The position numbers were made by a program, and so were the translations under genes. Positions 1-64,000 of a stretch of 64,000 nucleotides of DNA are shown here, piece by piece. The notes below the pieces were generated by a model, which saw only the letters and a program-made list of their open reading frames with translations, had not been told where the DNA came from and did no database searches. How positions within the stretch are numbered: position 1 is the first letter of the stretch; every line of letters starts with the position of its first letter. The stretch covers positions 1 to 64,000 of IMG/VR virus record IMGVR_UViG_3300021090_000723; one strand, 5' to 3'. This stretch comes from a virus.

Positions 1-3
1 CGG

Positions 4-1671
4 TCACTCGCAACAGGGCCCGTAGGTTTTGCCGAGGTCGGTGACGCGCCATCCGGCTCGGGTCGCGGCCGAGCGCTGCGCGATGTAGCCGTCCTGGTCG
101 AATACCTGAACTTCGCGGCAGGTCTCACAGGTCATCCTTAGGAACGTCGGGCGAGGGCACGGGCCGGTGTCGGCGCCGCCGATCTCAATTCCCACGGCGA
201 TACCAGCTGGTGTGGCGCTGAAGTTGGCGCATCAGTTCGCGCGGCGAGAGTGTGCGAGGCTCAACCGGTGCCGTCGCATTGAAGACGATCGCGCACATCG
301 CCGTGTCGCAGGCGTACTCGCATTGGCGGTTTGTCCTGGGACAGGTCACTCGGGCGGCTTCTCGGCGGCGCTGTTGAAGGAATCCACGATCATCTGCTCA
401 ACGATGGGCCTGGACCACATCCGGATGCACGAGACGTCGCAGAACCAGAACGTATGGCCCGGGTCGTCTGGCGAGGCGAGAACCCAGCCTTCGCGCTCAC
501 CCTTTGGCCGTGTGCAGCCGTCGCAGCGGTCCATCACTCGGGCTCCTTCGTTTCCGGGGGCAAGGGCTCCATCGGGCGCAGGACCACGGCGCTGTTGACG
601 ATCTGCACCTTGGCGCAGTCCAGCAGCAGGTTGTTGACGCCCGCGCGGCCGGTCGAGGCGAACATCATCAGCCTGCCCTGCCGATCAGCCGCGAGAACCA
701 AGACCTCCTGAAGATCGAACGCCATCGCGCCTTCGAGGACTTGCTGGGCCGGGAGGTCGGCCTTCGTCTCCTGCCGCAGCTTGAGCACGTTGCGCCGTGA
801 TTCCAGCACGCCGTCGAGCCAGCCCTGGACGTACATGAACGCCTGCTTGTCGTAGCCCTCGGCGTCGTTCTTGGCCGCGCCCCAGGCGTCGTGAAACAGC
901 TGTTTGATGCTCATGACATGGCTCCTGGCGGTGGCGGCTTGGTCTGGGTGAACATGCCCGCTTTCTCGGCGGCATTGACCATTTGCGGCGTCAGATCGGC
1001 CCCGACCTCCTTGGCCAGGCGGATGCCGATCTCCCACCAGCGCGTGCCGCCATAGCCGACGGCCACGTTGTGGTCGTGCGGTCGTGCGCGCTCGGTCGGC
1101 GGATGGGTGCTCACCCTGATGGTCTTCTCCTTGGGCTCGGGCCCGCGCCAGAGGGCGCCGACTGACCTGCGGACCATGAGGTAGATCGTGCCGTGCTGCG
1201 TCTCCTTGCCGTGCCACCGCACCTCGTAGCCCACCTGTTGCAGCTGCCACGTGAGCTTGTTGGCGATCTTGAGGAGGTGCGGGACGCTCACTTCGGCAGG
1301 CCCAGGATCTCGTTCAGTTCCTCGTCCGTGATCTCCTCGGGCTCGGGCGCCACTTCATCGGCGCTGGTCAGCGTCAACGTGGTGTCCGCCGAGGACGTCG
1401 CCAGGGATGCGTCGACCGTGACGTAGCCGAAGACGTCAGCGTCACCGTCGATGAATCCCACCTCCCACGTGGGCTCGGGCTGCTTGACCTCGATCAGGAA
1501 GTGCCCGCCCTTCAGGCCGTGATACGCGGGGTCCCAGAAGAAGTCGCCGTTGCGCGGGTTGGCCACATTAGCGACCACGACCTGGTGCGAGCCGTCCGGC
1601 ATCACCTGCGTGATCGTGATCGTCACCGGCCGGTCGTAGTCGAAATCGAAACCACCTATCGAGATTTTCAT
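4..1671 (-). other. Cluster of ~6 small hypothetical phage genes downstream of terL (4-195, 185-349, 346-537, 534-914, 911-1291, 1288-1671)
   Basis: Head-to-tail ORFs with ATGA/GTGA overlaps; several CxxC motifs; no family recognised. Confidence 0.65.
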
Positions 1672-1674
1672 CGT

Positions 1675-4323
1675 TCAACTCCCGTATGGGCTCGCCTTTC
1701 CGTGCTTCTCGCGCTCGGCGATCGCGGTGGCCTCGCGCATCTTCTGCTCTTCGAGTTCGTCGGCATCCGGATACAACCGGCCGAGCGGCAACGCGGTGAA
1801 TGTACCAGTTGCCTGGAGGTAGAGCATCGCCTGCGTGATGGCATCCACAGCATCATCGAATTCGATAGAGCCTTCGCCTGCAAAGGTCGTCATCTGCTCC
1901 ACCAGGGGCTCGCACCAATCGCGGAAGTGGCCCTTGCGGTGGGCGAGGCCCGACTCCGGCAGGAAGAGCATGCCCTGCTTGACCAGGGGCGAGGCCACGT
2001 GCGCGCGCATGGTCTTGGACTGGCCGTGCGGCTCGAAGGGCCAGGACGGAACGCCGAAGCGCTGGAGGGTCTGGCGCAGACTGATGCCGCTCGCCTTGTT
2101 CTCGATCAGCACGAGGTTGGGGAAGCGGCCCTGGTACTTCTTGCGGTAGGTGTCGCGCGTCTTCTCGAGTAGCTCGGGGAAGCCTAGGCGCTCCATCCAG
2201 AAGTCGCAGACCAGCGCCGCATACTTGGACCGCACGCCCATCTTCATCAGTTCGCCGGCGGTGAAGCACTGCTTGGTGTTGAAGACGCCGAGCACGATGC
2301 AGCACGAATAGTCGACCTTGCCCGTCCTGTTGTCGCGCGCCTCCTCCTCCATGGCGGTGTCCATGGTGAGCATGACCATCGAGAACTGGGGGAACGGCTT
2401 GCCCGCTGGCCACAGGCGCAGCCAGGACTTCTTGTAGATGCCGAAGTCCTCGCTATCGATGTCCTCGCCCAGGATCTCGATCTTGCCCAGCTGCGTGCCC
2501 GAGAGCGTCATCACCTCGGACAGGAAGCCGGGGCTGAGGTTCGCCAGGTTCTCGTAGGTGGTGCCGGTGACCACGATGCAGTCCGGGCGCTTGTAGAGGT
2601 TCTTCAGGTACGGGATCGGGCGTGGCGTGGTGCCGAAGACCGCCCTCGATGGCGTGCCGTCTTTGTACGGCAGGCGGACGCCGAGCATCATGTTCGAGTG
2701 CACGAATTCGAGGTTGCCCGCCGGGCGGTCCCACTCGCGGAGTTCGTCCCCGATTCCGGCGTGGCACTGCGGGCCACGGAGGCGCCCGCCCTGGTCCTTG
2801 GCGCCGAAGCCGCGGATCAGGCTCCCGTTCTTGAGCAATAGCTCGTGGTGGGTGCTGTCGTAGGCGTGCTCCCACGATTCCTTGTACAGCAGGCCAGCGG
2901 GGATGACGGATCGGAAGCCTGCGGGCCCGAGGAAGAGCGTTCCGCGCACGTCGTTCAAGGTGGGCGCGACCGCGTGCCCGATCAGGTTGGGTAGCCGCGC
3001 CATTTCGTGGCCCAGCCATTGGCACTCGGCCTCGGTGTTGTGGGTTGGGACCATCCCCATGCCAGCCAGGTACAGCTTCGATGGACTATCGACCGTGATG
3101 CATCGCACAGGCACGCTATCGATCGGGGTCACATCCGTGATGTAGCGATGGGTCTGGCGCCGCCATTGAGACCGTTTAGCCAGCTGCCGCTTTGCTTTGC
3201 GCTCAAGCCTGAAGACGGGGAAGTAGGCGGTGAAATGGATGCGCCACTTGTAGCCGCAATCCCTGCCCCGCAGCCTGGACCGGCCAGCCGTCGTGGTCGG
3301 CTTCAGCCCCAACGACCGCAGCAATTCTACAGTATGGGCCGCGAGCATTGGGTTGGTAGTTGTGAACTCGCACGTCCCGTTCTCTGCGTGCGCGTGGCCA
3401 TCCGTGTCCATCAGGCCTTGGAGCAACGCTATGCGCTGCGCGGCACTCGCCCGCAGATAATCCTGAGGGATGTGCTTGTCATCGTAGACCCCCGCTGCGC
3501 GCAGCATTTTCGTGATGGTTTCGTTACGCTCGGCCGCAAGCCTAATTCTGATGTCGAAGCATGTCCGTTGCTTGATGGTCGAGGGCCAGAAGCCAGCGAG
3601 GCGCAATTCACGTTCAAAGTGTTCAACATCCCTGGCGCCGCAGTGAAGCGTGCCGATGTCGCTATTCCCATCCCCAAGCCAAGCCCCCAGAACGTAAGGA
3701 TCGAGCGGCAAATCTTTCGCGGGCAAGCAGAGCGCCTCGGTACAGGCGATCGAATGGTTGGTTTCTTGCTTTCTTCCGACCGTTAGGGTGTCAGCGATCT
3801 GCTTGGTCGTGCGGACTTCAGCGTGGCGCCGCGGCCGGACAGCACGGCCTTGGGACTTCCGGGCCCATTTATCCCAGGTGAGCCATCCATGATCCTCGTC
3901 GGCGACTATTTCGGCGCCATCACTGAATTGCACGAGAAAGCACGGCCGATTGATCTGCACTGGCCATGCTTCGAGTACGGTGCTTATAGCGCCAGCTTCG
4001 TCGAAGACGCGATCGCCGCGCTTGAGCGCACCCATCGTGGTCCAGCCAGACGGTGTTGGGATTGGCGTTTCGAGGCAAAGCGCCTTTCCAAAACCCCTTC
4101 CGCTCTTCCAGATCAGCAGGCGCCAATCGCGCTGATCGGTGGGGACTTGCTTGCCGGCGCGCTTGCCAGCACATGCGCGCTGCGTCCAGAGTTCACTCCA
4201 GTCGATGACCGTTTTGAGATCGGCGTCCGATGCGATGCCCTGGACGCCGGCAGCGTCCATCTTGCTCGTGTAACGGCGCTGATCCTCTGCATCGCCAAGC
4301 GCGGATAGATCAATATCGATCAT
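1675..4323 (-). CDS. terL: Terminase large subunit (intein-containing)
   Basis: Walker A SGRGFGK|T split by an intein; RLRGPQ..GDE Walker B region; GTTP coupling motif; C-terminal RNase H-like nuclease (MDTA, IENKASG, FDDAVDAITQA). Confidence 0.95.
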   Translation of the reverse strand: MIDIDLSALGDAEDQRRYTSKMDAAGVQGIASDADLKTVIDWSELWTQRACAGKRAGKQVPTDQRDWRLLIWKSGRGFGKALCLETPIPTPSGWTTMGALKRGDRVFDEAGAISTVLEAWPVQINRPCFLVQFSDGAEIVADEDHGWLTWDKWARKSQGRAVRPRRHAEVRTTKQIADTLTVGRKQETNHSIACTEALCLPAKDLPLDPYVLGAWLGDGNSDIGTLHCGARDVEHFERELRLAGFWPSTIKQRTCFDIRIRLAAERNETITKMLRAAGVYDDKHIPQDYLRASAAQRIALLQGLMDTDGHAHAENGTCEFTTTNPMLAAHTVELLRSLGLKPTTTAGRSRLRGRDCGYKWRIHFTAYFPVFRLERKAKRQLAKRSQWRRQTHRYITDVTPIDSVPVRCITVDSPSKLYLAGMGMVPTHNTEAECQWLGHEMARLPNLIGHAVAPTLNDVRGTLFLGPAGFRSVIPAGLLYKESWEHAYDSTHHELLLKNGSLIRGFGAKDQGGRLRGPQCHAGIGDELREWDRPAGNLEFVHSNMMLGVRLPYKDGTPSRAVFGTTPRPIPYLKNLYKRPDCIVVTGTTYENLANLSPGFLSEVMTLSGTQLGKIEILGEDIDSEDFGIYKKSWLRLWPAGKPFPQFSMVMLTMDTAMEEEARDNRTGKVDYSCCIVLGVFNTKQCFTAGELMKMGVRSKYAALVCDFWMERLGFPELLEKTRDTYRKKYQGRFPNLVLIENKASGISLRQTLQRFGVPSWPFEPHGQSKTMRAHVASPLVKQGMLFLPESGLAHRKGHFRDWCEPLVEQMTTFAGEGSIEFDDAVDAITQAMLYLQATGTFTALPLGRLYPDADELEEQKMREATAIAEREKHGKASPYGS
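3037..4083 (-). mobile_element. Class 3 intein with LAGLIDADG homing endonuclease (349 aa) inserted in the TerL P-loop
   Basis: Starts ALCLETPIPTPSGWTTMG; block B ADEDHGW; LAGLIDADG motifs VLGAWLGDG and LLQGLMDTDG; block F VRCITV; ends PTHN followed by +1 Thr. Confidence 0.92.
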
Positions 4324-4343
4324 CGAGGATCAGGCGCACCGCT

Positions 4344-5996
4344 TCAACTCCGGGAGACGCCCGCTCCGATGCGAGCCCGATCAGCCCGGTAAGCCATACA
4401 GTTCGAGCAGTTGCAGCAGCCGACTGGATCGGGCTTGGGGAGCTTGGCGTACATGGGCCCCTTCGGACCGTTCACGAGCGCCGCACCGGGCCCGCCGTGA
4501 CCGGCCTCGATCACTGCACCAGGCCCGCCGAGGTAGACGTCTGGGTGCGCGTGGCGGTCCTCCTGCGCCGCCTTCAGTTCATCGAGGTACGCCATGCTGG
4601 GCGGCGCCATGCCCCCGATATCGCCCATCATGTGCGAGTCGACCAGCCGCTGCATGGCGTCCTTGATGATGGCCTCATACTGCGGCGACCACACTTCGAA
4701 CACATCACCAGGCTCAGCGCCCGCCAGGTCGACCTCGACCTTGATCCCGAGCAGGTTCATCAGACCCTTGGGCGCAGTACGGACAGCCACCCTGTCGCGC
4801 TTGATCTGCGCCATGGCCGTCATGAGCGCCTCCTCGGTCAGGTTGCCCTGCCCAGGCGCGACCGTGTTGGTGAAGAGGAGCGGAGGGTGCGCCGCGTTCA
4901 CGATCGCATCGAGGACCGCACGCTGCTTGGCATCGAGCGCAGCCTGGCCGCAGGCCTCCGCGATCAGCTGCTTGGTGCTCTTGCCGGAGAGCATCGCTCC
5001 AACAGCGTCGATCTGGTCGTCGAACGCCTGGTTCAGGAGGCGCGCGGCTGTGATCTCTTGCTGCTCCCGGTAGGCTTTGCGGGCGGCTTCCATCGCTTTC
5101 AGTTTGGCCTGGCGCTCTTGCTCGATGATGGCTGGGTGCACGCTCGTGTTCAGCGCCACGCCGTCGCCCATCACCGCCTGCGCAGCGGCGGTCTTGCCCA
5201 TGTTGCGCCCGCCCAGGAACACCGCCTTGCCAGGCTTCCTCTGGGGCATGAAGCGATGGCCGTCGCGCGGGTTCGTCAGGTCGGTGTAGGTCGACCAGCC
5301 GCACTCCAGGCACCGGCCCTTGTGGATGCGCGGCTCGCCATCGCCGCGGTAGACGCCCCAGCGGGTGCGGGAGAGCGAGACGAAGCCCAGCTTGCCGCAC
5401 TGGATGCAGAGTTCGTCGCCCACCCGGCCATTGCAGACGCGCCGGTCAAGCTCCGCGATGTCCGTGTAGCTCAGCCCGCAGCGTTTGCAGCTGTCGGTCA
5501 AGCCGTCGTACTCGTGCCCGGCGCGGATGAGCCAGCCGTCCATCGTGAAATGGCGGCTCCCGCGCGACCGCGCTTGCGGGTCCTTCGCGTAGTCCTCGGC
5601 CCACTCGCGGTATTTCGCCTTGTCCTCGTCCGAGTCCGACAGCATCGGGTGGTGGTAGAGCGTGTTTGTCGGCGCCCGCCCATCGAGCACGGCCATTCGG
5701 TTGCGCAGATCCGCATAGGCGAAAACCGCCGGCTGATGGCTCGGTGGGGTGTGGTCGAGATTGATCTCGATCTCTTCGAGCGCGTCCTCGCTCAGGTCGC
5801 GGTCATCTTCGAGCACGTACACGCACGAGGCGAGCTCCTCGAAGTCGTAGACCATGGCGGTTGGCAGATAGTCGGGCATGTCCGCCAAGGCCTCGGCCCG
5901 CACGGTCGGCATCGCCATGTCCCGCTCGATCTCGCGTTGGATCATGCGCATGCGCGCGTTGATGTCCTGGAATTCGTAGATGGCTGCGGTGGTCAA
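4344..5996 (-). CDS. 550-aa mosaic hypothetical protein with Zn-finger-like CxxC pairs, a lone P-loop and capsid/portal-like fragments
   Basis: Long ORF with genome-typical codon use, overlapping the upstream stop; motifs GGRNMGKT, GDGVALNTSVHP, AARLLNQAF, AAHPPLLF, NLTEEAL. Confidence 0.8.
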   Translation of the reverse strand: MTTAAIYEFQDINARMRMIQREIERDMAMPTVRAEALADMPDYLPTAMVYDFEELASCVYVLEDDRDLSEDALEEIEINLDHTPPSHQPAVFAYADLRNRMAVLDGRAPTNTLYHHPMLSDSDEDKAKYREWAEDYAKDPQARSRGSRHFTMDGWLIRAGHEYDGLTDSCKRCGLSYTDIAELDRRVCNGRVGDELCIQCGKLGFVSLSRTRWGVYRGDGEPRIHKGRCLECGWSTYTDLTNPRDGHRFMPQRKPGKAVFLGGRNMGKTAAAQAVMGDGVALNTSVHPAIIEQERQAKLKAMEAARKAYREQQEITAARLLNQAFDDQIDAVGAMLSGKSTKQLIAEACGQAALDAKQRAVLDAIVNAAHPPLLFTNTVAPGQGNLTEEALMTAMAQIKRDRVAVRTAPKGLMNLLGIKVEVDLAGAEPGDVFEVWSPQYEAIIKDAMQRLVDSHMMGDIGGMAPPSMAYLDELKAAQEDRHAHPDVYLGGPGAVIEAGHGGPGAALVNGPKGPMYAKLPKPDPVGCCNCSNCMAYRADRARIGAGVSRS

Positions 5997-6340
5997 CGGC
6001 GTGCCCTCCTGCGGTCTTCGGCTTGCGGTGCCGTCGGATGATACAGGAACTTGCCCGTGCGTTCACGCTCGTCCGGCCGAGTGTTCCCAACATTCTTGCG
6101 GCCGTGGAAATCGTTGCGGCGCTCACCCCTCGACGGGAAGCTGTTGCCCTTGATCCTCCGGCGCTCGCGGCGCTGGAGCGGTGGACCCTTCGGGTGCGTC
6201 TGCTTTGCGCGGCGCTCGGCCTCGATCGTGATGTAGCCCGGCGCGCCAGCGAAGCGCGTGTCGATCATTTCGCGGATATCGGCCATGTTGTGGCCCTCGC
6301 GGGCCATGCGCCAGGCGTGCATCACGACGTTGTTCGCCAT
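5993..6340 (-). CDS. Hypothetical basic protein
   Basis: GGAGG RBS upstream; coupled to neighbouring ORFs. Confidence 0.6.
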   Translation of the reverse strand: MANNVVMHAWRMAREGHNMADIREMIDTRFAGAPGYITIEAERRAKQTHPKGPPLQRRERRRIKGNSFPSRGERRNDFHGRKNVGNTRPDERERTGKFLYHPTAPQAEDRRRARR

Positions 6341-6540
6341 CAGGTTTCCTCCCTCTTGAAGATGCACTCGCAAGCGGCCGAGCCCCCGAGCCCGTCGTTT
6401 GGATCGACAATCTGGCGCTGGGCCACCAGTTCCCAGCCCATCGAGCCGTACTGGTTCAGGGTGTCCTGAAGCGACGAATAGCGCGAAAGGGTGGGCACGA
6501 CCACCGGCAGGACCAGGTATGTCCAGTGCTTGCCGCTCAC
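6340..6540 (-). CDS. DUF4177-like small protein
   Basis: W.Y.V...LQDTLNQYGSMGWELV...IFKRE pattern. Confidence 0.6.
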   Translation of the reverse strand: MSGKHWTYLVLPVVVPTLSRYSSLQDTLNQYGSMGWELVAQRQIVDPNDGLGGSAACECIFKREET

Positions 6541-6932
6541 GCCTTCGCCTTCAGGTGCTTGATGAGCGCGGCCTTGGTCATCGTGTGGCAGCGGATGCGC
6601 AGGCGAGGCGGGTCGTAGACGATCGTCGGGTATTTGCGCCAAACGACCACGTCATCGCCCTTGGTGCGCTGGCCCTCGAACCACTTCAGCGCGATAGCGC
6701 AGGCCTTGGCCAGGTCCAAGCGGGGCGGTGGCGGCTGGCCATCGGGGCTCGGGACGCCATCGATCAGCAGCAGGTACACGGTCTTGTCGAACTGCGAGTA
6801 GGCGCCGGGGAAGCCCAGGATCTGCGTCGGGAAGAGCGCGCGTATGTCGTTGTCGAGCATGGCGATCAGCGCCCCGGGCTCGATCTTCGGCGGGGGCGTG
6901 GGCTTGGGCTTCTTCTTGCGGACGGTGGTCAT
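6537..6932 (-). CDS. Hypothetical protein
   Basis: Coupled ORF starting MTTVRKKKP. Confidence 0.55.
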   Translation of the reverse strand: MTTVRKKKPKPTPPPKIEPGALIAMLDNDIRALFPTQILGFPGAYSQFDKTVYLLLIDGVPSPDGQPPPPRLDLAKACAIALKWFEGQRTKGDDVVVWRKYPTIVYDPPRLRIRCHTMTKAALIKHLKAKA

Positions 6933-7279
6933 GACTTGCCCCTCGGCACGGTGGCCTGGTCCGGCTCTTCGCCTTGGCCGCGGCCGCCGGCAGCGCGCAA
7001 GCCCTTCAGGTCCATGGCAGGCCCGGCGCGCTCGCCGCTCCCGAAGATCGGTATCTTGGCGGTCGCCATCGGGTGCTCGAAGCAATAGTGCTGCGGGAGC
7101 ACGACAGGGAAGATGGTCTGGAAGAGCGGGCGTTGCACGTTCGTGAGGCGGTCCCGCTCAGCGCCCACGATCACGGTGACGGGCGGGTGCGCTCGGCACT
7201 GGCCGCCGTTCTCCGGCTTGGTGGGCTGGTCTGGGTGGAACTTGTCGCACGTGGTGCAGTCGAAGTCTGGTCGAGCCAT
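6929..7279 (-). CDS. Four-Cys phage protein (CxxC...CR.xPP...FP...C.EH)
   Basis: CTTC, GQCRAHPP, FPVVLPQHYCFEH; similar to 44931-45248. Confidence 0.65.
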   Translation of the reverse strand: MARPDFDCTTCDKFHPDQPTKPENGGQCRAHPPVTVIVGAERDRLTNVQRPLFQTIFPVVLPQHYCFEHPMATAKIPIFGSGERAGPAMDLKGLRAAGGRGQGEEPDQATVPRGKS

Positions 7280-7336
7280 GCGGGGGGGCGCCCTGTTTGC
7301 TTCGCAGGAACACCCTTAAACTGATTCGCGCGTCAG

Positions 7337-8493
7337 CTACGAGCGCGGGGCTGGCTTTTCGTCATCGTCTCGGGCGGCCATCAGTTCGCGGAAGGCCCTC
7401 ACGTCATCGGTCCGCACGTCCATGCCCTTGGCGGTGATCGACCAGACCAGGCGCTTGCTCCCTCGGGGCCCATCGATCATGCGGTACTCGATCAGGCCCG
7501 CATCGCGGAGCGTGTCCCAGTCCTCCGGCCAGCCCCACTCGCACTCGGCCTTGCCGATCGACAGGCCGCTCTCGTGGACGAAGCCTTCCGACTTCGCGCC
7601 GTTGAACAGCCCGGCAAAGCAGCCCCTGACGCGCACCGATTGCTTGGCGATCTCGTTGGCAGGACGAGCGGCCATGCTGTCGCGCACGGCCTGCTCCAAT
7701 GGTCCTGGCTCGCTCATCGCTTGGTGACCTCGATGTTGACGGTGGTGCAGATGGAATCGCCCTGATGCTTGGCCCACAGCTGCTCGATCGCGTTGTCCGT
7801 CACGCCGGCGAGCGTCAGCAGGTTCTTCTCCGCGATCAGCCAGTTCACGATGGCCCCACGCCTGGTGTCGCACACGGTGTTGACCAGGATATCCCCGTAC
7901 TCGACCACGGCCCAGCCGGTCTTGGGGCTCATCAGCCCATCCTCGAATAGCGCCACCACAGGGCCCAATCCCTCACGGTCCACCGGCGTTGGCAGTAGGC
8001 GCAGCCGCACAGGCGCTTCGGCGTCAGGCGCAGACGATGATCGGTCATACCAGGTCTCCCAATGGAACGTGCTCGACGTAGGCGCCCTTGGAGCGCCAGA
8101 CCGCCTTGCAGCTGTTGCATGTCAGCGCGGAATAGTCGCTCGGCGTTTGGTGGCCGCCGCTGAACTTTGAGTGGTTGCAGCGGTATTGCCACACGATCCA
8201 GCGCCGTTGCTCAAGCGGCTTCTTGCTCTCCGGACACCGGCAATAGCCCCCGCTGCTCATTGGAGGTCGAACCCATGGCGCTCGGCGATGCGGCGCACCC
8301 GGCGATCATCGGCGTATGTCGACTTGTGCTCCTGGAACCAAAGCCCCACGCCCTGCTCGTACATATCCCCCGCCTTGGCCTTGGTCGGATCGCGCATAAG
8401 CTCCTCGCGCTGCGAGTCCAGGTCCACCTGGTCCTGAAGCTCCGCGATCGTCTCCAGGTACTCGAAGTCCCGCCGCGCGGTCGCGTACCTCAT
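7337..8493 (-). other. Cluster of small hypothetical genes (7337-7717, 7714-7932, 7932-8048, 8045-8260, 8257-8493)
   Basis: Chain of ATGA/TGATG-coupled ORFs. Confidence 0.6.
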
Positions 8494-9176
8494 GTGCCCC
8501 CCGGCTTGACCACCGGCGCCGGCAGCTTGGCGAAAATCGGTTTGCCGCCCGCCATCGCGTTGTCCCGGACGATCTTCAGCAGCGCCTTGAACGTCCGTTG
8601 CTTCGCCTCGTCCTCCTCAGGCGTGATCTGGGGCGGAGGCTCGGGCTCGATCTTGCGCCGCCACCTGTTCGGGTCGCGGTTGTGGAGGAAGAGCGCAATC
8701 GCGCCGACCTCCGCGGGGATGTGCTCCTCGAACGGCACGATGACCGGCACCTGCCTGCGCGTGATGATGCGCTGGCCTCGCCCGTTGACCGTCTCCTTCG
8801 TCTCCGTCCCAAGGAATATCTTCACCGCCGTCACGCTGTAGCCCATCGCCCGCTGGACGAGGGAAGCCTCGATCACCTCGTTCACCTGCTCCTTCGTGCG
8901 CGTGACCGCCTGAAGAAACTCTGGGTGCGCGTGCTTCCAGGTGATGAACGTGCGGTGGGTGACGCCGATGATCTGGGCGATTTGCTCGTCGGTCAGCTTC
9001 AGCTTGATGCCCGCCTTTGCCATGGCTGGGATGCCCTGGTGGTACTTGGTCGAGCGTCCGCCTGGGTGGAGGCCGTTGGAGCGTGGCGGGCTGGTTGGGG
9101 CCTTGAAGACGACGCGCTTTGGCGGCACTCGCCTTGCCCGCTTCTTCGGCGCTGGCTTGGGCTTCTTCTTGGCCAT
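8490..9176 (-). CDS. terS: Terminase small subunit-like HTH protein
   Basis: GRSTKY...LTDEQIAQIIGVTHRTFITWKHAHPEF...SLVQRAMGY...FLHNRDPNRWR is typical of TerS; lies upstream of terL. Confidence 0.75.
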   Translation of the reverse strand: MAKKKPKPAPKKRARRVPPKRVVFKAPTSPPRSNGLHPGGRSTKYHQGIPAMAKAGIKLKLTDEQIAQIIGVTHRTFITWKHAHPEFLQAVTRTKEQVNEVIEASLVQRAMGYSVTAVKIFLGTETKETVNGRGQRIITRRQVPVIVPFEEHIPAEVGAIALFLHNRDPNRWRRKIEPEPPPQITPEEDEAKQRTFKALLKIVRDNAMAGGKPIFAKLPAPVVKPGGT

Positions 9177-9439
9177 CAGGTCTTGGGGCTCCGCATCAGG
9201 CTCTCGATGCGCTCGATGATATCCCCGAGGCTGGCGTTGTCCCCTATCAGATCATCGGGCATGCGCATATCGAGATCGTCCTCTATCTGGAGGAGGAACT
9301 CGGTGACGTCCAGGCTGTCCATGCCCAGGTCTTGGTGGACCTTGCTGTCCTTGGTCATGGGCATGTTGCGCACGAGGATGCCGGCGCAACGGAAAACGGC
9401 CGCGTGGATCTGCTCGTAGGTGGGCGGGAGGCGCTTCAC
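9176..9439 (-). CDS. Acyl carrier protein (phosphopantetheine-binding domain), 87 aa
   Basis: DLGMDSLDVTEFLLQIEDDLDMRMPDD...SLGDII with the DSL serine; GGAGAGG RBS before a GTG start. Confidence 0.85.
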   Translation of the reverse strand: MKRLPPTYEQIHAAVFRCAGILVRNMPMTKDSKVHQDLGMDSLDVTEFLLQIEDDLDMRMPDDLIGDNASLGDIIERIESLMRSPKT

Positions 9440-11842
9440 TGCGACCTCTCCAATGGGAACGCCTCGCGGATGTCCCATAACCAGTGCATGCCCGAGGTCC
9501 ACGCGACGTAGAACACCAGGTCCGGCACGTGGTCCCAGTCCCCGAGGATGAAGCCGTCGACTATGACCACGACCGTGACCACGGCCGCCGTGGTCGCCAG
9601 CATGCGTGGCGCCAGGTAGTTCCTGATCGAGCGGTTCATCAAAACCCTTCCTTGATGCGGGGCGTCGTGTAGACCCCTGGCTTCTTGGGCTTCGTCCCGC
9701 GCTTCACGGCCTTCGTCTCACGTTTGGGCCGTTTCGTCTCACGGCCCCGCATCGCGAGGGGCGCGGCTGGGCCCTTGCAGATGTGCCGCCACTCGGCTTT
9801 GCCACACGATCGGCAGGTGGGAGGGTTCATCAGTTCAGCCTCTCATCGCCGTCGCGCGGACCCTGGTAATCGAGGGTCTCTGCACCAAGCCCCATCATCC
9901 GATGCAGCATCCTCTTCGTCGCGAAGAGCGTATCCCGCGCCGACTCAGTCGGTTCGAGAAGCAATGCCGCTGCCTCTAGCAACGCAGCTGCCGCCGCTAT
10001 CCTGCATTGCGGCGTACCCGAACAGTCCGCGCAAACCTCCGGGCCATCGCGGGGTATCCGAACGACCATAAGGCCGATCAAGCCTTTGCCGTTGGCCATC
10101 GCATCGGCCAACATTGCCGCGTGGCGCCGGTCTAGCTCGTCCTGCGGGACGGCCCCGTCATCGAATTCAAGCAGGGCCGACACCACCTCGTCCACCACCA
10201 GAACGCGCGGCTTTCTTGCTTTGGGCATCAGTTCGGCCTCTTGAGGTCGGTGCGCTCCTCGACCTGCATCACCAGTTCCAGCTTCTCCTGCAATTCGTCC
10301 ACGATGTCCTGGAGGAATTCGCGATCCTCGGTCTCGGACGGCGGGCACATTTCCTTGGCTGATTCCAGCAGCGTGATGGCGCTCAGCACGAGGGCTGCGG
10401 GCGAGCCGGAGTGGGTCTGGTCGAGGCCGCCCCGGTTGTCGAACTTGCACACCACGAGCGAGACGAGGCCCGCGCAGTTCTTGACCAGGTCGAGCGCCAC
10501 GGCGGCATGCCGGAGATCCAGGTCGACTTGCGATATGCCCGTGTCGTCGGCGGCAATGGATTTGGATAGGTCGCTCGATCCCATCATCAGTTGAACCCCT
10601 CCACCCAATGGCGTACCGCGCCGGTGTCGCCCTTCGCAGCGTCCATCATGCCGACGGTCGCGAGGAACATGGTCGTCTCGTAGTCGAAGCCCTCGTGCTT
10701 GAGCAAGTCGCTGGTCATCGAGGTCACCGCGTTCTTGAGGTCGCCATGCTCGACGTATTCGAGAGCGCGCTCCTTGGCCCATGCCAGGTGTTCTAGCCGC
10801 GTCATTGCTCTTGGCCCTTGCAGCGGCACGCCGGATCGGTCGAGCCGCATCCCGTGCAGAACTGGTTCGCGATCGACTGGAACACCACGCGCCTGCCGGC
10901 GGCGTCGAGCGTCTTCAGACCCTCGATGAAGCGCTGGCCCATCAGCTGAGCCCGGCGCTCTTCGGCGTCGAACTTGCCCGCGATCATCTGGTCGACAACC
11001 CCAGATGCGCCCAAATGTTGCTTGCTCATGCGCTCCCCCTTTGCCTTTCCACGCCCTGGATCAGGATTTCTTGAAGCCCCGCGATATCGCGGAGGAATTT
11101 GACGAAGCGATCGAGATCATCGAGCGGTATCTGCGCCTCGACGTGGCCCTGGGCGCGGACGGCCGCGACTTGCCGCTCCAGGTCGAGCGCCTTGGCCATG
11201 ATCTTGCCGTTGAGCGTCACGACCTCGAAGAGCGCGCTCTCCAGCGCCATGTCCATGGGCACGGATGTGAACCTCGGGTCAGCCATCGGAGGTGAGCGTC
11301 TTCATGGCTTGGTCACCGCGCGGTTTGCCATGGCTTGGAGCTCGCTCAGGGGGCGAGAAGCGACTGCCATGGTGACGGGAATCACCGCAATAACGCCGAG
11401 CATAGGCTCGCTCGGGACCGGCGCGAAGAGCACGCTGACGAACAGTTCCTTGCCCTTGCCACGGCGCACGATCAGGAACGGTGGCTGGCCGCCTCTGCCC
11501 TTCATGGCACGATCTCGATCCAGCCGAGTTCCAAGGCGGCAAGGCACGCGAGGACGTTGGCCGCGATGACGATAAAGCCGAGCCTGGGACCAAAGACGGC
11601 GCCGACCAGCGAACCACCAGCCAGCAGCCCCATCGCGATAGCCGAAAGATGCCATGTCATATCGGCCACCCATTGGCGCGCGCTATCAGGATCACGCGGG
11701 CCTGTTCGCGCATGTCGGGCGCGGGGCACTCGATCGAGCATTGCCCCCGACACTCTTGCAGGTGTCCAAGCTCCTTGCTGGACAGCGTGTTCAGCGGCCG
11801 AACGGTGAGATCACCGCACAGCTTGACCTCGTAGATCCTCAC
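9436..11842 (-). other. Cluster of ~10 small hypothetical genes (e.g. 9436-9642 membrane, 9639-9830, 9830-10228, 10228-10587, 10587-10805, 10802-11029, 11026-11286, 11657-11842)
   Basis: Translationally coupled ORFs with RBS-like sites; no family recognised. Confidence 0.6.
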
Positions 11843-12771
11843 GACCCCATTCTCCCTCGATCAATGCAGATGCCGCAATCGCAGCTACGCTTGTGCCGGT
11901 GCGAGAACATGACGCTATTGAAGCCTATGCCCGCGTGCTCGGCCAAGAAGATATCCGTCGACCACGAGCGGATATCCACATCCATCAGCGTGTACCAGGC
12001 GTCGACCGTCAGCAGGCGCCGGGCGAACTCCTGGTCGGCCTCGCCGCCGTTGAAACCGGTGAAGCGCACGAGGCGCCCCTTGCCCAGGTGCTCGACGCCC
12101 GCAAGGTTCTCGGGCCACATGCCCTCGCGCTCGTCCATCGTGAAGCCGACCACCTTGCCCTCGCGCACGCCCTCGGCGAAGGCGTTAGCTGCTCGCGACG
12201 TGCTCTTCGATTCCAGGAAGTAGTCCACGTTCATCGTGTGGACGAGGAACGTGACGGCGCAGACGTCGGGGTTGTCGTCCCAGGAATCGACGCCGTGCAG
12301 CCTGATCCAGATGTCCTTGTAGGCCTCGACCGGGAACGACTGCGGCACCTTGCCCAGCTGGTCCATGCCCTCGGCCCTGGCGTCCGCGTTCGAGATCGAC
12401 TGAAGCCGCTCGATGCGGTTCTCGGTCACTTCGAGCGTCAGGCGGTTGAACGTGCGCGGCATGTGCATCGCCGACGCCGGATCGCGCGTCCAGTCGGCGG
12501 GCCACATCATCGGCTTGAGCATCCCGGCGCTGTCCATGCCGTAGGCTTGCTTGCCATCCGCGACGTATCGAGCGTAGGCGCCTGAGCGTGTCAGTTCTTC
12601 CCGGACATAGATCAGGTCGCCAGGCTTCAGCTTCTGCCAGGTCGAGGGCTTGTAGCTCGTGCTGGCCCGCCCCTTGGTGACGATCCAGGCCAGGCGCCGC
12701 GTCTGGGTCTTCATCCCAGCGAGCAGCGCCTGGACCATAGGCGTCGAGAAGATGGCGCCGTGGATCTTCAT
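11839..12771 (-). CDS. ASCH/PUA-like domain protein with C-terminal extension
   Basis: IFSTPMVQALLAGMKTQTRR, PGDLIYVRE, HMPR..RLTLEVT..RIERLQSIS..DA.AEG, SWDDNPDV. Confidence 0.75.
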   Translation of the reverse strand: MKIHGAIFSTPMVQALLAGMKTQTRRLAWIVTKGRASTSYKPSTWQKLKPGDLIYVREELTRSGAYARYVADGKQAYGMDSAGMLKPMMWPADWTRDPASAMHMPRTFNRLTLEVTENRIERLQSISNADARAEGMDQLGKVPQSFPVEAYKDIWIRLHGVDSWDDNPDVCAVTFLVHTMNVDYFLESKSTSRAANAFAEGVREGKVVGFTMDEREGMWPENLAGVEHLGKGRLVRFTGFNGGEADQEFARRLLTVDAWYTLMDVDIRSWSTDIFLAEHAGIGFNSVMFSHRHKRSCDCGICIDRGRMGS

Positions 12772-13094
12772 GCACGTGACTTCCGGAGCCGCTTGTTGGC
12801 GCGGATCATCGCTGCCGGCGATGGGAATGGTTTGGCCTTCTTGGCCTTCCGCAGCTTCACCTTGTCGCCGTTTTCGTCATCCATCACGTGGACGATGACG
12901 GCGGTCATGAACACGAAGCGCGCACGGCGCAGCGCGCGATCGACCTTGGACTTCGAGGGATGCGCCTCGCCCGTCAGCATGATCTCGCCGTTGCCGCCCA
13001 GCAGACGCCAGCGCCACCCGTCGCCGCCCGGGTAAACCTCAATCCGTCCTGGTCTTTTCGTCACTGCCGCCAACTTTCCCGTTCCGTAAGTCAT
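12768..13094 (-). CDS. YegP/DUF1508-like protein
   Basis: GWRWRLLGGNGEIMLTGEAHPSK motif. Confidence 0.7.
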   Translation of the reverse strand: MTYGTGKLAAVTKRPGRIEVYPGGDGWRWRLLGGNGEIMLTGEAHPSKSKVDRALRRARFVFMTAVIVHVMDDENGDKVKLRKAKKAKPFPSPAAMIRANKRLRKSRA

Positions 13095-13359
13095 TTGTTT
13101 GCCCCTTCCTCATCTGCCGTGAGTGCTTCAAATCGGATGCGGCTCCACTCACGTTGGAAAGCCGCCGCCGCCTCAAGTGCCTGTCGTTTGCGCGTCATGT
13201 CGGGAGATCCGGAGTCCCAGCCACCCTCGCCCTCGATGGCGTCGAGGATGGCCTGGGGGTTCGCGGCCTCGATCAGCATGGCCGCCTGCCGGATGCCGTT
13301 CCACACCAGCGCCTGAGCGCGCTTGTGTTCCTCGATCACGTTCACCAGCCGACGGTCCG

Positions 13360-13656
13360 TCATGTTCCGGTGCGCTCCTTGAGCTTCTTCCAGTGGAGAA
13401 AATGCTCCAGGAATTCCAAGCTCTTCATGCCCTGGATGCAGATCACGTTCTCGGCGCGGCCCATCTGCTCGCCGATCCGCTCGGAGTGGAAGCGCTTGAC
13501 CTCGATATGGACGTCGAAGTCCGGCAGGTAGAAGTCGAGGCGCGCCGGGCCCTGGTCGCGATCGACGAAGCGGATGCCGTTCGCGACCAGCCAACGCTCG
13601 GTCATTTCCTCCATCGGATCGACTTTGCCCTGCCAAGCCATCAGCGCCTCTTCCAA
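13360..13656 (-). CDS. Small PD-(D/E)XK-like nuclease-fold protein
   Basis: LDFYLPDFDVHIEVKRF. Confidence 0.5.
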   Translation of the reverse strand: MEEALMAWQGKVDPMEEMTERWLVANGIRFVDRDQGPARLDFYLPDFDVHIEVKRFHSERIGEQMGRAENVICIQGMKSLEFLEHFLHWKKLKERTGT

Positions 13657-14104
13657 TAGTCACGCGGTATCTGCACCTGCCTGCCGGACGTGGATTCGAT
13701 CCCGAACGCCGGCAGCTTGCCCGAGGCCATCGCACCCAGAAGCTCGACCCATGCGTCCTTCTCGCTGATGCCGCGGCGCTTGGCGATTTCCCTGGCCGCT
13801 TGATCCAGGTCCAGGCGTTCCAACTCCGCATCCTTGGTCTCGGCGCAGACCTGGTCGACCGCGCTGGCCTTGACGACAAGCGCCATCCACTCGGGCGTGG
13901 GGGGCTGCTTCCCCAGTTCCTTCCAGAGCAGCACGCGCAGCGATTCGCTCGGGATCGGGGCCGCGAAGACCAGGGCGCGGTCGGGCACGGGGATCTTGTC
14001 CCAGAACGTCGCCGGGACCGGATAATGGTTCTCGCCGTCCCACACCTCGACCAAGGGGCGCAGCTTGCGCAAGGCTTCCATGAACGCGCGGTCTTCTGCC
14101 GTTC

Positions 14105-14995
14105 TCATGCTGCGATCCCGGCCTTCGGCCACTCGCGCACGCGGGTCCAGCCCGGCCACTCTGCCATGTCCTCGCCCTTCTTGTGCGTGAACTTCAGCGG
14201 ATGCAGAACGAACGTCGACCAATCGGCTGGCCCATAGTGGGGCCGCGCGCCAGCCTGCTTGTTGAACACCGCCACGCCCCTGGGCTGGCACTGCTGGATG
14301 ATGTTCTCGCCCCACTTGAGATTGTAGATGCGCGCCCTGGGGCCAGACTCGCCGCCGATGATGATCCAAACGCGATCAGCGAAGGCGAGGAAGTCGTCCG
14401 GCAGCTTCAAGGGCCCGATGGCGGGCTCGTAGGAGCAGTAGACGATCCACCCGGCCTCGGCGAGCTTGCGCATGATCGGCCAGCGCTCATCGAAGCGGAC
14501 CTGGTCCTCGGCCGAGAAGCCCAGCCAGAAGCGAGGGTGGGGAGGGCAGCCGGGCCCACCAGATTCTTCGAAATACCTCGCCATCACCGCTGGACGCTTG
14601 GTTAGAAACTGGCAGATGTGTTTCGACGTGAGGCATGGCTCCACCACGCGATAGATGACATCGGTGGAGCGCTTGGGGTGGAAGAGATCGCTCATGTCGG
14701 CGACGAAGATCATAGAGCGCATGCCCGGTCCGAGCCGCGGGTTCTTGGCGCCCTTCCAGCGCAGCGGCCACTGGAAGGCGTCCGGGTTCGGGTGCTCGGT
14801 CAGATGGCCGTTGAACACGTGGCTTCCGTTCACGAGCTTGGTGGTGCCGCCGTACATCGGGTGCTTGTGCAGGCGCGTGCCGCACAGGTTCATCGCGTAG
14901 CAATGGATGCAGCCCGGGGACTCGATCTCGCAGCCGCCCACCGGGTTGTGGGTTGCGTCAGTCCAGCCGATGGGGGTTTCAGCGGGCACGGACAT
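14105..14995 (-). CDS. Phage Gp37/Gp68 (DUF5131) radical-SAM-like protein
   Basis: IGWTDATHNPVGGC...SPGCIHCYA, FVADMSDLFH, QFLTKRP, SYEP, WIIIGGESG, FNKQ. Confidence 0.9.
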   Translation of the reverse strand: MSVPAETPIGWTDATHNPVGGCEIESPGCIHCYAMNLCGTRLHKHPMYGGTTKLVNGSHVFNGHLTEHPNPDAFQWPLRWKGAKNPRLGPGMRSMIFVADMSDLFHPKRSTDVIYRVVEPCLTSKHICQFLTKRPAVMARYFEESGGPGCPPHPRFWLGFSAEDQVRFDERWPIMRKLAEAGWIVYCSYEPAIGPLKLPDDFLAFADRVWIIIGGESGPRARIYNLKWGENIIQQCQPRGVAVFNKQAGARPHYGPADWSTFVLHPLKFTHKKGEDMAEWPGWTRVREWPKAGIAA

Positions 14996-15715
14996 ACTCC
15001 GGGTAAAGGATGGCGATGAACTTCTTTCGAAGGGTCTGGCGCGTGTAGGCCGTCGCGCGCTCGTCGGCGTTCTCGGGCTCGCAGACGCTAATCACCGCGT
15101 CGAGGAGCTTCTCGATCGTGCGCTCTTTCTTGATGCCCAAGTTGATCTCAGCGGGCACGGGCGACCTGCTTTCCACGGACCGGTTTGAACTCGGACATTT
15201 CCGGGCGCGAGCACGACACGCACGGGGCGCGCCAGCCGCGCTCGCGACCGTTCTCAGCGAATCGGCACGTCTCGCACGAGCCCAGCGGCTTCTTGGTGCG
15301 CGCAGGTTCGCGATCGAGAACGGCGAAGATGGCCTTGACGTCCTCCGCCTTGATCTGCACTCCGAACGAGACCACGCCGACAGCCTCCCAGGCGCCGGTA
15401 TGGTCGCATGGCTTATGGTGGTCCAGCTGGTCGGCGATGATGTTGAGCAGGCGCGTGGCTTCCTGCCCCTCTTCAAACGTCCGGCTTCTCATTTCTCGTC
15501 CTCCTGCTGGAGCGCGATGTACACCAGCTGCTTGCCGTAGATCTGTTCGAGCCGGGCCTTGGACATGCCTTGGCCGCCGTTCCAGCGGAAGCGGATGGCC
15601 TCGATGCTCTGCTTGTTGCGGTTGACGATCGCCTGCGCCAGGCGCGCGGCCTCGAGTTCGCGATAGGCCGATGCGATGCCGGGATCGATCTTGAAGGGGG
15701 GCGTGGGCCTGGGCA

Positions 15716-15988
15716 TCAGAACCTATCCCTCATGAACAGCGGCAATGCCTGGCGCAGCCGCTGCTCGATCTCGTGGTGGGGGTGGACGTAGTCCTTGCCG
15801 AACACATCGCAGATCGCTTCGAGGTAGCGCATGGCGGCCAGGGCCGAGCCGGTCGGGACGAGCTCTCCTGACTCGAAACGAGTCACGGCGCGCACGGCGC
15901 TCTTCTTGGCAAAGCCGATGGCCTGCCCGAAATGGCTGGGCGAGAGGCCGAGCTTGGCGCGCAGCTTCTGGACGTCTTCCTTCGTCAT
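15716..15988 (-). CDS. XRE-family HTH protein
   Basis: VQKLRAKLGLSPSHFGQAIGF...VTRFESGE. Confidence 0.75.
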   Translation of the reverse strand: MTKEDVQKLRAKLGLSPSHFGQAIGFAKKSAVRAVTRFESGELVPTGSALAAMRYLEAICDVFGKDYVHPHHEIEQRLRQALPLFMRDRF

Positions 15989-16781
15989 GCGCGGCCTTTC
16001 ACGATCAACAGCACGAGTAAAAGGAGCAGCGCCGCGGAGACTGCCCAGGTCGCGCAGTCTTTGCTTCGGCGGTAGGTGCGCTCGTCGAACCCAAAGGCCG
16101 TGCGCGCAGCGTGCTCAAGTTGGTCACCGTCCTTCATGTGAACCACTCGACCATGGCGGGGATGCCCTCGCCGTCCCACAGCCAGACCATGCCGACGTCC
16201 CTGCAATCATCCTTCGCCTTCACCCACTCCTGCGCCTGGTCGAGGGTGTCGAAGCCTTCGGTGTGGTGGCCGAACGACTTGTACCGATAGGCCGGGCCAT
16301 TCTCGGCGTTGCCTGGCATGGGCGCCTGGCGGAACGAGATCGGGTGGTATCGGTTGGTCTTGGCGTTTTGCAGGATGCCGGTCGGATAAATCATGGCTTG
16401 GGCTCGCTGGTGTTGGCGTTGAAGGCGTTGGCGATCGAGGCGCCGAAGGTGCCTACCCACCGGCCGGTCCGCTCGGGCTCGAAGGCGCCCGCGATCAGGA
16501 CCACGATCAGCAGCAGGTAGAACAGGTCCCTCATGCAGGCGCCCGCACCTTCCACAGCCGCCAGCGCAGGAAATCTTCCATTTCCTGCTTCGCCGTTTCG
16601 AAGCGCATGAAGTAGCGCGGGAAGGCGTCCTGGATGTCGTGTTCAAGCTCGATCGCTGCCTGCCAGTGCCCCCGGTCGCAATAGTCCGGCCGCTTGTGTA
16701 GCCACCCGACCATGCGGCCGTTGACGCGGGCCTCGTGGAGGTTGGGGTGTTCGGGATTTACCCGCCACTCGATCGTGCCGG

Positions 16782-17108
16782 TCATTGGTCTGGGTCCAGC
16801 ATCTTGTCGATCGCCGCCTTGATCTCGGTCTCGGTCTTCACCCAGGACTTCTCCGGGGGAAGCTTGCCGACAAAGGCGAACTTGAAGTTCTGGTAGTGGA
16901 CCGGGTGGTTCTCCAAGCGGTCGCCGTACAGGTCGCACATGATGGCGAGGGCGAGTTGCGCCGGGCCCGAGCCGCCGTAGCCCCAGTTGAAGCCATCGGG
17001 GCTGTGGTTGCGGATCTTGAACTGAGGGTTCAACGCGCTCTCGTTGCCGCGCTCCTCCACCACCACGGTGTTGACGGAGCCGGTCCACGTGCCGATGTAC
17101 GTTTTCAT
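16782..17108 (-). CDS. DUF6166-like protein
   Basis: RNHSPDGFNWGYGGSGPAQLALAI signature. Confidence 0.7.
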   Translation of the reverse strand: MKTYIGTWTGSVNTVVVEERGNESALNPQFKIRNHSPDGFNWGYGGSGPAQLALAIMCDLYGDRLENHPVHYQNFKFAFVGKLPPEKSWVKTETEIKAAIDKMLDPDQ

Positions 17109-19682
17109 AGCGCAGGCTCCCCGTCGTTGTAGTTCCAGCCGCAAAACGAGCAGGGCCCGTCGGAATCCTCCGTCAGGCCATGCTCGCCGCAGCGGTGGCA
17201 CATCGTCTCGGCCAGCGAATCGCACGCATCGGTTATGCGCTCAGCCGGGCCTGGAAGGCCGTGGGTCTCGTAGAACGTGCCGCCACCCCAGCCATGGCAG
17301 ACCTTGCAGGCGTTGGGCCACTTCCGGCGCCAATCCAGCGCCGCGCGCACGCCAAGTTCGTTGATGTGGTGCTCGATCGCGTCGTCGATCGCGCTCTCAA
17401 GCGCTTCGTCATGCCGCTGGTAGAGGCCCATGGTGCTCCCGATGACCTTGCCCATGCGGGCCCAGCGCTTGAGCGGGCCGAAGATGCCATCGCAGCGCAC
17501 GATCTCGTAGGTGATGGTGCGGTCGGTCGGGCCCGAGAACAGCGGGATGCGGATGCGGAAGGTGCAATCTGGCAGCGCCTTGTAGAGGCGCGCAAGCTGG
17601 TAGCTCAGAGCTTCGTCGCTCATCATGGCGCCTCTCCCGAGCGGTCTGGCAGGCAGATCACGCGCTGGGGCAGCTTCTGCGCGCTCTCCAGCGCTTCCTT
17701 GAGCGCAAGCTCCGCGCCGACGCCGTCGCCCTTCTTGAGCGCCTGGAGCCCCACATCGAGCAGCTGTGCCAGCCGGTCGGCGTCGTCGTCCGCCGTCATG
17801 CGATCCTAGCCCCATGCCGTAAGATTAAGATGCTCCTGGGCGCGCGCATGGCACCCGTTGGTGTAGATGGCCTCGCGTTTCATGCGTTCGAGGTGCCTAG
17901 CCAGAAACGCACGCGGTGGCATGTCCACCACCATCCACTTGATGCCCCTGAACTTGTCGCTGTAGTCGTAGCGGTTAGCCAATTCCTCGACGAAGGATTT
18001 GAGTTCAGCCTTTTCCCGCTCAAGACGCGAAATTGGCTGCTCTGTGTAGTCCCATTGGCCGTAATGCCCCGCCCACGTGGTGCGATGCTTGATCCAGAGC
18101 CAATAGTATCCGGCGTATTTGCGTGGCGGGTCCACGATCTCCATGGTCATGGCCCGCCGCGTTCGTCCAGGTCAGCGCATTGATCGCACTGATAGCCGAG
18201 CGCCCTGTCCTTCGGCGTCAGCCGGTTGGGCTGGCCGCACGATGGGCAGGGAAGGTTGCGCGGGTTCTTCTTGGACGAGGCGCGCAGCGCGCTCTTGCCG
18301 CCCGGGTCCATGAATTCCGGCTCGTCTCCGTCGTCTGGATCGTATCTGCTCATGGTTGCCTCGCTGCGATGCCATCAGGCGTGATCTCGAACCCGCCGTG
18401 CACGTAGGGCTTGACCAACCCCGCGACCGCCAGGCGCTTCATCATCCGGGTCCAGTTCGACTTCCGGAACCCGTTCCGGCCAGGGACCTCGATCACGCCC
18501 AGCGCATTGGTGCCCCGCAGGGCGACGTATTGCGGCCGGGTGATGAACACCCCTTTGACCACCGCTTCCTTCTTGAGCATTTCGATGCGCTCGGCGATTG
18601 CACCGTCGCGGGACGGGCCTTGGCCGAACGAGTTCTGGAGCCGGTTGATCTCGTCCAGGATTCTGCCGCGCATTTCGAGAGTAATCATGTCACGTCCTTA
18701 TTCGCCATCGCCTTGAGGCGCGGCATGTGCTTGGCCATCAGGCAATCCGCAGTGTGGGCCACCAACTCCAGCGAAGGACGCTCGCCGGGCGGCCGCTCGG
18801 CGTCGGTGCCAGGGCAATGCAGGCATCGCGTGTAATACCGCGCCTCCGGTCCGGCGCGCCCGTCCACGCGCTGAAAGGACCGCGCGATCATTGCGTCGAG
18901 TACCGAACCGAACGTGAGGTCGGCCGCCCCAGGCGCCGTGCAAAGATCCTCGGTCATCTGCGCCCCCTGAGGCTGTCGACCTCTTCGCGCGCGCCAGCGA
19001 ATTCGTGGAACTCGCCCGGCAGGAAGGGCTGGCCGGGCTTGCGCACGCGCCAGTTCGCCTTCTCGCCGTCCTTCACGATCTCGTACCCGCGGTAGCCTAC
19101 GATGTGTTCCATGGCGGTCACTCGTAGTGCGGGCGAATGGAGGGGAAGTGCCGCTCGGGGAGATCGTCGCAGATGCGCGCTTGATAGCGCCCCTCCGAGA
19201 GCACGGACGAGATTTCGCGCCTGCCCTTGTTCAGCGTGGCATCGAGCAGCGTTTGCATGCGCGCCACGTAGGTGCAGGCCTTGTCGATGTTCCTGAAGAG
19301 GCGGCTGACGCGGACGAGCTCGCCCACGTCGTACCACCAGCCGCCTTCCTCCGGCCCGCCATAGGCCTTGTCCACCATATAGACCGCGACGAACCAGACC
19401 TTGGGCGGCGGTGGGTCTTGGTCCAGGGGTTCGAGATCGAAGCTGGTTTCTGCTTCCATCATCGGGATGCCCTCCGCCTGATGCGATCGGGTGGCGAGTT
19501 GGCGTGGACCTGCGCGTTGCGCAGCGCGCCCTCGGCAGACTTCAGGGCCTTGCGGACCCTGTTGGCTGCGTTGGGCGCTTGCGCGAACACAAGCTGGTCT
19601 CGCGCGTCACGCAGGTGCGCGATGGCGACGCGGATGGCGGTCTCTTGCCGCTGGTTCACAATGGCCGTGGCTTGCATGGCGC

Positions 19683-20063
19683 TCACCCGTAGACCAGGTC
19701 GCCAAGGACGACGCACTGGAGGAACACGTCGGCGGTCTCAGCGTCTTCGTTCTCGCGCATGAACTCACCGAAGTGGTGGCCGTATTTGGTGGCCATGAGT
19801 TCAAAGCCCTTCTTCACATCGTCGGGGCCGATGGTCTTGCGACCCTTGCCGTTGCCCTCAGGCTTGGCCGGATCATCGAAGCGAACGTCGACCGAGAAAG
19901 AGCCCTCCCAGAACTTCGGATCGCTGTACCAGGGGCTCTCGTATTCCTTGCCGAGCGGCATGGATGGGTGAGCGGCTTGGGCCCAGTAGGTGGTGGCGCC
20001 CTCGAAGGCGCTGACCATCAGATCAGCGAGGCGCTTGGACGGGATGTCGAGTGTGATTTGCAT
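19683..20063 (-). CDS. Conserved phage hypothetical protein (first gene after the promoter)
   Basis: GAGGAG RBS; AFEG..YW...DAETADVFLQ...GDLVYG pattern. Confidence 0.65.
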   Translation of the reverse strand: MQITLDIPSKRLADLMVSAFEGATTYWAQAAHPSMPLGKEYESPWYSDPKFWEGSFSVDVRFDDPAKPEGNGKGRKTIGPDDVKKGFELMATKYGHHFGEFMRENEDAETADVFLQCVVLGDLVYG

Positions 20064-20122
20064 TGTCGTCTCCTCGGGCCAAAACGGCCTCATAGGCGCG
20101 ATGGGGTCACCGCGACGTGTTC

Positions 20123-20151
20123 CTTATATCGCATGCCGTGCAAGTCATCAA
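20123..20151 (-). promoter_or_regulatory. Sigma70-type promoter TTGATG-N17-TATAAG
   Basis: Read on the minus strand in an AT-richer intergenic gap upstream of the small-gene operon. Confidence 0.6.
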
Positions 20152-20163
20152 TCACGTTTCGCA

Positions 20164-20172
20164 TTATCCACA
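20164..20172 (+). promoter_or_regulatory. Consensus DnaA box TTATCCACA
   Basis: Exact 9-mer in the intergenic gap, 12 bp from the predicted -35. Confidence 0.6.
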
Positions 20173-20401
20173 GCGGATCAGTTCACCCAGTTCGAGCGGA
20201 CCTGCTCTTCGGTGAGGGCGCGGACCTCCGCGTCCCTAAGAAAGCGCTTAAGGCTCTGGTCCCAGACGCCCCAGCCGCCCGAGCCCGGCGCCCGGTCGGG
20301 GAAGGCGCGGGCGAGATAGCGGCGGTGCATTGGTATCGTCTCGCCCTCAGCAAAGGCCGTCGTCTCCTCGTAGATGATCTTCAGGTTGCGCTTGAGCTTG
20401 C

Positions 20402-20995
20402 TCATAGGAGCTTTGGCCCGGTCGGACGGTCGATGTCGGCCTGCTGCGCGAACTTGCGGCGCTTGGCGGTCCGCCGCCGGGCGCGCTGGTCCGGCTCGCA
20501 CGGCACGAGCGCGGGGACCTCGGGCGGCTTGTCGTTCAGGATCGCATCGATCCAGGCGCAGATCCGCGTCGGCTGCTGGCCCGGGTTGCCCTCCCATTTG
20601 CCGGGGTAGACCGGACCGGTGCCGCGGTGGTCGTTGTGGAACGAGACCTGGCCGCATGGGGTGTCGACGTAGATCACGTTCCGGTGCGGAGCGTCGGGGT
20701 TCATCTGGATGTCCACCTGCCAGCCCCACGTGATGCCGAGATCGTCCGCCTTCATCGTCAACGCCTCGCAAAGGTTGTCGATCGACCACGACTTGGTGTC
20801 GTAGGCCTGGTCGCGATAGCGGCCCTTGCCGTTTCCGCCGCGATAGTTCTTCGCCCGCTCGCTCGTTTTGCAGGCGCGGAAGAGGTTGAGCGCCACGTTT
20901 CCGGCCTGGCCATACTGGGCCAGCTTCACGTAGAGCGCCTTGGTCCAATCGCCGTTCGAGCCTTTGTAGATGGTCATGATCTCTTCGAACGTCAT
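20402..20995 (-). CDS. Hypothetical protein
   Basis: Coupled ORF; VIYVDTPCGQVSFH motif. Confidence 0.6.
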   Translation of the reverse strand: MTFEEIMTIYKGSNGDWTKALYVKLAQYGQAGNVALNLFRACKTSERAKNYRGGNGKGRYRDQAYDTKSWSIDNLCEALTMKADDLGITWGWQVDIQMNPDAPHRNVIYVDTPCGQVSFHNDHRGTGPVYPGKWEGNPGQQPTRICAWIDAILNDKPPEVPALVPCEPDQRARRRTAKRRKFAQQADIDRPTGPKLL

Positions 20996-21543
20996 GCCGC
21001 CACCCTCTCTCGGAACTTGCGGATGTTCTTCTGATGCACGTGCCAGGTGCCCTTGGTCAGCTTGTGCCCGGCCGGAGCAACCTGCCGCATGTCGCGGAAC
21101 TCGTCCTTGGTCAGCCACCCCATGATCTCGAACTCGTTGCCGTCGTGCGTCACCAGGGCGAGGGTGTTGAACTTCTTCTTCTCGAAAACAGCGTTCTTGC
21201 CGATCGGCCAGAAGAGGTACTGGCCGCCTCGCCGCGTCGACTTCACGTCGACCAGGCGTAATATGCCGCCGCCTTCCCACTTGATGTCCCGATCATCATC
21301 GTCTCCGCGTTTCGCCTGCACCCAATTTACCGCCACGCCGGGGTCCAGGCCGAGGTAGATGCAGAACGCACACTCGCACCGCTTGGCATTGGCGAGCTTC
21401 TTGACGTCGCGCTCTATCCCGTGGGTCGACTGGTAAATGCTGCACTCGCCGTTCTCGTACCGCTCAGCCTGGACCTCGGCGTAGGCCCACGACTTGTCCA
21501 TCCACTCTTGGGACAGGATGACCTTCGGGTTCCCGCTGGTCAT
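20992..21543 (-). CDS. PD-(D/E)XK-like nuclease-fold protein
   Basis: E..F...D.DI...VDVKST pattern. Confidence 0.45.
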   Translation of the reverse strand: MTSGNPKVILSQEWMDKSWAYAEVQAERYENGECSIYQSTHGIERDVKKLANAKRCECAFCIYLGLDPGVAVNWVQAKRGDDDDRDIKWEGGGILRLVDVKSTRRGGQYLFWPIGKNAVFEKKKFNTLALVTHDGNEFEIMGWLTKDEFRDMRQVAPAGHKLTKGTWHVHQKNIRKFRERVAA

Positions 21544-22361
21544 AGATCGAGCAAGGGGAAGGGCTCCGGCTTCTGCCCTTGGTTCTGCCAGCGCAGGGCC
21601 CCGGTTGTTTTGCCGGCGGCGGCTAGGTTCGCGGCCTTGATGGTCAGGGCGATCACTACGAGCGGATCTCTATCGGCCCTGTCGACCTTTGCCCGCAACA
21701 GCCACTCCCGTAGCTTGAAGAACGGGTCAGTCATGCCGATGCCGGAGGGATTGGACATGGTGCTGACCATACGCGCCGCAATCTCGGGGCTCCTGGTGGT
21801 GATGACGTAGTGCAGGAAGGCGAACAGCGACGGCGTCACCACGCCCTTCAGCGTCATCGCGATCTCGACCGACCGGATCAGAGCGCTGTTCTCGATATAG
21901 GCGTCCTGAACGTCGGCGTTCTCTACCCGGTTGCTCGGCTCGCGATAATTTTCGATCACCTTGCGCTGATATCGGATCAGCCAGACCAGCGCAGCCGCGG
22001 CGACGTTGCGATAGCGCTGGCACCCGGCAAGCGCGATCACGTCGCCGGCGGAGCGTGGGGCCCTCAACGTGTCGATCGTCGAGAAGGCTTCGCGATCGAT
22101 CCCCGTCACCACATAGCTCTCGACGGCCGTGTTGGCCTCAATGATAGCCCAGAGCCGGTGCTGGCCGTCCAGGACGTCATTGGAGGTCGCGAATTTGATG
22201 GTGTCGCCGTTAAGATGCCACCGGCCGCGTTTGATTTCGTCCGCGATCCGATTCACATGGCCCTGCCTCAGAGGGCGGTTGAGCTTGTTGGCTTCCAGCA
22301 TCTTGGCCGCCATTTGCGGCGTGATGAGAATCTTCGTCATGTTTTTTGGCACTGACAACAT
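21540..22361 (-). CDS. ParB-N/DndB-like domain protein
   Basis: ITPQMAAKMLEAN..NRPL...GRWHLNGDTIKF...LDGQHRLWAII. Confidence 0.75.
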   Translation of the reverse strand: MLSVPKNMTKILITPQMAAKMLEANKLNRPLRQGHVNRIADEIKRGRWHLNGDTIKFATSNDVLDGQHRLWAIIEANTAVESYVVTGIDREAFSTIDTLRAPRSAGDVIALAGCQRYRNVAAAALVWLIRYQRKVIENYREPSNRVENADVQDAYIENSALIRSVEIAMTLKGVVTPSLFAFLHYVITTRSPEIAARMVSTMSNPSGIGMTDPFFKLREWLLRAKVDRADRDPLVVIALTIKAANLAAAGKTTGALRWQNQGQKPEPFPLLDL

Positions 22362-22938
22362 TGTTGAAATCCTCCAGCCATTGGGTTGCGATTGCGAGCT
22401 TGGACGCTAAGAACTTGAACCTCGGCTCGTACTTGGCCGCGATCAACATCATGTCCGCGGCGGACGGCAGTGTGGCGATGGCTTCGATGCCGACGCGCAG
22501 CTTGCCCCAGAGCGCGGCCTCGTCCCGTTGGCGGTCATACTTGCCCGGGTCGTAGCGCTTGCTCTTCGGGAGCTTCCAGCGCTCGATGCGCTGGGCTTCG
22601 GTCAATCCCTTGCGCATCACCTTCCGAAAGGTGCTGGGCGCGAGGCGTCCGGCCATCATTTCCGCGATCTCGAAAGGAGCGGCGATTTCAAGCGCCCGCT
22701 TCGCGTCGCTCACAGCGGTTACCCCAACGCCGAACATTTCCGCCATCCCGTAGCCGCTACGCCAATCGCCGCCGCCATAGCGCGGCCCCTTAGCCACGCC
22801 ACTGATCGTGTTGACGAGACTGCCGGCGATAAGCTCCAGCTGGATGCGGTTGAATTGCTTCTTCAACTCGGCCACGTGCGCTGCCTTGTCAGACGCGGCC
22901 AGGTACGCCGCCGTCTCTAGTTTCAGGTTCATGCTCAT
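22210..22938 (-). CDS. HTH-containing protein resembling the ParB DNA-binding region
   Basis: MAEMFGVGVTAVSDAKRA HTH-like segment; atypical codon use shared with the downstream ParB-N gene. Confidence 0.55.
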   Translation of the reverse strand: MSMNLKLETAAYLAASDKAAHVAELKKQFNRIQLELIAGSLVNTISGVAKGPRYGGGDWRSGYGMAEMFGVGVTAVSDAKRALEIAAPFEIAEMMAGRLAPSTFRKVMRKGLTEAQRIERWKLPKSKRYDPGKYDRQRDEAALWGKLRVGIEAIATLPSAADMMLIAAKYEPRFKFLASKLAIATQWLEDFNNVVSAKKHDEDSHHAANGGQDAGSQQAQPPSEAGPCESDRGRNQTRPVAS

Positions 22939-23408
22939 GCTGCCTCCTTCATCGGCCAGTTCCAAAAGCCTTGCAGGCCCCGGCACGGGATCGGATGCGC
23001 GAACGGCTCGATGTCCGTCAGCGGCCACGCGAACATACGATGGTTCAGCCGGTTGCTGTCGTAGCCCTTGCCCTTGAACAGGTCCGTGACCTTGATGGGC
23101 TTGCCGATGATGCAGGTCCCGAGCCCGGCCGATAGCTCGAGTATCCCCCGCGCCTTGTAGGCTTGGCTCAGCCGGTTGAGCAGCGGCCACGCGATCTCGG
23201 TCACCAGGGTGGATTCCTTCTCGCGCACCCGCTCCATCAGGTCGGCGATCTCCGCCGGCTTGATCGGCCGCGCGCTCGCGTGGTTCACGATCCGCTGTCC
23301 GACCAGGTCCGGGTAGCGCTCCGAATAGTCCCACTCCCGGAATTCGTAGGGCTTAGCCTTCAGGTTCACGAGCGAGGCCCACGGTTGGTAGATCGTCAGC
23401 GCCTTCAT
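22935..23408 (-). CDS. ASCH domain protein
   Basis: MKALTIYQPWASLV...K.YEFR.W...NHAS...PIPCRGLQGFWNW. Confidence 0.85.
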   Translation of the reverse strand: MKALTIYQPWASLVNLKAKPYEFREWDYSERYPDLVGQRIVNHASARPIKPAEIADLMERVREKESTLVTEIAWPLLNRLSQAYKARGILELSAGLGTCIIGKPIKVTDLFKGKGYDSNRLNHRMFAWPLTDIEPFAHPIPCRGLQGFWNWPMKEAA

Positions 23409-23670
23409 CCGAGCATCCTCAGCGATTTCCTCAGCGCCAGGCGCACCTGGACTTCGGCCGCGAGCATCGCTGCCTTCGCCGTCCGGAAGCGGCCGCGGTA
23501 TTTCTCCTCGTACCCCCCGATTCTGTACATCCAGGGCATGCCAGGCTCTTTCCGCGCCACGCGGGCCTCGGGCTCGATCGGCAGCATGAGGTCGTACTGG
23601 ATCGGGCCGGTGCGCCCCACGATTCGCCACCCCGTCGCGTGCCAATGCTCGCGGATCTTGCGGCTTGCCA

Positions 23671-24573
23671 TCACGCCACCTTCGGTTTGATCTTGGCGTG
23701 CGCTTCGGGCGGCACGCGGCATCCCTTCTCGTGCGGAGCGGGCCCCCACTTTTTTTGCCAGGTGCCCTTCGGCAGCGGGTATTCTTTGTCCTCGCTGACG
23801 TAGCCGTAGTAGATCCGCAAGCGCTCGATCCAGTCGTTCACGCTCGCTGCGCGGTCTTCCATCTGGATGACGGTCGCGCCGCCGGCGCCTGGCCCGCCAC
23901 CGAACGGCGCGCGGTTCATCTGGAGGGCGTTGCAGTACCAGGTCTGGAAGGCGGCCTCCCAGTCCACCATCCGCGAGCCCTTGCCGGTGTGGAAGCCCGT
24001 GAATTTGAAGACCTCGTCCTCGATGTTCAGGTCTGGCCGCTTGTGCCTCGCCCAATAGGCCACCGCCTTCGCCTTCGCAGACTCGGAAGGAGTGTAGTCC
24101 CCTATCAAGACCTTGGGTCTCGAAACCAGTCGCTTGGCCGCGGCTTCTGCCGCGGTGGCTTCAGTGAGGGTTCTTTGACGGTTCATACTAGAAGGTTCTG
24201 CCTGCACCGTGCGCCCCACCCCGCCTGCACCACGTTCCGGTTTTTTGGCGCCAGCTGCCCCAGGGGGTGCAGGATTCGTATCTGTCGGCGCCACCTGCCC
24301 CCTCCCCCCCATACACAACTGGTAGACGTTCGATCGATTCGACCCGTCATCGTTTTTGCGAGGGATGATCCTTATGAGCCCGGCGTCCTCCAGCTTCCGC
24401 AAATGCTCCCGGATGGCCCGCTCGGACAGTTCGGTGTGGCGCACCATGTAGCCGACCGATGGCCACGACACCCCGTCATCGTTCGAATTGTCGGCGAGCT
24501 TCACGAGGACGAGCTTGCTGGCGTAAGCCCCCGTCTGTTGCTCAAACGCCCACGTCACGCACCTACCGCTCAT
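23671..24573 (-). CDS. Phage replication initiator (N-terminal winged HTH)
   Basis: WAF...KLVLVKLAD..NDDGVSWPS..MVRHTELSERAIREHLRKLEDAGLI, SNVYQL, DWEAAFQTW; adjacent to DnaB. Confidence 0.85.
   Translation of the reverse strand: MSGRCVTWAFEQQTGAYASKLVLVKLADNSNDDGVSWPSVGYMVRHTELSERAIREHLRKLEDAGLIRIIPRKNDDGSNRSNVYQLCMGGRGQVAPTDTNPAPPGAAGAKKPERGAGGVGRTVQAEPSSMNRQRTLTEATAAEAAAKRLVSRPKVLIGDYTPSESAKAKAVAYWARHKRPDLNIEDEVFKFTGFHTGKGSRMVDWEAAFQTWYCNALQMNRAPFGGGPGAGGATVIQMEDRAASVNDWIERLRIYYGYVSEDKEYPLPKGTWQKKWGPAPHEKGCRVPPEAHAKIKPKVA
24200..24310. repeat. Candidate iteron/origin repeats inside the initiator gene
   Basis: CCTGCACC twice plus an inverted copy; GGCGCCA(G/C)CTGCCCC twice; T and C homopolymer runs. 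Confidence 0.5.
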
Positions 24574-26072
24574 GTGAATAGCCCTCTCGCTTCCTCTTCG
24601 GTGATGACCTTGCCGATGGGCCGCTGATCGCGGACGGCGGATGCGGTCATGTCGCACCACAGTTCGAAGTCCACGCGGCGGCCGCCGCGGTTCTTGAAGC
24701 ACAGCATTTCGAACTTGTGCTTGGCGTTCTGGTAGTCGGCCTGCCAGGCATCAAACTCAGCTTGGCTCGCGGCCTTGGCCTCGGCGCGGCGCTGCTCGAG
24801 ATACCAACCTGGGCGATAGGTGGCGAAGAGCACGTCGCACTCGTTCTCGATGCCACCCGATTCCCGGATGTCCTGCGCGGTCGGCCGGCGCTCGGCCTCC
24901 ACGCCCTTGCCCATACCCTTGTTCAGCAACTGGATTCCGGCGACCACCACCCAGCCGAGCTTCTTGGCCAGGGACTTGAGCCCGCGGGCGATGTGGTTGA
25001 CCTCCTGCTCGCGTGATCGATCGCGGCCCATGTCGGACGGGGCCACGATCTGCGTGTAGTCGACCACGACCATGCCGAGGGGCCCGCGCCCGATCGCCCA
25101 CGTCCTGGCGCGCGCGGCCACATCTTCGATGGTCAGCTGGTCGTCATCGATGATGAAGAGCGGCAGGTTGTTCAGGCGGAGGCGCGCGCGGGCGGCGCGG
25201 TCGAACTCTTCCTCGGTCAGCGTGCCGTTCCGGAACTTGCGATATTCGAGCGCGCTCTTGCCGCCGTTCTCGAAGTAGTCGATGTCGCACAGCGTGCGCT
25301 CAGCCCATTGCCCGTTCGCCATTTCGATGGAGAAGACGATCACCGGTGTCCCCCGGAGCGCGGCGCCGAGCGCGATCCCACCCATCAGGGCGGACTTGCC
25401 CATGCCGGACCGCCCGGCGATTCCCACCAGGTCGCTGCCCCTGAAACCGCCGATCTCGGAGTCCACCGTGTGCAGGCCGATCTTGACCGTCGGGAACTTC
25501 TCGCCTTGAAAGCGGCGTTCGTGCATGTCGAGTACCTCCCCAGCAACCTTGTCGAGTGAGAGCGCTGGCTTCCCCTGTCCCTGGCTCGCGGCCTGGAAGA
25601 GTGCTTCCGAGGCGCGCCCGGCGACCTCGGTAGCCGCCACGCCATAGGGTGCGGCGTATGCCTGGTTGACAACGTCCTCGCCGATGCGGATCAGATGCCG
25701 CCGCAGTTCGAGATCCTTGAGGATGGCGATGTAGTCGGGGACGTTCGGCAGCGCTGGCGCGGAGCGCGCGAGGCTCAGCAGGTACTGGATGCCGCCGACC
25801 TCGGCCATGCCGGCGTCGTTCTCCAGCATCGCCTTCAACGTCAGCGGCGTGACGTACATCCCCTTGGCGAAGAGCCCCACCATTTCGGCATACATCCGCT
25901 GGTGGAACGGGTCGTAGAACTCCTCGGGCCTGAGCGTGAGGGCTGCACGCTCGAACCAATGGTTGTCGACCATGAGGGCGCCGAGCAGCGCCTGCTCGAT
26001 CTCGACGTCATAGGGGATTTTCCGCTCCGGCGTCTCCGAATCCAAAGCATAATGCGGCTTAGACGACGCCAT
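24570..26072 (-). CDS. dnaB: Replicative DnaB-like helicase
   Basis: PYDVEIEQALLGALM N-domain; Walker A AGRSGMGKS; FSIEM; VVDYTQ; IRESGGIE..CD; KNRGG. Confidence 0.95.
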   Translation of the reverse strand: MASSKPHYALDSETPERKIPYDVEIEQALLGALMVDNHWFERAALTLRPEEFYDPFHQRMYAEMVGLFAKGMYVTPLTLKAMLENDAGMAEVGGIQYLLSLARSAPALPNVPDYIAILKDLELRRHLIRIGEDVVNQAYAAPYGVAATEVAGRASEALFQAASQGQGKPALSLDKVAGEVLDMHERRFQGEKFPTVKIGLHTVDSEIGGFRGSDLVGIAGRSGMGKSALMGGIALGAALRGTPVIVFSIEMANGQWAERTLCDIDYFENGGKSALEYRKFRNGTLTEEEFDRAARARLRLNNLPLFIIDDDQLTIEDVAARARTWAIGRGPLGMVVVDYTQIVAPSDMGRDRSREQEVNHIARGLKSLAKKLGWVVVAGIQLLNKGMGKGVEAERRPTAQDIRESGGIENECDVLFATYRPGWYLEQRRAEAKAASQAEFDAWQADYQNAKHKFEMLCFKNRGGRRVDFELWCDMTASAVRDQRPIGKVITEEEARGLFT

Positions 26073-26084
26073 GAACGCAACGCC

Positions 26085-26249
26085 TCAACCTACTGAGTTT
26101 GTGGGGAAAGTGTCTCGCGCGATGTCGACCGCCACGCGCAATGGGCTGGTCTCACGGCACTCGCCGTCGCCCGGCTTCAGATGGTCGAGCCGGAACAGCA
26201 GGGAGATCAGGTACTGGTCCTCAGCGGGCCAGTGGCTTGGAAGCTCCAT
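26085..26249 (-). CDS. Small hypothetical protein (54 aa; not in the ORF track)
   Basis: MELPSHWPAEDQYLISLLFRLDHLKP...; GAGGG RBS; fills the gap before dnaB. Confidence 0.5.
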   Translation of the reverse strand: MELPSHWPAEDQYLISLLFRLDHLKPGDGECRETSPLRVAVDIARDTFPTNSVG

Positions 26250-26457
26250 GGGCCCTCGCGAATTCGTCGCCTGCTTTTGTCGGGGTGATGATGAACAGGC
26301 GATTGCGGCCCTTGATTCCGATCTTCTTGATCTTGACCGCTATCAGCTTGTTCCGTCGGAGGGTTTCGACCGGACCGGCGCGCTTGCCGTCAACGGCCAA
26401 CGTGCGTTCGAGGACGACGCGGGCAAGGAGCGTGCGCTGGCCAGGGGTCATCCTCAT
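26221..26457 (-). CDS. Small basic wHTH-like protein
   Basis: MTPGQRTLL...LRRNKLI...ITPTKAG; coupled to the ProQ gene. Confidence 0.45.
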   Translation of the reverse strand: MRMTPGQRTLLARVVLERTLAVDGKRAGPVETLRRNKLIAVKIKKIGIKGRNRLFIITPTKAGDEFARAHGASKPLAR

Positions 26458-26798
26458 GCTGCTTTTGCCCTCGGCAAGCTGGAGGCCTCGCGCTCGGCGA
26501 ACTTCTCGGCGCAGAACTTGGCCTCCGATTCGGTGACCGCCCCGTCCGCGCCTTCGAACCCGTAGCGCGTGGCGCCCTCGGTGCAGCGTTCGAGGTAGTC
26601 GCGCCGCCGGGTGAGCCAGGCGAGCAGACCCATCACCACGTGGCGCTTGATCTCCGGGAAGCGCATGCGGAGATCGAAGTTGATGCCGATCTTGAGCGGT
26701 ACGGGGTTCTCAAGACTGAACAATTCGGGATGGAGCGCCGCCAGAGCGATCCGCGCCCGGTGAATCGCGACCCAGTCAAAGTTCGGCTTCTGTTTCAT
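26454..26798 (-). CDS. ProQ/FinO-family RNA chaperone
   Basis: HPELF...PVPLKIGINFDL...DYL...GATRYGFEG..GAVT. Confidence 0.85.
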   Translation of the reverse strand: MKQKPNFDWVAIHRARIALAALHPELFSLENPVPLKIGINFDLRMRFPEIKRHVVMGLLAWLTRRRDYLERCTEGATRYGFEGADGAVTESEAKFCAEKFAEREASSLPRAKAA

Positions 26799-26809
26799 GG
26801 ATTGCCCCG

Positions 26810-26925
26810 AGCAGGCTCCGGGTCGGTCGATGCCGACTGTCGAGGGGGGCAAATGACGTAGCCTGGACCGACCGACCCTGGAACCGATACCGCACCACCT
26901 TTCGAGGGGTGATTCGGCGAGGCGG
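26810..26925. ncRNA. Candidate structured RNA or 5' leader upstream of the ProQ/FinO gene
   Basis: 10-bp perfect stem GGGTCGGTCG (26820-29)/CGACCGACCC (26869-78) plus tetraloop hairpin 26893-26911 in a ~185-bp non-coding gap. Confidence 0.4.
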
Positions 26926-26983
26926 ACTGTACACGAAGCCCGCGGTTGTTGAACGGAACTGTCGCTCGAATTCACAGAAATCG

Positions 26984-27316
26984 TCAGGTCTGTGGGTATG
27001 TGGATCGATTCTCCCGCAGGTAGCGCAGGGTCTTCTTCAGGTGGCTGCTCCAGTTGCCGTAGCACTCGGCGTTCCGCTTGAGCCGCCGGGCGGAGCGCCG
27101 CTGGATCTTCGCCGGGGCCAGCTTCCACGCCGGCATGGCGGACACCGGGACCCTGATGTGCTGGCCGGTCGCGAGCATGATGAGATTTACCCATTTCGGC
27201 CCAAAGCTGGCCGAGTAGTGGCGCCACCCGATCGGGAACGGATCGGGGAGGTTCGCCTCGATGATGTAGATTGCCCCGCGCTCGGGGATGTGCTTTACGT
27301 CGTCGCTCATTGGCAT
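26984..27316 (-). CDS. Hypothetical protein
   Basis: AGGAG RBS; first gene after a palindrome-rich intergenic region. Confidence 0.6.
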   Translation of the reverse strand: MPMSDDVKHIPERGAIYIIEANLPDPFPIGWRHYSASFGPKWVNLIMLATGQHIRVPVSAMPAWKLAPAKIQRRSARRLKRNAECYGNWSSHLKKTLRYLRENRSTYPQT

Positions 27317-27552
27317 GACTCCTATCGTGGTCTCCGTCGGGTCCTCAGAACCGGTCCGACGGAGGTCATGCTACCAAATCGAGTTGTCCGATTTTCCCGG
27401 ACAGTTGGGGTAGACCCATGAAAAAGCTTAATAATGCTCGATTAGCGCATTAAAATGCCCACCCTTGACACCGATGCCATAACGCTTCTCGCACGTGCCT
27501 GCGGCGTGTCGATGCGCGATTTGCTTGAGCTTCCTGCGGGTGAAAATATATT

Positions 27553-28389
27553 TCAGTGCTCGATGAACACGATGGGCTTGGTCGTCGCCCAGCAGAGGGA
27601 ACAGGTCCCGCAATTCTTCGTCTTCCCGGTCTCGACCGGGCACACGATCGCGCCCGATAGTTTTACCCAATCCGACACAGTTTCCTTCACCACGACCGTC
27701 CTGGGGCCGTGTGTGGCGCCCGAGGTCCGGATGGCGAAGCGGTCCCACCGCCGGTCCCGCAAGGCCGCCAGGGCGCGCCCTATGCGCGTCGTGGGTTGCC
27801 AGGCGGTGTACCCGAACACCCGCAAGGCCGGGAAGGCATCCAGGGCCTCGGCCCATAGCTCGACATAGCCGACCGACCAGAAGTCACCGAGGATGTGCAG
27901 GCGCACCACGAAGCCGCGGCGGTGCCGGCGCTGGAGCTCTATAAGCTCGCTCCAGATCTTCGCTTCCAGGTCGGGCCCATGCACCATGCGCTTCGACCAA
28001 TGCAGGTTGTTCCCGTAGCAGGCCACCCACAGCTTGCAGTCTCGTGGGCACGTGGCGCGCTCTTCGAGCGTCAGGGCATAGATCGGCATGCCCCTCCACT
28101 TGCCCTTGGTGACGCGCTTGCCGAGCTTCCTCTGGAAGGCGCCGGTCTTGAGCGCCGCGCCCTCGCTGGTGACGCTGCCCGGGAACCTGGTCCGGCCCTC
28201 GCGCACGGCGGGCGCGTCCGGATTGTGGAAGCGGGGCTCGCCCTGGGGCTGGAGGGTGTACTTGGTCGCCCGCCCGTTCAGCTGCCCACGGGTGATGCCC
28301 ATTTCCCGTATGATGACGCTGGGCTTCTGCTTGAGCACGTTCCAGCGGTGCTCGAGTTCAGACCGGCGCTCGTCCGTCCAAAAGCGCAT
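27553..28389 (-). CDS. GP88-like Fe-S protein with N-terminal GcrA-like HTH
   Basis: WTDERRSEL...MGITRGQLNGR; LTLEERATCPRDC..CYG; VRLHILGDF; GYT; CPVETGKTKNCGTCSLCW. Confidence 0.7.
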   Translation of the reverse strand: MRFWTDERRSELEHRWNVLKQKPSVIIREMGITRGQLNGRATKYTLQPQGEPRFHNPDAPAVREGRTRFPGSVTSEGAALKTGAFQRKLGKRVTKGKWRGMPIYALTLEERATCPRDCKLWVACYGNNLHWSKRMVHGPDLEAKIWSELIELQRRHRRGFVVRLHILGDFWSVGYVELWAEALDAFPALRVFGYTAWQPTTRIGRALAALRDRRWDRFAIRTSGATHGPRTVVVKETVSDWVKLSGAIVCPVETGKTKNCGTCSLCWATTKPIVFIEH

Positions 28390-29074
28390 CCTTCGCCCCG
28401 TAGACCAGGTAGTCGGTGTCGACCCGCTCCAACCTGGCGCGGCATGGCGGTATCCAATCGAAGATCGTGTCGTCCGCCCGCTTGTTCTTGTCCCAGACCA
28501 GCCAGCAATAGGCGGTCGCGGTGGTGAGCTTCTTGCCGTCGTCCTTCATCCGGATGCAGCGGCCCTTCACCAGGGGAAGGCGCTCGACGAACTGGAAGAC
28601 GAACGTCGGCCGGTCCCGCTTGTAGAGGTTGTTGTAGCGGTCGACGGTCTCAAGGAACGGCATGCGGACCAGGATCGCGCAGCCGAACTCGGCGCGATCG
28701 AGCGCGGTGAGCGCGAACTCCTCGCCCAGCCGGAACGGCGGGTTCGTGATGATCCAGTCGAAGCGCGGGTCGCCCTCGTACCGGATCAGGAAGTCCCGCT
28801 GCGCGTAGCCGGCGCCATAGTCGAAGACGTCCGAGCCGTGGACCAGGCGAAAATGCTCGGTCAGCGGCCGCGCCATGTAGCCCCGGTTGGCGGCGGGCTC
28901 CCAGCAGGCGCCATGACCAGGCTCCTGCATCACGAGCCCGCGCTTCTTCAGCATCATGATGAGGGCGCGCGTGCCCCAGGGCTGGGTCGGGAAGTCGTCG
29001 AGCACACCGTCTTCGTCGGGGTCGACCCGCTGGCTCATGTGGCTCGTGATGGTCTGGTTCCGCCTGCTCTTCAC
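28358..29074 (-). CDS. DNA amino-methyltransferase (probably N6-adenine)
   Basis: DDFPTQPW, WEPAANRGYM (motif I), IITNPPF (motif IV), YCWLVW. Confidence 0.85.
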   Translation of the reverse strand: MKSRRNQTITSHMSQRVDPDEDGVLDDFPTQPWGTRALIMMLKKRGLVMQEPGHGACWEPAANRGYMARPLTEHFRLVHGSDVFDYGAGYAQRDFLIRYEGDPRFDWIITNPPFRLGEEFALTALDRAEFGCAILVRMPFLETVDRYNNLYKRDRPTFVFQFVERLPLVKGRCIRMKDDGKKLTTATAYCWLVWDKNKRADDTIFDWIPPCRARLERVDTDYLVYGAKDALLDGRAPV

Positions 29075-29322
29075 GGGGCGGACTGTCGGTTATCATCCGT
29101 CGTTTTGTCGGTATGTAACTGACTAACCGACATGGCCATCCGGATCACCGTTGAGGCTGTGAAGAGCTTGCCGTTCACGAGGGCCATCGAGCGGCCCGCG
29201 CGGACGACTGTAAACCCGGATTTTCGGAGAAGCAGCACGGCGTCGTAGTAACGCACAGGTTCTCGACGCTTCCGGCGCGGCTGACGCGGGTCATCGAACA
29301 GCGGCGGCTGGTGCTCGCTCAT
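29071..29322 (-). CDS. Hypothetical protein
   Basis: Coupled ORF. Confidence 0.5.
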   Translation of the reverse strand: MSEHQPPLFDDPRQPRRKRREPVRYYDAVLLLRKSGFTVVRAGRSMALVNGKLFTASTVIRMAMSVSQLHTDKTTDDNRQSAP

Positions 29323-29819
29323 CCACAGGCTTTCCGGAGCGTCTTGCGCGCCCGCGCCACGCGGCTCTTCACGGTCCCGACTGCGCAGCAGACGTTGTCC
29401 GCGATCTTCTCGTAGGAGTGGCCGCGCGCGATCAGCAGCAGGCTATCGATCTGATGGAGCGGCAGTTTCGAGAACGCCTCCAAGATGTCCCGGAGGTCGG
29501 CGGCGTCCTCCTGGTTTCCAGGCACGGCCATGTCGTGGACGACGCTATCGCCCTCCTCGTTCCCGATGGTGGCCGAGATCGGGTTATGCACGCCCAGCCG
29601 GCGCATCTGCGAGAAGTGCCCGTTGCGCAGGATGGTGAAGAGCCAGGCCTTCATGTTGGAGCCGGGCCGGAACGCCGCGCGATGCTCCCAGGCCTTGAGC
29701 ATGACAAACTGCGCCAGGTCTTCGGCATCCTCACGCGAGCGGTGAAGCCTGGACCTGGCGAAGGCGAACAGGAACTTCCGGTGAGCCATGATCTCGCGTC
29801 CGAAGTCGCGGTCGCTCAA
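29319..29819 (-). CDS. ECF sigma factor, EcfG/sigmaT-like
   Basis: AEDLAQ..MLKAW...FRPGSNMKAWLFTILRN.HFSQMRR (sigma2) and GHSYEKIA...CAVGTVKSRVARAR (sigma4); TTG start assumed, overlapping the upstream stop. Confidence 0.85.
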   Translation of the reverse strand: MSDRDFGREIMAHRKFLFAFARSRLHRSREDAEDLAQFVMLKAWEHRAAFRPGSNMKAWLFTILRNGHFSQMRRLGVHNPISATIGNEEGDSVVHDMAVPGNQEDAADLRDILEAFSKLPLHQIDSLLLIARGHSYEKIADNVCCAVGTVKSRVARARKTLRKACG

Positions 29820-31228
29820 AACGTCAGCGGCGGCAGTTCGGCTTCCACCCGGTGCCTGTTCACCAGCGCCACCACCGCATCCCACTCCGTTCGTTTGCCG
29901 TCGATCATCCATGCAGATCTGTGGGGGCCCGAGTCCGCGACATGGTGGCCCTTCTTCCTCAAATACTCGGCAATGTTGAAGCTCGCCGCCGAATCGGCCT
30001 CAGGGAACTTACGCACGCCGTTCGCTTCCGTGAACCTCTCGATGGCATCCCTCGCGGCCGGGTCGCGCTTGAGCGGCACGTCCTTGGGCTTCTCCTGGCG
30101 GACCACCGGCATCGAGACCTTCACTTCGAGCGGGCCCGGTCCCTTCTTGGTCTTGATCTCCTCGGCGATGCGCTCGCCGGCGGGGGTCAAGTGCCACTTC
30201 CCGCCGACACCCATCCCGACCAGGCCGTGCTCTCGCAGCCTGAGCAGGATTTTCGAAAGCTCATGCGTGCCGATACCGGCCAAGGCCAGCATGCGGTCGC
30301 TCAGGTCGTCCTTGCTCACGCAGATCAGCGCGGAACGCTGGCGGGCGCTCAGGTCGTCGGCATAGATCGCACTGTCGGCTGGCTCGGACTGCGGCTCGAT
30401 GCTCGAGACCGGCCCCGGCTCCTTGCGCGGCAGCGCCGGCGCCGACGGGCCCGACGGTCCTCTGTCCCTGTTGCCGCCCTGCCTCGGCATATCGACCTGA
30501 GGTTCGCCCTCCGCGATGACCCGGTAGTCCGGCGCCATGTGGACGCCCACGTTCCGGATGTAGCCCTTGCGTTCGAGCGAGACGAGCAGGGTCGTGATGC
30601 TGCCTTTGGCCACGCCGGCGCGCTCGACTATCACCAAGGCGGTCGGCCGCCGCTGGAGTTTGGTGAAATACCTTAGGGCCTCAAACACCTTGGCCTCGTT
30701 CGGGGTGAGCGGCCTCAGGTTTGGATTGGCCACAAACCCCGGCTTGCCGATCTGGTCGGCATGAACCGGGAGCGCAAGCGGCATGGTGTTAAGATTCTCG
30801 CCCGGCTCGGAGGCTGGCGGCGGCGGGGCGGCCGGACTATCTCCTGGTAGGCGCGGCTTGGGCAGCGCCCATACTTGACCCTGCTCCGGCTCGCTCTCCT
30901 CAACCTCCTGATGCGCGATCCTCGTCCGGGTGGTCTCCACGACCGTGGTGCGCCGGACGCTCAGCGCAGATCTCGGCTCGGCTACATGCGCCGCGGCTGG
31001 CTGGTCGTCGCCCTCGCGGCCCTGGAGCAGTTGTTCTAGGCCGGCGCCGGTGGTGGCGCCCGGCCGGAAGTCGTTCTCCATGTCGGCATAGTCTTCGGCG
31101 CGGACCTTGTTCGTGAAGGTCGCGACCCGTCGGAAGATGTCCGGCGTGGCCTCATGCACCACAAAGACCAGGTGCTCGGTCTCCGCGATCGTTCCGACCA
31201 CGTACCAATACTTGGGCGCTTCGCTCAT
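29816..31228 (-). CDS. Multi-wHTH DNA-binding protein
   Basis: LTPNEAKVF...AGVAKGSITTLLVSLERKGYI and LSARQRSAL...LLRLREHGLV...WHLTPAG separated by Pro-rich linkers. Confidence 0.65.
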   Translation of the reverse strand: MSEAPKYWYVVGTIAETEHLVFVVHEATPDIFRRVATFTNKVRAEDYADMENDFRPGATTGAGLEQLLQGREGDDQPAAAHVAEPRSALSVRRTTVVETTRTRIAHQEVEESEPEQGQVWALPKPRLPGDSPAAPPPPASEPGENLNTMPLALPVHADQIGKPGFVANPNLRPLTPNEAKVFEALRYFTKLQRRPTALVIVERAGVAKGSITTLLVSLERKGYIRNVGVHMAPDYRVIAEGEPQVDMPRQGGNRDRGPSGPSAPALPRKEPGPVSSIEPQSEPADSAIYADDLSARQRSALICVSKDDLSDRMLALAGIGTHELSKILLRLREHGLVGMGVGGKWHLTPAGERIAEEIKTKKGPGPLEVKVSMPVVRQEKPKDVPLKRDPAARDAIERFTEANGVRKFPEADSAASFNIAEYLRKKGHHVADSGPHRSAWMIDGKRTEWDAVVALVNRHRVEAELPPLTF

Positions 31229-31773
31229 GACGTGAGGGCCTTCTTCTGCTGCGACCGTTGTAGGCCTGCACTGATGAAGAGGGGGGTGCGCGCGTGGGCG
31301 GTCTTAGGTTCGAGCTCGTTCAGTTTGAAATCGACCACGCACAGCGCATCGCCCGCGTGGTTGTCGCAGCAGGGCCAGCCGCGCTGGCGGCAACCGGTGA
31401 CCACGGCCAGCTTGATCGCAGCGCTTCCGGCGGGGACAAAGCCGAGCAGCGCCTTGCGGGCGTCCGCCTCAGCGATCCGGTAGAAGGGCACGCTGTGTTC
31501 GTCGGCGATCTCCTGCACGCGGCAGGGGAACGCCATGATGGGGATCAGCTGGACCGGCGTCACGTTCTTGCCGATGAACGGCATGGCGACCACGATGAAG
31601 TCCGGCTTCTGGGCAACGATCAAGCCATTGATGATCGGCACGAGCGAGGCGAAGGCCTGGCCCATCTGCTCCGAGGACCCGGCCAGGTGGTAGGACCCGG
31701 AGGCAGGGGGTTTCCTGCCTCCGAGTGCTCCAAAGCCGGTCCTAAAACCACAATCGATGCCGAGCCCGCGCAT
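31225..31773 (-). CDS. RuvC-like Holliday junction resolvase
   Basis: LGIDCGFRTGF, KPDFIVV, DNHAGDAL. Confidence 0.65.
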   Translation of the reverse strand: MRGLGIDCGFRTGFGALGGRKPPASGSYHLAGSSEQMGQAFASLVPIINGLIVAQKPDFIVVAMPFIGKNVTPVQLIPIMAFPCRVQEIADEHSVPFYRIAEADARKALLGFVPAGSAAIKLAVVTGCRQRGWPCCDNHAGDALCVVDFKLNELEPKTAHARTPLFISAGLQRSQQKKALTS

Positions 31774-32210
31774 TAGCCGTGGTCGTCCGCTCCCGCGTGC
31801 TCGCCGGCGTCCTCGCGCTCCGAGGCCGACTGGCCCAGGGGCGTGTTGAGGAAGATCCCGAGCGCATCGCGCAAGGACTTCAACTGGGTACGCTCATCGG
31901 GCTCCATTTCCTTCTCGGCCGCGATGCGCTTCTTTTCCCGGCGGTCTTCCGACAGAGCCGTCCGCATGATCGAGCGGGGGATGCCCGTCTCGTTCGCGGC
32001 CTTCTCCAGCAGGTTCTTGACGTCGGACATGCACTCGCCGGATAGCTTGTCCTTCTCGTCCAACAGCCGGTTGTATTCGGCCGCATAGGCTTTCGCCGCG
32101 GTCTTGCTGACCCCGACGTTCTTCCGGCGCTCGGACTTGGTCGCCGCCGCCTTTTTGGGAGCGGCAGGGGCCTTTCCATGGCCCTTACCGTTTGCTGCTT
32201 TGCTTGCCAT
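31773..32210 (-). CDS. GapR/DUF2312-like DNA-binding protein
   Basis: YAAEYNRLLDEKD...DVKNLLEKAANETGIPRSIMRTAL..RR...LRDALG. Confidence 0.55.
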   Translation of the reverse strand: MASKAANGKGHGKAPAAPKKAAATKSERRKNVGVSKTAAKAYAAEYNRLLDEKDKLSGECMSDVKNLLEKAANETGIPRSIMRTALSEDRREKKRIAAEKEMEPDERTQLKSLRDALGIFLNTPLGQSASEREDAGEHAGADDHG

Positions 32211-32520
32211 GCGTTTGGCCCTCCTTGGGCCCGTTCACCGCGTTGTTGAAAGCCCTGACGGCGGTGCGGCTTGCCGTTCGCTGGGCGATTGATTCTTGTG
32301 GATGATTCTGACGCCAGGCTTCCAGGTGATCGCTGATCGTGACCGGCTCCGGCCCCAAAGCTTCCGTGACCAACTCGATCCGGAGCGCAACTTCAGGACG
32401 GGGGAACGTGAGGCCCTTCTCGATTCTGTAGGTGTGACTGGGGCCTAGACCGAACAGTTCGCCCGCTTGGCGGAAGCTCAGTTCGTTCTTCTCGCGCCAG
32501 CGAATCATCTGCATGCGCAC
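32185..32520 (-). CDS. Cro-like XRE HTH regulator
   Basis: WREKNELSFRQAGELFGLGPSHTYRIEKG..FPRPE.ALRIE.VT; first gene of the leftward arm. Confidence 0.8.
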   Translation of the reverse strand: MRMQMIRWREKNELSFRQAGELFGLGPSHTYRIEKGLTFPRPEVALRIELVTEALGPEPVTISDHLEAWRQNHPQESIAQRTASRTAVRAFNNAVNGPKEGQTHGKQSSKR

Positions 32521-32632
32521 GAGTCTATATGTTGCGGTGTTCTACAAACAGAAACGCCAGAGGCGCGTTCTTCTTTGCAGGGCATGCGAAATCAGAGTAA
32601 TGATTCGCGTCACGAACTGAGGGGTTCAGCGC
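32521..32632. promoter_or_regulatory. Divergent promoter region between the two arms
   Basis: Strand switch; TTGCAG-N17-TAATGA rightward; TATAGACT leftward; contains a 15-mer shared with the 20129-20143 promoter spacer. Confidence 0.65.
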
Positions 32633-32797
32633 ATGCCCGCGAGCCGTCGTAACTGCCGCCTTTGGCCGTTCACCACCATCGGAACCATCGTCTTTCTCGG
32701 CGCCGCCGTGATCGTCGGCTACATGGGCTACTCGGCGTTCTGGTACATCGCCGCCAACCCGGATGAAGCCGCGCTGATGCTGGGGGCGCTCAAATGA
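32633..32797 (+). CDS. Small membrane protein (54 aa; not in the ORF track)
   Basis: GAGGGG RBS; hydrophobic run FTTIGTIVFLGAAVIVGYMGY; stop overlaps the next start. Confidence 0.55.
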   Translation: MPASRRNCRLWPFTTIGTIVFLGAAVIVGYMGYSAFWYIAANPDEAALMLGALK

Positions 32798-32997
32798 TGA
32801 ACGAGCCAGCCGAGGGGCAGATATGGCGCGACAACGACAGGCGAAAGTTCCGCTTGGTCTACGTGATCTCGAACAGGGGTGGCTGGGTCCGCGTCTTCAC
32901 CTGCGAAGAGGACGGCACCCAGAAGCGCGGCACCCGCGCCACTCACATCGCTGCTGACCGATTTATCGTGGACTTCACCTTTGCGAGGCAGAAATGA
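32794..32997 (+). CDS. Hypothetical protein
   Basis: PAEGQIWRDNDRR; coupled ORF. Confidence 0.6.
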   Translation: MMNEPAEGQIWRDNDRRKFRLVYVISNRGGWVRVFTCEEDGTQKRGTRATHIAADRFIVDFTFARQK

Positions 32998-33332
32998 CCA
33001 ATGATCCCGTGCGGGTCCACCTGCTGAAAAGCTGGCCCGAATCGTTCGATGCGATCCTCTCCGGGGACAAGCCGTTCGATGTCCGGGTTGCCGATCGCGA
33101 CTATCAGGTGGGCGATTGGGTCAAGCTGCACAAATACGACCCGCAGCTGAAGGCCTACATGGGCGAGGTCTGCTACCGGCTGATCGGGTTCATGCAGCCC
33201 GTGATAATCGCCGAGGACACTTGGGAGGAGGGCATAGCGCACCGCTGGGATGTGCTGCATGAGCAAAGTGTCATCCTCGGCTACTCGTCCGGCGGCCATC
33301 CCGGCGACAACATCGTGATCGTCAGCCCATGA
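32994..33332 (+). CDS. DUF3850/ASCH-like protein
   Basis: HLLKSWPESFDAILSGDKPFDVRVADRDYQVGD. Confidence 0.8.
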   Translation: MTNDPVRVHLLKSWPESFDAILSGDKPFDVRVADRDYQVGDWVKLHKYDPQLKAYMGEVCYRLIGFMQPVIIAEDTWEEGIAHRWDVLHEQSVILGYSSGGHPGDNIVIVSP

Positions 33333-33528
33333 CAGGCGAAACCCCATACGACCTGGTCCTGGAGATCGCCGAACTGAAGGACACTCCGGCCGGGCAGGCC
33401 GCCTGCGAGACGGACCCGGCTCTCATGCTCAACACGATCATCGATCGAGCCAAGGCCGTGCTCAGAGGTGGCGGGCCGGCCCCGCCAACTGGCCGTGACT
33501 TCCATCGCGGGCGCGGCTTCGAGAACAG

Positions 33529-34800
33529 ATGACGGGGCACCTTCTCTTGATCGACGCCTCCGGCTTCGCCTATCGCGCCTACCACGCGATGTCCCCGCGG
33601 TTCCGGTCCGATGGTATGCCCACGCACGCCATCATCGGCTTCATGTCGCTGCTGTCCCGGATGATCGACCGCGCGGACAAGGACCCCTACCAACTCGCCG
33701 CGGCGGTGTTCGACGCGCCGGGCCCGACCTTCCGGCACAAGCTGTACCCCAAATACAAGGCGCAGCGCGTGCGGCCCGAGGATCTCAACCGGCAACTGCC
33801 CATCCTGCGCGAGGCCGCCCACGTCATGGGGTTCGAGCCGGTCGAACTCGACGGCTACGAGGCCGACGACATGATCGCGACCCTTGCCACCCTCGCCAAG
33901 GCGGCCAAGCTCCGGACCACCATCGTGTCGATCGACAAGGATTTCTGCCAGCTGGTGGAGGACGACGTGATCGAGATCGCCAACCCGGTCGAGCGGGTGC
34001 GCGTGCTCGAGTACGACGTGCTCCAGAAGTTCGGCGTGGCGCCGGACCTGGTCCCCGACGTTCAGGCGCTGTGCGGCGATGCCGTCGACAACATCCCCGG
34101 CGTGCCTGGCATCGGCCTCAAGACGGCGTCCGGCCTGATCCGCCGGTTTGGTTCGCTCGAAGGGCTCCGCAAGGCCCTCAGCCGGCCGACCGAGTGGACG
34201 GGGCGCACCCGGATTCGCGACTCCTTGCGGAAGGAAGCGCCGAACTTCCCGCTCTACCGGAAGCTGGTCACATTGAAGCGCAACGCGCCTTGGCCTGGTG
34301 AGATCCTATCCTTGCGGCCGCAGCACACGAGCGAGCCAGCGATCCGCGACATGCTCCGTCTGCTCGATGCTGGGGCGCTGTACGAGAGCATGTTCGAGCG
34401 CGGCGCGCGGCCGCCGCGCGTGGTCCAGGCCGATCCCGACCCCTATGCCTGGTGGAAGGAAGAACTGCTGGCCCGGGGGCAGGTGATCCCGCCCATCCCG
34501 CAATGCGGCTTCTACGAGCGGCGCCTGAACAAGTTCACCCAGCCGGTGGTGGCGCGCATCTGGCGCGAGCCCGAGCGCGACTTCATGACCGAGCAGCCGA
34601 CGGGCATGGACGTCCTGCGCTGCGAGGTCAACGGCGACCGCAAGGACCCCTACGATATGTGGGGCTATCTCTGCGCCAAGCCGATCACGCTCAAGGCCTA
34701 CGAGACCCGCAGCGGCACGCGCATCGAGACCATCAATTCCCCCGTCGATTTCACCAAACTCCCACCGCCGACCTTCGGCAGAAAGCGCAGCAAGACATGA
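33529..34800 (+). CDS. Pol I-type 5'-3' exonuclease/flap endonuclease fused to an extra C-terminal domain
   Basis: LLLIDASGFAYRAYHA, FRHKLYPKYKAQR, YEADD, DKDF.QL, GDAVDNIPGVPGIGLKTA. Confidence 0.9.
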   Translation: MTGHLLLIDASGFAYRAYHAMSPRFRSDGMPTHAIIGFMSLLSRMIDRADKDPYQLAAAVFDAPGPTFRHKLYPKYKAQRVRPEDLNRQLPILREAAHVMGFEPVELDGYEADDMIATLATLAKAAKLRTTIVSIDKDFCQLVEDDVIEIANPVERVRVLEYDVLQKFGVAPDLVPDVQALCGDAVDNIPGVPGIGLKTASGLIRRFGSLEGLRKALSRPTEWTGRTRIRDSLRKEAPNFPLYRKLVTLKRNAPWPGEILSLRPQHTSEPAIRDMLRLLDAGALYESMFERGARPPRVVQADPDPYAWWKEELLARGQVIPPIPQCGFYERRLNKFTQPVVARIWREPERDFMTEQPTGMDVLRCEVNGDRKDPYDMWGYLCAKPITLKAYETRSGTRIETINSPVDFTKLPPPTFGRKRSKT

Positions 34801-36299
34801 GCGACGAATTCGCCCGGTCCCCCAGCGTCAACCGTCAGCACAACAAGCCGCCGATCGAGGCGCCCACGCCGGTTGATGCTCAGGCCGATGTCAGGGAACG
34901 CTACCCCGATGTCGAGAAGCGCGCTGAAGAGCTTCTGGCCTCGGCCAAGCAGGTTCCGGAGCGCATCGAGGACGAGGCGACGGCCAAGGATGTCCAGACC
35001 CTGCTGCGCTCGATGACCGAAACTATGGGCGGCTGGAAGTCGCTGCGCACCAACGAGAAGGGCCCATGGCAGAAGGTCGCCGACACCGTCTATGCGTTCT
35101 TCACCACGCCGTTGGAGAAGGTCAAGAAGTCCCACGACGACATCAAGGCCCGCTACACCGCCTATCAGGAGATCGTCCGGGAGAAGGAGCGGCAGGCGCG
35201 GGAAGAGCGGGCCCAGAAAGAGCGGGATGAAGCCGCCAGGCTGCAAAAGGAGGCCGAGGAAGCGCGTGAGCGCCGGGAGAAGGCCGAGGCCGACGAGCGC
35301 GCGGCGCGTGAGCGCGAAGCCGAAGCCCAGCGCAAGGCCGCCGAGGCTGAGCAGCGTCGCATCGATGCCGACGCCGCGGCCGCACGGGCCAAAGCCGAAG
35401 CGGAACGCATCGCGCGCGAGAAGAAGGACCGTGACGACCGCGAGCGCCGGGTGCTGATGGACAACCTCTCGATGCTGCGCCGGCAGGCGACCCTGATCGA
35501 GCAGTTTATCGGCAAGGAAATCGCCGGCAAGATCGAGGAGGACGAACTGGTCCGGCTCGAAGACCTGCTCAGTCCCCATGGCTCGATGGCGCAGATGGCC
35601 GCGCCGATCCTGCGTGGGCTTGATCTCCTGGACGAAACCCAGCAGGCCGGGTTCAAGCTGATCCGGGAGCGGCGCTCGCTTCTGATCGCGGAGCGTGACA
35701 AGCGCATCGCCGACCACGTGGCCGAGGTCCGGCGCAAGGAGCAGGAAGAGGCCGACCGGCGCGAGGCCGATGCCGCCGAGGCACGCCGCAAAGAGCGGGA
35801 GGATGAAGAGGCCCGCCTTGAGACGGCCCGCCGTCAGCGTAAGGATGAGGAGGACAAGGCCGCCGCCGCCCGCCTCGATCAGAAGGCCGCCAAGGCAGAC
35901 GCGCGCGAGGCGAGGTCGGACGCGCGCGACGCCTATTCCGAGGGCAAGGACGCGGGCAAGACCGAGAAGGCCGCCGAAGCGATTGCCGAGAAGACCGACG
36001 CCAGGGCCGACCGGCTCCAGCGCTCGGCCGACGGCGCGACTGATGCCGACCTCACGCGGCTGCGGGGCGAGCACGGCACGGTCGGATCGCTGACCGCGCG
36101 CTGGACCGTTGCCGCCATCGACCACGACGTGGTCCCGCTGGAGAAGCTTCGCGGCTTCTTCATGGCCGACCACGTCGACGCGGCGATCTACCGCTACATG
36201 CGCGCCAACCAGGGCGAATGGGCGGGCAAGGAAATTGTGGATACCGCGCTTGAGGGCGTGATCTTCGAGCGGATTCCCGAGACCAGGATCAAGGGCTGA
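34797..36299 (+). CDS. Long coiled-coil protein of the recombination module
   Basis: HNKPP N-terminus; extended A/E/R-rich helix; ...GVIFE C-terminus; lies between the exonuclease and RecT. Confidence 0.7.
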   Translation: MSDEFARSPSVNRQHNKPPIEAPTPVDAQADVRERYPDVEKRAEELLASAKQVPERIEDEATAKDVQTLLRSMTETMGGWKSLRTNEKGPWQKVADTVYAFFTTPLEKVKKSHDDIKARYTAYQEIVREKERQAREERAQKERDEAARLQKEAEEARERREKAEADERAAREREAEAQRKAAEAEQRRIDADAAAARAKAEAERIAREKKDRDDRERRVLMDNLSMLRRQATLIEQFIGKEIAGKIEEDELVRLEDLLSPHGSMAQMAAPILRGLDLLDETQQAGFKLIRERRSLLIAERDKRIADHVAEVRRKEQEEADRREADAAEARRKEREDEEARLETARRQRKDEEDKAAAARLDQKAAKADAREARSDARDAYSEGKDAGKTEKAAEAIAEKTDARADRLQRSADGATDADLTRLRGEHGTVGSLTARWTVAAIDHDVVPLEKLRGFFMADHVDAAIYRYMRANQGEWAGKEIVDTALEGVIFERIPETRIKG

Positions 36300-36586
36300 T
36301 GCCACACTATCTGGCGGAGTTCGAGTTCTACGACCGGGAACACACGGTCCACTCGACCAAGATCATGGTCGAGAGCCCCGACGATAAGGCCGTGGTCGAA
36401 GACATCCGCCGGTGGATGAAGCGCCGCCAGGAGTGCGTGCCTGAATGGTTCACGACCTATCTGGCGGTCAAGATCCACGGCTTCTTCATCGGGCGCGTGG
36501 ACGAGAAGGGCAGCATCGACCCGGGCATCCGCCACCGCGTCTACGAGTGGAAAATCGATCACGACACCAACCCCTACGGCACATAG
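36299..36586 (+). CDS. Hypothetical protein
   Basis: Coupled ORF. Confidence 0.55.
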   Translation: MPHYLAEFEFYDREHTVHSTKIMVESPDDKAVVEDIRRWMKRRQECVPEWFTTYLAVKIHGFFIGRVDEKGSIDPGIRHRVYEWKIDHDTNPYGT

Positions 36587-36594
36587 GAGCGACC

Positions 36595-37836
36595 ATGACG
36601 ACTGATCTTCCAGAAAATCTGCCCGCCATCACCAAGGCGGACTTGCAGGAGGTTGGATTCCCCGAGGGCATGCAGATGGCCGCGGGGCTTGCCGTCTTCC
36701 TGAACGACAGCCTCTTCAAGCGCTGCTCATCGATCGCGGTGCGCATGGCCAATGCGGCCAAGGAGGGCGTGCTCCCCAAGCATCTGGCCGACCGGCCGGC
36801 GGCGTGCTTTGCCATCATCAGCCGGGCCATCACCTGGAACCTCGATCCGTTCGCCGTCGCGCAATGCACCTATGAGACCCCGGGCGGGCGCATCGGGTAC
36901 GAGGGTAAGCTCGTCCAGGCCATCCTGGAGAACAGCGGTCACCTTGAGGGTGGCGTGCGCTACGAACACAGAGGCGATTGGAGCCAGGTCGAGGGCAAGT
37001 ACAAGATGATCGACAGCCAGAGGGGTGGAAAATACCCGAGCCCGACCTGGACGCCGGAGGACGCGAAGGGTCTTTCGGTTGTCGTCTCCGCCAAAGTGAA
37101 GGGCCGCGCCGAGGCTGAGACCCTGACCTTCAAACTGACGGAAGCCTTCCCGCTGAATTCACCGCTGTGGGCGACGGCGCCGCACCGGCAGATTTGCTAC
37201 ACGGCCGTGCGCGCGTTCGCGAACCTGTGCCTGCCCTCGATCCTCATGGGCGTACCATTCGACGTGGACCCGGTCTCGTTCTATGGCGACCCGATGCCGC
37301 CGACGACCGATATCACGCCGCGCAAGCCGGACGCGCCAGCGAAGGGCAATGAGTTCGACCGCTCGTCTCCGCGCAAGGACGCGGAGTTCAAGCCGGACGA
37401 GACGATCCCAGCGGGCAAGGCGGCCGACCCACCAGCCGTCCAGGAGACGCTCCAGCAGCAGGGCGAGCCCGCGCCCCAGGCCGAAACTCAGTCAACTGGA
37501 ACGCAGGAAACCCCGGCTCAAGTAAAGCCGATTCCCGAAACCCAGCCCCAGACCATCGTGGCCAAGGCCGAAATGGAGCCGCAGCCCGATCTGCTGGACG
37601 ATCCAGCCGCGCGGAAGCTGCAAGGCCTCAAGGACTACCTCGCGGATCTGATCGGGGGCGACCTCAAGAAGTGCAAGCACGTCCGCGACGTGACCGAGCT
37701 TTACAAATCCGAGGAGCACAACTTCACCGACCCGGAGCACAAGGCGCTTTTGGAGGAATGGGGCAAGTCCTGCAAGGCCAAGCAGCAGGAGATCATCGCC
37801 GCGGCCAATGCTCCGAAGGCCGGAGCCAAGAAGTAG
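36595..37836 (+). CDS. recT: RecT-like single-strand annealing protein
   Basis: LPKHL...AACFAI..RA..W.LDPFAVAQ.TY...IGYEGKLV.A; SPLW...P..QI.Y..VRAFA....P..LMGV; AGGAG RBS. Confidence 0.8.
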   Translation: MTTDLPENLPAITKADLQEVGFPEGMQMAAGLAVFLNDSLFKRCSSIAVRMANAAKEGVLPKHLADRPAACFAIISRAITWNLDPFAVAQCTYETPGGRIGYEGKLVQAILENSGHLEGGVRYEHRGDWSQVEGKYKMIDSQRGGKYPSPTWTPEDAKGLSVVVSAKVKGRAEAETLTFKLTEAFPLNSPLWATAPHRQICYTAVRAFANLCLPSILMGVPFDVDPVSFYGDPMPPTTDITPRKPDAPAKGNEFDRSSPRKDAEFKPDETIPAGKAADPPAVQETLQQQGEPAPQAETQSTGTQETPAQVKPIPETQPQTIVAKAEMEPQPDLLDDPAARKLQGLKDYLADLIGGDLKKCKHVRDVTELYKSEEHNFTDPEHKALLEEWGKSCKAKQQEIIAAANAPKAGAKK

Positions 37837-37839
37837 GCG

Positions 37840-38310
37840 ATGCCGACACTCTGGCTCAAACGCCGTCGCGGGCGTGCGCTCATGGAGTGGGCCGCCAAGG
37901 GCGGGAGCGCACTCGTGCCCTATGACGAATATGGCGAGGAAGAGATCAACGAGGTCCCGCTCGACCAGCCATGCCGCACGGTGCTGAACGTCTACAGCAG
38001 CGATCCCACCTTGCGCCGGCTCTTCCACGTGATCGTGGGCAAGGTGTCGAAGGGCACGGGGCGGAGCCGGGATGGCATCGTTGACGAACTGAAGGTGCGC
38101 GCCGGGCACTGCGAGACGTTCTTCATCGGCGAACACACGGTGAAGATGCCGAAATCGATCAGCGAGAAGAAGGGCTGCGACGAACTGAAGTTCCGGGAGT
38201 TCTTCGACGCGGCCATGGTCGCGCTCGCTGACGACCCCTTCAACATTGACCCTGCGGTGATCGAGGGCTGGATCGCCGAGGCCAGACAGAAGCGAGCACA
38301 AAGACGATGA
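37840..38310 (+). CDS. DUF1367/NinB-like protein
   Basis: LKVRAGHCE...PKSIS...DE..FREFF; follows RecT. Confidence 0.55.
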   Translation: MPTLWLKRRRGRALMEWAAKGGSALVPYDEYGEEEINEVPLDQPCRTVLNVYSSDPTLRRLFHVIVGKVSKGTGRSRDGIVDELKVRAGHCETFFIGEHTVKMPKSISEKKGCDELKFREFFDAAMVALADDPFNIDPAVIEGWIAEARQKRAQRR

Positions 38311-38687
38311 AACGACTGAGACACCGCACCGCCGATGAGGTTAAGCGTCTGATCGGCGCCCGCATCCGAGAGCGGCGCACGCTGGTAGAAATGACGCTGG
38401 AAAACCTATCGGAAATGATCGGTCTCTCCATGGGCCAGGTGGCGCGCTACGAGACCGGCGAGACGCCCGTGGACACCGTGACGCTGGTCCGGATCGCGCT
38501 CGCGCTGAACTGCTCGGTTGTCTCGCTGATGGCCGACTTCATGGAAGAACAACCGGCGCCAGCGCTGCCGCCCGACGTGATCGAGATCGCACACGCGGCG
38601 AACGCCATCAAGAACGGCGGGCTCCGCGGCGCGGTCAAGCAGCTGGCCGTCGGGCTCGCCAAGTGGGAACAGGCCAATGGGCGGTGA
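38307..38687 (+). CDS. XRE-family HTH regulator
   Basis: IGARIRERRTLVEMTLENLSEMIGLSMGQVARYETGE. Confidence 0.85.
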   Translation: MKRLRHRTADEVKRLIGARIRERRTLVEMTLENLSEMIGLSMGQVARYETGETPVDTVTLVRIALALNCSVVSLMADFMEEQPAPALPPDVIEIAHAANAIKNGGLRGAVKQLAVGLAKWEQANGR

Positions 38688-39601
38688 GGACTACGTCGAG
38701 GTCGTCGTGGTGCTGAAGACGGTGCGGGAGAAGTCGATCCTCGTATCGGCGGCCGAGGACCGGACCGTTCAGGCCTGGATCGGGCGGAATTGCATCTATG
38801 GTCCGGACGAGCAGGGCCTGGGAAGGCTCCGCACGCCGCAAGAGACAACCATCCGCATGTTCCGCTGGGTGGCCGAGAAAGAGGGCCTGATATGATTAAG
38901 TGGACCGGCACTCGCAACGGCCGCCAGCTGCTCGGGATCGGTCTCGAGGAGGGCAACTTCAGGAAGCTCCGCGAGGGCATGCCCATCTTTGTCGATGGCA
39001 CCAAGATCAACCTGCCCATGGACCTCCTTATCCACTCTGGCCCTAGCAAGGAGGCGATGCTCACCGAGTTGAAGGCGCTGGGCGTGGAACTGCCGCCACT
39101 CCAGGACTGGATCGGGGCAGAGCACGTGGACCCCGGCGCCATGGTGCGGGAGGAAGAGCGCAACAAACACGCCCTCGCCAAGGACGAGATCATACAGATC
39201 CTGCCCGCCCATAAATGGGGCGGGTGCCTGGCGATCGTCAGCGAAGTCAAATCGTGGGGCGTGCTGGCCTATGTCACGGTCCCGGGCAGCGAAGGCATGC
39301 CGGCGGGCCACGCCCATATCCGGCTGGTCGCTGGCGACTTCGAGCGCATCGGGGCCAAGGCGACTTACATTCCAGCGGACGGCGGCTGATGCAGTACCAC
39401 ATCAACGACTTCATCGAGATCATGAAGAGTCCCGCGCGCGTCGAGCAGTTCAAGCGCGATCACGCCGACGGCGAGCCCATCGAGCTATCGCTGGACGGCT
39501 ACAGCCTGGAAGAGCGCGAGCGCATCTGGACGCAACTGGCGGAAGGGTTTCGTCAACTGAACCCCGACCTGGTTGTGACCGACAAGAGGGGACGCGCGTG
39601 A
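38677..39601 (+). other. Three small hypothetical genes (38677-38895, 38892-39389, 39389-39601)
   Basis: Coupled ORFs. Confidence 0.55.
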
Positions 39602-39927
39602 CGATCGTCTACGCCAAGCACGAGCCGTGGGACCACAAGATCGGCGGCATCGTGGCCGACATGCGCCGCCTCGGCCCTCCGACGCTGCGCGCGGTCTACT
39701 ATGGCGGCTTCCACGCGCTTGAAGGATCGCACCGGCTCGCGGCCGCCCACTATCTGTGGCTCACCCCAACCCTGATTATCGAGCCACTGGACGCGCCCGA
39801 CGATGGACTGGCGGCGTTCTGGCTGAAGGCGCGCGATCGTCTGCCTTGGTACGACTTCCAGGGCTTGGTGGTCAGGTGGCCGATCGAAGATATGGGCGGC
39901 CGGTGGTATGGCAGCGCCGGCAGATGA
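39598..39927 (+). CDS. Small ParB/sulfiredoxin-like domain protein
   Basis: MRRLGPPTLRAV...ALEGSHRLAAA. Confidence 0.55.
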   Translation: MTIVYAKHEPWDHKIGGIVADMRRLGPPTLRAVYYGGFHALEGSHRLAAAHYLWLTPTLIIEPLDAPDDGLAAFWLKARDRLPWYDFQGLVVRWPIEDMGGRWYGSAGR

Positions 39928-40567
39928 CCCCAAGGTCCGCGACCCCAGCCCCTGCATCGCCGCCGTCTTCGCGCAGCACCTGCCGCGCGTGGTGGGCAAA
40001 TGCCCATGGTGCGGGCTCGAACAGACCGACCGCACGCCGGTCAAGAAGCTGCTCAAGTTCATGCACAACGCCTGTCAGGCGGAGCTCGACGTCATCAAGA
40101 GTCCCGGCTATGCGCGTTGGCATGTCTGGAAGCGGGACCACGGGATCTGCGCGGAGTGCGGCGACGACTATTCGCAGATGTACCGGTTCGAGCCGGAGCA
40201 CCGCGATCGGATCACCAGGCTTCCCACGATCAGCTACGACATTCACGGCTGGAACACGAAGCACGAGGTCCGGATCGCCTACACCGCGCTCCGCGCCGTC
40301 TCGCTTTGGCACGTCGACCATAAGGTCCCGCTCTGGAAGGTCCGGCACATGCCGCCGCTCCAGCGCGTGGGATACTTCAAGCTCGCGAACCTGGTCACCC
40401 TGTGTGACCGGTGCCACGACAAGAAGACCCGCGAGGAGAACACCGACCGTGGGAAGTCCAAGCGCGCCGTCAAGCCGAAGGACAAGCCGAAAACGAAGTG
40501 GCCGAAGGGCCGGAGACTCCAGGGCCGCGGCTTCTCACGCGGCAAGCGTTCGATGAGAAGGCAATGA
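39908..40567 (+). CDS. HNH endonuclease
   Basis: RDHGICAECG...VDHKVPL...NLVTLCDRCHDKKT. Confidence 0.85.
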   Translation: MAAPADDPKVRDPSPCIAAVFAQHLPRVVGKCPWCGLEQTDRTPVKKLLKFMHNACQAELDVIKSPGYARWHVWKRDHGICAECGDDYSQMYRFEPEHRDRITRLPTISYDIHGWNTKHEVRIAYTALRAVSLWHVDHKVPLWKVRHMPPLQRVGYFKLANLVTLCDRCHDKKTREENTDRGKSKRAVKPKDKPKTKWPKGRRLQGRGFSRGKRSMRRQ

Positions 40568-40622
40568 GCCACCGCACCGTAGCAACCCCACACTTTAGAA
40601 ACCCAATGATTGCGAGCGAGCT

Positions 40623-41444
40623 ATGATAAAAGTCATCTACGGTGAAGGCTTTCCTGCCCGCTTCGAGGCGTCCACGTTCCCAGGCGGAGAACAGCACTTC
40701 CGGTTCAAGTATTTCGTGCAGCACCGGACCTGGGACATCCACACCGCGCTGACCTCGTCCGATGCCATCATGCAGCTGGCCATGGCTGTCGATGCCATCC
40801 GGCAACTCAACCCGCACGCGGATATCAAGCTCACCGCGCCCTATCTGCCCTACGCGCGCCAGGACCGCGTCTGCAATGATGGCGAGGCGCTGGCGCTCAA
40901 GGTCATGTGCCAGATGCTGAACGCGATGCGCTTCAGCGAGGTCGAGATCTGGGACGTTCACAGTCCGGTGTCGCTTGCGCTCCTCGATCGCGTCAGGAAC
41001 ATCCAGGCATCCCGCTTCGTCGATCGCATCGTCTACGAGGACCCGCTCAAGTATGTGCTCGTGGCGCCCGATGCTGGCGCGGTCAGCCGCGTTCGGGAGT
41101 GCGCCAAGCACCGGGGCATGGCCGTGGTGCGCGCGGACAAGATCAGGGACCCGAAGACGGGCGAGATCACCGATACCGTCGTCTATTCGGACCACATCGT
41201 GCACCACAACTTCCTGATCGTGGACGACATCTGCGATGGCGGCGCTACGTTCATCGCGCTGGCAAAGAAGCTCCGCCCACTGACGGACGGCGCCGTGTTG
41301 CTCTATGTGACGCACGGCATCTTCAGCAAGGGCCTGGAGGTCTTCCACGGCCTGATCGACCAGATTTACTGCCCGAACATTTGGCCGGGGGTCTCCATGT
41401 CGGGGAACGCCTCGGGGATTCTGTCACCCATAGGAGACGACTGA
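40623..41444 (+). CDS. Ribose-phosphate pyrophosphokinase-like protein (candidate ADPR-PP synthetase, Adps)
   Basis: FPGGE, PYLPYARQDR, DVHS, APDAGA, IVDDICDGGATF, VTHGIFSKG. Confidence 0.9.
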   Translation: MIKVIYGEGFPARFEASTFPGGEQHFRFKYFVQHRTWDIHTALTSSDAIMQLAMAVDAIRQLNPHADIKLTAPYLPYARQDRVCNDGEALALKVMCQMLNAMRFSEVEIWDVHSPVSLALLDRVRNIQASRFVDRIVYEDPLKYVLVAPDAGAVSRVRECAKHRGMAVVRADKIRDPKTGEITDTVVYSDHIVHHNFLIVDDICDGGATFIALAKKLRPLTDGAVLLYVTHGIFSKGLEVFHGLIDQIYCPNIWPGVSMSGNASGILSPIGDD

Positions 41445-42937
41445 TGCCCTTCGACATCTTCATGCCGCACGCGACCGACTTCTATAAGACCGGCCATATC
41501 CGTCAGTACCCGGAGGGCACGTCGTTCGTCTATTCGAACTGGACATGCCGCTCGGACAAGCACGCGCAGGTGCTGCCCGACTTCGACCACAAGGTGGTGT
41601 TCTTCGGGCTCCAGGGCGTCTGCGACTGGATGCTGAACCAGCAGTGGCGCCGGTCGTTCTTCAACCGCCCGCTTTCCCAGGTCATCCGGCGGATCGAGAA
41701 GCGCATGGACGGCGCGCTCGGCGCAGGCGCCGTCGGCCTGGGGCCGTGGACCGCGCTGCACGGGCTGGGCTATCTGCCGGTCAAGATCAAGGCCGTGCCG
41801 GAGGGGAGCCGGGTGAACGTGCGCGTGCCGGTCTTCACGATCCAGAACACGCTCAACGAGTTCTACTGGGTGACGAACTACCTGGAGACCATGCTATCGG
41901 CGGAACTGTGGAAGCAGATGACCACGGCCACGACGGCCTACGAATACCGGCGCCTGCTCACGCGCTTCGCCCAGGCAACCGGTGCTGATCCAGGTTTCGT
42001 CCCCTGGCAGGGCCACGACTTCAGCATGCGGGGCTTGAGCGGGATATCCGACGCCACCCAGAGCGGCGCTGCGCACCTGACCTCGTTCCTGGGCACGGAC
42101 ACGATCTCCGCGCTGGACTACGTCGAGGAATTCTACGAGGGGGACGAGACCTTCATCGGCGGGTCCGTGCCGGCTACCGAGCACTCTGTCATGTGCATGG
42201 ACGGCGAGGGCAGCGAGATCGACACGTTCCGCCGCCTGATCTGCGAGCTTTACCCCAAGGGCATCGTCTCGATCGTCTCCGACACCTGGGACTTCTGGCG
42301 CGTCATCAACGAATATGCCCGTGAATTGCGGGAGGTAATCCTCAACCGGCAACCCGATGCGACCGGCAACGCCAAGGTGGTCTTCCGCCCCGACAGCGGC
42401 GATCCGGTCAAGGTGCTGGTCGGCGATCCGTCGGAGCCTTTCGGGTCTCCGGCGTTCAAGGGTGCGGTCGAGTGCCTGTGGGATATCTTCGGCGGGACGA
42501 CGAACGCCAAGGCTTATCGCACTCTCGACAAGCATGTCGGGCTGATCTACGGGGACTCGATCAGCCTCCAGCGCGCCCAGGAAATACTCGAGGGCCTGAA
42601 GCGCAAGGGCTTCACGTCCGGCAACGTGGTCTTCGGGCTCGGGTCATATACCTATCAGTATGTTACCAGAGATACGTTCGGCACAGCCATCAAGGCGACG
42701 TTCGGCCGCGTGAAGGGGCAGGACCGCGCCATCGCCAAGAAGCCGAAGACCGACGACGGCGTGAAGTTCTCCGCGCGCGGCCTGCTGCGCGTCGAGCAGG
42801 AGCGCGGCGAATTCGTGCTGCACGAGGACCAGGCCACCGAGCAGGAGGGCCAGGGCGTGCTGGAGACGATGTTCGAGGACGGGATTCTCGTGCGCCGCGA
42901 GAAGTTCTCGGACATTCGCAAGCGCCTCTGGCCGTGA
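41444..42937 (+). CDS. Nicotinamide phosphoribosyltransferase-like protein (candidate Namat)
   Basis: TDFYKTGH..QYP, GHDFSMRG, SVPATEHSVM, SIVSDTWD, RPDSGDP, YGDSI, G.GSYTYQYVTRDT; TGATG-coupled to the PRPS-like gene. Confidence 0.92.
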   Translation: MPFDIFMPHATDFYKTGHIRQYPEGTSFVYSNWTCRSDKHAQVLPDFDHKVVFFGLQGVCDWMLNQQWRRSFFNRPLSQVIRRIEKRMDGALGAGAVGLGPWTALHGLGYLPVKIKAVPEGSRVNVRVPVFTIQNTLNEFYWVTNYLETMLSAELWKQMTTATTAYEYRRLLTRFAQATGADPGFVPWQGHDFSMRGLSGISDATQSGAAHLTSFLGTDTISALDYVEEFYEGDETFIGGSVPATEHSVMCMDGEGSEIDTFRRLICELYPKGIVSIVSDTWDFWRVINEYARELREVILNRQPDATGNAKVVFRPDSGDPVKVLVGDPSEPFGSPAFKGAVECLWDIFGGTTNAKAYRTLDKHVGLIYGDSISLQRAQEILEGLKRKGFTSGNVVFGLGSYTYQYVTRDTFGTAIKATFGRVKGQDRAIAKKPKTDDGVKFSARGLLRVEQERGEFVLHEDQATEQEGQGVLETMFEDGILVRREKFSDIRKRLWP

Positions 42938-43055
42938 ACTGGAATTCCTACTGGGTCCCATCACCATTGCGTCCGCTGTTCGTGCGGTTTAGGCGCTGGT
43001 GGTGGGCCCGCAAGCCGCGGAACGCCCACTATCGCGCGATGAGAAAGAAGCTTCG

Positions 43056-44921
43056 ATGACCCTACCGATCCCAGACGCAGCGCTCGCCCGGCACATCGCG
43101 GTCGTGGGCGAAACCGGAAGCGGCAAGACGCACGACACCAAGGCGGTGATCGAGTATGTCGTGGCGCAGGGCCACCGGGTGTGCGTGCTCGACACGATCA
43201 AGTCCGACTGGTGGGGCATCACGTCGAGCGCCAGCGGGAAGAAGCCCGGCTTGCCGTTCACGATCCTGGGCGGTCCGCGCGGGCACGTGCCCCTTCTGGC
43301 GAACTCCGGCAAGGCCATCGGCCAGCTGGTCGGCGAGGGCAAGCTCCGGCTCTCGATCATCGATATGGCGGACTTCGAGCCGGGCGGGCCCCAGCGATTC
43401 TTCGAACACTTCGCGCAGTCGCTGTGGAAACACATCAAGGGCGTCGTCTACCTCGTGATCGAGGAAGCCCACGAGATTGCGCCGAAGGAACGGGCCGGAT
43501 TCGAGAAAGAGAACATGGCCATCCACTGGGCGAAGAAGCTCGCGACCGGGAGCCGGAGCAAGGGCATCCGCCTGATTATCGCCTCGCAGCGGACCCAGGC
43601 GGTGCACAATGCGCTGCTCGGCAGCTGCAAAACGCTGATGGCGCACAGCCTATCGCTGCCGGCGGATCAGAAGCCGATCATCGACTGGCTGAAGGCGAAC
43701 GTCCGCGACGGCAGGCTCCGCGACAACATCGAGCGCGACCTGGCGTTTCTGCCGACCGGCACGGCCTGGGTGTGCAGCGCCAAGGACGAGTTCTTCAAGA
43801 AGGTCCATTTCCCGAAGATCGAGACATTCGACAATACGGCCACGCCAGATTTGGATGCCGACGAAGTCGAGGTTGAGACGGCGCCGGTCGATCACGAGGA
43901 ACTCAAGGCCATCATCGGCGAGGCGGTCAAGGAGGCCCTGGCGAACGACCCGAAGGCGCTCAAGGCAGAGATCGCCAAGCTGAGGATCGAGCTTGCGAAG
44001 AAACCGGGCGTGTCCATTTCTTCGCCCTCAAATGAGGCGGCAAAAACGAACATGGCCGCACTGCGGGCCGAACTCCAGAAGGGTGTGGACGAGGGCTACG
44101 GCCACGGCTTTGGCCGCGGCTATGCCGAGGGCCTGATGGATGGCTACAAGAACGCCGCAACCGAGATCGGCGTGGCCCACCAGGATCTGGCGCGCCGGGC
44201 ATCCGATGCGGTCGCGCGCTACAAGGAGATCGAGAGGGCGCAACGATCGCGCTTCGGCCAACACAAGCGGGTTCCCGAAACCCCCGTTCCAGCACAAGCG
44301 CCGTACACAAAGCCGGCTCCGGTGATCGACGCCAAGGACGGGTTCGCCCCATCCCTCACGACGCGCCCAGATTTCCAGGAGGCGCAGCGGCAAGAGACCG
44401 CCCGGATACGTGGCCTGCTTCAGAACGGGGAGGTTCAGATCACTGGCGCGGGCCAGCGCATCCTCGATGGTCTGGCGGAGCTCGAAGCGCTTGGCGTCAG
44501 CCAGGCGCCGCGCGTGCTGGTCGCGTTCCTCGCGGGCTATTCCCACCTACAGAGCAAGGGCTTCGTCAACGCGATCGGCGCGATCCGCTCGGCGGGGATG
44601 GTCGAATATACCGGGGATGGCGCGGTCTTCCTGACCGATGCCGGCCGCGTCGCCGCCCATCCGCCGGAGGTGGCGCTCACGACGCAGGACGTCCAGAAGC
44701 GCATCATGGATCTGCTCGGTGGCGCGTCGTCCAAGATCCTTGCGCCGCTGATCGAGGCCTACCCCGACAGCCTGCCACGCGAAGAGGTCGCGCAGCACGC
44801 CGGATACGGGCACCTTGGGAGCAAGGGGTTCGTGAACGCGCTGGGCCGGATGAAGACGCTCGGGTTCGTGGAATACCCGCAGCAAGGCCGCGTCCGCGCG
44901 AGCGATCTGCTATTTCCATAG
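43056..44921 (+). CDS. HerA/FtsK-superfamily (DUF87-like) ATPase with tandem C-terminal wHTH
   Basis: Walker A GETGSGKT; Walker B LVIEEAHE; ASQR; duplicated AGY.HL.SKGFVNA.G...G.VEY. Confidence 0.8.
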   Translation: MTLPIPDAALARHIAVVGETGSGKTHDTKAVIEYVVAQGHRVCVLDTIKSDWWGITSSASGKKPGLPFTILGGPRGHVPLLANSGKAIGQLVGEGKLRLSIIDMADFEPGGPQRFFEHFAQSLWKHIKGVVYLVIEEAHEIAPKERAGFEKENMAIHWAKKLATGSRSKGIRLIIASQRTQAVHNALLGSCKTLMAHSLSLPADQKPIIDWLKANVRDGRLRDNIERDLAFLPTGTAWVCSAKDEFFKKVHFPKIETFDNTATPDLDADEVEVETAPVDHEELKAIIGEAVKEALANDPKALKAEIAKLRIELAKKPGVSISSPSNEAAKTNMAALRAELQKGVDEGYGHGFGRGYAEGLMDGYKNAATEIGVAHQDLARRASDAVARYKEIERAQRSRFGQHKRVPETPVPAQAPYTKPAPVIDAKDGFAPSLTTRPDFQEAQRQETARIRGLLQNGEVQITGAGQRILDGLAELEALGVSQAPRVLVAFLAGYSHLQSKGFVNAIGAIRSAGMVEYTGDGAVFLTDAGRVAAHPPEVALTTQDVQKRIMDLLGGASSKILAPLIEAYPDSLPREEVAQHAGYGHLGSKGFVNALGRMKTLGFVEYPQQGRVRASDLLFP

Positions 44922-44930
44922 GAGGACCGC

Positions 44931-45248
44931 ATGGTTGTTGACCTGAAGAAGCACGCCGAGCCCCGCTGTGGGAACTGCAAGCATGCCACCCCGCGCGATG
45001 GTGGTGATCCGGAGAAGAAGGGCTATCTCTGCCGCCGCTTCCCGCCCCAGGTGCAGCTGGTCCCGCTGTGCCCGGCGGTGATCCTGCCATACGTGCTCGA
45101 GATCGCCCCGGCGCCGGCGGCGCTGAAGGAGGCGGTCGCCGAGTTCAAGGGACTGCCGGTCTTCTACCCCCTGGTCAACTTCCCAGGCGTGGCGGGCGGC
45201 GATGTGTGTGGAGAGCACACCCCGGCACTTATGAGGGCGATGAACTGA
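44931..45248 (+). CDS. Four-Cys phage protein
   Basis: CGNC, LCRRFPP, FP...CGEH; GGAGG RBS. Confidence 0.65.
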   Translation: MVVDLKKHAEPRCGNCKHATPRDGGDPEKKGYLCRRFPPQVQLVPLCPAVILPYVLEIAPAPAALKEAVAEFKGLPVFYPLVNFPGVAGGDVCGEHTPALMRAMN

Positions 45249-45526
45249 TGCCCGAGCCATGGTCGAAAGACAAACGCGCCCAGGTCGCGCGCAAGGTCAC
45301 CAAGGAGGCGGCGCGCGCGGCCGGACGGCTGGGCGCGAAGGCGGTGATGATGATCGCGTTCTTCCCGGAGGGCCGGGAGCATTTCCACATCATCGAAGGT
45401 GGTGTAATGCCTGGGTCGTCGGATGCGACATCGCCTCAAGACGCCAAGCGCAAGTTCTACCTGCAAATGGCGTCGATGTGCGAAGTGCTCGACCAGAACG
45501 ACGGGGAAGACGTCGCACTGAACTGA
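45248..45526 (+). CDS. Hypothetical protein
   Basis: TGATG-coupled ORF starting MPEPWSKDK. Confidence 0.55.
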   Translation: MPEPWSKDKRAQVARKVTKEAARAAGRLGAKAVMMIAFFPEGREHFHIIEGGVMPGSSDATSPQDAKRKFYLQMASMCEVLDQNDGEDVALN

Positions 45527-45580
45527 AAGGATGGTGATGGATAACACGCAGTCGCAAAGAAGGAATTCAGCGAAATGCTA

Positions 45581-45610
45581 GAGCCCCGGGGGTCCTTTTA
45601 CCCGGGGCTC
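45581..45610. terminator. GC-rich hairpin (terminator or leader structure)
   Basis: GAGCCCCGGG-N10-CCCGGGGCTC perfect 10-bp stem; no clear U-tract. Confidence 0.45.
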
Positions 45611-45627
45611 ACTCACCGGAGGAACCC

Positions 45628-45870
45628 ATGCCATTTCCCAAGATTGACGACATCAAGCGCGGCGACAAGCTGATCGCCGATGGCGGCTTCACTTGCATCG
45701 ATGAAGACGAAGTCCTCGAAGTCATGGAGGATGAGGGCGGCCTCTACGTGTTCTGCCGCGGCGAGGACGGGCTCCACGGGCCCGGCAATCACCACTACCT
45801 GGAAGGTCAGGTCGATGACGACGACGGCGCGTGCGTAGGCTTCAAGTTCGCCCCGAAGGTCACTGCGTAA
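45628..45870 (+). CDS. Small acidic hypothetical protein
   Basis: GGAGG RBS; GDKLIADGGFTC...LYVFC..G..HYL.GQ. Confidence 0.7.
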   Translation: MPFPKIDDIKRGDKLIADGGFTCIDEDEVLEVMEDEGGLYVFCRGEDGLHGPGNHHYLEGQVDDDDGACVGFKFAPKVTA

Positions 45871-46273
45871 CCAGGTGCAGCCAGAAGCCAGTGCTACCGA
45901 TCACGGCGATCGCCACAAGGTAGGCCGCCGAGTTGAGCGCCACGCGCCGCACCGGCACATCGAACCGGAAGGCGGCCCAAGCAGTCAACGCGAGATAGTG
46001 GGCCACCGTGATAACCACGATCCCGATGAACACGGTGCTGATCGAGCCATGGAACTCGCCTGGCATCGCGATCATGATGTAGCCGCTGTTGATGTTCGTG
46101 AACCCCGCGCCCAGCGCGAAGAGCCAGACGGCGGCGCCCAGGCGGTCCTCCGTCCCTCGGCCATGGAGGAATTCATAGATCCGCGCTGAAAAGCCGTAGA
46201 CCACGCCCAAGGTCAGCGCCATCAAGACGCACCTTAAGCCGAACAGGGCCACCAGCATGCTAGTTGTCACCAT
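45860..46273 (-). CDS. Four-TM membrane protein at the end of the lysis operon
   Basis: Four hydrophobic segments. Confidence 0.6.
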   Translation of the reverse strand: MVTTSMLVALFGLRCVLMALTLGVVYGFSARIYEFLHGRGTEDRLGAAVWLFALGAGFTNINSGYIMIAMPGEFHGSISTVFIGIVVITVAHYLALTAWAAFRFDVPVRRVALNSAAYLVAIAVIGSTGFWLHLVTQ

Positions 46274-46442
46274 TGCCGCCTAAGGCCTCCCTGAGCATCT
46301 TCCGTTCGCGGATGCGCCGGATGTCTTCTACGAGCTCATCCTTCTGCCGCTCGACGGAGTGCACGATGCGATCGAGGGATTGCTCCTTCTGGGCCTCCTG
46401 GGCCAACTCCCCCGCGGTCTTCCGTTTGAAGATGCTGAACAT
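46260..46442 (-). CDS. Small coiled-coil protein
   Basis: MFSIFKRK...; part of the lysis operon chain. Confidence 0.5.
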   Translation of the reverse strand: MFSIFKRKTAGELAQEAQKEQSLDRIVHSVERQKDELVEDIRRIRERKMLREALGGNGDN

Positions 46443-46447
46443 CGATC

Positions 46448-46651
46448 TCAGCCTTTCACTGCGGCTCTGAGTTCCGCGAGAACCTGAGCCGTTGACGACC
46501 CCAAAGAGATAACCTGATCGGTCAGCTTTTCGATCCGAGCGTCCTTCTGCTCGATGACCCTCTGCTGGGTCCGGATGATCCACCACGCGAGCACTGCCGC
46601 TGGCGCGAACGCGCCGAGAGACGGCAGGATCGTTTGAAAAATTTGGTCCAT
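46448..46651 (-). CDS. Holin-like single-TM protein
   Basis: N-terminal TM followed by a coiled coil; GGGAG RBS; lysis context. Confidence 0.5.
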   Translation of the reverse strand: MDQIFQTILPSLGAFAPAAVLAWWIIRTQQRVIEQKDARIEKLTDQVISLGSSTAQVLAELRAAVKG

Positions 46652-46654
46652 TAC

Positions 46655-46963
46655 TCACTCCCTCGAACACGCCTGGATCTGGATTTCGTCGAGGGCAAGC
46701 CACGTCCGGTAAATCCCCCGCGCGGCCCTGTAGATTTTTCCAAGCGTTTCGAAGTCGCCATCGGGCACTGCGGCGAGGTCTTCGTCATCGTCAGGCAAGT
46801 CTTGAGTGCGCGGCGGCCGGCGGTCGGGGCAGACCCGCTGCTCGACGCGGGGGACCTCCACGCGGATGACCTCCGCGGGCGGGCGTTCGGGCGTCGGCGG
46901 GGTTTGGCAGGCCGCTGATGCAAAAACGGCCGCAATTATGCAGAACCTATGCAAATTATTCAC
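46655..46963 (-). CDS. o-spanin-like lipoprotein (Rz1-like)
   Basis: Signal peptide with lipobox FASAAC; Pro-rich; second Cys; follows the i-spanin. Confidence 0.7.
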   Translation of the reverse strand: MNNLHRFCIIAAVFASAACQTPPTPERPPAEVIRVEVPRVEQRVCPDRRPPRTQDLPDDDEDLAAVPDGDFETLGKIYRAARGIYRTWLALDEIQIQACSRE

Positions 46964-47403
46964 GGCAAGGCCCCCCGGAGATACTTCTCGCCCGCGGAAC
47001 ATGAAGCGAGCGTGCCTGGGGTGGTCACCGTCGGGCGGGCCAGGATCAGGGCGGAGTTATCGAGCGCACCCTTGGCCTGCTTGGCCGTGGCCGCCATGCT
47101 CTTCTGAAGCCCCTCGTCCCTGGCCTTATCGCCGTCCTCGCGGTCCTTGGCGTTCTTGTCGACGTCGGCGATGGCCTCGCGCAGGCCGGTGGTGTTCGTC
47201 AGGCACTGGGTGACCTGGCGGGTGTAGCCGGTGTCCGGGTTCTCGATCCGCTCCTTGTAGCTGTCGCGATCTGCTTCAATTAACGAGATCCGCCAGGACC
47301 ACACGCCCCACTGCACGGCGTTCCCGATGAGCGCACCGAGGGCAATGATGCCGAAGAGCGGACCAGCGATTGGCCCGATGAAGAACTTCAGCAGCGCAGT
47401 CAT
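46960..47403 (-). CDS. i-spanin-like protein (Rz-like)
   Basis: N-terminal TM, periplasmic coiled coil, C-terminal Cys. Confidence 0.7.
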   Translation of the reverse strand: MTALLKFFIGPIAGPLFGIIALGALIGNAVQWGVWSWRISLIEADRDSYKERIENPDTGYTRQVTQCLTNTTGLREAIADVDKNAKDREDGDKARDEGLQKSMAATAKQAKGALDNSALILARPTVTTPGTLASCSAGEKYLRGALP

Positions 47404-47621
47404 CCGGGGATGAGCTTCGCCACCGCAATGGCGCCCGCGAGCAGGCCGACACCGACGGCGGCGCCGACGATGGGCCCAACGGTCGCGACGGCCGTGGTCG
47501 TGAGCGCGCCGATCACAACGCCGCCCCAGAATCCGGTGAGCGGGTGCTTTTTGATGTACTGGCGGAAGAAGCCCCACTCTTCATCGAACTTCTTCTGCGC
47601 CTCACCTGTGTTCAGCGACAT
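47400..47621 (-). CDS. Small membrane protein, holin candidate
   Basis: Two Gly/Ala-rich TM segments; AAGGAGG RBS; directly after the endolysin. Confidence 0.55.
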   Translation of the reverse strand: MSLNTGEAQKKFDEEWGFFRQYIKKHPLTGFWGGVVIGALTTTAVATVGPIVGAAVGVGLLAGAIAVAKLIPG

Positions 47622-47623
47622 GG

Positions 47624-48169
47624 TCAGACCTCCTTGTTGGGCGAATCGCCGCCCGCGATCATGCCGGTCACGATGTGGACCGGCTTCACTTCCGTTGGCT
47701 GGAGCTTGTAGATCGGACGACGGCAGGCATGGAGCCGCGCCTTCTCCTTCGCGACGATCGTCACGGCATCGCCCTGGTTCCCGCCCAGGCAATAGAAGCG
47801 CGTCTCGTCCTCGCCGACATACAGCGCCACGTGGCCGCCGCCTTGCCGCTGGAACGTGAGCACGTCACCGAGCGATGGCTCCGGCGAGGCCACGCCGAAG
47901 GTCGCCCAGGACAGCGCGCGCAGCGGGACGGCGGGCGGGTTCTTGCCTGCGCGCTTGGCGATCAGCGCCATGAAGAGGCCGCACCACGGGACATCGTCGC
48001 CCGTGTAGCCGGCGTGATCGAGCCCGGTCTCTTTCGCCCACGCCATGATGGTCGGGTTGTTGCCCGGGCCAGGCGTCTCCAGGGTTCCGTAGAGCTTGAC
48101 GGCATGGACGACCATCAAGGGGCCGGTCAGGGCTGCGAGCCACGCGAATTGGGATGGCAGGGTGCTCAA
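47624..48169 (-). CDS. Endolysin, TIGR02594/NlpC-P60 (CHAP-like) family
   Basis: E.PG..NNPTI..WA, DDVPWCGLF, GGGHVALY, LGGNQGD. Confidence 0.85.
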   Translation of the reverse strand: MSTLPSQFAWLAALTGPLMVVHAVKLYGTLETPGPGNNPTIMAWAKETGLDHAGYTGDDVPWCGLFMALIAKRAGKNPPAVPLRALSWATFGVASPEPSLGDVLTFQRQGGGHVALYVGEDETRFYCLGGNQGDAVTIVAKEKARLHACRRPIYKLQPTEVKPVHIVTGMIAGGDSPNKEV

Positions 48170-48285
48170 GGCGGCTTTTCCTCACAGGTTTTGAGGGAAG
48201 CCGACGGACGAGCGCCGACGCGAACAATGACAACTTATCAGGCCCATGGGACCGTTGGTAGAGGGCGGCGTGATTCGCACCAGGG

Positions 48286-48381
48286 ATGGCGATGCGCCTG
48301 TACGATTATTGCGTGTGGCTCGTGTTCGGGGGACCGCTTCTTCTCGCGATCCTGGTCGGCCTCATCAAGGTCTTCGCCTAG
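48286..48381 (+). CDS. 31-aa hydrophobic peptide antisense to the late operon
   Basis: MAMRLYDYCVWLVFGGPLLLAILVGLIKVFA; single TM; overlaps the last codons of the giant gene. Confidence 0.4.
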   Translation: MAMRLYDYCVWLVFGGPLLLAILVGLIKVFA

Positions 48382-51300
48382 TCCGCTCCAGATATTCGGC
48401 GTTGAACATGCGGATGATACGTTCTTCCGCCTCGTTCAAGATCCGCACCTGCTCGTTGTAGCGCGGCCTCGCCATCCTGCCCTGCTCCAACGCCATCTTC
48501 GCCTGAGCGCGCGATGCCCTGATCTCGGACAGTTCCGTCCTGGCGTTGTTCGCGTCGTTGTAGAGCGAGAGCATTGCCCGATTCTCCTGGACGAAGCCAC
48601 GAGCCTCAGGTCTCCGGCCCTCGCGCTGGTAGTCCCTGGCATAGGCGCGCGACTGCTCGATCTTGTTGATCCGCTCGTAGAACGTCGCCTTGTCGATCCA
48701 GGGCGGCTTGGATGTGACGACGCGGCGCACGAAGGGGATGTCGTTGAACGTGATCGTGCTGGTCGGGTCGGCAAACTTCATGGGCAGATCGAGGAAGTTG
48801 CGCTCGTAGAACGTGCCTGCGGCGCCCCAGGCCACGCCGAACCCATAGTCCAGCCACTCGGGCGAAATCTCGATCAGTCCGGGCTCGACACCCGTTCCGC
48901 CCGAGGCCGTGCTCAGGAAGTCTGTGACCGCTTTGTAGGCGGGCGAGACCGAATTCCAATAGCGCTGGCTGTTCGGGACCTGTGGGCCGTACTGGGACTG
49001 CTCCGGCGCGATCGGCCGCCCGGCATAGTCCTTGTTCATGAAGAGATCGACGACCGGGTCCATGGTGGTGGGCGCGATCATGTTGAGCAGGTTCTGCGCG
49101 CCGCCAACCGGGTTGAACGAGTCCATGATGGTGATCGCGAGGTTGCCGGCCGACTCCAGCGGGTCCTTGCCACGCATAACCTCGGCGATCGAGCGGCCGA
49201 CGCCGTAGAAGATGTTGTAGCCGTAGGGCAGCGGGATCTTCGCCGCCACTCCGCCCTCGCTCGGCGTCATGACGATCAGGTTCCGGCTCTTATCGAACGG
49301 CGTCACCTTGTCGTAGAGCAGCTGGCCGTCATCGTCCTCATCGCTGACAAAGGCGTTGAGGAAGTCCAGCAGGAAGCCGGTCAGCACCGCGAACGCTGCA
49401 ACCTTGCGCACGCGCGGGGACTTCCAGGCGGTGAGCAACGTCGCGGTGCCTTGGATGCTCGCGTTATAGAACAGGTAGAGGCTGTTCATCAGCGGGCCCC
49501 ACGAGCCGCGGCGGTTGAAGTTCACCGTCAGGTTCTTGGCGAGAGACGCCGCCTTCGCCGGGGTGAAGCCACGCTCGCGCGCGTTCTTGTAGGCCGAGAG
49601 ACGGATGGCGTTTTCCACCCCGATGTTCGTGTTCTCGATGATGCGGCCGAGCGTCTTCATCGCCATGATCGGGTTGAGCTTGGACGTGCCGATCTCCCGC
49701 ATCTGACCGTCCAGGCGCTTCCGTAGCTCGAGCACGTCTTCCATCTGGTTGAAGTAGACGCGCCCGCCGTTCTCGCGGAACTCCTGGGCCCAACGGTCCC
49801 ACTCGGCCTGGTCCTTCGCCATCCACGGCATCAGGGTTTTGCCCGGCTCCGCCTTGAACGCGCTGCGGCTCGATGCCACCAGCGCCTTGCGGTAGTCCTT
49901 CACCGTTCCCTTGGTGATGCCCTTGATGTCGCCGTGCGCCTGGATGTTCGAGAGCGCGGTCTGCGCATCGCGGAAGGCGTTCGTGATGACGAACTCCGGG
50001 TTGAGCGTCGTGTTCACGTGGCTGAGAATCCGGTTGATCGCGCCAAAATTCCGGATCAGCAGGCTGATCTGATCCTGCCCCAGGCCCTTCAGGCCCTGGG
50101 CGAGATCGCGCGCGACCGGGTTGTTGCGGTTGAACGTGATGCGATGCTCTTGCCCGTCGATCTTGGTGGACAACGTGTACGGAGCATCTTCGGCGAGGAT
50201 GCGCCGGACCGGCCAGTATTGGACCTCCTGGCGGGCCTTGATCCACACCGGCCGCATCGCGACCTTGTCGACCTTCCAGAAGTTCTCGTTGGGCGCGGCC
50301 TTCGCCAGTTCGTAGATCGCGTTGCCGATACGATTGTTCTCTCCACGGATGATCGCTTCCTCGGCCTGCATGAACGCATAGGCCAGGATGTCACGCGCTG
50401 GCGACTGACGGCCGAAGGCACGGTGCGATTCCTTGCCCTTGACGTCGAAGCCCTTGCCCGGGCGCGGGCGGTCGGCCTCGACCTCAGGGTCCAGTTCGGC
50501 CACGCCGCGCAGCGGGACATAGTCGCGATAGGTGGCGCGCCAGGCCTCGGCCTGCTCTTCCGACATAAGACCCGCTTCGACGCGCGTGTTCAGCGCGAAG
50601 GCCAGGACGTCGTCGACCATGCCTGCCAGGGCGTCGAAGTCCGCGCGCCGGCCGGTCTTATCGACCTCGTCCATGATGCCGCGCGCATCTTCATCGCTCA
50701 TGCCCGAGCCAGCGATGCCCTCTTCCCGGAACTTCGGGTTGATCTCATTGATCCGCGCGTTGCGTTCCGGCGCGTGCCGGGCATAGAGGAACGTCTCAAG
50801 CTCTTCCCGGCTGATGCCGCGCTCGTGCATGGCGAGCACAAGCGGCCGGATTTGGCGCTCGAACAGATCCTCCAGCTTCGCGCCCTTGCGGCCGGACGAC
50901 AGTTCCTCGGCCAGATAGGCGTTCTCTTCCTCCGTGAGCGGACGACCCAGCATCTGCTCGATCGCCGCCTGCATGCGCGCGACCTTGAGATAGCGGTCCT
51001 GGAAGCCCACGCGCCACTTGTCGAACGACGCATTGATGGCGGAGAGCGAAGCGGCGCCCTTCAGCCGCTCCATCAGGGAGAGGTTCGAGTTGCGGAGATA
51101 GTCCACCACGCTCGGCTGCGGGGAGTCGGTGAACATCGTGAAGGCGTTCGCGCCGGGTGGCATGCGGCGGGCGAACAGGCCCTGGCCCTCCATCACGGAC
51201 TCGCGCATGGCAGGCGTCACGTCGAGCGAGTGCACGTCGATCACGCCCTGCTTCTTCTGTGGGTGGGTCTCGGCCACGGTCCACGACGGCTCCGATTCCT

Positions 51301-54300
51301 TGCCGGTGTCGATCTTGGTGGTCCCGACCTTCGCGTCCCACTTCTTGGCGTACCGGTTCAGGAACTGGGGCACGATCCTGTCGTAGAAGCCCTTCATGCC
51401 CTCGCCGCCGACGGTCAGGTCGAGGCCGGAGATTTCACGCACGCGCACACCAAGTCCGGCTGACCGCCCCTCTACTGGTGTTACAGCCAACAGCTTATCG
51501 GCAAGCTCCGCTCCGACCAGTTCCGCCAAGTCATCGCGCGACTCGATCTGACGATTGATGGCCTCCTCATTGCGCTTCCCGTAGGCAATGAGGTGCCCAC
51601 GTTCGAATGGCCCGTCCATCCGCGGGCGCCCAATCCCGCCGCTGACGTTGTCTGTCAGCCGGAGGCTGTTGACGTGCTTGGCAAGATTGTACCGCTCAGC
51701 CTGCTGCGCACCGGTCGTCCAGGCGAGGCGGTCGTAGCCGTTCTCGGCGGCGTAGCGCAGCATCCGCTTGAGGGCGATCTCGTGCCAGGTCGACTTGAAC
51801 GGCGCGTCCGGGACGCCGGTGCGCTTCTCGATCGCCTCGCCTTCCTTGATCGTCCAATTCGTCGTGTCCATCGGCGCTTGATCGTCACGATTCCACGCCG
51901 GCCGCCGCCCATGCTTATCGCGGATGAATTCCTGCGCCTGGTCCAGCGTCGGTCGAGTGCCTACCAGTTCGCCTTGATCGTCGAAGATTGAAAAGACCGG
52001 CGAACGGGTTTCCTTGACGCTATAGCCCTGGCGTCTGCCCTTCTGATGCCAATCGCTCTGGATCTCCTCGATGAAGAGCACCCTCTTGCCGTCGGCGTCT
52101 GCGCGATCCTTGAAGCGCACATGGGCCAGGATATTCGCCTCATCGAAGTGACCTGAGCGGAACTGGCCGCTGAGCGCATCGATCGCGAGGCTCCTGTCGC
52201 CGGGATACCGGCGCCGCATGACATCGATCCAATGCGCGTCGTTTGGGCCCTCGTATTTTTTCGTGACGCTATTGAGCACGATCGGGTCATCCCAGGTCCC
52301 AACCTTATGGTCGCCGTAGAAGACCGTGACGTCGCCCTGGGTGGTCGACCGACGATTGCGCTCGATGCGGACCTTGGCCGGGTCGAAGGGCACGCCGATC
52401 TGCGGCAGCGTCAGCAGCAGTTCGCGGTAGTTCTCGCCGCCAGGGAGGGTTTGGGACTCAAACTTGGTGGCGCCGCCCTCGGCGACGATCCCGGCATCAC
52501 GATGGATCGCTTCACGCGCTTCGATGAAGTCCCCGAAGTCGCCCAACTCTCGACCAGCCCGGATGGCATTTACGCGAGTAACCACTCCGCGCTGGTCGTA
52601 ATGGAACGTGACGCTAGCATCGTCAGCGTCAAAGGCCATTTCCGAATAATACCGTTGACCCTCAGGTTGGATGGTCCTTTCTTCATCGGGGAGCCAATCC
52701 TCGATATTCTCCGGATAGGGTCCCTCATCGTCGCCAGGCGCGCGGCCCTTCTCGACCTCCTCGATCTGGACGTTGTTCTCGCGGATGAAGTCGAGCAGCG
52801 CCTGCTTCGTGACCGGTCCCTGCTGGGACTCGAGCCATTCGTTCACGCCGGTCCACTCGGTCTCGTCCTTCGTGATGCCGCGCGCGTTCTTGATGAAGGC
52901 CTGCCACTGGATGCCCGACGCCTTCTCCTGCTTGGAGGCCTCGATCGTGCGCGCGAGCGTCGAGAAGAACGGCGCCGGCGGCTGTGGCTTCAGGGCGAAC
53001 TTCGCCTCGGACCTGGTGGGCCCGGCCTTGCCGCGCTTGCCGATCCTGCCGGACTCGATGCGCTTGAAGATGTCCTCTGGCGTCTGGAAGCCGCGGCCGC
53101 GGAAGAAGTTGCGCAGGCCCTCGAAGAAATTGCGCACGCGCTGGAGAACCTTTGTCGCCAGGCCTGCCTTCGCGAATTCGTTGCTAGGCTCATAGTTCTG
53201 CGCCGCGAACGCGATCGTTTCCTCGGTCTGGACGTCGGGCTTGTAGTATTTGCCGACGATATCGAACGTCCGTTTCCACTTGTCTTTTGCGGCCGCTTCG
53301 AGTGTGGCCCACTCTGACTTGGTGAAGAAGCCGAGATTGCGCAGGCCGTGGATGACCTCATGCGTGATGGTGCCGAACGGGTCCTTGGTATCGAGCGCAA
53401 TGGTGATGAGGTTTTTTGTGATGTCGAAGTGGCCGTCGGCCTCGTGGCCCTCAGGGTCCGCAATCGCATCGGCCACGCGCACGGCGAGCGGAAGGTTGCG
53501 ATTGACCAGATAGGCGCGGAGATCGGCGGCCAGCTGCTCGCGCTTCGCCTCGAACTCGGGGCTGAATGTGAAGGTGACGCCGTCGCCGGTCTCGATGACC
53601 GGTGGCGCCTGCGGGAGCCTTAGTCTTTCAAGGCCTCTTCCAACGCCTTCTGGGCGCGCGCCCTCGCCTGCTCCACCTCTGGGCTCGACGGCAAGTCCTT
53701 GGTCCTCGCCAAGAATCTCCGCAATGCCATCGGCGAACTGAGTGGGGGCGGTTCCTCGATCAGATACATTGACGACTCCAATCGCTTTCAGCGGCGAGGC
53801 GATGGCCTCGGCCCCGGCTTGCGCCATCGTATCGAACGTGGCCGCAAGGCTTTCCGGAACAACAACGGATGAACGGTAATCGATGAGGCCGGCGCGCGCT
53901 AGACCCACCGCGAAGTTATGGCTGAAGTTGGCGACGGCGAGGTTGCGATCGAGGCCCCGCTCGCGGATCAGCGAACGGCCGACGCGGCCCTGGGCGTTCT
54001 GCGATTCTTGCAGCATCTTGTTCAGGATGTCGGAGGGGCTGGACCACAGCGTCAGGTCCAGATCGGCGAAGGCCCGGCGCGTCTCGGGGGTGAGACGGGC
54101 GGCGTGCCACTGCCCCTCCGTGGTGTGGGCGATCATCCAGTCCAAGCCAGGGAGATCCAGCAACGTCAGGTCTGCGAAGGACAGGCCGTATGGCATCGTG
54201 TGGTTATGGTGGAACACGATCCGCGCATCTGGCTTGCTGAGCGCATCCTCGATCTTGCCCCGGAGGTTCACATATGTGTCCTTGCCGGAGGTCTCCGCCG

Positions 54301-57300
54301 CGATGACCGTCTGGGTGGCCGGGTCGTAGGCCACGGCCGCTTCGGTCTTGGTGCGCTCACCGAAGGCGCGGAGCCAGTCGCCGATCGCCACGTTCACGGC
54401 TGCTGGCGTCTTGGCCTTCTTCTTCGCGACGAATTTCCCGAGGTCGTCGGCCAGGTCCGAATTGCCCTCCACGATCCGGCGCGCGAGCATGCCCTCGTCC
54501 CTCGGCGGCCGGGCGGGCGGCGCCAAGCCCAGGCCTTCGCCAGGCGCCTCGCTCAGGATGAAGCCGGCGGAGCGGCGCGGCGGGAGGTCCGGCTCGGGCG
54601 CCCCGGCCACGGGCTGGGGATCGGCCTCGATGAGGCCAAGCGCCTGGTCGATCTTGCGCTGACGCTTCAGCGCCGCCTGGTATTGGTCCTCGCGCTCGAA
54701 CGGGACCTTGACCAGTTCCTTGAAGTCCACGAGCTTCTTCTTCGCCGTGTCGATCTTGGCCTGGCGATAGTCGATCTCGCCTGGGCGGCTCTTGAAGAAG
54801 TTCTCGATGCGGCTGATGGCGCCCAACTTGAGCGACTGGAGATCGAGCTCCACCTTGTCGGTCATCTTGCCGTGGATCACGGCCTGCGGCTGGTAGTAGC
54901 CGTCGACCTCAACCGAGATCGGGAAGCCGTACATCTTGCCGATCGGGATGTCCTCGATCTCGGCGTTGCGCTTCCGGCCCTGGGCCTCGTTCTTGGACTT
55001 CTGGAGGTTCCAGGCCTTCTCGATGATGTCGGCCAGCGCCTTGGACGCATCGACGCGCTTCTCATAGACCGTGCCCAGGATGGTGTAGTGCGGCTTGTCC
55101 TTGCGTTCGAGGTAGGCGGCGTGGTCGGCTTTGACCCGCCCGCGCGCCTCTTCCATCCCGGCGATCTCGCCCGGCAGGCGGTGGATCTGCCACTCCATTT
55201 CGTGGATGTTGTCGTAGTGCGCACCGCGCAGGCGCGAGAGACGATCGACGTCCGAGTCCGCCTTCGCCTTGTCCAGGATCAGCGGGTTGCCCGCGGCGAG
55301 GGCCTTGGCCTCGGCGAACGACAGCACCTGCTCATCGATGTCTTCGGCCTCGCGGACCGAGGGATCGCCGCGCTTGATCTGGTTGATGAAGCGGGCCTTG
55401 CGCTCGACGGTCTGCCACATATAGGCGTCGAACGATCCTTCGGTGACGTAGCGGAAGAGGTCGATCTCTTCGTTCGTGTTGCCCTGACGCTCGATGCGGC
55501 CCTCGCGCTGCTCGATGTCCGATGGGCGCCACGAGGGGTCGACGTGGTGGAGCGCCTTCAGGCGGTCCTGCACGTTCGTGCCGATGCCCATCTTCTCGGT
55601 CGAGCCCAGCAGGATGCGCTTGCGGCCGGCGCGCACGTCGGCGAAGAGGTTCGCCTTCTTCTGATCGGTGTTGGCGTCCTGGACGAACGCGACATCGTTC
55701 GCGTTCACGCCCTTCTTGACCAGTTCCTCCTTGATGTCGCGATAGATGCTGTAGGCCACGTTCGACGGGACCGACATATCGCAGAAGATGATCTGGGTGT
55801 GCTTTTCCTTGGCGCCCGCCTTGTAGATGCGCGCCGCGTTGCTCGCGACCTCGGAGGCCTTCCGGACCTTTTCCTTCCTCGCGGCCGGGTCCACCACACG
55901 CAGATCGAGCGATGCCTTGCGGCCGTCGGTCGAGATCAGCAGCATGTTGTCTTCGTCGGGCGTCACCTCGCGCTTGCGGACCGCCTCGGCGCGCTCGCCG
56001 ATCTCCGCGATGTAGGCCTTGAGCGCATCGCTCGCGGGCACGATGATGGTCTTGGGCCCGCCGCCGCTGATCTTCGGGAGCTTCACCTGGCCGGTCGCGA
56101 TCAGGTCGTCCTTGCTCACCAGGTCCGAGAACTGCCGGTACATCGAGATCAGTTCGGGGATGTTGCGGAAGCGCGCGAAGCGGGTCTTCAGCATCGCCTT
56201 TCCGCCCTCGGGCGTGATCTCGGCTTGCGTGACGGTGTCGCCGAAGGTCGAGGCCCAGGCGTCGAAGTGCGAGAGGCCGCGCTCGGCCAGCCCGCGCGGC
56301 TGGAGATAGCGCTGCATCGTGTACATTTCGGCCATCGAGTTCGAGATCGGCGTGCCGGTCATGAACATGAGGCCGCGGCCCGGCGTCATCTTGTCGATGT
56401 ACTTGGTCTTCAAATAGAGATCGAACGCCCGCTGGCTCGACGGCGGGTTCATGTTCGTGATCTTCGTCGCGAATTCCAGGTTCTTGAACAGGTGGGCTTC
56501 ATCGACAAAGATGCCGTCGACCCCCATTTCCTCGAACGACAGGCCCCGGTCCTTGTCCTTGGCCTGCATCAGTTCGCGGAGCTTTTCCTCACGGCGCTTC
56601 TTCGCGGCTTCCAGCTGCTTGACCGTCGGGCTGCGGCCCCCGGTGTCGGTCTCGCGCGCGGCACGGATCAGGTCCGCATATTCGGCGATCTCGTCGCGGA
56701 TATAGTCAGCCTGGAACTTGGCCGACATGCCGACGCGCTCGAAACTGGAGTGCGTCATGATGATCGCGTCCCAGTTTCCGGCCGCCGCACGGGCGACGAA
56801 GCGACGGCGATTGTCGCCAGCGAAGGCGCGCTCGTCCGCCACCAGGATGCTGGCGTTCGGGTACAGCTGCATGAACTCGCGGCTGAACTGCTCCAGCATG
56901 TGGTTCGGGACGGAGAACAGCGGCTTGCTCAGCAGGCCTATGCGCTTGGCCTCCATGGCGGCCGCGATGGCCGTGAACGTCTTGCCGGCGCCCACCAGGT
57001 GGTCGAGCAGCGTGTTGCCCGAGACCAGGTAGCGCCAGACGGCCTTCTTCTGGGTGGAGCGCAGTTCGATCGTGCTGCTGGAGCCAGGAAGCGTCAGGTG
57101 ATCGCCGTTGAAGGTGGCGACCCGGAGGTTGTTGAAGTTGTCGTTGTAGAAGCGGGACAGCCGCGCACCGCGCTCTGGGTCCTTCCAGATCCACTTGGAG
57201 AAGCGCTCCTTGATGTCGTTCTGCTTTTCCTGCGCCACGATGGTGGCGTTCATGTCCGTGTGGGTCTTGCCCTCGGAGTCCTGCCAGGAAATGACGGTCG

Positions 57301-60300
57301 ACTTCTGGTTAAGCGCATCGCGGATGAGGTCGATGCCGCGGCGCGCGATCGACTTGCCCTCGGCGCGCGAGGTCGTCCAGTTGACCGACCAGGTCTGGGT
57401 GTTGGGCGCGGTGCCCTCCTGGGCAATGCGCACGTGCCAGGTCGCTTCCTTCGGCACGTATTCAACGATGGCCTCGGTCTCGAGCAGTTCGGAAATGAAC
57501 CCCTCGACGTCCGAGTTGGGAATCCACGGCGTGCCCATGCGCACCGCGATCTGAGACGGCTTCAGATCGACTGGCTGGACGACTTCGAGCGCCTTGACGT
57601 TCTCGGCCCACTCGGGCTCGCCCTTGGCAGCGTCACGCGCGAAGGCCAACTTTCCGCGCACGTTGCCCGAGAGATAGACCTCGGACGGCTCGTAGGCGCC
57701 GGTCGCCGGGTTCTTGAAGATGCGGCCCTTGAGTTCGTTGAGGAACGTGCTCGGCTGACGGCCCAGGATTTTTGCCATGTAGGGCACGTCGACTATGCCC
57801 TTCATGTTCATGGACGCGATCAGCGCCTCGTCCGGCGTGTTCACGCGGAGGATTTCGCGCGTCGGCTCGACCACGCGATCGGTGAAGATCGGGCCTTTGA
57901 TGCCCTCGTTCTTCTCTTCATCGAAGCGCTCGAGCGCGGAGACCAGCGCCGCGTCCGGATCGTCACGGAACGCCAGCATGTTCGGGTAGCGGCGGTATTC
58001 GCGCACCTCACCGTCCGGCATCGTGCGCCGGCTGATCTGAACCTGGTTGATGTAGCCGAACGCCTTGACGAACTGGGCGTAGAGTTTCCCCAGTTCCTTC
58101 TGCGGCGCGACCCACGGGGCCGTGCCCTTGCCTTCCCACTCGCCGCGCTGCGCGGTCAAGATCTCGCGGGCCTTGTCGCGGAGCCTGATGAGCAGGCGCA
58201 CGCGCCCGGCCTGGCCGTCGGAGAGTTCGACCGGCACGGAGGATTGCAGCACGCGCTGGAACAGCTTGCCGTCACGTTCGAAGAAGGCGTTGTCCTTCAC
58301 CGTGTCGGGCGGCGGCGCCAGGTCATCGTATGTGTCCACGTCCCCGGCCTCGGGATCGAAGCGGAGCGCGGACTTCTCCATCATGGCCTGGACGGCATTG
58401 GCGATCTTCTCGCGCAGGCCCGTTGCCGTTCCGGTAACGGTGTATTCGTCCTCGCGGTACATGCCGCGCGTGACGGCGTTCGTCCCCAGGATCATGTTGG
58501 GGTTGTCTTTGAAATACTGATTGACCGTCGCCGGGCTCGTGCCGACGCGGAACTCCTTGGCCTCCAGCCAATCCGGCTTCCCGGCAGGCTCGCCCTCCTT
58601 CCGCTTACGGATGAACAGGATGTCCGTGACGACTTGGGTCCCGGCGTTCTCCTTGAAGGCGGTGTTGGGGAGACGGATGGCGCCGATCAGGTCGCCGCCG
58701 GCGTCCCGGATCATGGTGCGCGCGGTCTTGTCCTGCGAGTCCATCGTGTAGCGGCTGGTCACGAGCGCAAGCACGCCGCCAGGTTTGACCAGCTTCAGGC
58801 TCTTGAAGATGAAGTAGTTGTGCAGGCTGAGCGGGCGGCCCTTATTGTACATCTTGTCGGCCGGGCGAATGTCGCCGAACGGCACGTTGCCGATGACAAG
58901 GTCCACGCTGTCTTCCGGAAGCGCGGTGTCCTCGAAGCCCTGCACGAAGATGCGCGCCTCGGGGTAGAGCGCTCGCGCGATCTTGCCGGTGACGTCGTCA
59001 AGCTCCACGCCGATGAACTTCGGATCGCTGCCCTTCGGGCGCATGCCCATGAAGTTGCCGATGCCCATGCCGGGTTCGAGCACGTTGCCCGAGCCGGTGA
59101 AGCCGAGTTCGGTCACGCCGTCCCAGATGCCGCGAACCACATCCTGGCTGGTGTAGTGCGCGTTGATGGTGGTCGCGCGAGCCGACGCGAACTGCTCCGG
59201 CGTCAGCATGGCCTTCAGCTGCTCGCGGTAGGGGATCAGGCCGTAGTCGAGCCCGCGGCCCTCATCGAAGATCTTGGCGAGGCCCGTGGCGCCCCAGCCC
59301 ACGTAATGGGCAAGCTGCTCCTGGTCCTCACGGCTGGCGAGTTGCCCGCCCTTCTCCAGGTCGAGAGCGACCCGGATGGCTTCGATGTTCTTGACGATGC
59401 GCTGGGCTGGACTGCCGGTGGCATAATCGGCGTCTTCAGCGATGCGGAAGTTTAGTCCTCGTATCCCCCGCTTGGCCCGATCCCCGAGGCTTCCCTCTCG
59501 CTCATCGGGAGATACTCCCTCAGGGCGTCCGACTCCGCCATCAGGAGGGCGCTCCGCTCCAGCTTGATCCGTCTCTCCAGAGGCTCGTCCTGGCTCACTT
59601 GCGGAAGTTGGCTGTTGACCCAGTTCGCTATCGATTCCGATAGGTCCTGGACCCTCTGCTCCAGCTTCCCCTCCGCCTTCAGGCCCGCGAACTCCTGTGG
59701 TCGGTGCACCCGCAGGTGCCCTTCCACCTTGCTCCGGTAGCTTTCCGGGCTGACCTTTTGCACGTTTTTCCCTTTCGAGCTCGGCCCAGCGCTTCGGAAT
59801 ATCGATCTTTTTGAGCGCTTCTTCAACTGCCTGCTTGGAGTCGGGCAGCGGCGTGTAGGTCTTTTCCTTGAGCGATCCGTCCTCGTTCCACTCCAGCTGG
59901 TCGAGCAGGCCGCGCCACATCAGGGCGAAATTGGCGCGCTCTTCCTCGGCGGGATAGGGCGTGCCGCGATAGCCGGCTTCCTTGGTCGTCTGGCCTTCCG
60001 CCACCCAGCCATTGACCAGGTAGGGCGAGGTCTGCCCCTTGGCGGCCAGTTCATCGTAGATGAAGGACTCGAACGAGCGCGCCCACAGTTCCTCGGGCCG
60101 CACCCAGTATTTGCCAAGCTCTTGGGCGTTGCGCTTGAACTTGGTCGTGAGCTTCGCGCTCCACCCCTCGTTCTGCCAAAGGTGGTCCACGTACTGCTCG
60201 GCGGTCTTGAGCGGGCCCAGGCCTTGCCTGCCCCGGATGTGCGACCGGCCGGTGAGCAGATTGTCGACCATCTTGATCGCACCCTCCACGTCCCAGGTGT

Positions 60301-63300
60301 GGGAGAGCGTGCCGTTGACGCTTGCGAGCAGGGCGCGCGCACTCTGACCGGCGGCCAGCAGCGCCTTCTTCTCGGCCTGGAGCGGCTTGACCTTGTCGGA
60401 CAACTCCATCGAGTTGATCGTGCCCTCGCGGTTCCGCTTCACCAGCGCCTCGATCTCCTTGTCGATCGCCGGGACCCGGACGCCGCCTGCGCGCAGGTTG
60501 AAGTCGAGCGCATGGCCCCATTCGTGCGACAGGGACCCGTCGCCCTTGGTCTTGGTCAGGTTGATGACGTTGGTGTCTGGCTCGTAGTGAGCGGAGCCGA
60601 ACCCAGATCCGCGCGAGCCGAACGCCAGGCCCAGCTTACCGCCGATGGAGATTGCCTTCGCTGGCACACCCATTATCTCGGCGAAGTCCATGAGCGCGTC
60701 GTAGGCGGCGTTGACGTGCGCCTGGCCCTCGCGGCCGGTGACCCAGTTCCCGAACTCGACGCCGCGGAAGCCGAAGGTCTTGCGGAAGTCCTCGGCCTTG
60801 ACGTTCTTGCCCGCCTTCCGGCGCTCGGGCAGGCCCGGGCGCGTGATGTCCTCGATCCGGATGCTCGGCCGCACGAGGGGCGTGGCGCGTGTCGGCATCG
60901 TGTTGTCGTCGCGGAAGTGGGGCAGGCCTTCGTCCAGGCGCCACAGGTTCGGCCACGAATAGTGGTGCAGGTACGGCCGCAACGTCTTCTGCGCCCAGTC
61001 CGTGGCGATGACGCGCGCCGACATGCCTTCCGGGCGCTGGACCTCTTTGACGATCAGGCGCTTGAGCGCGGCGTGGATGTCCTCGACGTTCTTCGCGCCG
61101 GCGAGCGCATCGCCCAGGATCTCCATCGCGCCGATGTATTCGGCGGCGTTCTCCAGGATGGTCTCGCGCTTCTCCTCCCAGCGCTTCTCCAGCGTCTTTC
61201 TGAACGGCGTGCGCCATTTGCCACGGCCGCCGCCCTGGTTCTTACCCTCCTGCTCGGTGAAGGTGACGAACGAGCGGGAGACGAAGTCGGCGAAGACGTG
61301 GGCGCCGGTCGTGGCGTCAGCCGCCAGGCGGGAGCGGAGGTCCCGCGCGTCCAGAGCCTGCTCGAGCATCTTGTCCAGATCCTCGATCTTCTCGACCTTG
61401 GCTTTGGCCTGGGCGCGCTTGCCCGCCATGGCCTCGCCCACGTCCGTCATCTTCGGCATGGGCGCGCGGCGGTCGGTGACCGGCTTCCTTGGTTCTTTGA
61501 CCGGCCTCTTCTCGGGCGCCTCGATTGTTTCACGTGAAACATCAACGGCCTGGGGCAGAATCGCGGTGGTCGTGTCGCCCTCTTCGATCCACCGTTTGAA
61601 GTCGGCCACGTTCATTTCGAGGCCGCCGTTCTTCCGGCGCTGCGGCCCCGAGCCGTCCGAGTACCCGGCGTCATAGACCGCGATGGCCTGCTCCGGGGTG
61701 TCGACCGCGGCGATGGCCTTGTGCTCATCGAACTTGCCGGTCTTCGGATCGTACTGATCGATGACGAAGACCTTGTCGCTCTTCAGGTTCGGTCCGAGGT
61801 AAATGTCCAGCTTTTCCTGCTGGTTAGGCGGGGCGTTCGGCTTCGCATCCGCACCGATCGAGCGCTTGATGTAGCCGTAGTCGGCCAGGATGTTGACGTT
61901 CGTCCAGATCGGCTTGCCGTCCTCGCCCTCGGGCCCAAGGCGATCCGTGCCCTTCGGCGTCTCGATAGTGATGTCCAGGCCGTTCCAGTTCTCGATGTGG
62001 CCCTTGGCGTAATTCCCAGCCTCGCGCTGCGCCTCGGTCGTCTCCTTGGCGACCGCGTCACGCGCCGGCTGGATGTCTTCCTCGGTCTCCGGACGCTTGA
62101 CGGGGTTGGTCTTGGTGCCTTCCGGCGCCCGGGCGACGTGCTTGATCTTCGCAAGCTGCTCTTTGGCGCTGGCGATGAGGCCGAGGGCGTCCCGCTTCGC
62201 AGAGTCGGGCCAGCTGCCCGACATTGCCCGCTCGACATAGCTGGTCACATAGGCCTTGGCTTCGTCCAGCGTGGCGAATTCGTTCGCGTGCGAGCCGCCC
62301 ATGCCGCCCGCTTGGCTGGTGATGTTGTACGAAATGCGCGGGACCGTGTAGCGGGCCTCCTGCGGGTCGTAGACGATCATAAACGCGAGGTTGCTGCTGC
62401 TCTTCTTCGCCTTGGCCGGGAGCAGTTTGCCGGTGTCGAGCACCACTTCGCCGCGCTCCATGACGGCCTCGTGCTCGTCCCGGGCGACCTTCTCGCGCGC
62501 CCTCCGGGCGTCGTGCTCGGCATCCTCGGCGGCGCGCTGGCTTTTGGCTTCCTTGGCGATCGTCGGCCACTTGTACTCAAGGTCGGACTGCTCGGCCTTC
62601 GCCTTCGCGATGTCCACTTTGTAGCGCTCGATCTGGCTCTTCCACGTGTCGAGGTTGATCTTGGATGGCTTCTTCGGTCCCGCCAGGGCCTCGTCCATGC
62701 GCTTCTGCGTCTCGGCCATGTTGTGCTGGTAGGCCGAGAGGTGGAATTCGCGCTGGCGGTAGTCGTCCAGATCCTGCGCCATCGGATGCTCGGGGGCTTC
62801 CGGCTGCTCGCGCTCCACCAGGTAGTCGCCAATGTCCTTGACCAGGTCCGGGAACTTCTTGCCGTACCACTCCAGGCGCAGGCCCTTGGCCGCGGCGCGC
62901 GCGGCGTAGATCGACTTGTCCCAGCCCGGCTCCGGGGTGAAGCGCTCTTCCTGCGCCTCTTCCTCGGCGCGATCGGCCTCCATCTGGACGATCTCGTCCG
63001 TGGTGGGCTCCATCACGTCTTCGCCGGACTTCTCGCCGGGCGCGAGTTCGCGCGCTGGCGGGGTTATGAGACCAGGCAGCGGCTCAACGGGACCTTCGCC
63101 TTCGCGTTGCGCCATGCGCCGGGCTTCATCGGCGCGCTCATCGGCAATGCGCGTTTCCAGCGCCGCGCGCATCAGCCCGGTTTTGGTGTCGTAGTTCCGG
63201 AGGATGTGCTCCTGGAACACATCGGCGGCTTCCACGCCGAACGAGTCGGCATAGGCGCCCCACCAGTTCACGAATTCCTCAGGGGCGGCGGTGAAGGCCT

Positions 63301-64000
63301 CCTTGGCCTCTTTATCGAGCCGGTCCTTGGCCTTGGCGTTCTTCGGCGGCTTGCCGGTGGCGGGATCGTTGCCCGAGTCGATGTAGGCCTGCGCCGCGCG
63401 CAGCTGGTTGATGGGCTCTTCGAAGTGCCGCAACGCCTCATCGTGGAAGGCGCGCAGCGTTTCGGTGCGCTCTTCCGGCGTCTCGGCCGGGTTCTCGTCC
63501 CAGAAGCCGGGGCGTCCGGCTTCGCGCAGCGCTTCATCCGCAGGCTCGGGGAACGTCTTCTTGAAGTCGAAGGGCAGTCGTTTGCCGCTCGACTTCTTGC
63601 CCTTTTCCTTGGCGAGATCGGCGGCCTCGCGCTCGATCTGGGCCATTTCCGCCTCGACGTCCTGGGCGGGCTTGGTGCCCGGCACGGTGAACGTCTCCTT
63701 GGGCGGCGTCTCCCTGATCCATTCCTCACTAGGCTCACCTGGCGGCTGGGTGAGATCGGCGCGCTTGACGTCGCCGGTCTTCACGTTGTGCCAGCCGATC
63801 TGGTTGTCCTCTTCGTCGAAGAGCGCTTGCCAGTCCTTGCCACGGGGCTTGGGCGGCATTTCTGCCTTCGGCGGCTGGGTTGGTGGCTTGGGCGGTGGCT
63901 CTGGAGCCTGTTCGGCCGCACCCGCTGGCGGCTCTCCTGGCGCGCCTGGGCGCTCCATCGTGGGCTCGACGCGCGGCTTTTCCGGCTCGCCCTCGCCCCG
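48365..64000 (-). CDS. Giant DarB-like polyvalent virion/ejection protein (>5,197 aa, 5'-truncated). N to C: PPase-like, LPD1/zincin, N6-MTase, SNF2 helicase, JAB-like, zincin, LPD38-like
   Basis: GNYAKGH..DYGYI..FDEHK (~61580-62020); EFGNWV..AHYEP..HEWGHALD..ARSFE (~59900-60850); LEPGMGIG..GNVPFG (~58480-59450); VGAGKT, VDEAH, TGTPISN, EQREGRIERQGN (~55250-57120); HHNHT..S..D (~53870-54360); HEVIHG (~53350); EEIQSDWHQ (~52060); NFNRRG..LFYNA..IPLPYG (C-terminus). Confidence 0.9.
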   Translation of the reverse strand, partial: RGEGEPEKPRVEPTMERPGAPGEPPAGAAEQAPEPPPKPPTQPPKAEMPPKPRGKDWQALFDEEDNQIGWHNVKTGDVKRADLTQPPGEPSEEWIRETPPKETFTVPGTKPAQDVEAEMAQIEREAADLAKEKGKKSSGKRLPFDFKKTFPEPADEALREAGRPGFWDENPAETPEERTETLRAFHDEALRHFEEPINQLRAAQAYIDSGNDPATGKPPKNAKAKDRLDKEAKEAFTAAPEEFVNWWGAYADSFGVEAADVFQEHILRNYDTKTGLMRAALETRIADERADEARRMAQREGEGPVEPLPGLITPPARELAPGEKSGEDVMEPTTDEIVQMEADRAEEEAQEERFTPEPGWDKSIYAARAAAKGLRLEWYGKKFPDLVKDIGDYLVEREQPEAPEHPMAQDLDDYRQREFHLSAYQHNMAETQKRMDEALAGPKKPSKINLDTWKSQIERYKVDIAKAKAEQSDLEYKWPTIAKEAKSQRAAEDAEHDARRAREKVARDEHEAVMERGEVVLDTGKLLPAKAKKSSSNLAFMIVYDPQEARYTVPRISYNITSQAGGMGGSHANEFATLDEAKAYVTSYVERAMSGSWPDSAKRDALGLIASAKEQLAKIKHVARAPEGTKTNPVKRPETEEDIQPARDAVAKETTEAQREAGNYAKGHIENWNGLDITIETPKGTDRLGPEGEDGKPIWTNVNILADYGYIKRSIGADAKPNAPPNQQEKLDIYLGPNLKSDKVFVIDQYDPKTGKFDEHKAIAAVDTPEQAIAVYDAGYSDGSGPQRRKNGGLEMNVADFKRWIEEGDTTTAILPQAVDVSRETIEAPEKRPVKEPRKPVTDRRAPMPKMTDVGEAMAGKRAQAKAKVEKIEDLDKMLEQALDARDLRSRLAADATTGAHVFADFVSRSFVTFTEQEGKNQGGGRGKWRTPFRKTLEKRWEEKRETILENAAEYIGAMEILGDALAGAKNVEDIHAALKRLIVKEVQRPEGMSARVIATDWAQKTLRPYLHHYSWPNLWRLDEGLPHFRDDNTMPTRATPLVRPSIRIEDITRPGLPERRKAGKNVKAEDFRKTFGFRGVEFGNWVTGREGQAHVNAAYDALMDFAEIMGVPAKAISIGGKLGLAFGSRGSGFGSAHYEPDTNVINLTKTKGDGSLSHEWGHALDFNLRAGGVRVPAIDKEIEALVKRNREGTINSMELSDKVKPLQAEKKALLAAGQSARALLASVNGTLSHTWDVEGAIKMVDNLLTGRSHIRGRQGLGPLKTAEQYVDHLWQNEGWSAKLTTKFKRNAQELGKYWVRPEELWARSFESFIYDELAAKGQTSPYLVNGWVAEGQTTKEAGYRGTPYPAEEERANFALMWRGLLDQLEWNEDGSLKEKTYTPLPDSKQAVEEALKKIDIPKRWAELEREKRAKGQPGKLPEQGGRAPAGAPTTGVRGPEGGGEAGAEGPGPIGIDSELGQQPTSASEPGRASGETDQAGAERPPDGGVGRPEGVSPDEREGSLGDRAKRGIRGLNFRIAEDADYATGSPAQRIVKNIEAIRVALDLEKGGQLASREDQEQLAHYVGWGATGLAKIFDEGRGLDYGLIPYREQLKAMLTPEQFASARATTINAHYTSQDVVRGIWDGVTELGFTGSGNVLEPGMGIGNFMGMRPKGSDPKFIGVELDDVTGKIARALYPEARIFVQGFEDTALPEDSVDLVIGNVPFGDIRPADKMYNKGRPLSLHNYFIFKSLKLVKPGGVLALVTSRYTMDSQDKTARTMIRDAGGDLIGAIRLPNTAFKENAGTQVVTDILFIRKRKEGEPAGKPDWLEAKEFRVGTSPATVNQYFKDNPNMILGTNAVTRGMYREDEYTVTGTATGLREKIANAVQAMMEKSALRFDPEAGDVDTYDDLAPPPDTVKDNAFFERDGKLFQRVLQSSVPVELSDGQAGRVRLLIRLRDKAREILTAQRGEWEGKGTAPWVAPQKELGKLYAQFVKAFGYINQVQISRRTMPDGEVREYRRYPNMLAFRDDPDAALVSALERFDEEKNEGIKGPIFTDRVVEPTREILRVNTPDEALIASMNMKGIVDVPYMAKILGRQPSTFLNELKGRIFKNPATGAYEPSEVYLSGNVRGKLAFARDAAKGEPEWAENVKALEVVQPVDLKPSQIAVRMGTPWIPNSDVEGFISELLETEAIVEYVPKEATWHVRIAQEGTAPNTQTWSVNWTTSRAEGKSIARRGIDLIRDALNQKSTVISWQDSEGKTHTDMNATIVAQEKQNDIKERFSKWIWKDPERGARLSRFYNDNFNNLRVATFNGDHLTLPGSSSTIELRSTQKKAVWRYLVSGNTLLDHLVGAGKTFTAIAAAMEAKRIGLLSKPLFSVPNHMLEQFSREFMQLYPNASILVADERAFAGDNRRRFVARAAAGNWDAIIMTHSSFERVGMSAKFQADYIRDEIAEYADLIRAARETDTGGRSPTVKQLEAAKKRREEKLRELMQAKDKDRGLSFEEMGVDGIFVDEAHLFKNLEFATKITNMNPPSSQRAFDLYLKTKYIDKMTPGRGLMFMTGTPISNSMAEMYTMQRYLQPRGLAERGLSHFDAWASTFGDTVTQAEITPEGGKAMLKTRFARFRNIPELISMYRQFSDLVSKDDLIATGQVKLPKISGGGPKTIIVPASDALKAYIAEIGERAEAVRKREVTPDEDNMLLISTDGRKASLDLRVVDPAARKEKVRKASEVASNAARIYKAGAKEKHTQIIFCDMSVPSNVAYSIYRDIKEELVKKGVNANDVAFVQDANTDQKKANLFADVRAGRKRILLGSTEKMGIGTNVQDRLKALHHVDPSWRPSDIEQREGRIERQGNTNEEIDLFRYVTEGSFDAYMWQTVERKARFINQIKRGDPSVREAEDIDEQVLSFAEAKALAAGNPLILDKAKADSDVDRLSRLRGAHYDNIHEMEWQIHRLPGEIAGMEEARGRVKADHAAYLERKDKPHYTILGTVYEKRVDASKALADIIEKAWNLQKSKNEAQGRKRNAEIEDIPIGKMYGFPISVEVDGYYQPQAVIHGKMTDKVELDLQSLKLGAISRIENFFKSRPGEIDYRQAKIDTAKKKLVDFKELVKVPFEREDQYQAALKRQRKIDQALGLIEADPQPVAGAPEPDLPPRRSAGFILSEAPGEGLGLAPPARPPRDEGMLARRIVEGNSDLADDLGKFVAKKKAKTPAAVNVAIGDWLRAFGERTKTEAAVAYDPATQTVIAAETSGKDTYVNLRGKIEDALSKPDARIVFHHNHTMPYGLSFADLTLLDLPGLDWMIAHTTEGQWHAARLTPETRRAFADLDLTLWSSPSDILNKMLQESQNAQGRVGRSLIRERGLDRNLAVANFSHNFAVGLARAGLIDYRSSVVVPESLAATFDTMAQAGAEAIASPLKAIGVVNVSDRGTAPTQFADGIAEILGEDQGLAVEPRGGAGEGARPEGVGRGLERLRLPQAPPVIETGDGVTFTFSPEFEAKREQLAADLRAYLVNRNLPLAVRVADAIADPEGHEADGHFDITKNLITIALDTKDPFGTITHEVIHGLRNLGFFTKSEWATLEAAAKDKWKRTFDIVGKYYKPDVQTEETIAFAAQNYEPSNEFAKAGLATKVLQRVRNFFEGLRNFFRGRGFQTPEDIFKRIESGRIGKRGKAGPTRSEAKFALKPQPPAPFFSTLARTIEASKQEKASGIQWQAFIKNARGITKDETEWTGVNEWLESQQGPVTKQALLDFIRENNVQIEEVEKGRAPGDDEGPYPENIEDWLPDEERTIQPEGQRYYSEMAFDADDASVTFHYDQRGVVTRVNAIRAGRELGDFGDFIEAREAIHRDAGIVAEGGATKFESQTLPGGENYRELLLTLPQIGVPFDPAKVRIERNRRSTTQGDVTVFYGDHKVGTWDDPIVLNSVTKKYEGPNDAHWIDVMRRRYPGDRSLAIDALSGQFRSGHFDEANILAHVRFKDRADADGKRVLFIEEIQSDWHQKGRRQGYSVKETRSPVFSIFDDQGELVGTRPTLDQAQEFIRDKHGRRPAWNRDDQAPMDTTNWTIKEGEAIEKRTGVPDAPFKSTWHEIALKRMLRYAAENGYDRLAWTTGAQQAERYNLAKHVNSLRLTDNVSGGIGRPRMDGPFERGHLIAYGKRNEEAINRQIESRDDLAELVGAELADKLLAVTPVEGRSAGLGVRVREISGLDLTVGGEGMKGFYDRIVPQFLNRYAKKWDAKVGTTKIDTGKESEPSWTVAETHPQKKQGVIDVHSLDVTPAMRESVMEGQGLFARRMPPGANAFTMFTDSPQPSVVDYLRNSNLSLMERLKGAASLSAINASFDKWRVGFQDRYLKVARMQAAIEQMLGRPLTEEENAYLAEELSSGRKGAKLEDLFERQIRPLVLAMHERGISREELETFLYARHAPERNARINEINPKFREEGIAGSGMSDEDARGIMDEVDKTGRRADFDALAGMVDDVLAFALNTRVEAGLMSEEQAEAWRATYRDYVPLRGVAELDPEVEADRPRPGKGFDVKGKESHRAFGRQSPARDILAYAFMQAEEAIIRGENNRIGNAIYELAKAAPNENFWKVDKVAMRPVWIKARQEVQYWPVRRILAEDAPYTLSTKIDGQEHRITFNRNNPVARDLAQGLKGLGQDQISLLIRNFGAINRILSHVNTTLNPEFVITNAFRDAQTALSNIQAHGDIKGITKGTVKDYRKALVASSRSAFKAEPGKTLMPWMAKDQAEWDRWAQEFRENGGRVYFNQMEDVLELRKRLDGQMREIGTSKLNPIMAMKTLGRIIENTNIGVENAIRLSAYKNARERGFTPAKAASLAKNLTVNFNRRGSWGPLMNSLYLFYNASIQGTATLLTAWKSPRVRKVAAFAVLTGFLLDFLNAFVSDEDDDGQLLYDKVTPFDKSRNLIVMTPSEGGVAAKIPLPYGYNIFYGVGRSIAEVMRGKDPLESAGNLAITIMDSFNPVGGAQNLLNMIAPTTMDPVVDLFMNKDYAGRPIAPEQSQYGPQVPNSQRYWNSVSPAYKAVTDFLSTASGGTGVEPGLIEISPEWLDYGFGVAWGAAGTFYERNFLDLPMKFADPTSTITFNDIPFVRRVVTSKPPWIDKATFYERINKIEQSRAYARDYQREGRRPEARGFVQENRAMLSLYNDANNARTELSEIRASRAQAKMALEQGRMARPRYNEQVRILNEAEERIIRMFNAEYLERTRRRP
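53620..53769 (-). CDS. Nested +1-frame small gene (49 aa) inside the giant ORF
   Basis: GGAG-N6-ATG; MYLIEEPPPLSSPMALRRFLARTKDLPSSPEVEQARARAQKALEEALKD-TAA; the main frame here is a G/E/R-rich linker with rare codons. Confidence 0.65.
   Translation of the reverse strand: MYLIEEPPPLSSPMALRRFLARTKDLPSSPEVEQARARAQKALEEALKD
59452..59763 (-). CDS. Nested +1-frame gene (103 aa), TnpV-like helical protein, inside the giant ORF
   Basis: AAGGGA RBS then GTG; YRSKVEGHLRVHRPQEFAGLKAEGKLEQRV...MAESDALREYLP; the main frame here is a low-complexity G/P/E/R linker. Confidence 0.7.
   Translation of the reverse strand: MQKVSPESYRSKVEGHLRVHRPQEFAGLKAEGKLEQRVQDLSESIANWVNSQLPQVSQDEPLERRIKLERSALLMAESDALREYLPMSEREASGIGPSGGYED
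61526..61541. promoter_or_regulatory. parS: Chromosomal-type parS palindrome TGTTTCACGTGAAACA
   Basis: Perfect 16-bp consensus; AT-rich island within GC-rich coding DNA; encodes DVSRET in a linker. Confidence 0.8.

Follow-up and report, generated by a model that had tools for sequence, protein, structure and literature searches.

A late gene in the terS-terL interval

The window analysed, a stretch of 64,000 nucleotides, belongs to the ~105-kb genome of an uncultured freshwater phage, and the ORF under study (P0002, Table 1) is the gene adjoining terL on its upstream side: as the first-pass annotation had stated, it encodes 550 aa directly upstream of terL. It stops 20 nt short of terL. P0002 is a real late gene; its GC content by codon position is 0.67/0.46/0.86 (GC3 0.86), and the alignment with the homologue P0004 starts at residue 1. 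A plus-strand frame of 603 aa (4230-6041) was rejected as an antisense shadow of the minus-strand ORF. The product of terL was called as PHROG terminase large subunit (E = 2.9e-41), with the Pfam matches LAGLIDADG_3, Hom_end and Terminase_6C, and the intein-bearing protein shares 90% identity with the TerL of L005, which lacks an intein.

Small unknown ORFs fill the ~2.5 kb from terS to P0002. The interval between terS and terL varies among phages: terS abuts terL in Caulobacter phage RW, and about 5 kb with other small ORFs lie between them in a third phage (L007). P0002 is co-oriented with the late genes and lies inside this variable accessory interval. The ORF was also found, with zero differences, in sequencing runs from a second freshwater-sediment sample; a metatranscriptome library held one identical 244-nt contig (5074-5317), which does not demonstrate transcription.

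Table 1 Features of P0002 and of the neighbouring terminase genes (positions in the window; residues numbered in P0002).
Feature	Position	Strand	Residues	Remarks
ORF P0002	4344..5996	minus		550 aa; TTG start, TGA stop
Shine-Dalgarno-like AGGAGG	6005..6010	minus		8 nt ahead of the TTG start; putative, read from the sequence
terL	1675..4323	minus		882 aa; LAGLIDADG intein; next gene downstream of P0002
terS	8490..9176	minus		phrog_309, E = 9.6e-30
N-terminal motif AAIYEFQDINARMR	5946..5987	minus	4-17	kept in P0004 and P0005
DLSEDALEEIEI motif	5763..5798	minus	67-78	like capsid A-domain helix DLSE.SLE...I; kept in P0004 and P0007
Family-wide motif AVF..ADLRNRMAVLDGRAPTNTLYHHP	5646..5729	minus	90-117	A90, F92, A102 and G106 invariant in 7/7
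Predicted zinc-binding core	5235..5534	minus	~155-254	H161, CxxC 170/173, C188, CxxC 197/200, CxxC 229/232
Walker-A-like GGRNMGKT	5190..5213	minus	262-269	fits GxxxxGK[ST]
GDGVALNTSVHP	5133..5168	minus	277-288	capsid signature strand copy; counterpart in own capsid GDGVSLVSTAHP
EQQEITAARLLNQAFD	5019..5066	minus	311-326	like capsid spine helix end (..TANILNRAF); capsid counterpart ETKETLTANILNRAFN
Region 331-379	4860..5006	minus	331-379	weak likeness to capsid residues 162-210; ungapped score 37
Tail module LLGIKVEV...VWSPQYEAIIKDAMQR	4617..4784	minus		common to P0002 and P0007 only
C-terminal Cys cluster GCCNCSNC	4398..4415	minus		pattern match and alignment

A small, divergent family with an invariant His/Cys core

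An exhaustive search of 1.84 billion representatives returned only six homologues of P0002 (P0004-P0009, with P0005-P0009 coming from short contigs), in contrast to more than 6000 for the capsid protein; the family set analysed comprises seven sequences, P0002 included. Word-indexed protein searches with P0002 recovered P0004 alone, contig scans (viral, genome and metagenome) recovered the P0004 contig alone, megablast and tblastn of P0002 against 50,697 phage records gave zero matches, and the ESM Atlas gave nothing above 0.80. The closest homologue, P0004, comes from a second phage, where terL is likewise the next gene downstream. The two proteins share 48% identity across 325 aa and have unrelated tails; in the same two phages the identities are 99% for the capsid protein, 90% for TerL, 89% for the portal and 72% for TerS. 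Most phages that share the capsid family lack the gene, indicating that packaging and assembly can do without it, and its absence from nearly all relatives, Caulobacter phage RW and L007 among them, places it outside the core packaging machine. The family is very small and made up of fast-evolving, modular phage accessory proteins, whose members differ in the combination and order of the short conserved motifs placed around a shared core.

This core, a domain with one His and seven Cys, is the sole family-universal feature: H161 and the seven Cys are invariant in all seven sequences, at 25-50% identity, and H161 and E195 are the only invariant polar residues other than Cys. The paired invariant CxxC knuckles of zinc ribbons are present (the three pairs listed in Table 1, plus C188 and H161), and self-comparison showed that the two CxxCG-strand halves of the core resemble one another. 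From the residue spacing, we read the core as a putative two-zinc ribbon. Zinc ribbons were the only matches in weak sequence and fold searches (E of at least 0.066; Foldseek E of at least 0.4; Z of at most 3.2). AlphaFold2 gave low-confidence models from the seven-row alignment (pLDDT 45.6 for the full length and 55.7 for the core). The first-pass annotation overlooked the His/Cys core. It had described the protein as having no coherent fold, a description at odds with the invariant residues of the family; the low AlphaFold confidence accompanies an alignment of seven rows.

Known zinc ribbons (TFIIS/Rpb9/RPA12 C-terminal, NrdR N-terminal, ribosomal S27e) carry paired CxxC knuckles on short beta-hairpins, an arrangement predicted for P0002 too; however, the matches to them are insignificant, and the eight-ligand H-C2-C-C2-C2 pattern of P0002 with its flanking motifs falls in no described family. 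Outside the core, weaker versions of the AAIYEFQDINARMR motif are seen at residues 44-55 and 90-106 of P0002, and self-comparison paired residues 1-12 with 44-55 in P0002 and residues 5-22 with 88-105 in P0004, each pairing being weak alone. CxCxxC knuckles like that of the C-terminal Cys cluster occur in P0005, P0007 and P0008, at other positions. PADLOC anti-phage defence profiles matched none of five family members at E <= 0.1, and P0002 matched zero anti-defence families in PHROGs.

Short copies of capsid motifs

The phage's own capsid protein (genome positions 89296-90339, beyond the window) matches the Pfam families Phage_capsid_4 and Mu-like_gpT; judged by similarity of this protein, Caulobacter is the closest group of hosts in culture. 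The first-pass annotation had likened several strings of P0002 to Mu gpT-like capsid motifs, placed out of order; all the strings that it quoted are found in P0002, the short capsid copies score above shuffled, reversed and real-protein controls, and the order is indeed unlike that of the capsid. The DGVALNxxxHP strand reproduces almost exactly the strand that is best conserved in the Mu-gpT-like major capsid protein of this phage group. In the six frames of the 105-kb genome the GDGVALNTSVHP pattern occurs in P0002 and in the capsid gene and nowhere else, and among the fetched IMG/VR loci DGVA[LF]N...HP falls in the capsid gene in 79/80. The strand is kept in P0004, P0005 and P0006, with DGVALNSMAHPI of P0006 identical at 10/12 positions to the common capsid form DGVALNSASHPI. 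The terS-terL interval of L007, a 34%-complete contig fragment without a capsid gene, contains a 190-aa ORF with a CxxC..HAPG knuckle, DGVSLTTVPHP and ALETVEI, and without the zinc core.

EQQEITAARLLNQAFD gave an ungapped score of 36 against capsid residues 119-134, and positions 114-135 of the capsid HMM align to residues 307-328 of P0002; this segment is missing in P0004. Diverse capsid proteins carry DLSETSLEQ or DLSEAALEQ at the position of the DLSEDALEEIEI-type motif, and the capsid HMM places the motif of P0004 and P0007 at HMM positions 163-186. The AVF..ADLRNRMAVLDGRAPTNTLYHHP region shows a weak likeness to the capsid AVLSQTSLEQMLIQVRGAVD in P0005, P0008 and P0009. The order in P0002 is permuted relative to the capsid: GDGV lies ahead of the ..LLNQAF helix, and DLSE is found 200 residues further upstream. 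P0004 lacks two of the three capsid-like segments of P0002 and keeps just the DGVALN..HP and DLSEDALE motifs; in P0007, P0008 and P0009 the capsid signal is slight or absent.

The sum of the top three ungapped segments between P0002 and the phage's own capsid was 114 (shuffles: mean 87.3, sd 7.0, reaching 114 or more in 5/3000), compared with 87 for the reversed capsid sequence, and the capsid ranked first among 43 phage proteins (z 4.7, as against 2.9 for the runner-up). With the capsid-family HMM, P0002 ranked first of 210 non-capsid targets, at just 7.6 bits in two 22-residue pieces; 1/2000 shuffles scored higher, and in the parallel portal test noise reached 6.5 bits through low complexity. 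By BLAST against the capsid, P0002 was bettered by 3/60 shuffles, hhalign gave a probability of 2.7% (pairwise P = 0.017), and a Pfam scan of P0002 windows did not match a capsid family at E <= 10. The capsid resemblance was singled out from a very large scan, so that at a per-test p near 1e-3 it could have come through by chance. DNA similarity between the ORF and capsid genes ends at the ~21 nt encoding GDGVALN, a result that is uninformative since the targets were preselected by pattern. The predicted complex of the capsid protein with ORF residues 265-460 scored 0.00, which counts neither way, and the search for a solved structural relative of the capsid protein in which to place the motif found none.

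Taken as a candidate HK97-fold capsid protein, P0002 shares with the Mu-gpT-like/Phage_capsid_4 families (PF10124, PF25209) the signature strand (G)DGV[AS]L....HP and, on invariant capsid columns, the ..A..LLN.AF helix end and the DLSE.[AS]LE...I-type helix. Unlike these capsids, it showed no family HMM match across the domain and no profile-profile match, its motifs are permuted and split by the zinc domain, an HK97-like fold was not predicted, and it has 550 aa compared with 304 aa.

Terminase, portal and nuclease resemblances

A terminase-like P-loop had also been proposed. GGRNMGKT does fit the P-loop pattern, and the GGRxxGK[ST] form is common in terminases; however, P0004 has unrelated residues at this place, the string occurs in no other member, and the TerL HMM gave P0002 -0.8 bits (rank 8/210), within noise. 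The stretch has a pLDDT under 50, a GxxxxGK[ST]-type string arises in 3.2% of P0002 shuffles, and a second match, GAMLSGKS (residues 333-340), lies in the 331-379 region together with KQRAVLDAIVNAAHPPLLF, the segment previously called portal-like. The Walker A equivalent in the phage's own TerL is SGRGFGKA. Neither Pfam nor PHROGs gave a terminase match for P0002, and BLAST against the phage's own TerL did not rise above shuffles.

For the portal resemblance, the portal HMM gave -2.7 bits (rank 28), the BLAST comparison with the phage's own portal was equalled by 25/60 shuffles, and no portal family appeared in the Pfam windows. More generally, Pfam scans of windows of 41-161 aa returned zero structural families. 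Since the proposed terminase and portal epitopes fail, P0002 was wrongly described in its entirety as a string of terminase, capsid and portal mimics; of the three resemblances, the capsid one survives. A portal-profile match (6.5 bits) in a separate ORF (6537-7085) was rejected as a low-complexity Arg/Pro artefact lying in a 5' extension that is probably untranslated.

HNH/beta-beta-alpha-metal endonucleases gave zero matches in Pfam, PHROGs and NCBIfam, and the conserved His...Asn...His pattern was not found. A free-standing homing-endonuclease gene was also considered and rejected, since a nuclease motif was looked for and not found.

Discussion

The reading that we favour, tentatively and as somewhat short of probable, is that P0002 is a modular zinc-ribbon accessory protein, encoded in the variable late-gene interval, on which a peptide resembling the capsid is displayed. 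In the phage under study, the tail holds two further capsid-like helices. The zinc core would act as a rigid binding scaffold, and the short motifs may be contact peptides engaging something that also recognises that region of the capsid; the candidate partners are the capsid protein, a chaperone, a protease and a host sensor. The broader form of this proposal, in which the terS-terL accessory class shows short copies of the best-conserved capsid strand and helices on a zinc-ribbon scaffold and engages a capsid-reading factor (immune sensor, chaperone, protease or the capsid itself), is doubtful.

A possible though less likely account is that P0002 is a zinc-ribbon accessory protein with a role in, for example, nucleic-acid binding or host takeover, and that its motifs are unrelated to the capsid and arose by chance. 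The negative standard homology tests, the shuffles that outscore P0002 by BLAST and HMM, the permuted motifs that are only partly conserved within the family, the confinement of DNA similarity to about 21 nt and the look-elsewhere effect of scanning many windows all agree with it. Against chance stand the first ranks of the capsid among the phage proteins and of P0002 among the non-capsid targets, the exactness of an 11-residue pattern otherwise almost diagnostic for capsid genes, its retention among members at 26-50% identity overall, and its recurrence in an unrelated small ORF in the same genomic slot of L007. The capsid-motif signal would also fit a decoy, in which capsid-signature peptides made late occupy a capsid-reading host sensor without activating it; fast evolution, modular tails and patchy distribution are what an arms race would produce, and the gene, which shares the orientation of the late genes, sits in a variable accessory interval. 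Bacterial anti-phage systems are triggered by capsid proteins more often than by most other signals. However, known sensors of capsid, terminase and portal proteins mostly read folded surfaces and not 12-residue strands, the strand that is copied belongs to the conserved core of the capsid fold and may be buried, and a copy of a trigger might switch the sensor on instead of blocking it. We consider the decoy unlikely. The wider version first proposed, in which strung-together mimics of terminase, portal and capsid triggers would jam several immune receptors at once, with Avs- or CapRel-type sensors as the supposed targets, is very improbable indeed: GGRNMGKT, the second GxxxxGKS and the capsid motifs speak for it, and its terminase and portal parts are largely refuted by the unconserved P-loop, the different Walker A of the phage's own TerL, the negative TerL and portal HMM scores and the Pfam windows without structural families.

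A role in packaging, as a zinc-finger DNA-binding protein or a nuclease cofactor of terminase, appears just as unlikely as the decoy. The gene lies immediately upstream of terL in two phages, the core is zinc-ribbon-like, and its invariant His is predicted to lie in a beta-hairpin, after which come CxxC and a helix; in contrast, no HNH or other nuclease family was matched in Pfam, PHROGs or NCBIfam, a conserved Asn or second His is lacking, and two zinc sites need all eight invariant His/Cys. Kala et al. are said to have found, in a 2014 article in PNAS, that HNH proteins are encoded beside terminase genes in many phages. Such proteins resemble P0002 in being a terL neighbour with a small Cys-rich, His-containing domain, but P0002 has neither an HNH match nor the H-N-H catalytic pattern and is not conserved across related phages.

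If the broader, class-wide form of the peptide-display proposal is true, it would amount to peptide-level mimicry of a virion protein by a non-structural gene of the phage itself. We know of no phage protein that copies a capsid peptide to interfere with capsid sensing. Structural proteins are documented as triggers, and the nearest documented analogue of a protein occupying a virion-protein sensor is DSAD1, a non-structural phage protein that competes with the trigger and counters DSR2, a defence sensor of the tail tube (PMC11087589). DSAD1 has no sequence relation to P0002 and is not known to copy trigger motifs. If the motifs arose by chance, what is left would be another zinc-ribbon family, uncharacterised and encoded in a variable late-gene slot, and a useful caution that motif mosaics spotted by eye need controls. 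If the DGVALN..HP copy is functional, its 12 residues, carried on a small zinc scaffold, would offer a testable handle, bearing on how the capsid is recognised by immunity, by chaperones or during assembly.

Coding capacity and gene content around P0002

Both strands of the 4344-5996 interval hold open frames, and the peptides quoted in the first-pass annotation come from the minus-strand frame (P0002, 550 amino acids). Its GC content by codon position (0.67/0.46/0.86) is the coding-frame pattern for a 64% GC genome, its TTG start is preceded at 8 nt by AGGAGG, and it is alignable to a homologue from its first residues onward. An ATG-started plus-strand frame of 603 amino acids (4230-6041) failed the GC3/GC2 test and was rejected as an antisense shadow ORF; shadow ORFs of this kind are typical in high-GC DNA.

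All the neighbours of P0002 are on the minus strand, with several small unknown ORFs between terS and P0002. TerL includes an intein (about 345 amino acids, LAGLIDADG/Hom_end) two residues past the Walker A lysine (GRGFGKAL/CLETP...THN/TEAE), which is absent from the 90%-identical TerL of a related contig (L005). In Caulobacter phage RW, terS directly adjoins terL with nothing between, and in a third phage (fragment contig L007) other small ORFs take up about 5 kb between the two genes; the content of this slot is therefore variable, and the P0002 gene is a dispensable, fast-evolving occupant of it. The phage RW record (MK929790.1) shows terL annotated at 2445-5247 as two CDS (222 and 480 amino acids) with a SAM-dependent methyltransferase gene between them, and its head module includes a phage-encoded GroES. 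The first 50 or so codons of the ORF listed at 6537-7085 (-) are Arg/Pro-rich low complexity, so an internal ATG (MTTVRKKKPKP...) is probably its true start.

The virus record runs to 104,903 bp in all, and the window covers its first 64 kb. Its source is freshwater sediment, and a second sample yielded the DNA unchanged. By capsid similarity, the cultured phages closest to it are the Caulobacter phages RW, GB2A, RLK and KcrB (76% identity). The record ends repeat one another (genome 1-245 and 104659-104903, 245 bp, 2 mismatches), explained by a terminal repeat or else by circular assembly of a mixed population. The ORF scan also revealed a single open frame of about 5766 amino acids with a coding GC pattern (48365-64000, continuing to genome 65665, minus strand).

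Packaging and head genes of the phage, and best ungapped segment pairs between P0002 and its capsid protein
Feature	Position	Strand	Details
terS	8490-9176	-	phrog_309, E = 9.6e-30
terL	1675-4323	-	882 aa; 20 nt after P0002
Portal	genome 97990-100698, across record ends		
Major capsid protein	genome 89296-90339, across record ends		304 aa; true start Met44; Pfam Phage_capsid_4 + Mu-like_gpT
Pair 1	P0002 277-288		GDGVALNTSVHP vs capsid GDGVSLVSTAHP
Pair 2	P0002 311-326		EQQEITAARLLNQAFD vs capsid ETKETLTANILNRAFN
Pair 3	P0002 331-379		vs capsid residues 162-210

A small family with a conserved His/Cys core

There were no family matches for P0002 in Pfam, PHROG, NCBIfam or PADLOC, and phmmer, run exhaustively over 1.84 billion representatives, returned six relatives, against more than 6000 for the capsid protein. 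The closest (P0004, 384 amino acids, on a 55-kb IMG/VR contig) is also encoded directly upstream of terL; it shares 48% identity with P0002 across the first 325 residues, and the tails beyond are unrelated. The two phages are 99% identical in the capsid protein, 90% in TerL, 89% in portal and 72% in TerS.

Fifteen residues are invariant in all seven sequences (25-50% identity): A90, F92, A102, G106, H161, C170, C173, C188, G190, E195, C197, C200, G201, C229 and C232. Among them, one His and seven Cys follow the spacing of CxxC knuckles, the two CxxCG-strand halves being alike, and this spacing is the signature of a putative two-zinc ribbon. Weak profile and fold matches also lean to ribbons (RPA12, S27e, NrdR), none of them significant (E at least 0.066; Foldseek E at least 0.4; Z at most 3.2). 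The AlphaFold models, built on an alignment of seven rows, were poor (pLDDT 45.6 and 55.7), and they support neither a definite fold nor the lack of a coherent one that the first-pass annotation proposed. Short conserved motifs flank the core, in combinations and orders that differ between members: AAIFEF.DINARMR, DLSEDALE.IEI, AVF...I.NR.A.L.G.APS, DGVALN...HP, CxCxxC knuckles and VWSP.YEA.

Capsid, terminase and portal likeness

P0002 had been proposed to be a decoy combining terminase, capsid and portal motifs. The phage's capsid gene, which lies beyond the window, does contain the capsid motifs named in that proposal, and as judged by sequence comparison the apparent capsid likeness holds at motif level. 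The three-segment sum between P0002 and the capsid protein was 114 (shuffle mean 87.3, sd 7.0; at least 114 in 5 of 3000 shuffles; 87 against the reversed capsid sequence), ranking the capsid protein first among 43 phage proteins (z 4.7; next 2.9). With an HMM built from 13 diverse capsid proteins, P0002 gave the top non-capsid score among 210 targets (7.6 bits, reached by 1 of 2000 shuffles), followed by P0004 (3.5 bits; noise up to 1.9 bits). The pattern DG[VILA][ASG][LFIVM]x(2-6)HP matched only P0002 and the capsid gene in a six-frame genome scan. A DNA-level scan of IMG/VR found DGVALNxxxHP in more than 120 stretches, and 79 of the 80 carrier ORFs fetched were capsid proteins from the family of the phage's own; the homologue P0006 has DGVALNSMAHPI, the commonest capsid form being DGVALNSASHPI.

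The absolute capsid scores of P0002 are tiny (hhalign probability 2.7%), the motif order differs from that of the capsid, two of the three capsid-like segments are found in P0002 alone, and P0007, P0008 and P0009 show little capsid signal; the finding as a whole was picked out of a very large scan. Extended DNA similarity to capsid genes, as a sign of recent fragment capture, was not found, and a parallel HMM test gave a 6.5-bit low-complexity artefact (a stretch of ORF 6537-7085 against the portal C-terminal tail). Our estimate is a probability of roughly one half that the likeness has biological meaning.

Between its terS and terL, the third phage has a 190-aa ORF (P0134, L007:2533-3105, plus strand) that bears a CxxC..HAPG knuckle, DGVSLTTVPHP and ALETVEI motifs, without the zinc core; its strings CPRCQRAHAPGQH, ADGVSLTTVPHPKG and AALETVEITL are three short motifs of the P0002 family. 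The search did not pick it up as a homologue; BLASTP against P0005 gave E = 3e-4 across the DGV motif.

The terminase and portal likenesses did not withstand comparison. GGRNMGKT conforms to Walker A; such a string turns up in 3.2% of P0002 shuffles, its site in P0004 has unrelated residues, and the stretch is unstructured in the P0002 model. HMMs of TerL and portal from the phage and its relatives scored P0002 at -0.8 and -2.7 bits, both within the background set by 210 control sequences, real and reversed; BLAST scores against its own TerL and portal were equalled by 18 and 25 of 60 shuffles, respectively; and Pfam scans of 41-161-residue windows found no structural families. A second Walker-A-like string, GAMLSGKS (4977-5000, minus strand; residues 333-340), is private to P0002.

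Possible roles of P0002

The best-supported reading places P0002 in a modular family, as a zinc-ribbon accessory protein that displays short peptides, one of them a copy of the conserved capsid signature strand. Since the gene is missing from nearly all relatives, P0002 is unlikely to be a core packaging factor; an HNH-like nuclease is also unlikely, there being no conserved catalytic pattern. As an accessory protein, P0002 would engage, through such a peptide, a capsid-recognising partner, for which an immune sensor may be one option among several. Capsid-peptide mimics did not turn up in the literature searched; among documented systems, DSAD1 comes closest to the decoy idea, as it counteracts the tail-tube sensor DSR2 (PMC11087589).

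Follow-up and report, generated by a model that had tools for sequence, protein, structure and literature searches.

A candidate partner gene of a JAB-like domain, nested in the +1 frame of a giant DarB-like phage gene

A 49-codon open reading frame (ORF), nested in the +1 frame of a giant phage gene directly behind a JAB-like domain, belongs by homology to a conserved, hitherto undescribed small-protein family. The window (the whole 64,000-nucleotide stretch of viral DNA analyzed here) carries this ORF on its minus strand. An earlier note on this DNA had read it as a hidden nested gene, and that reading is upheld by family-HMM matches and by the purifying selection that the nested frame shows in relatives. 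We consider it likely that the ORF is a genuine overprinted partner gene that is translated and whose product probably binds and restrains, or escorts, its cognate JAB-like domain, the two forming one cassette.

Results

The nested ORF and its host gene

The minus strand of the region reads tGGAGtcgtcaATG, in which a GGAG (53779-53776) and a 6-nt spacer precede an ATG (53769-53767), and the frame closes with a TAA (53622-53620). The +1 ORF with a GGAG-N6-ATG start described in the earlier note is present at 53769..53620 (minus strand) and translates into exactly the 49-aa peptide given there. Its frame is +1 relative to the giant ORF at 48365..>64000 (minus strand). The features of the region are as follows.

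53620..53769, minus strand: nested +1-frame gene, small-protein family member, 49 codons plus TAA (from translation and family HMM)
53776..53779, minus strand: Shine-Dalgarno (SD)-like GGAG, 6 nt 5' of the nested ATG, made by a rare main-frame Gly codon, GGA
53774..54403, minus strand: predicted JAB/MPN-like domain in the main frame, with an E...HHNH...S..D catalytic-type motif (HHNH..S..D at ~54211-54170)
53596..53769, minus strand: main-frame tail motif and G/E/R linker overprinting the nested gene, predicted disordered, third-position GC (GC3) 0.46
53596..54403, minus strand: exchangeable cassette of JAB-like domain and nested gene, where the closest relative has a different module
48365..64000, minus strand: host gene for a DarB-like large polyvalent protein, 5766 aa in the full record, running off the window

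The 5766-aa host protein is encoded on a 104.9-kb virus record, and its Pfam domains comprise InPase, LPD1, an Eco57I-type MTase, ResIII/SNF2, Helicase_C, and LPD38. With many unrelated effector and LPD domains in one phage ORF, it is a large polyvalent protein, and its phage homologues are annotated as DarB-like antirestriction. Promoters, terminators, and Rfam matches were looked for between 53000 and 54500, and none were found.

Alignment of the JAB-like domain reveals invariant H66, N67, H68, and D78 and near-invariant E21 and S75. The AF2 model of residues 1-210 has a pLDDT >85, and the top ~30 Foldseek matches to the domain model are JAMM1, AMSH, Sst2, Rpn11, and RadC, with a probability of up to 0.98 but E values of only 0.025-0.2. 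The metal-site motif and the modeled fold indicate that this is a JAB/MPN (JAMM) domain. Against Pfam, the window domain gave no match even at E 10, and its relatives match RadC (PF04002) or Prok-JAB (PF14464) below threshold only (E 0.003-0.06); DUF4329 (Tox-JAB-2) was never matched by the window domain or its relatives in these searches.

For the 49-aa product, AF2 predicts a coil (residues 1-12) followed by two helices with a pLDDT of 86, and a Foldseek search with this model gave no informative match. Used as the sole query, the peptide had no match in Pfam, PHROGs, NCBIfam, the ESM Atlas, or a search of 26-86-aa proteins. The length of the ORF and its absence of stops are unremarkable by themselves: the mean +1 stop-to-stop gap in the giant gene is 48 codons, 13 other +1 ORFs in the gene start with ATG and reach 49 codons or more, and the span stays stop-free in +1 under 78% of synonymous recodings of the main-frame protein. 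Two features do exceed chance: the codon anomaly and, as the decisive one, homology to a conserved family. Our initial reading of the ORF as a chance or compositional effect of G/E/R linkers was dropped when the +1 peptide proved to be conserved in the DNA of relatives.

A family of small proteins, free-standing and nested

All family HMMs were built without the window candidate. One built from four free-standing members detects the window ORF with an E value of 6.5e-4, with noise starting at 0.67, and among the 1642 six-frame ORFs searched its matches are confined to the nested ORFs in the window, in PBC5, in Atu_ph08, and in G002. The E value falls to 8.6e-5 with eight members and to 1.9e-6 with 32 members, where the next match is at 0.72. 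Among the 1106 six-frame ORFs of the window, the nested ORF is the sole significant family-HMM match, and it is the sole copy of the family in the 88%-complete virus record. Searches of the family members against Pfam, NCBIfam, and PHROGs assigned them to no family, and a tblastn search of phages and plasmids with one free-standing member gave no match.

The family consensus is (Y/L)LI(D/E)xPxPF..5..W..F...LP...helix. The window copy, which is the shortest and most divergent member, keeps the LIEEPxP, F19-L20, and L-P positions and departs from the aromatic signature, with Leu at both conserved aromatic positions (the Phe after PxP and the Trp six residues later). This loss of Phe and Trp lowers our confidence in the full function of the window copy, but not in its descent from the family.

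Members occur in two arrangements. Some are free-standing genes directly behind a JAB-like gene, which either stands alone or is fused to MuF; others are nested in the +1 frame of giant phage genes, behind the same domain. The nested arrangement is found in 16 IMG/VR contigs and in phages PBC5 and Atu_ph08, and in all of these (16/16 viral contigs and both phages) the frame is +1, as in the window. Most of the relatives recovered first have an SD-like motif 5-10 nt 5' of the start; a loose regular expression finds one in about half of 24 viral contigs.

Linkage to the JAB-like domain and exchange as a cassette

The start of the window ORF adjoins the end of the folded JAB-like part on the same strand, and its placement is alike in all relatives. 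The JAB-like domain is present in 24/24 viral loci with the small ORF, as opposed to 0/35 random pattern matches; these loci were found by a DNA pattern of the +1 motif, and the count is no measure of how often the domain carries the ORF. Strong matches to the small ORF among 401 alphaproteobacteria are confined to four genomes, those with an intact JAB-like gene. This strict linkage in viral loci and genomes (24/24 and 4/401) supports the proposal that the small ORF is cognate to the JAB-like domain. A search suggested in the earlier note, for free-standing homologues 3' of JAB genes, did recover them: they lie directly downstream of stand-alone or MuF-fused JAB-like genes, overlapping them or spaced from them by no more than a few codons. 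Eight IMG/VR relatives encode a MuF (PF04233) and JAB-like protein and carry the small gene within a few codons of its stop. A small ORF directly 3' of an effector domain, as seen in these eight, is the position expected of a polymorphic toxin-immunity pair, and the sequences are consistent with such an assignment.

The closest relative of the giant gene aligns up to query residue 52 and again from residue 323, with an unrelated module of ~184 aa between, which has neither a GC3 dip nor a nested ORF. The swapped segment (window 54403-53596) comprises the domain and the whole nested ORF, which supports the earlier suggestion that the pair moves as one cassette. A search for related loci in viral and genome contigs with a main-frame segment of the JAB region gave no match, and a scan with a JAB-motif DNA pattern gave two chance matches and nothing else. 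The alignments of the JAB-like domain and of the small protein are both too divergent for pattern scans.

Codon usage and selection in the two frames

Across the span of the nested ORF, the main frame reads ...VSDRGTAPTQFADGIAEILGEDQGLAVEPRGGAGEGARPEGVGRGLERLRL, with 27/52 codons ending in A or T. The rare codons used here include GGA (five times), AGA (three times), and CTA; elsewhere in the giant gene, AGA and CTA each account for 1% of the codons for their amino acid (Arg and Leu, respectively). GC at codon positions 1/2/3 is 0.64/0.44/0.86 in the gene, 0.78/0.56/0.46 in the main frame of the span, and 0.56/0.47/0.82 in its +1 frame. The codon counts and the GC3 of 0.46 substantiate the G/E/R-rich main-frame linker with rare GGA, AGA, and CTA that had been described from the sequence. 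CGA, ATT, and CTT, which are rare in the main frame, supply E, F, and L in +1, and the +1 frame out-scores the main frame at just two loci of the 15.6 kb, the nested-ORF span being one. The adjoining JAB part of the same cassette has a GC3 of 0.8-0.9, and the low value beside it suggests that constraint on +1 second positions has persisted long.

The main-frame linker (residues 212-262) is modeled by AF2 with a pLDDT of only 34-65, compared to 86 for the +1 product of the same bases. A main-frame motif common to 28 homologues of the JAB-like module (protein-level matches), DRxAxPVRxxDGIAxILG, is the -1 image of LIDxPxPF...W..FL. Low GC3 is also observed in the equivalent linkers of Atu_ph08, PBC5, and G002. 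A second low-GC3 linker of the giant gene (59779-59492) contains a +1 ORF (59763-59452) that the closest relative conserves, down to the stop, and that bears a faint resemblance to TnpV.

Among relatives, purifying selection acts on the nested frame but not on the main frame over the same bases. Nested dN/dS is 0.16-0.27 in the G002 copies (main frame 0.98-2.4), 0.58 for PBC5 versus Atu_ph08 (main frame 1.18), and 0.29-0.55 across 11 non-saturated nested pairs (main frame 0.79-2.45). For PBC5 versus Atu_ph08, the next domain served as a control and displays the reversed pattern (0.20 vs 1.32). G002 copy 3 has a stop in the main frame and an intact +1 ORF. The frame-specific codon and dN/dS comparison suggested in the earlier note is thus borne out in part: the nested frame is constrained in relatives and the window has the codon bias, while dN/dS is saturated in pairs involving the window copy, whose best cassette homologue is 36% identical. 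A frameshift-fusion scar, another origin considered for the ORF, is at odds with both the selection tests and the existence of free-standing homologues.

Discussion

The following scheme probably accounts for these observations. The ancestral state would be a JAB-like effector gene with a small gene tightly coupled behind it. In giant polyvalent genes, the effector frame would continue through the small gene in the -1 register, such that the DNA of the small gene also encodes a disordered, G/E/R-rich stretch linking the effector to the domain that follows. The small protein, in this phage as well, we infer, would still be made from its own SD-ATG within the giant mRNA and would consist of a short, extended N-terminal motif, LIExPxP, followed by a helical hairpin. 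This product most likely binds the cognate JAB-like domain in the producing cell, holding it inactive or escorting it; binding and inhibition are modeled here on a toxin-immunity pair. Its N-terminal segment, LIDxPxPF in the family, is predicted to touch the metal site. Domain and partner are inherited and exchanged as one cassette.

The nested gene could instead be real and act in another way, as a cofactor or activator, as an assembly or packaging escort, or as a substrate of the JAB-like enzyme. We hold this to be possible, if on the unlikely side. Strict linkage and coupling are compatible with any obligate partner, no agreed activity exists for RadC-type JAB domains (PMC5512222, PMC3482391), and late-expressed virion proteins in a lytic cycle need little self-protection. 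However, an effector on a capsid-delivered carrier (MuF or DarB-like) with a small ORF is the layout of MuF toxins and their putative immunity genes (PMC5576092), and each JAB toxin clade has a dedicated immunity protein (PMC3482391). By this analogy, the likeliest role of the product is to bind or inhibit its cognate JAB-like effector. Alternatively, the +1 ORF may descend from a partner gene that is now unexpressed or unselected in this lineage, its DNA serving as an inter-domain linker only. The short, divergent window copy with its two Leu substitutions, the open frame expected anyway in 78% of recodings, and a nearest cassette homologue too distant for measuring selection on the window copy would all suit such a fossil. 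We nevertheless think it improbable, as the main-frame GC3 is held at 0.46 versus 0.8-0.9 in the rest of the cassette, the ATG and GGAG-N6 are kept, the F to L and W to L replacements are conservative ones in the core of a confidently modeled product, nested copies of other lineages are under selection, and the record is without a second copy to supply the partner.

Two further explanations dispense with a partner gene altogether. A cluster of rare codons might cause a translational pause at the domain boundary, with the open +1 frame and its apparent conservation as by-products; low GC3 does mark the 59779-59492 linker and the equivalents in Atu_ph08, PBC5, and G002. This explanation leaves the free-standing homologues of the +1 peptide unaccounted for, as well as the main-frame stop beside an intact +1 ORF in G002 copy 3, and substitutions concentrate at +1 third positions (pN/pS 0.16-0.55) while the main frame is neutral, so that we judge it very unlikely. 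Even less credible is a chance ORF in a GC-rich gene. The 13 comparable +1 ORFs and the lack of database matches to the lone 49-aa query would be expected of one, but the nested ORF is the only significant family-HMM match among the window ORFs and sits at the syntenic position. An overprinted partner gene is the reading that we prefer.

Embedded small genes have precedents. In phage lambda, the small spanin gene Rz1 is embedded in the +1 frame of the larger gene Rz, their products act together in lysis, and relatives of the pair show both embedded and separated arrangements. The ORF described here is likewise a wholly embedded +1 small phage gene with embedded and separate forms among its relatives; it differs in family and function, in its host gene of 15-17 kb, and in coinciding with an inter-domain linker. 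In Bacillus subtilis, comS is a gene of ~46 codons, out of frame within srfAB and with its own start, which encodes a regulator unrelated to the surrounding domain. Both are short out-of-frame genes with their own start inside a giant multidomain gene, but the gene studied here is tied in its evolution to the adjacent domain, with which it travels.

MuF polymorphic toxins trailed by small ORFs have been described (Jamet et al. 2017, PMC5576092), and JAB-type toxins have dedicated immunity proteins, as in Tox-JAB-1/Imm65 and Tox-JAB-2/Imm-NTF2-2 (Zhang et al. 2012, PMC3482391). Common to these systems and ours are an effector domain on a virion-delivered carrier, a small dedicated ORF next to it, and the E, HxH, S, D motif. 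In contrast, the window counterpart of the MuF pair sits inside a DarB-like carrier, and its small gene occupies a second frame of the ORF that encodes the effector. At threshold, the JAB-like domain matches no Pfam JAB model, nor does it match DUF4329; the small protein is related to neither Imm65 nor NTF2, and a toxin-immunity role is putative. The host protein shares InPase, LPD1, MTase, SNF2 helicase, and LPD38 with P1 DarB-like and other large polyvalent proteins (Iyer et al. 2017, PMC5512222); in contrast to those, the JAB-like domain here occurs in phage-type proteins.

If this interpretation is correct, the present family is a conserved protein family invisible to gene callers because it sits within a longer ORF. 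The aberrant codon usage of a puzzling linker would be explained, and the conserved C-terminal motif reported for the JAB-like module would be the out-of-frame shadow of another protein. Such dual-coding constraint may be relevant when phage genes of this kind are recoded or codon-optimized, and a candidate dedicated binder or inhibitor could provide a handle on the activity of RadC-like JAB effectors. We suggest, tentatively, that linkers of polyvalent proteins may shelter partner genes as a general rule and that each effector domain may bring a small regulator; the +1 ORF of the 59779-59492 linker would be another such hidden partner gene. Giant phage genes would in that case carry a hidden layer of small proteins, overlooked both in annotation pipelines and in domain databases, and some "conserved linker motifs" would prove to be frame images. 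For the polyvalent anti-defense proteins, these results would point to a route of domain accretion in which the frame reads through a partner gene and the partner is kept.

Nested ORF and its host gene

Re-reading of the DNA reproduced exactly the ORF described in the earlier note, with its GGAG-N6-ATG start and 49 codons in the +1 frame of the giant ORF.

>64000 to 48365, minus strand: giant ORF, running beyond the window end
53779-53776, minus strand: GGAG, six bases before the nested ATG, read from the sequence
53769 (ATG) to 53622-53620 (TAA), minus strand: nested ORF, 49 codons plus TAA, +1 frame of the giant ORF

The giant protein has 5766 aa and is encoded on a 104.9-kb virus contig. 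Its Pfam matches are InPase, LPD1, Eco57I-type methylase, ResIII/SNF2, Helicase_C, and LPD38, which places it among the DarB-like "large polyvalent proteins" defined by Iyer et al. 2017 (PMC5512222). Antisense to the gene runs a 1845-aa open frame (53918-59455, plus strand), presumably a GC-rich shadow ORF.

Over the nested ORF the main frame reads VSDRGTAPTQFADGIAEILGE and then a G/E/R-rich stretch; its atypical codons, also remarked on earlier, are reflected in a GC3 of 0.46 vs 0.86 for the gene. The +1 frame has a gene-typical pattern there (GC by codon position 0.56/0.47/0.82). Scored with the gene's own codon table, it outscores the main frame at two places in 15.6 kb, one being the nested ORF. 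Main-frame GC3 is 0.8-0.9 in the adjoining JAB-like part, which argues, from a single sequence, that constraint on the +1 second positions of the window copy was long-lasting. This copy is divergent and carries Leu where its family has Phe and Trp, and no second copy was found in the virus record (88% complete).

Chance ORF or conserved gene

Our first thought was that the nested ORF arose by chance and the main frame alone mattered. The giant gene contains 13 other +1 ATG ORFs of at least 49 aa. With the main-frame protein fixed, 78% of synonymous recodings leave the nested span stop-free, and 12% yield an ATG-started ORF of 49 aa or more (an SD is also present in 1-5%). The 49-aa product searched alone gave no match, low GC3 likewise occurs at another linker (59779-59492), and a main-frame motif in the first half of the nested ORF, DRxAxPVRxxDGIAxILG, is common to 28 homologues of the upstream domain identified at the protein level. 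This reading was, however, overturned by the DNA of distant domain homologues. In Agrobacterium phage Atu_ph08, Sinorhizobium phage PBC5, and alphaproteobacterial contig G002:C101, GC3 dips downstream of the domain, and each dip is spanned by an open, stop-free +1 frame with an ATG. The +1 peptides are mutually similar (window, MYLIEEPPPL...RRFL; G002, VYLIDPPSPF...WEQFL; PBC5, GLIDEPSPW...WRQHL, then LLKQARQIIREK), and Atu_ph08 shares KQARQIIREK. A conserved main-frame Arg is encoded by CGA, a rare codon, in all three compared; main-frame CGA, ATT, and CTT are exactly the codings that the +1 frame requires for (I)D/E and FL.

The proposed search for free-standing homologues downstream of JAB-like genes was also successful. 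Small genes with the same motif directly follow stand-alone JAB-like genes, and thus the main-frame tail motif is, on these sequences, the -1 image of LIDxPxPF...W..FL.

L011: motif MPRYLIEEPNPF...EW..F
L009: motif MPMLLIDEPSPF...EW..F
L008: GTG start
WP_012977995.1: annotated, 79 aa, Azospirillum pAB510d

A profile built from four free-standing proteins only, run against 1642 six-frame ORFs (≥30 aa; window, L001, L002, L013, L007), returned the nested +1 ORFs and no others: G002 copies at E-values of 7e-9 to 1e-4, Atu_ph08 at 4e-6, PBC5 at 8e-6, and the window at 6.5e-4, with noise from 0.67 up. Profiles of 8 and 32 members, both built without the window, aligned end to end with the window ORF (8.6e-5 and 1.9e-6), their sole match among 1106 window ORFs. 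Pfam, NCBIfam, and PHROGs contain no such family. SD-like motifs, by a loose regular expression, precede about half of the viral members.

The 2001 annotation of PBC5 (L013, AF448724.1) lists numerous shadow ORFs (orf24-orf30) within the giant gene and antisense to it and omits the conserved +1 ORF (L013:2099-2302); current RefSeq calls the giant gene DarB-like antirestriction.

Selection on the two frames

The frame-specific dN/dS analysis proposed earlier found the nested frame constrained and the main frame not, in relatives; pairs involving the window copy are saturated, and no close relative carrying its cassette was found. Across four paralogous G002 units, dN/dS is 0.16-0.27 in the nested frame and 0.98-2.4 in the main frame, and one unit has a main-frame stop with the +1 ORF intact. 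PBC5 and Atu_ph08, both truly nested, give pN/pS of 0.58 (nested) and 1.18 (main) and amino acid identities of 42% and 23% over the overlap, with the pattern reversed in the next domain (0.20 vs 1.32). Eleven non-saturated nested viral pairs, non-independent, all agree (nested 0.29-0.55, main 0.79-2.45), and their differences cluster at third positions of the nested frame. These comparisons indicate that the overlap evolves under the constraints of the small protein.

Linkage to the JAB-like domain

Among 401 alphaproteobacterial genomes, strong small-protein matches occurred only in the four with an intact JAB-like gene. Searching IMG/VR with the +1 motif as a degenerate DNA pattern drew 59 loci; 24, ascertained by that motif and not by the domain, held a significant small-protein ORF, and the JAB-like domain was present in those same 24 and in 0/35 others. 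A JAB-first sample of intact genes had the ORF in 8/8 (window, PBC5, Atu_ph08, G002, G057, G225, G358, Azospirillum). The gene is nested in 16/24 viral loci, always in the +1 frame, with giant ORFs extending 193-1040 codons beyond the small stop. It is free-standing in eight, where the stop of a MuF (PF04233) plus JAB-like protein of ~540-640 aa lies no more than a few codons away; Phage_Mu_F was found in 6/6 Pfam-searched proteins from these loci, and L039 lacks its 5' end.

L027, L032, L039, L048, L063, L068, L083, L084: MuF-type IMG/VR loci, JAB-like domain C-terminal, small gene directly downstream

Together, the sequences indicate that a conserved small gene is obligatorily linked to the JAB-like domain, and that the frame of the domain, where this lies in a giant gene, continues across the small gene in the -1 register.

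In G002:C101:10462-12795 (L007, L024), four tandem units are separated by differing ORFs (115 aa, 174 aa) and resemble the arrays of orphan modules in polymorphic toxin loci. Every unit contains the 3' part of a JAB-like gene, in which the nested small ORF is intact. The full-length JAB-like gene there (668 aa) also encodes a PBECR3 nuclease domain.

The closest relative of the giant protein, P0004 from Ga0193708_1000050 (L001), is 81% identical over the alignable gene. Its alignment to our main-frame query around the JAB-like domain stops at residue 52 and resumes at residue 323, with an unrelated module between that lacks the nested ORF and has normal GC3. Domain and nested ORF, supposed earlier to move as one cassette, both lie inside the single swapped piece (54403-53596), and homology resumes 27 nt from the nested stop. 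In the JAB-domain tree, nested and free-standing states are clustered (3 changes vs ~10 with shuffled labels), with weak deep nodes and the window on a long branch.

Elsewhere, nucleotide identity to L001 is mostly 80-98%, with near-identical patches that suggest mosaic recombination. The C-terminal third (48365-53100) has several more indels or module swaps; 594 codons are gapped altogether, and low-identity windows lie near 52500 and 52100.

Predicted structures

The nested product, modeled by AF2 with an 8-sequence alignment, has a pLDDT of 86, with a coil (1-12) and two helices (13-23 and 30-48). The JAB-like model is confident over residues 1-210 and falls to pLDDT 34-65 exactly at the main-frame residues overlapping the nested gene. 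Its Foldseek matches are JAMM1, AMSH, Sst2, Rpn11, and RadC (probability ≤0.98, weak E-values); no Pfam JAB model reached threshold, and the E...HHNH...S..D motif is intact.

A second low-GC3 linker

59452-59826, minus strand: linker between LPD1 and methylase, GC3 0.30-0.40, open +1 frame across

In L001 this +1 frame is also open, with the same GAC-TAA end. Amino acid identity is 84.5% for the +1 reading and 80.8% for the main one. Sorted by codon position of the main frame, the differences number 14/5/11, vs 8/5/35 and 30/18/42 in the flanks, and third-position identity at unchanged residues is 0.94-1.0 vs a gene mean of 0.81. The +1 ORF has a below-threshold Pfam TnpV match (E 0.011) and no match among the 401 alphaproteobacterial genomes, and may be a second overprinted gene.

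Proposed role

The small protein would be initiated internally at GGAG-N6-ATG and would bind the JAB-like domain; its likeliest part is that of an inhibitor, or an immunity-like keeper, of an effector delivered by the virion. We favor this role because of the analogy with MuF toxins, which have small ORFs downstream (PMC5576092), and with Tox-JAB clades, which have one immunity protein each (PMC3482391). Alternatively, the small protein may be a cofactor, escort, or substrate of the domain. Embedded +1 genes are already known (Rz1 in Rz; comS in srfAB), and they and toxin-immunity adjacency are known kinds of arrangement. The words "overlapping", "linker", and "frameshift" are all absent from the main text of the polyvalent-protein paper (PMC5512222), and a full-text literature search on polyvalent proteins and overlapping genes gave a single paper, on an unrelated Sinorhizobium podovirus. 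What is new, as a variation on these known kinds, is a polyvalent-protein linker whose alternative frame preserves a partner gene.

Follow-up and report, generated by a model that had tools for sequence, protein, structure and literature searches.

A predicted TnpV-like gene nested in the +1 frame of a giant DarB-like polyvalent protein gene of a virus

Can DNA that a giant viral gene reads as a low-complexity linker also carry a complete second gene in another frame of the same strand? The question is raised by positions 59452-59763 of the window, the 64,000-nucleotide stretch analyzed here (positions 1 to 64,000 of the IMG/VR record IMGVR_UViG_3300021090_000723), for which an earlier note, made from the letters without database searches, had proposed a hidden gene. 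We conclude that 59452-59763 (-) is very probably a genuine same-strand overlapping gene, predicted to be separately translated.

In Bcep22-like and related phages, DarB-like polyvalent proteins account for a fifth of the genome, and they are believed to enter the cell together with the injected DNA as a counter to restriction. The giant polyvalent gene of the window (48365..64000, (-)) extends beyond it, its first ATG lying at contig position 65665, which gives 5766 codons. A domain search orders its parts as InPase, LPD1 (59891..60115, (-), upstream of the linker and variable among relatives), an Eco57I-type MTase, ResIII/SNF2/Helicase_C and LPD38; the N-terminal part looks, by eye, like a lytic transglycosylase. 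LPD-type domains, an N6-adenine MTase and an SF2 helicase are therefore found in one ORF, as in the DarB-like polyvalent virion proteins of Iyer et al. 2017. The DarB-like N6-adenine MTase and SF2 helicase module (55022..59448, (-)), comprising the Eco57I-type MTase, ResIII, SNF2 and Helicase_C domains, begins directly 3' of the nested stop; its homologues in cultured phages carry a DarB-like annotation, and residues 1503-2979 of the giant protein align to a stand-alone 1929-aa gene at locus L021. Over the nested ORF, the main frame encodes a linker (59449..59764, (-); residues ~1399-1503, numbered from the ATG at 63958) composed of 25% Gly, 12% Pro, 10% Ala, 10% Glu and 9.5% Arg, a count that agrees with the G/P/E/R low complexity described earlier, and is written with rare codons ending in A or T (ATA, CGA, GGA, CTA).

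The nested ORF itself (59452..59763, (-)) lies in frame +1 relative to the giant ORF and was delimited from its sequence, codon-position GC, a family profile and an AlphaFold2 (AF2) model. It consists of a GTG start (59763-59761), 103 sense codons and a TAA stop (59454-59452), and its acidic product has a pI of 5.25. The Shine-Dalgarno-like (SD-like) AAGGGA (59769..59774, (-)) stands 5 nt (AAAAC) 5' of the GTG, so that the 103-aa ORF and its AAGGGA-N5-GTG start are present as first read; the window copy thus combines a GTG start with an imperfect SD, its AAGGGA holding no AGGA, GGAG or GAGG 4-mer. A 5' extension to a TTG at 59826 (59764..59826, (-); 124 aa) is possible but probably lies outside the nested protein, since conservation in the family begins about 8 residues before a conserved His, fitting the GTG at 59763. 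A scan of 59200-60100 for promoters and terminators found none.

Length says little about whether such an ORF is a gene. An open frame alone is unremarkable at 65% GC: the giant gene holds twelve same-strand ORFs of 113-193 aa in alternative frames, and its +1 open stretches reach up to 211 codons. Codon-position composition is more telling. Across 59860-59460 the GC3 of the main frame falls from a gene mean of 0.86 to 0.34-0.40, and over the same bases the +1 frame shows codon-position GC of ~0.65/0.40/0.82, the normal coding signature of the giant gene; an equally strong flip occurs nowhere else in it. In a leave-one-out family profile, the window protein scores 28.4 bits, compared with at most 9.9 bits for 1000 shuffles. 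That the ORF arose by chance in GC-rich DNA and resembles TnpV by accident would fit the abundance of alternative-frame ORFs of this length in the giant gene and the sub-threshold Pfam match described below, yet it is contradicted by the GC-phase flip, by the profile score of 28 bits, by the conservation of its position among relatives and by a confidently predicted fold, and we find it scarcely credible.

The case for the window copy alone is weaker than that for the family. Selection on this copy is inferred from homologues of ~20% identity, and synonymous resampling of the nested ORF gives a chance probability of P = 0.135 that the main frame stays open here. Low-depth contig runs (X3-X5) cover the nested-ORF stretch patchily; X3 differs from the window at three letters in 151 bases, and the two of these differences that are listed fall inside the nested ORF and alter the main-frame protein while leaving the +1 product unchanged, a weak signal at n = 2.

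A tblastn search with the window peptide gave no matches in viral contigs or GenBank phages, and relatives were reached solely through the MTase flank or through profiles. At all 21 phage loci found by their MTase, a +1 open stretch of 99-170 codons ends 12-147 nt before the MTase, while the +2 frame is broken in 21/21, and the pattern persists even at 39-40% GC. Among viral contigs found by peptide, 49/50 carry the nested gene in frame +1 of a giant ORF, the 50th contig ending inside the ORF, and wherever the gene is nested the MTase follows its stop at a distance of 6-630 nt; bacterial genomes found by peptide show the same nesting in 15/18. Altogether, the nested arrangement turns up in dozens of phages and prophages, and loci with nesting span 39-69% GC; cultured carriers include Burkholderia phages DC1 and JC1, Ralstonia phage Gerry, Vibrio phage VvAW1 and Klebsiella phage LASTA. 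Over the length of the nested gene, the main frame stays open in 20/21 of the MTase-found loci and in 49/50 viral and 15/18 bacterial loci found by peptide. Synonymous resampling makes this openness improbable by chance in most mid- and low-GC loci (P <=0.003), with a summed log10 P of -59 over 27 loci that are not all independent.

These counts bear on whether the giant ORF is itself an artefact, in which three genes (an upstream polyvalent gene, a tnpV-like gene and a darB-like gene) would lie side by side and the main frame would be open by chance or through assembly error. The chance openness of P = 0.135 in the window alone is compatible with such an arrangement, the main-frame translation is typical of GC-rich low-complexity sequence read in the wrong frame, and both L021 and P1 show that an MTase-helicase can stand alone. 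Nevertheless, the main frame is open at nearly all the loci just counted, finished genomes of cultured phages included, some low-GC loci have a chance openness below 0.001, and the window contains neither a main-frame stop for the upstream part nor a conserved main-frame start for the MTase part, all of which renders an artefact highly improbable.

The earlier note had made its proposal depend on the existence of homologues and on purifying selection in the +1 frame, and both are found. A profile search returns 634 relatives, mostly of 80-130 aa, and in six orthologues identity is 57-64% in the +1 frame against 31-39% in the main frame over the same bases, and third positions of the +1 frame take substitutions about twice as often. 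Where members of the 634-relative set were traced, their contigs mostly measure 0.5-2.7 kb. The family thus shows the pattern expected of dual coding, with two open frames and purifying selection on the nested one, to which the window adds its composition flip; as judged from these comparisons, both frames are kept by selection across the family. The TnpV-like frame also appears to be the older of the two readings. This appearance, together with the free-standing TnpV-like genes that exist at L029, L036 and L046 (whose neighbours show no Pfam domains), would suit a relic, that is, a tnpV-like gene overrun by the fusion of its neighbours whose translation has been lost and whose signature is fading ancestry. 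A dead frame, however, would not keep an identity of 57-64%, an excess of third-position changes, an undamaged ORF and both a start codon and an SD, nor would it retain them among lineages that share only 37-46% identity in their MTase domains and differ in GC content (39 to 69%); a relic is accordingly very unlikely.

How the nested frame would be entered can be judged from its start region. An SD-like 4-mer (AGGA, GGAG or GAGG), counted 5-18 nt upstream of the start, accompanies an ATG or GTG in 30/34 loci, compared with a background of ~0.135 (P = 2e-22), and conservation in the family begins at the Met. A programmed +1 frameshift would instead yield a truncated isoform, in which the N-terminal modules are followed by a TnpV-like C-terminus ending before the MTase-helicase. 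In its favor, the +1 frame of the window runs open over the 52 codons that precede the GTG, the SD-like motif there could serve as a stimulator, as such a motif does in prfB, and a fusion of this kind is encoded in the GenBank entry for Sinorhizobium phage PBC5 (orf33, 2185 aa, ending at the TnpV-like stop). The PBC5 fusion corresponds to a 1-nt deletion relative to four relatives, ~47 nt (45 to 50) before the nested ATG, and as a single 2001-era record it may be a sequencing error. Moreover, in the loci examined the start codon stands where conservation begins and the SD at initiation distance in 30/34, a +1 stop lies just 5-6 codons upstream of the ATG in L014, L017 and L019, and a common slippery or hungry-codon site was not noticed. 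We thus regard a programmed frameshift as quite unlikely and infer that initiation is internal.

Distances among the nested proteins track those among the MTase domains (Mantel r = 0.83, 0/2000 permutations), and by this measure the MTase-helicase module and the nested gene are inherited together. A tie to LPD1, one of the two neighbouring domains that the earlier note thought such a gene may regulate, is not supported: the nested gene follows the downstream MTase-helicase, and LPD1 occurs within 450 aa upstream in 0/10 relatives, being variable among them and hence no conserved neighbour. InPase is found within that distance in four of the 10 and stands directly before the nested start in L010.

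The resemblance to TnpV proposed in the earlier note survives an HMM search of the product, albeit as a match below the Pfam threshold. The window protein matches TnpV (PF14198) with 15.9-16.1 bits (E 0.011-0.013; profile positions 25-95 of 111), and since the curated gathering threshold of this family is 27 bits, we file it as TnpV-like or related rather than as a Pfam member. Its positional orthologue in L003 passes at 36 bits (E 7.3e-9; profile positions 31-110 of 111), and TnpV is the top family for 6/17 nested proteins. The TnpV proteins of the Tn4451/Tn4453-type mobilisable transposons and of Tn6104-6106 are of the same size (~100-125 aa) and helical, and the N-terminal motif H/W..x..P..x..L..G.L is common to PF14198 and the nested protein. 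The AF2 model of the latter consists of four helices with a pLDDT of 79.9, rising above 90 for residues 1-50, and this all-helical model does not resemble lambda Xis. Foldseek returned nothing from the PDB at E <= 1e-3, and a sequence-profile search of the PDB gave nothing meaningful; a wide VIA-align search peaked at Z 7.0, and several chains of sigma-factor region 2 scored Z 5-6.7. Small helical models reach such values by noise, and no fold was assigned. The founding TnpV is free-standing beside a large serine recombinase (TnpX), whereas the nested gene sits out of frame in a phage virion-protein gene. For TnpV itself, a function has so far only been postulated, namely one resembling that of Xis (PMC3158075). 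A role as directionality factor for a large serine recombinase, as postulated for Tn4451, was rejected for these phages, as no PF00239 resolvase domain was found in the 104.9-kb record or in five cultured carriers.

With the nested frame read as a gene of its own, the following picture can be proposed. Ribosomes on the 5,766-codon gene would read the DNA of the nested ORF as a disordered Gly/Pro/Glu/Arg linker, while other ribosomes would initiate internally in the +1 frame at the GTG, with AAGGGA 5 nt upstream, yielding a separate acidic protein of 103 residues, predicted to be a four-helix member of the TnpV superfamily; translation of the nested frame would stop at the module boundary, directly before the DarB-like MTase-helicase. 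The linker was probably born when the flanking genes fused by read-through of a once free-standing tnpV-like gene.

Whether this arrangement is general is a separate matter. A second +1 ORF at 53620-53769 does share both the frame and the GAC-TAA ending with 59452-59763, each placing a CTA codon in the main frame; the shared ending is a consequence of the positions of the stops and no sign of a design. The composition signal of this second ORF is weaker than that at 59452-59763, no flank relatives were found for it in viral contigs and no peptide matches in any fetched locus, and other long +1 stretches in five relatives are junk-like in composition. A recurring gene-in-gene design is therefore not borne out. 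As for the idea that linkers of giant polyvalent proteins are shadows of hidden genes, it fits the present linker, which looks like a by-product of an older frame because the nested frame bears the native codon signature and the conservation while the main frame is of low complexity and poorly conserved; its extension to other linkers is not supported.

Embedded out-of-frame genes are represented by lambda Rz1 inside Rz, comS inside srfAB and the overlaps of phiX174. The likeness to these cases is one of analogy: here too, a larger gene holds within it, in the +1 frame of the same strand, a small gene that is complete and equipped with its own start, and both products are presumably made from one mRNA. 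Unlike in these cases, the host reading here looks derived and the small gene ancestral, and the host is a multidomain fusion of 5,766 codons. The ShiLan insertion in a phage methylase gene hides an out-of-frame HNH endonuclease and is described as actively homing (PMC11855218). The two cases share a segment that is open in frame within a phage methylase-type gene and conceals an out-of-frame gene, but the nested gene described here is co-inherited with its flank, as the Mantel correlation indicates, and has no nuclease features, unlike the homing ShiLan element.

The P1 Dar system (DarB with Ulx, DdrA, DdrB and Hdf) offers a functional parallel, the host module here being likewise DarB-like. 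The EcoB/EcoK anti-restriction phenotype of P1 depends on small separate proteins such as Ulx, whose gene lies just downstream of darB (PMC12810830). In Bcep22-like phages, homologues of the P1 Dar accessories were not found (PMC9144972), which by analogy would leave their role vacant. Ulx was rejected as a homologue of the nested protein (hhalign probability 0.5%), and P1 darB, in contrast to the window, has no nested or upstream TnpV-like gene; the Ulx parallel is an analogy and not evidence. Complex prediction that paired the nested protein with residues 1-397 of the MTase module gave scores of 0.18 and 0.00, which are under the mark and speak neither for nor against binding. Tentatively, the nested protein may serve the packaged anti-restriction module of MTase and helicase as an accessory or partner that is made separately, and the overlap would keep the two inseparable. 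Such a partner cannot be universally required, given that the MTase-helicases of P1 DarB and L021 stand without a TnpV-like ORF upstream. More doubtful is a stronger version, in which the TnpV-like protein would be an obligatory, separately translated subunit of DarB-type modules (a chaperone, packaging adaptor or activity switch) filling the role of Ulx and the Ddr proteins in P1, and in which the overlap, having arisen by fusion across a free-standing tnpV, would be adaptive and would now prevent recombination from splitting the pair, whether in phages, ICEs or plasmids.

Literature searches found no published description of the nested TnpV-like gene, and the foundational survey of polyvalent proteins makes no mention of TnpV, overlapping genes or frameshifts (PMC5512222). 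As had been foreseen for gene callers, annotation usually skips it: 0/6 inspected records of cultured phages list the nested ORF as a separate gene. Virion proteomics would miss its product if spectra were matched to annotated genes only, as is usual, and engineering or recoding of the giant gene would unknowingly destroy or alter it. Codon-phase scans, on the other hand, can recover nested genes in GC-rich DNA, where ORF length says little. The locus also provides an unusually clean case of dual coding, in which the host frame, and not the small gene, looks like the newcomer. If the reading as a hidden gene is true, the protein concealed in the linker would be an unrecognised component of the DarB-like anti-restriction system; if the obligatory-subunit reading is true as well, it would provide a first function for TnpV, which has been an orphan family since Tn4451.

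Inside the giant polyvalent gene of the window (48365 to beyond 64000, minus strand), a second ORF in the +1 frame runs from a GTG at 59763 through 103 sense codons to a TAA at 59454-59452 (-), preceded by AAGGGA and five bases; motif, start, length, stop and frame are exactly as the earlier note had read them. The main frame translates the same bases into a linker that is 25% Gly and 12% Pro, with Ala, Glu and Arg near 10% each. ORF length is uninformative here: twelve same-strand ORFs of 113-193 aa lie in alternative frames of the giant gene, and its +1 frame can stay open for as many as 211 codons. The codon-position signal is local: the giant gene as a whole has GC1/2/3 of 0.64/0.44/0.86, and from about 59860 to 59460 the main-frame third-position GC drops to 0.34-0.40 while the +1 frame takes 0.65/0.40/0.82, the cleanest such flip in the gene. 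Third positions are nearly free in single-coding DNA, so another constraint must act on this interval.

The source record is 104.9 kb long at about 65% GC, and the contig beyond the window (L098, 64001-65665) adds 569 codons to the giant ORF, which totals 5,766 codons from its first ATG at contig position 65665; judged by eye, this extension comprises a lytic-transglycosylase-like region followed by hydrophobic helices. With residues numbered from the in-window ATG at 63958, Pfam places InPase at residues 642-792, LPD1 at 1282-1356 and an Eco57I-type N6-adenine methyltransferase (MTase) at about 1620-1750, together with ResIII/SNF2/Helicase_C and, close to the C-terminus, LPD38, all on the minus strand. 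The predicted product is a DarB-like polyvalent protein, the annotation given to its homologues in cultured phages. Opposite the MTase-helicase lies an antisense open frame of 1845 codons (53918-59455, +), whose TAG stop (59453-59455) overlaps the TAA of the nested gene; stop-free antisense frames are usual in GC3-rich coding DNA, and this is probably one of them.

The window's nested peptide returned no relatives by tblastn, and loci were fetched instead through the neighbouring MTase domain (37-46% identical). In all 21 testable viral loci obtained in this way the +1 frame is open for 99-170 codons, up to a point 12-147 nt before the MTase, and the +2 frame is fragmented; the open stretch persists at 39-40% GC, and its peptides are clearly related to one another. 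Searching with three of these peptides added 50 viral loci. One is cut off by a contig end; in the other 49 the peptide is nested in the +1 frame within a giant ORF, and the MTase follows 6-630 nt after the nested stop. Of 18 loci from bacterial genomes (Rhizobiales, a Brucella plasmid, Acinetobacter, a planctomycete and a myxobacterium), 15 are nested likewise and three are free-standing in unrelated contexts. Cultured carriers include Ralstonia phage Gerry, Burkholderia phage DC1, Vibrio phage VvAW1, Pseudomonas phage Itty13, Klebsiella phages LASTA and SopranoGao, Agrobacterium phage Atu_ph08, Ochrobactrum phage POI1126, Erwinia phages Pavtok, PEp14 and Stean, and a Microcystis phage. In the six cultured-phage records whose annotation was inspected, the nested ORF never appears as a gene of its own, and four of them annotate the giant gene alone on that strand. 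Metagenome runs of freshwater sediment and freshwater, from several studies, also contain DNA nearly identical to window 58800-60400: 82% of sampled words in one run and 5-21% in others.

At the sequence level, we show that one stretch of DNA at the nested locus is maintained for two readings. Among six orthologues of 39-67% GC, identity is 57-64% for the +1 peptide and 31-39% for the main-frame peptide from the same bases, and +1 third positions take substitutions about twice as often. When the nested protein was held fixed under synonymous resampling, a stop-free main frame had P <=0.003 in most mid- and low-GC loci; log10 P sums to -59 across 27 loci, not all of them independent, and the window by itself gives P = 0.135. 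Low-depth freshwater and sediment contigs hold near-identical DNA, and one differs from the window by three letters in 151 bases; the two differences listed, both inside the ORF (the third is unlisted), are synonymous in the +1 frame and replace Ser by Pro and Ser by Thr in the main frame, a pattern consistent, at n=2 only, with +1-frame selection in the window's lineage. The start codon coincides with the onset of nested-protein conservation, and 30 of 34 loci have an AGGA, GGAG or GAGG 4-mer 5-18 nt upstream of it, compared with a background frequency of 0.135 (P = 2e-22). An origin of the product by frameshifting has little room, because a +1 stop stands 5-6 codons before the nested ATG in three loci. 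Distances between nested proteins follow those between MTase domains (Mantel r = 0.83, 0/2000 permutations), which indicates that the nested gene is inherited with its flank, without independent mobility.

The TnpV likeness proposed in the earlier note was borne out in part: TnpV (PF14198) is the top Pfam family for the window's nested protein, but at 16 bits against a threshold of 27, whereas the positional orthologue in the fetched locus L003 passes with 36 bits across nearly the whole model. TnpV is matched by 6 of 17 nested proteins, and the window's copy is best described, from profile comparison, as TnpV-related, short of Pfam membership. Against a profile of 59 relatives from which it had been left out, it scored 28.4 bits (E = 1e-7) over residues 9-50 only, whereas the top score among 1000 shuffles was 9.9 bits. 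Judged by eye, it also seems to have the family's C-terminal motif (VRE.YLF.PEE), at a displaced position, as ALREYLPMSERE. AlphaFold2 with the family alignment gave four helices with a pLDDT of 79.9, exceeding 90 for the first 50 residues. The family is acidic (median pI 4.8; window's protein 5.25). A profile search of 1.84 billion representatives recovered 634 relatives, mostly 80-130 aa; those looked up lie mostly on contigs of 0.5-2.7 kb and are nameless or labelled 'hypothetical protein', so gene callers seem to report the nested ORF mainly where the giant gene is fragmented.

In the 2001 record of Sinorhizobium phage PBC5 (L099 1420-1809, AF448724.1), the upstream polyvalent part and the TnpV-like segment share one reading frame, orf33 (2185 aa), which ends at the TnpV-like stop; the MTase is listed there as its own gene. 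Compared with four relatives, the record lacks one A in GAAG about 47 nt (45 to 50) upstream of the nested ATG, which brings the two parts into frame; either a sequencing error or natural variation could lie behind the fusion. In PHROGs, 44 of 60 nested proteins match positions ~2084-2173 of phrog_938 ('endolysin', 2185 positions; best E 3.5e-29). The profile has the length of orf33, so its tail probably carries the out-of-frame TnpV-like peptide, for which the 'endolysin' label is probably misleading.

Of the two neighbours named in the earlier note, the nested gene is tied to the downstream one only: the MTase-helicase is constant across nested loci, but LPD1 occurs within 450 residues upstream in none of 10 relatives. 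InPase does so in four, directly before the nested start in one (L010). The nested stop marks the start of homology to the stand-alone MTase-helicase gene of locus L021 (aligning from residue 1503), and no TnpV-like ORF lies upstream of that gene or of P1 darB. At the position where the window has LPD1, many relatives, among them Burkholderia phage DC1 and Ralstonia phage Gerry, carry a conserved domain that matches no Pfam family and stops about 40 nt short of the nested start (for example PBC5 1093-1455 and, in other fetched loci, L030 5586-5960, L026 2299-2616 and L025 2182-2613).

The broader suggestion that linkers of giant polyvalent proteins are shadows of hidden genes is supported for this one linker, not as a general rule. 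A second +1 ORF in another G/E/R linker (53620-53769, -; 49 codons) has a coding-like +1 GC1/2/3 of 0.56/0.46/0.80; its peptide has no relatives in the fetched loci, nor its flank in viral contigs, and other long +1 stretches in five relatives look junk-like in composition. The founding polyvalent-protein paper (PMC5512222) mentions neither TnpV, overlapping genes nor frameshifts, and literature searches found no description of the nested TnpV-like arrangement.

TnpV has been proposed as an excision factor for serine recombinases (PMC3158075), a role that misfits the nested protein, the resolvase domain being absent from the record and from five cultured carriers. In P1, the small separate proteins Ulx, DdrA, DdrB and Hdf are needed alongside DarB (PMC12810830), and they are without known homologue in Bcep22-like phages (PMC9144972). 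By this analogy the nested protein might, tentatively, serve the packaged MTase-helicase as an accessory or partner, although P1 Ulx is unrelated to it in sequence. The small protein would most likely come from ribosomes that initiate internally on the mRNA of the giant gene. Both the native codon signature and the conservation belong to the nested frame, the host frame drifts and is of low complexity, and TnpV-like genes also exist free-standing. The small gene is therefore probably the older reading, and the linker would have arisen through a fusion of the flanking genes that read across it; this would be the reverse of classical overprinting.
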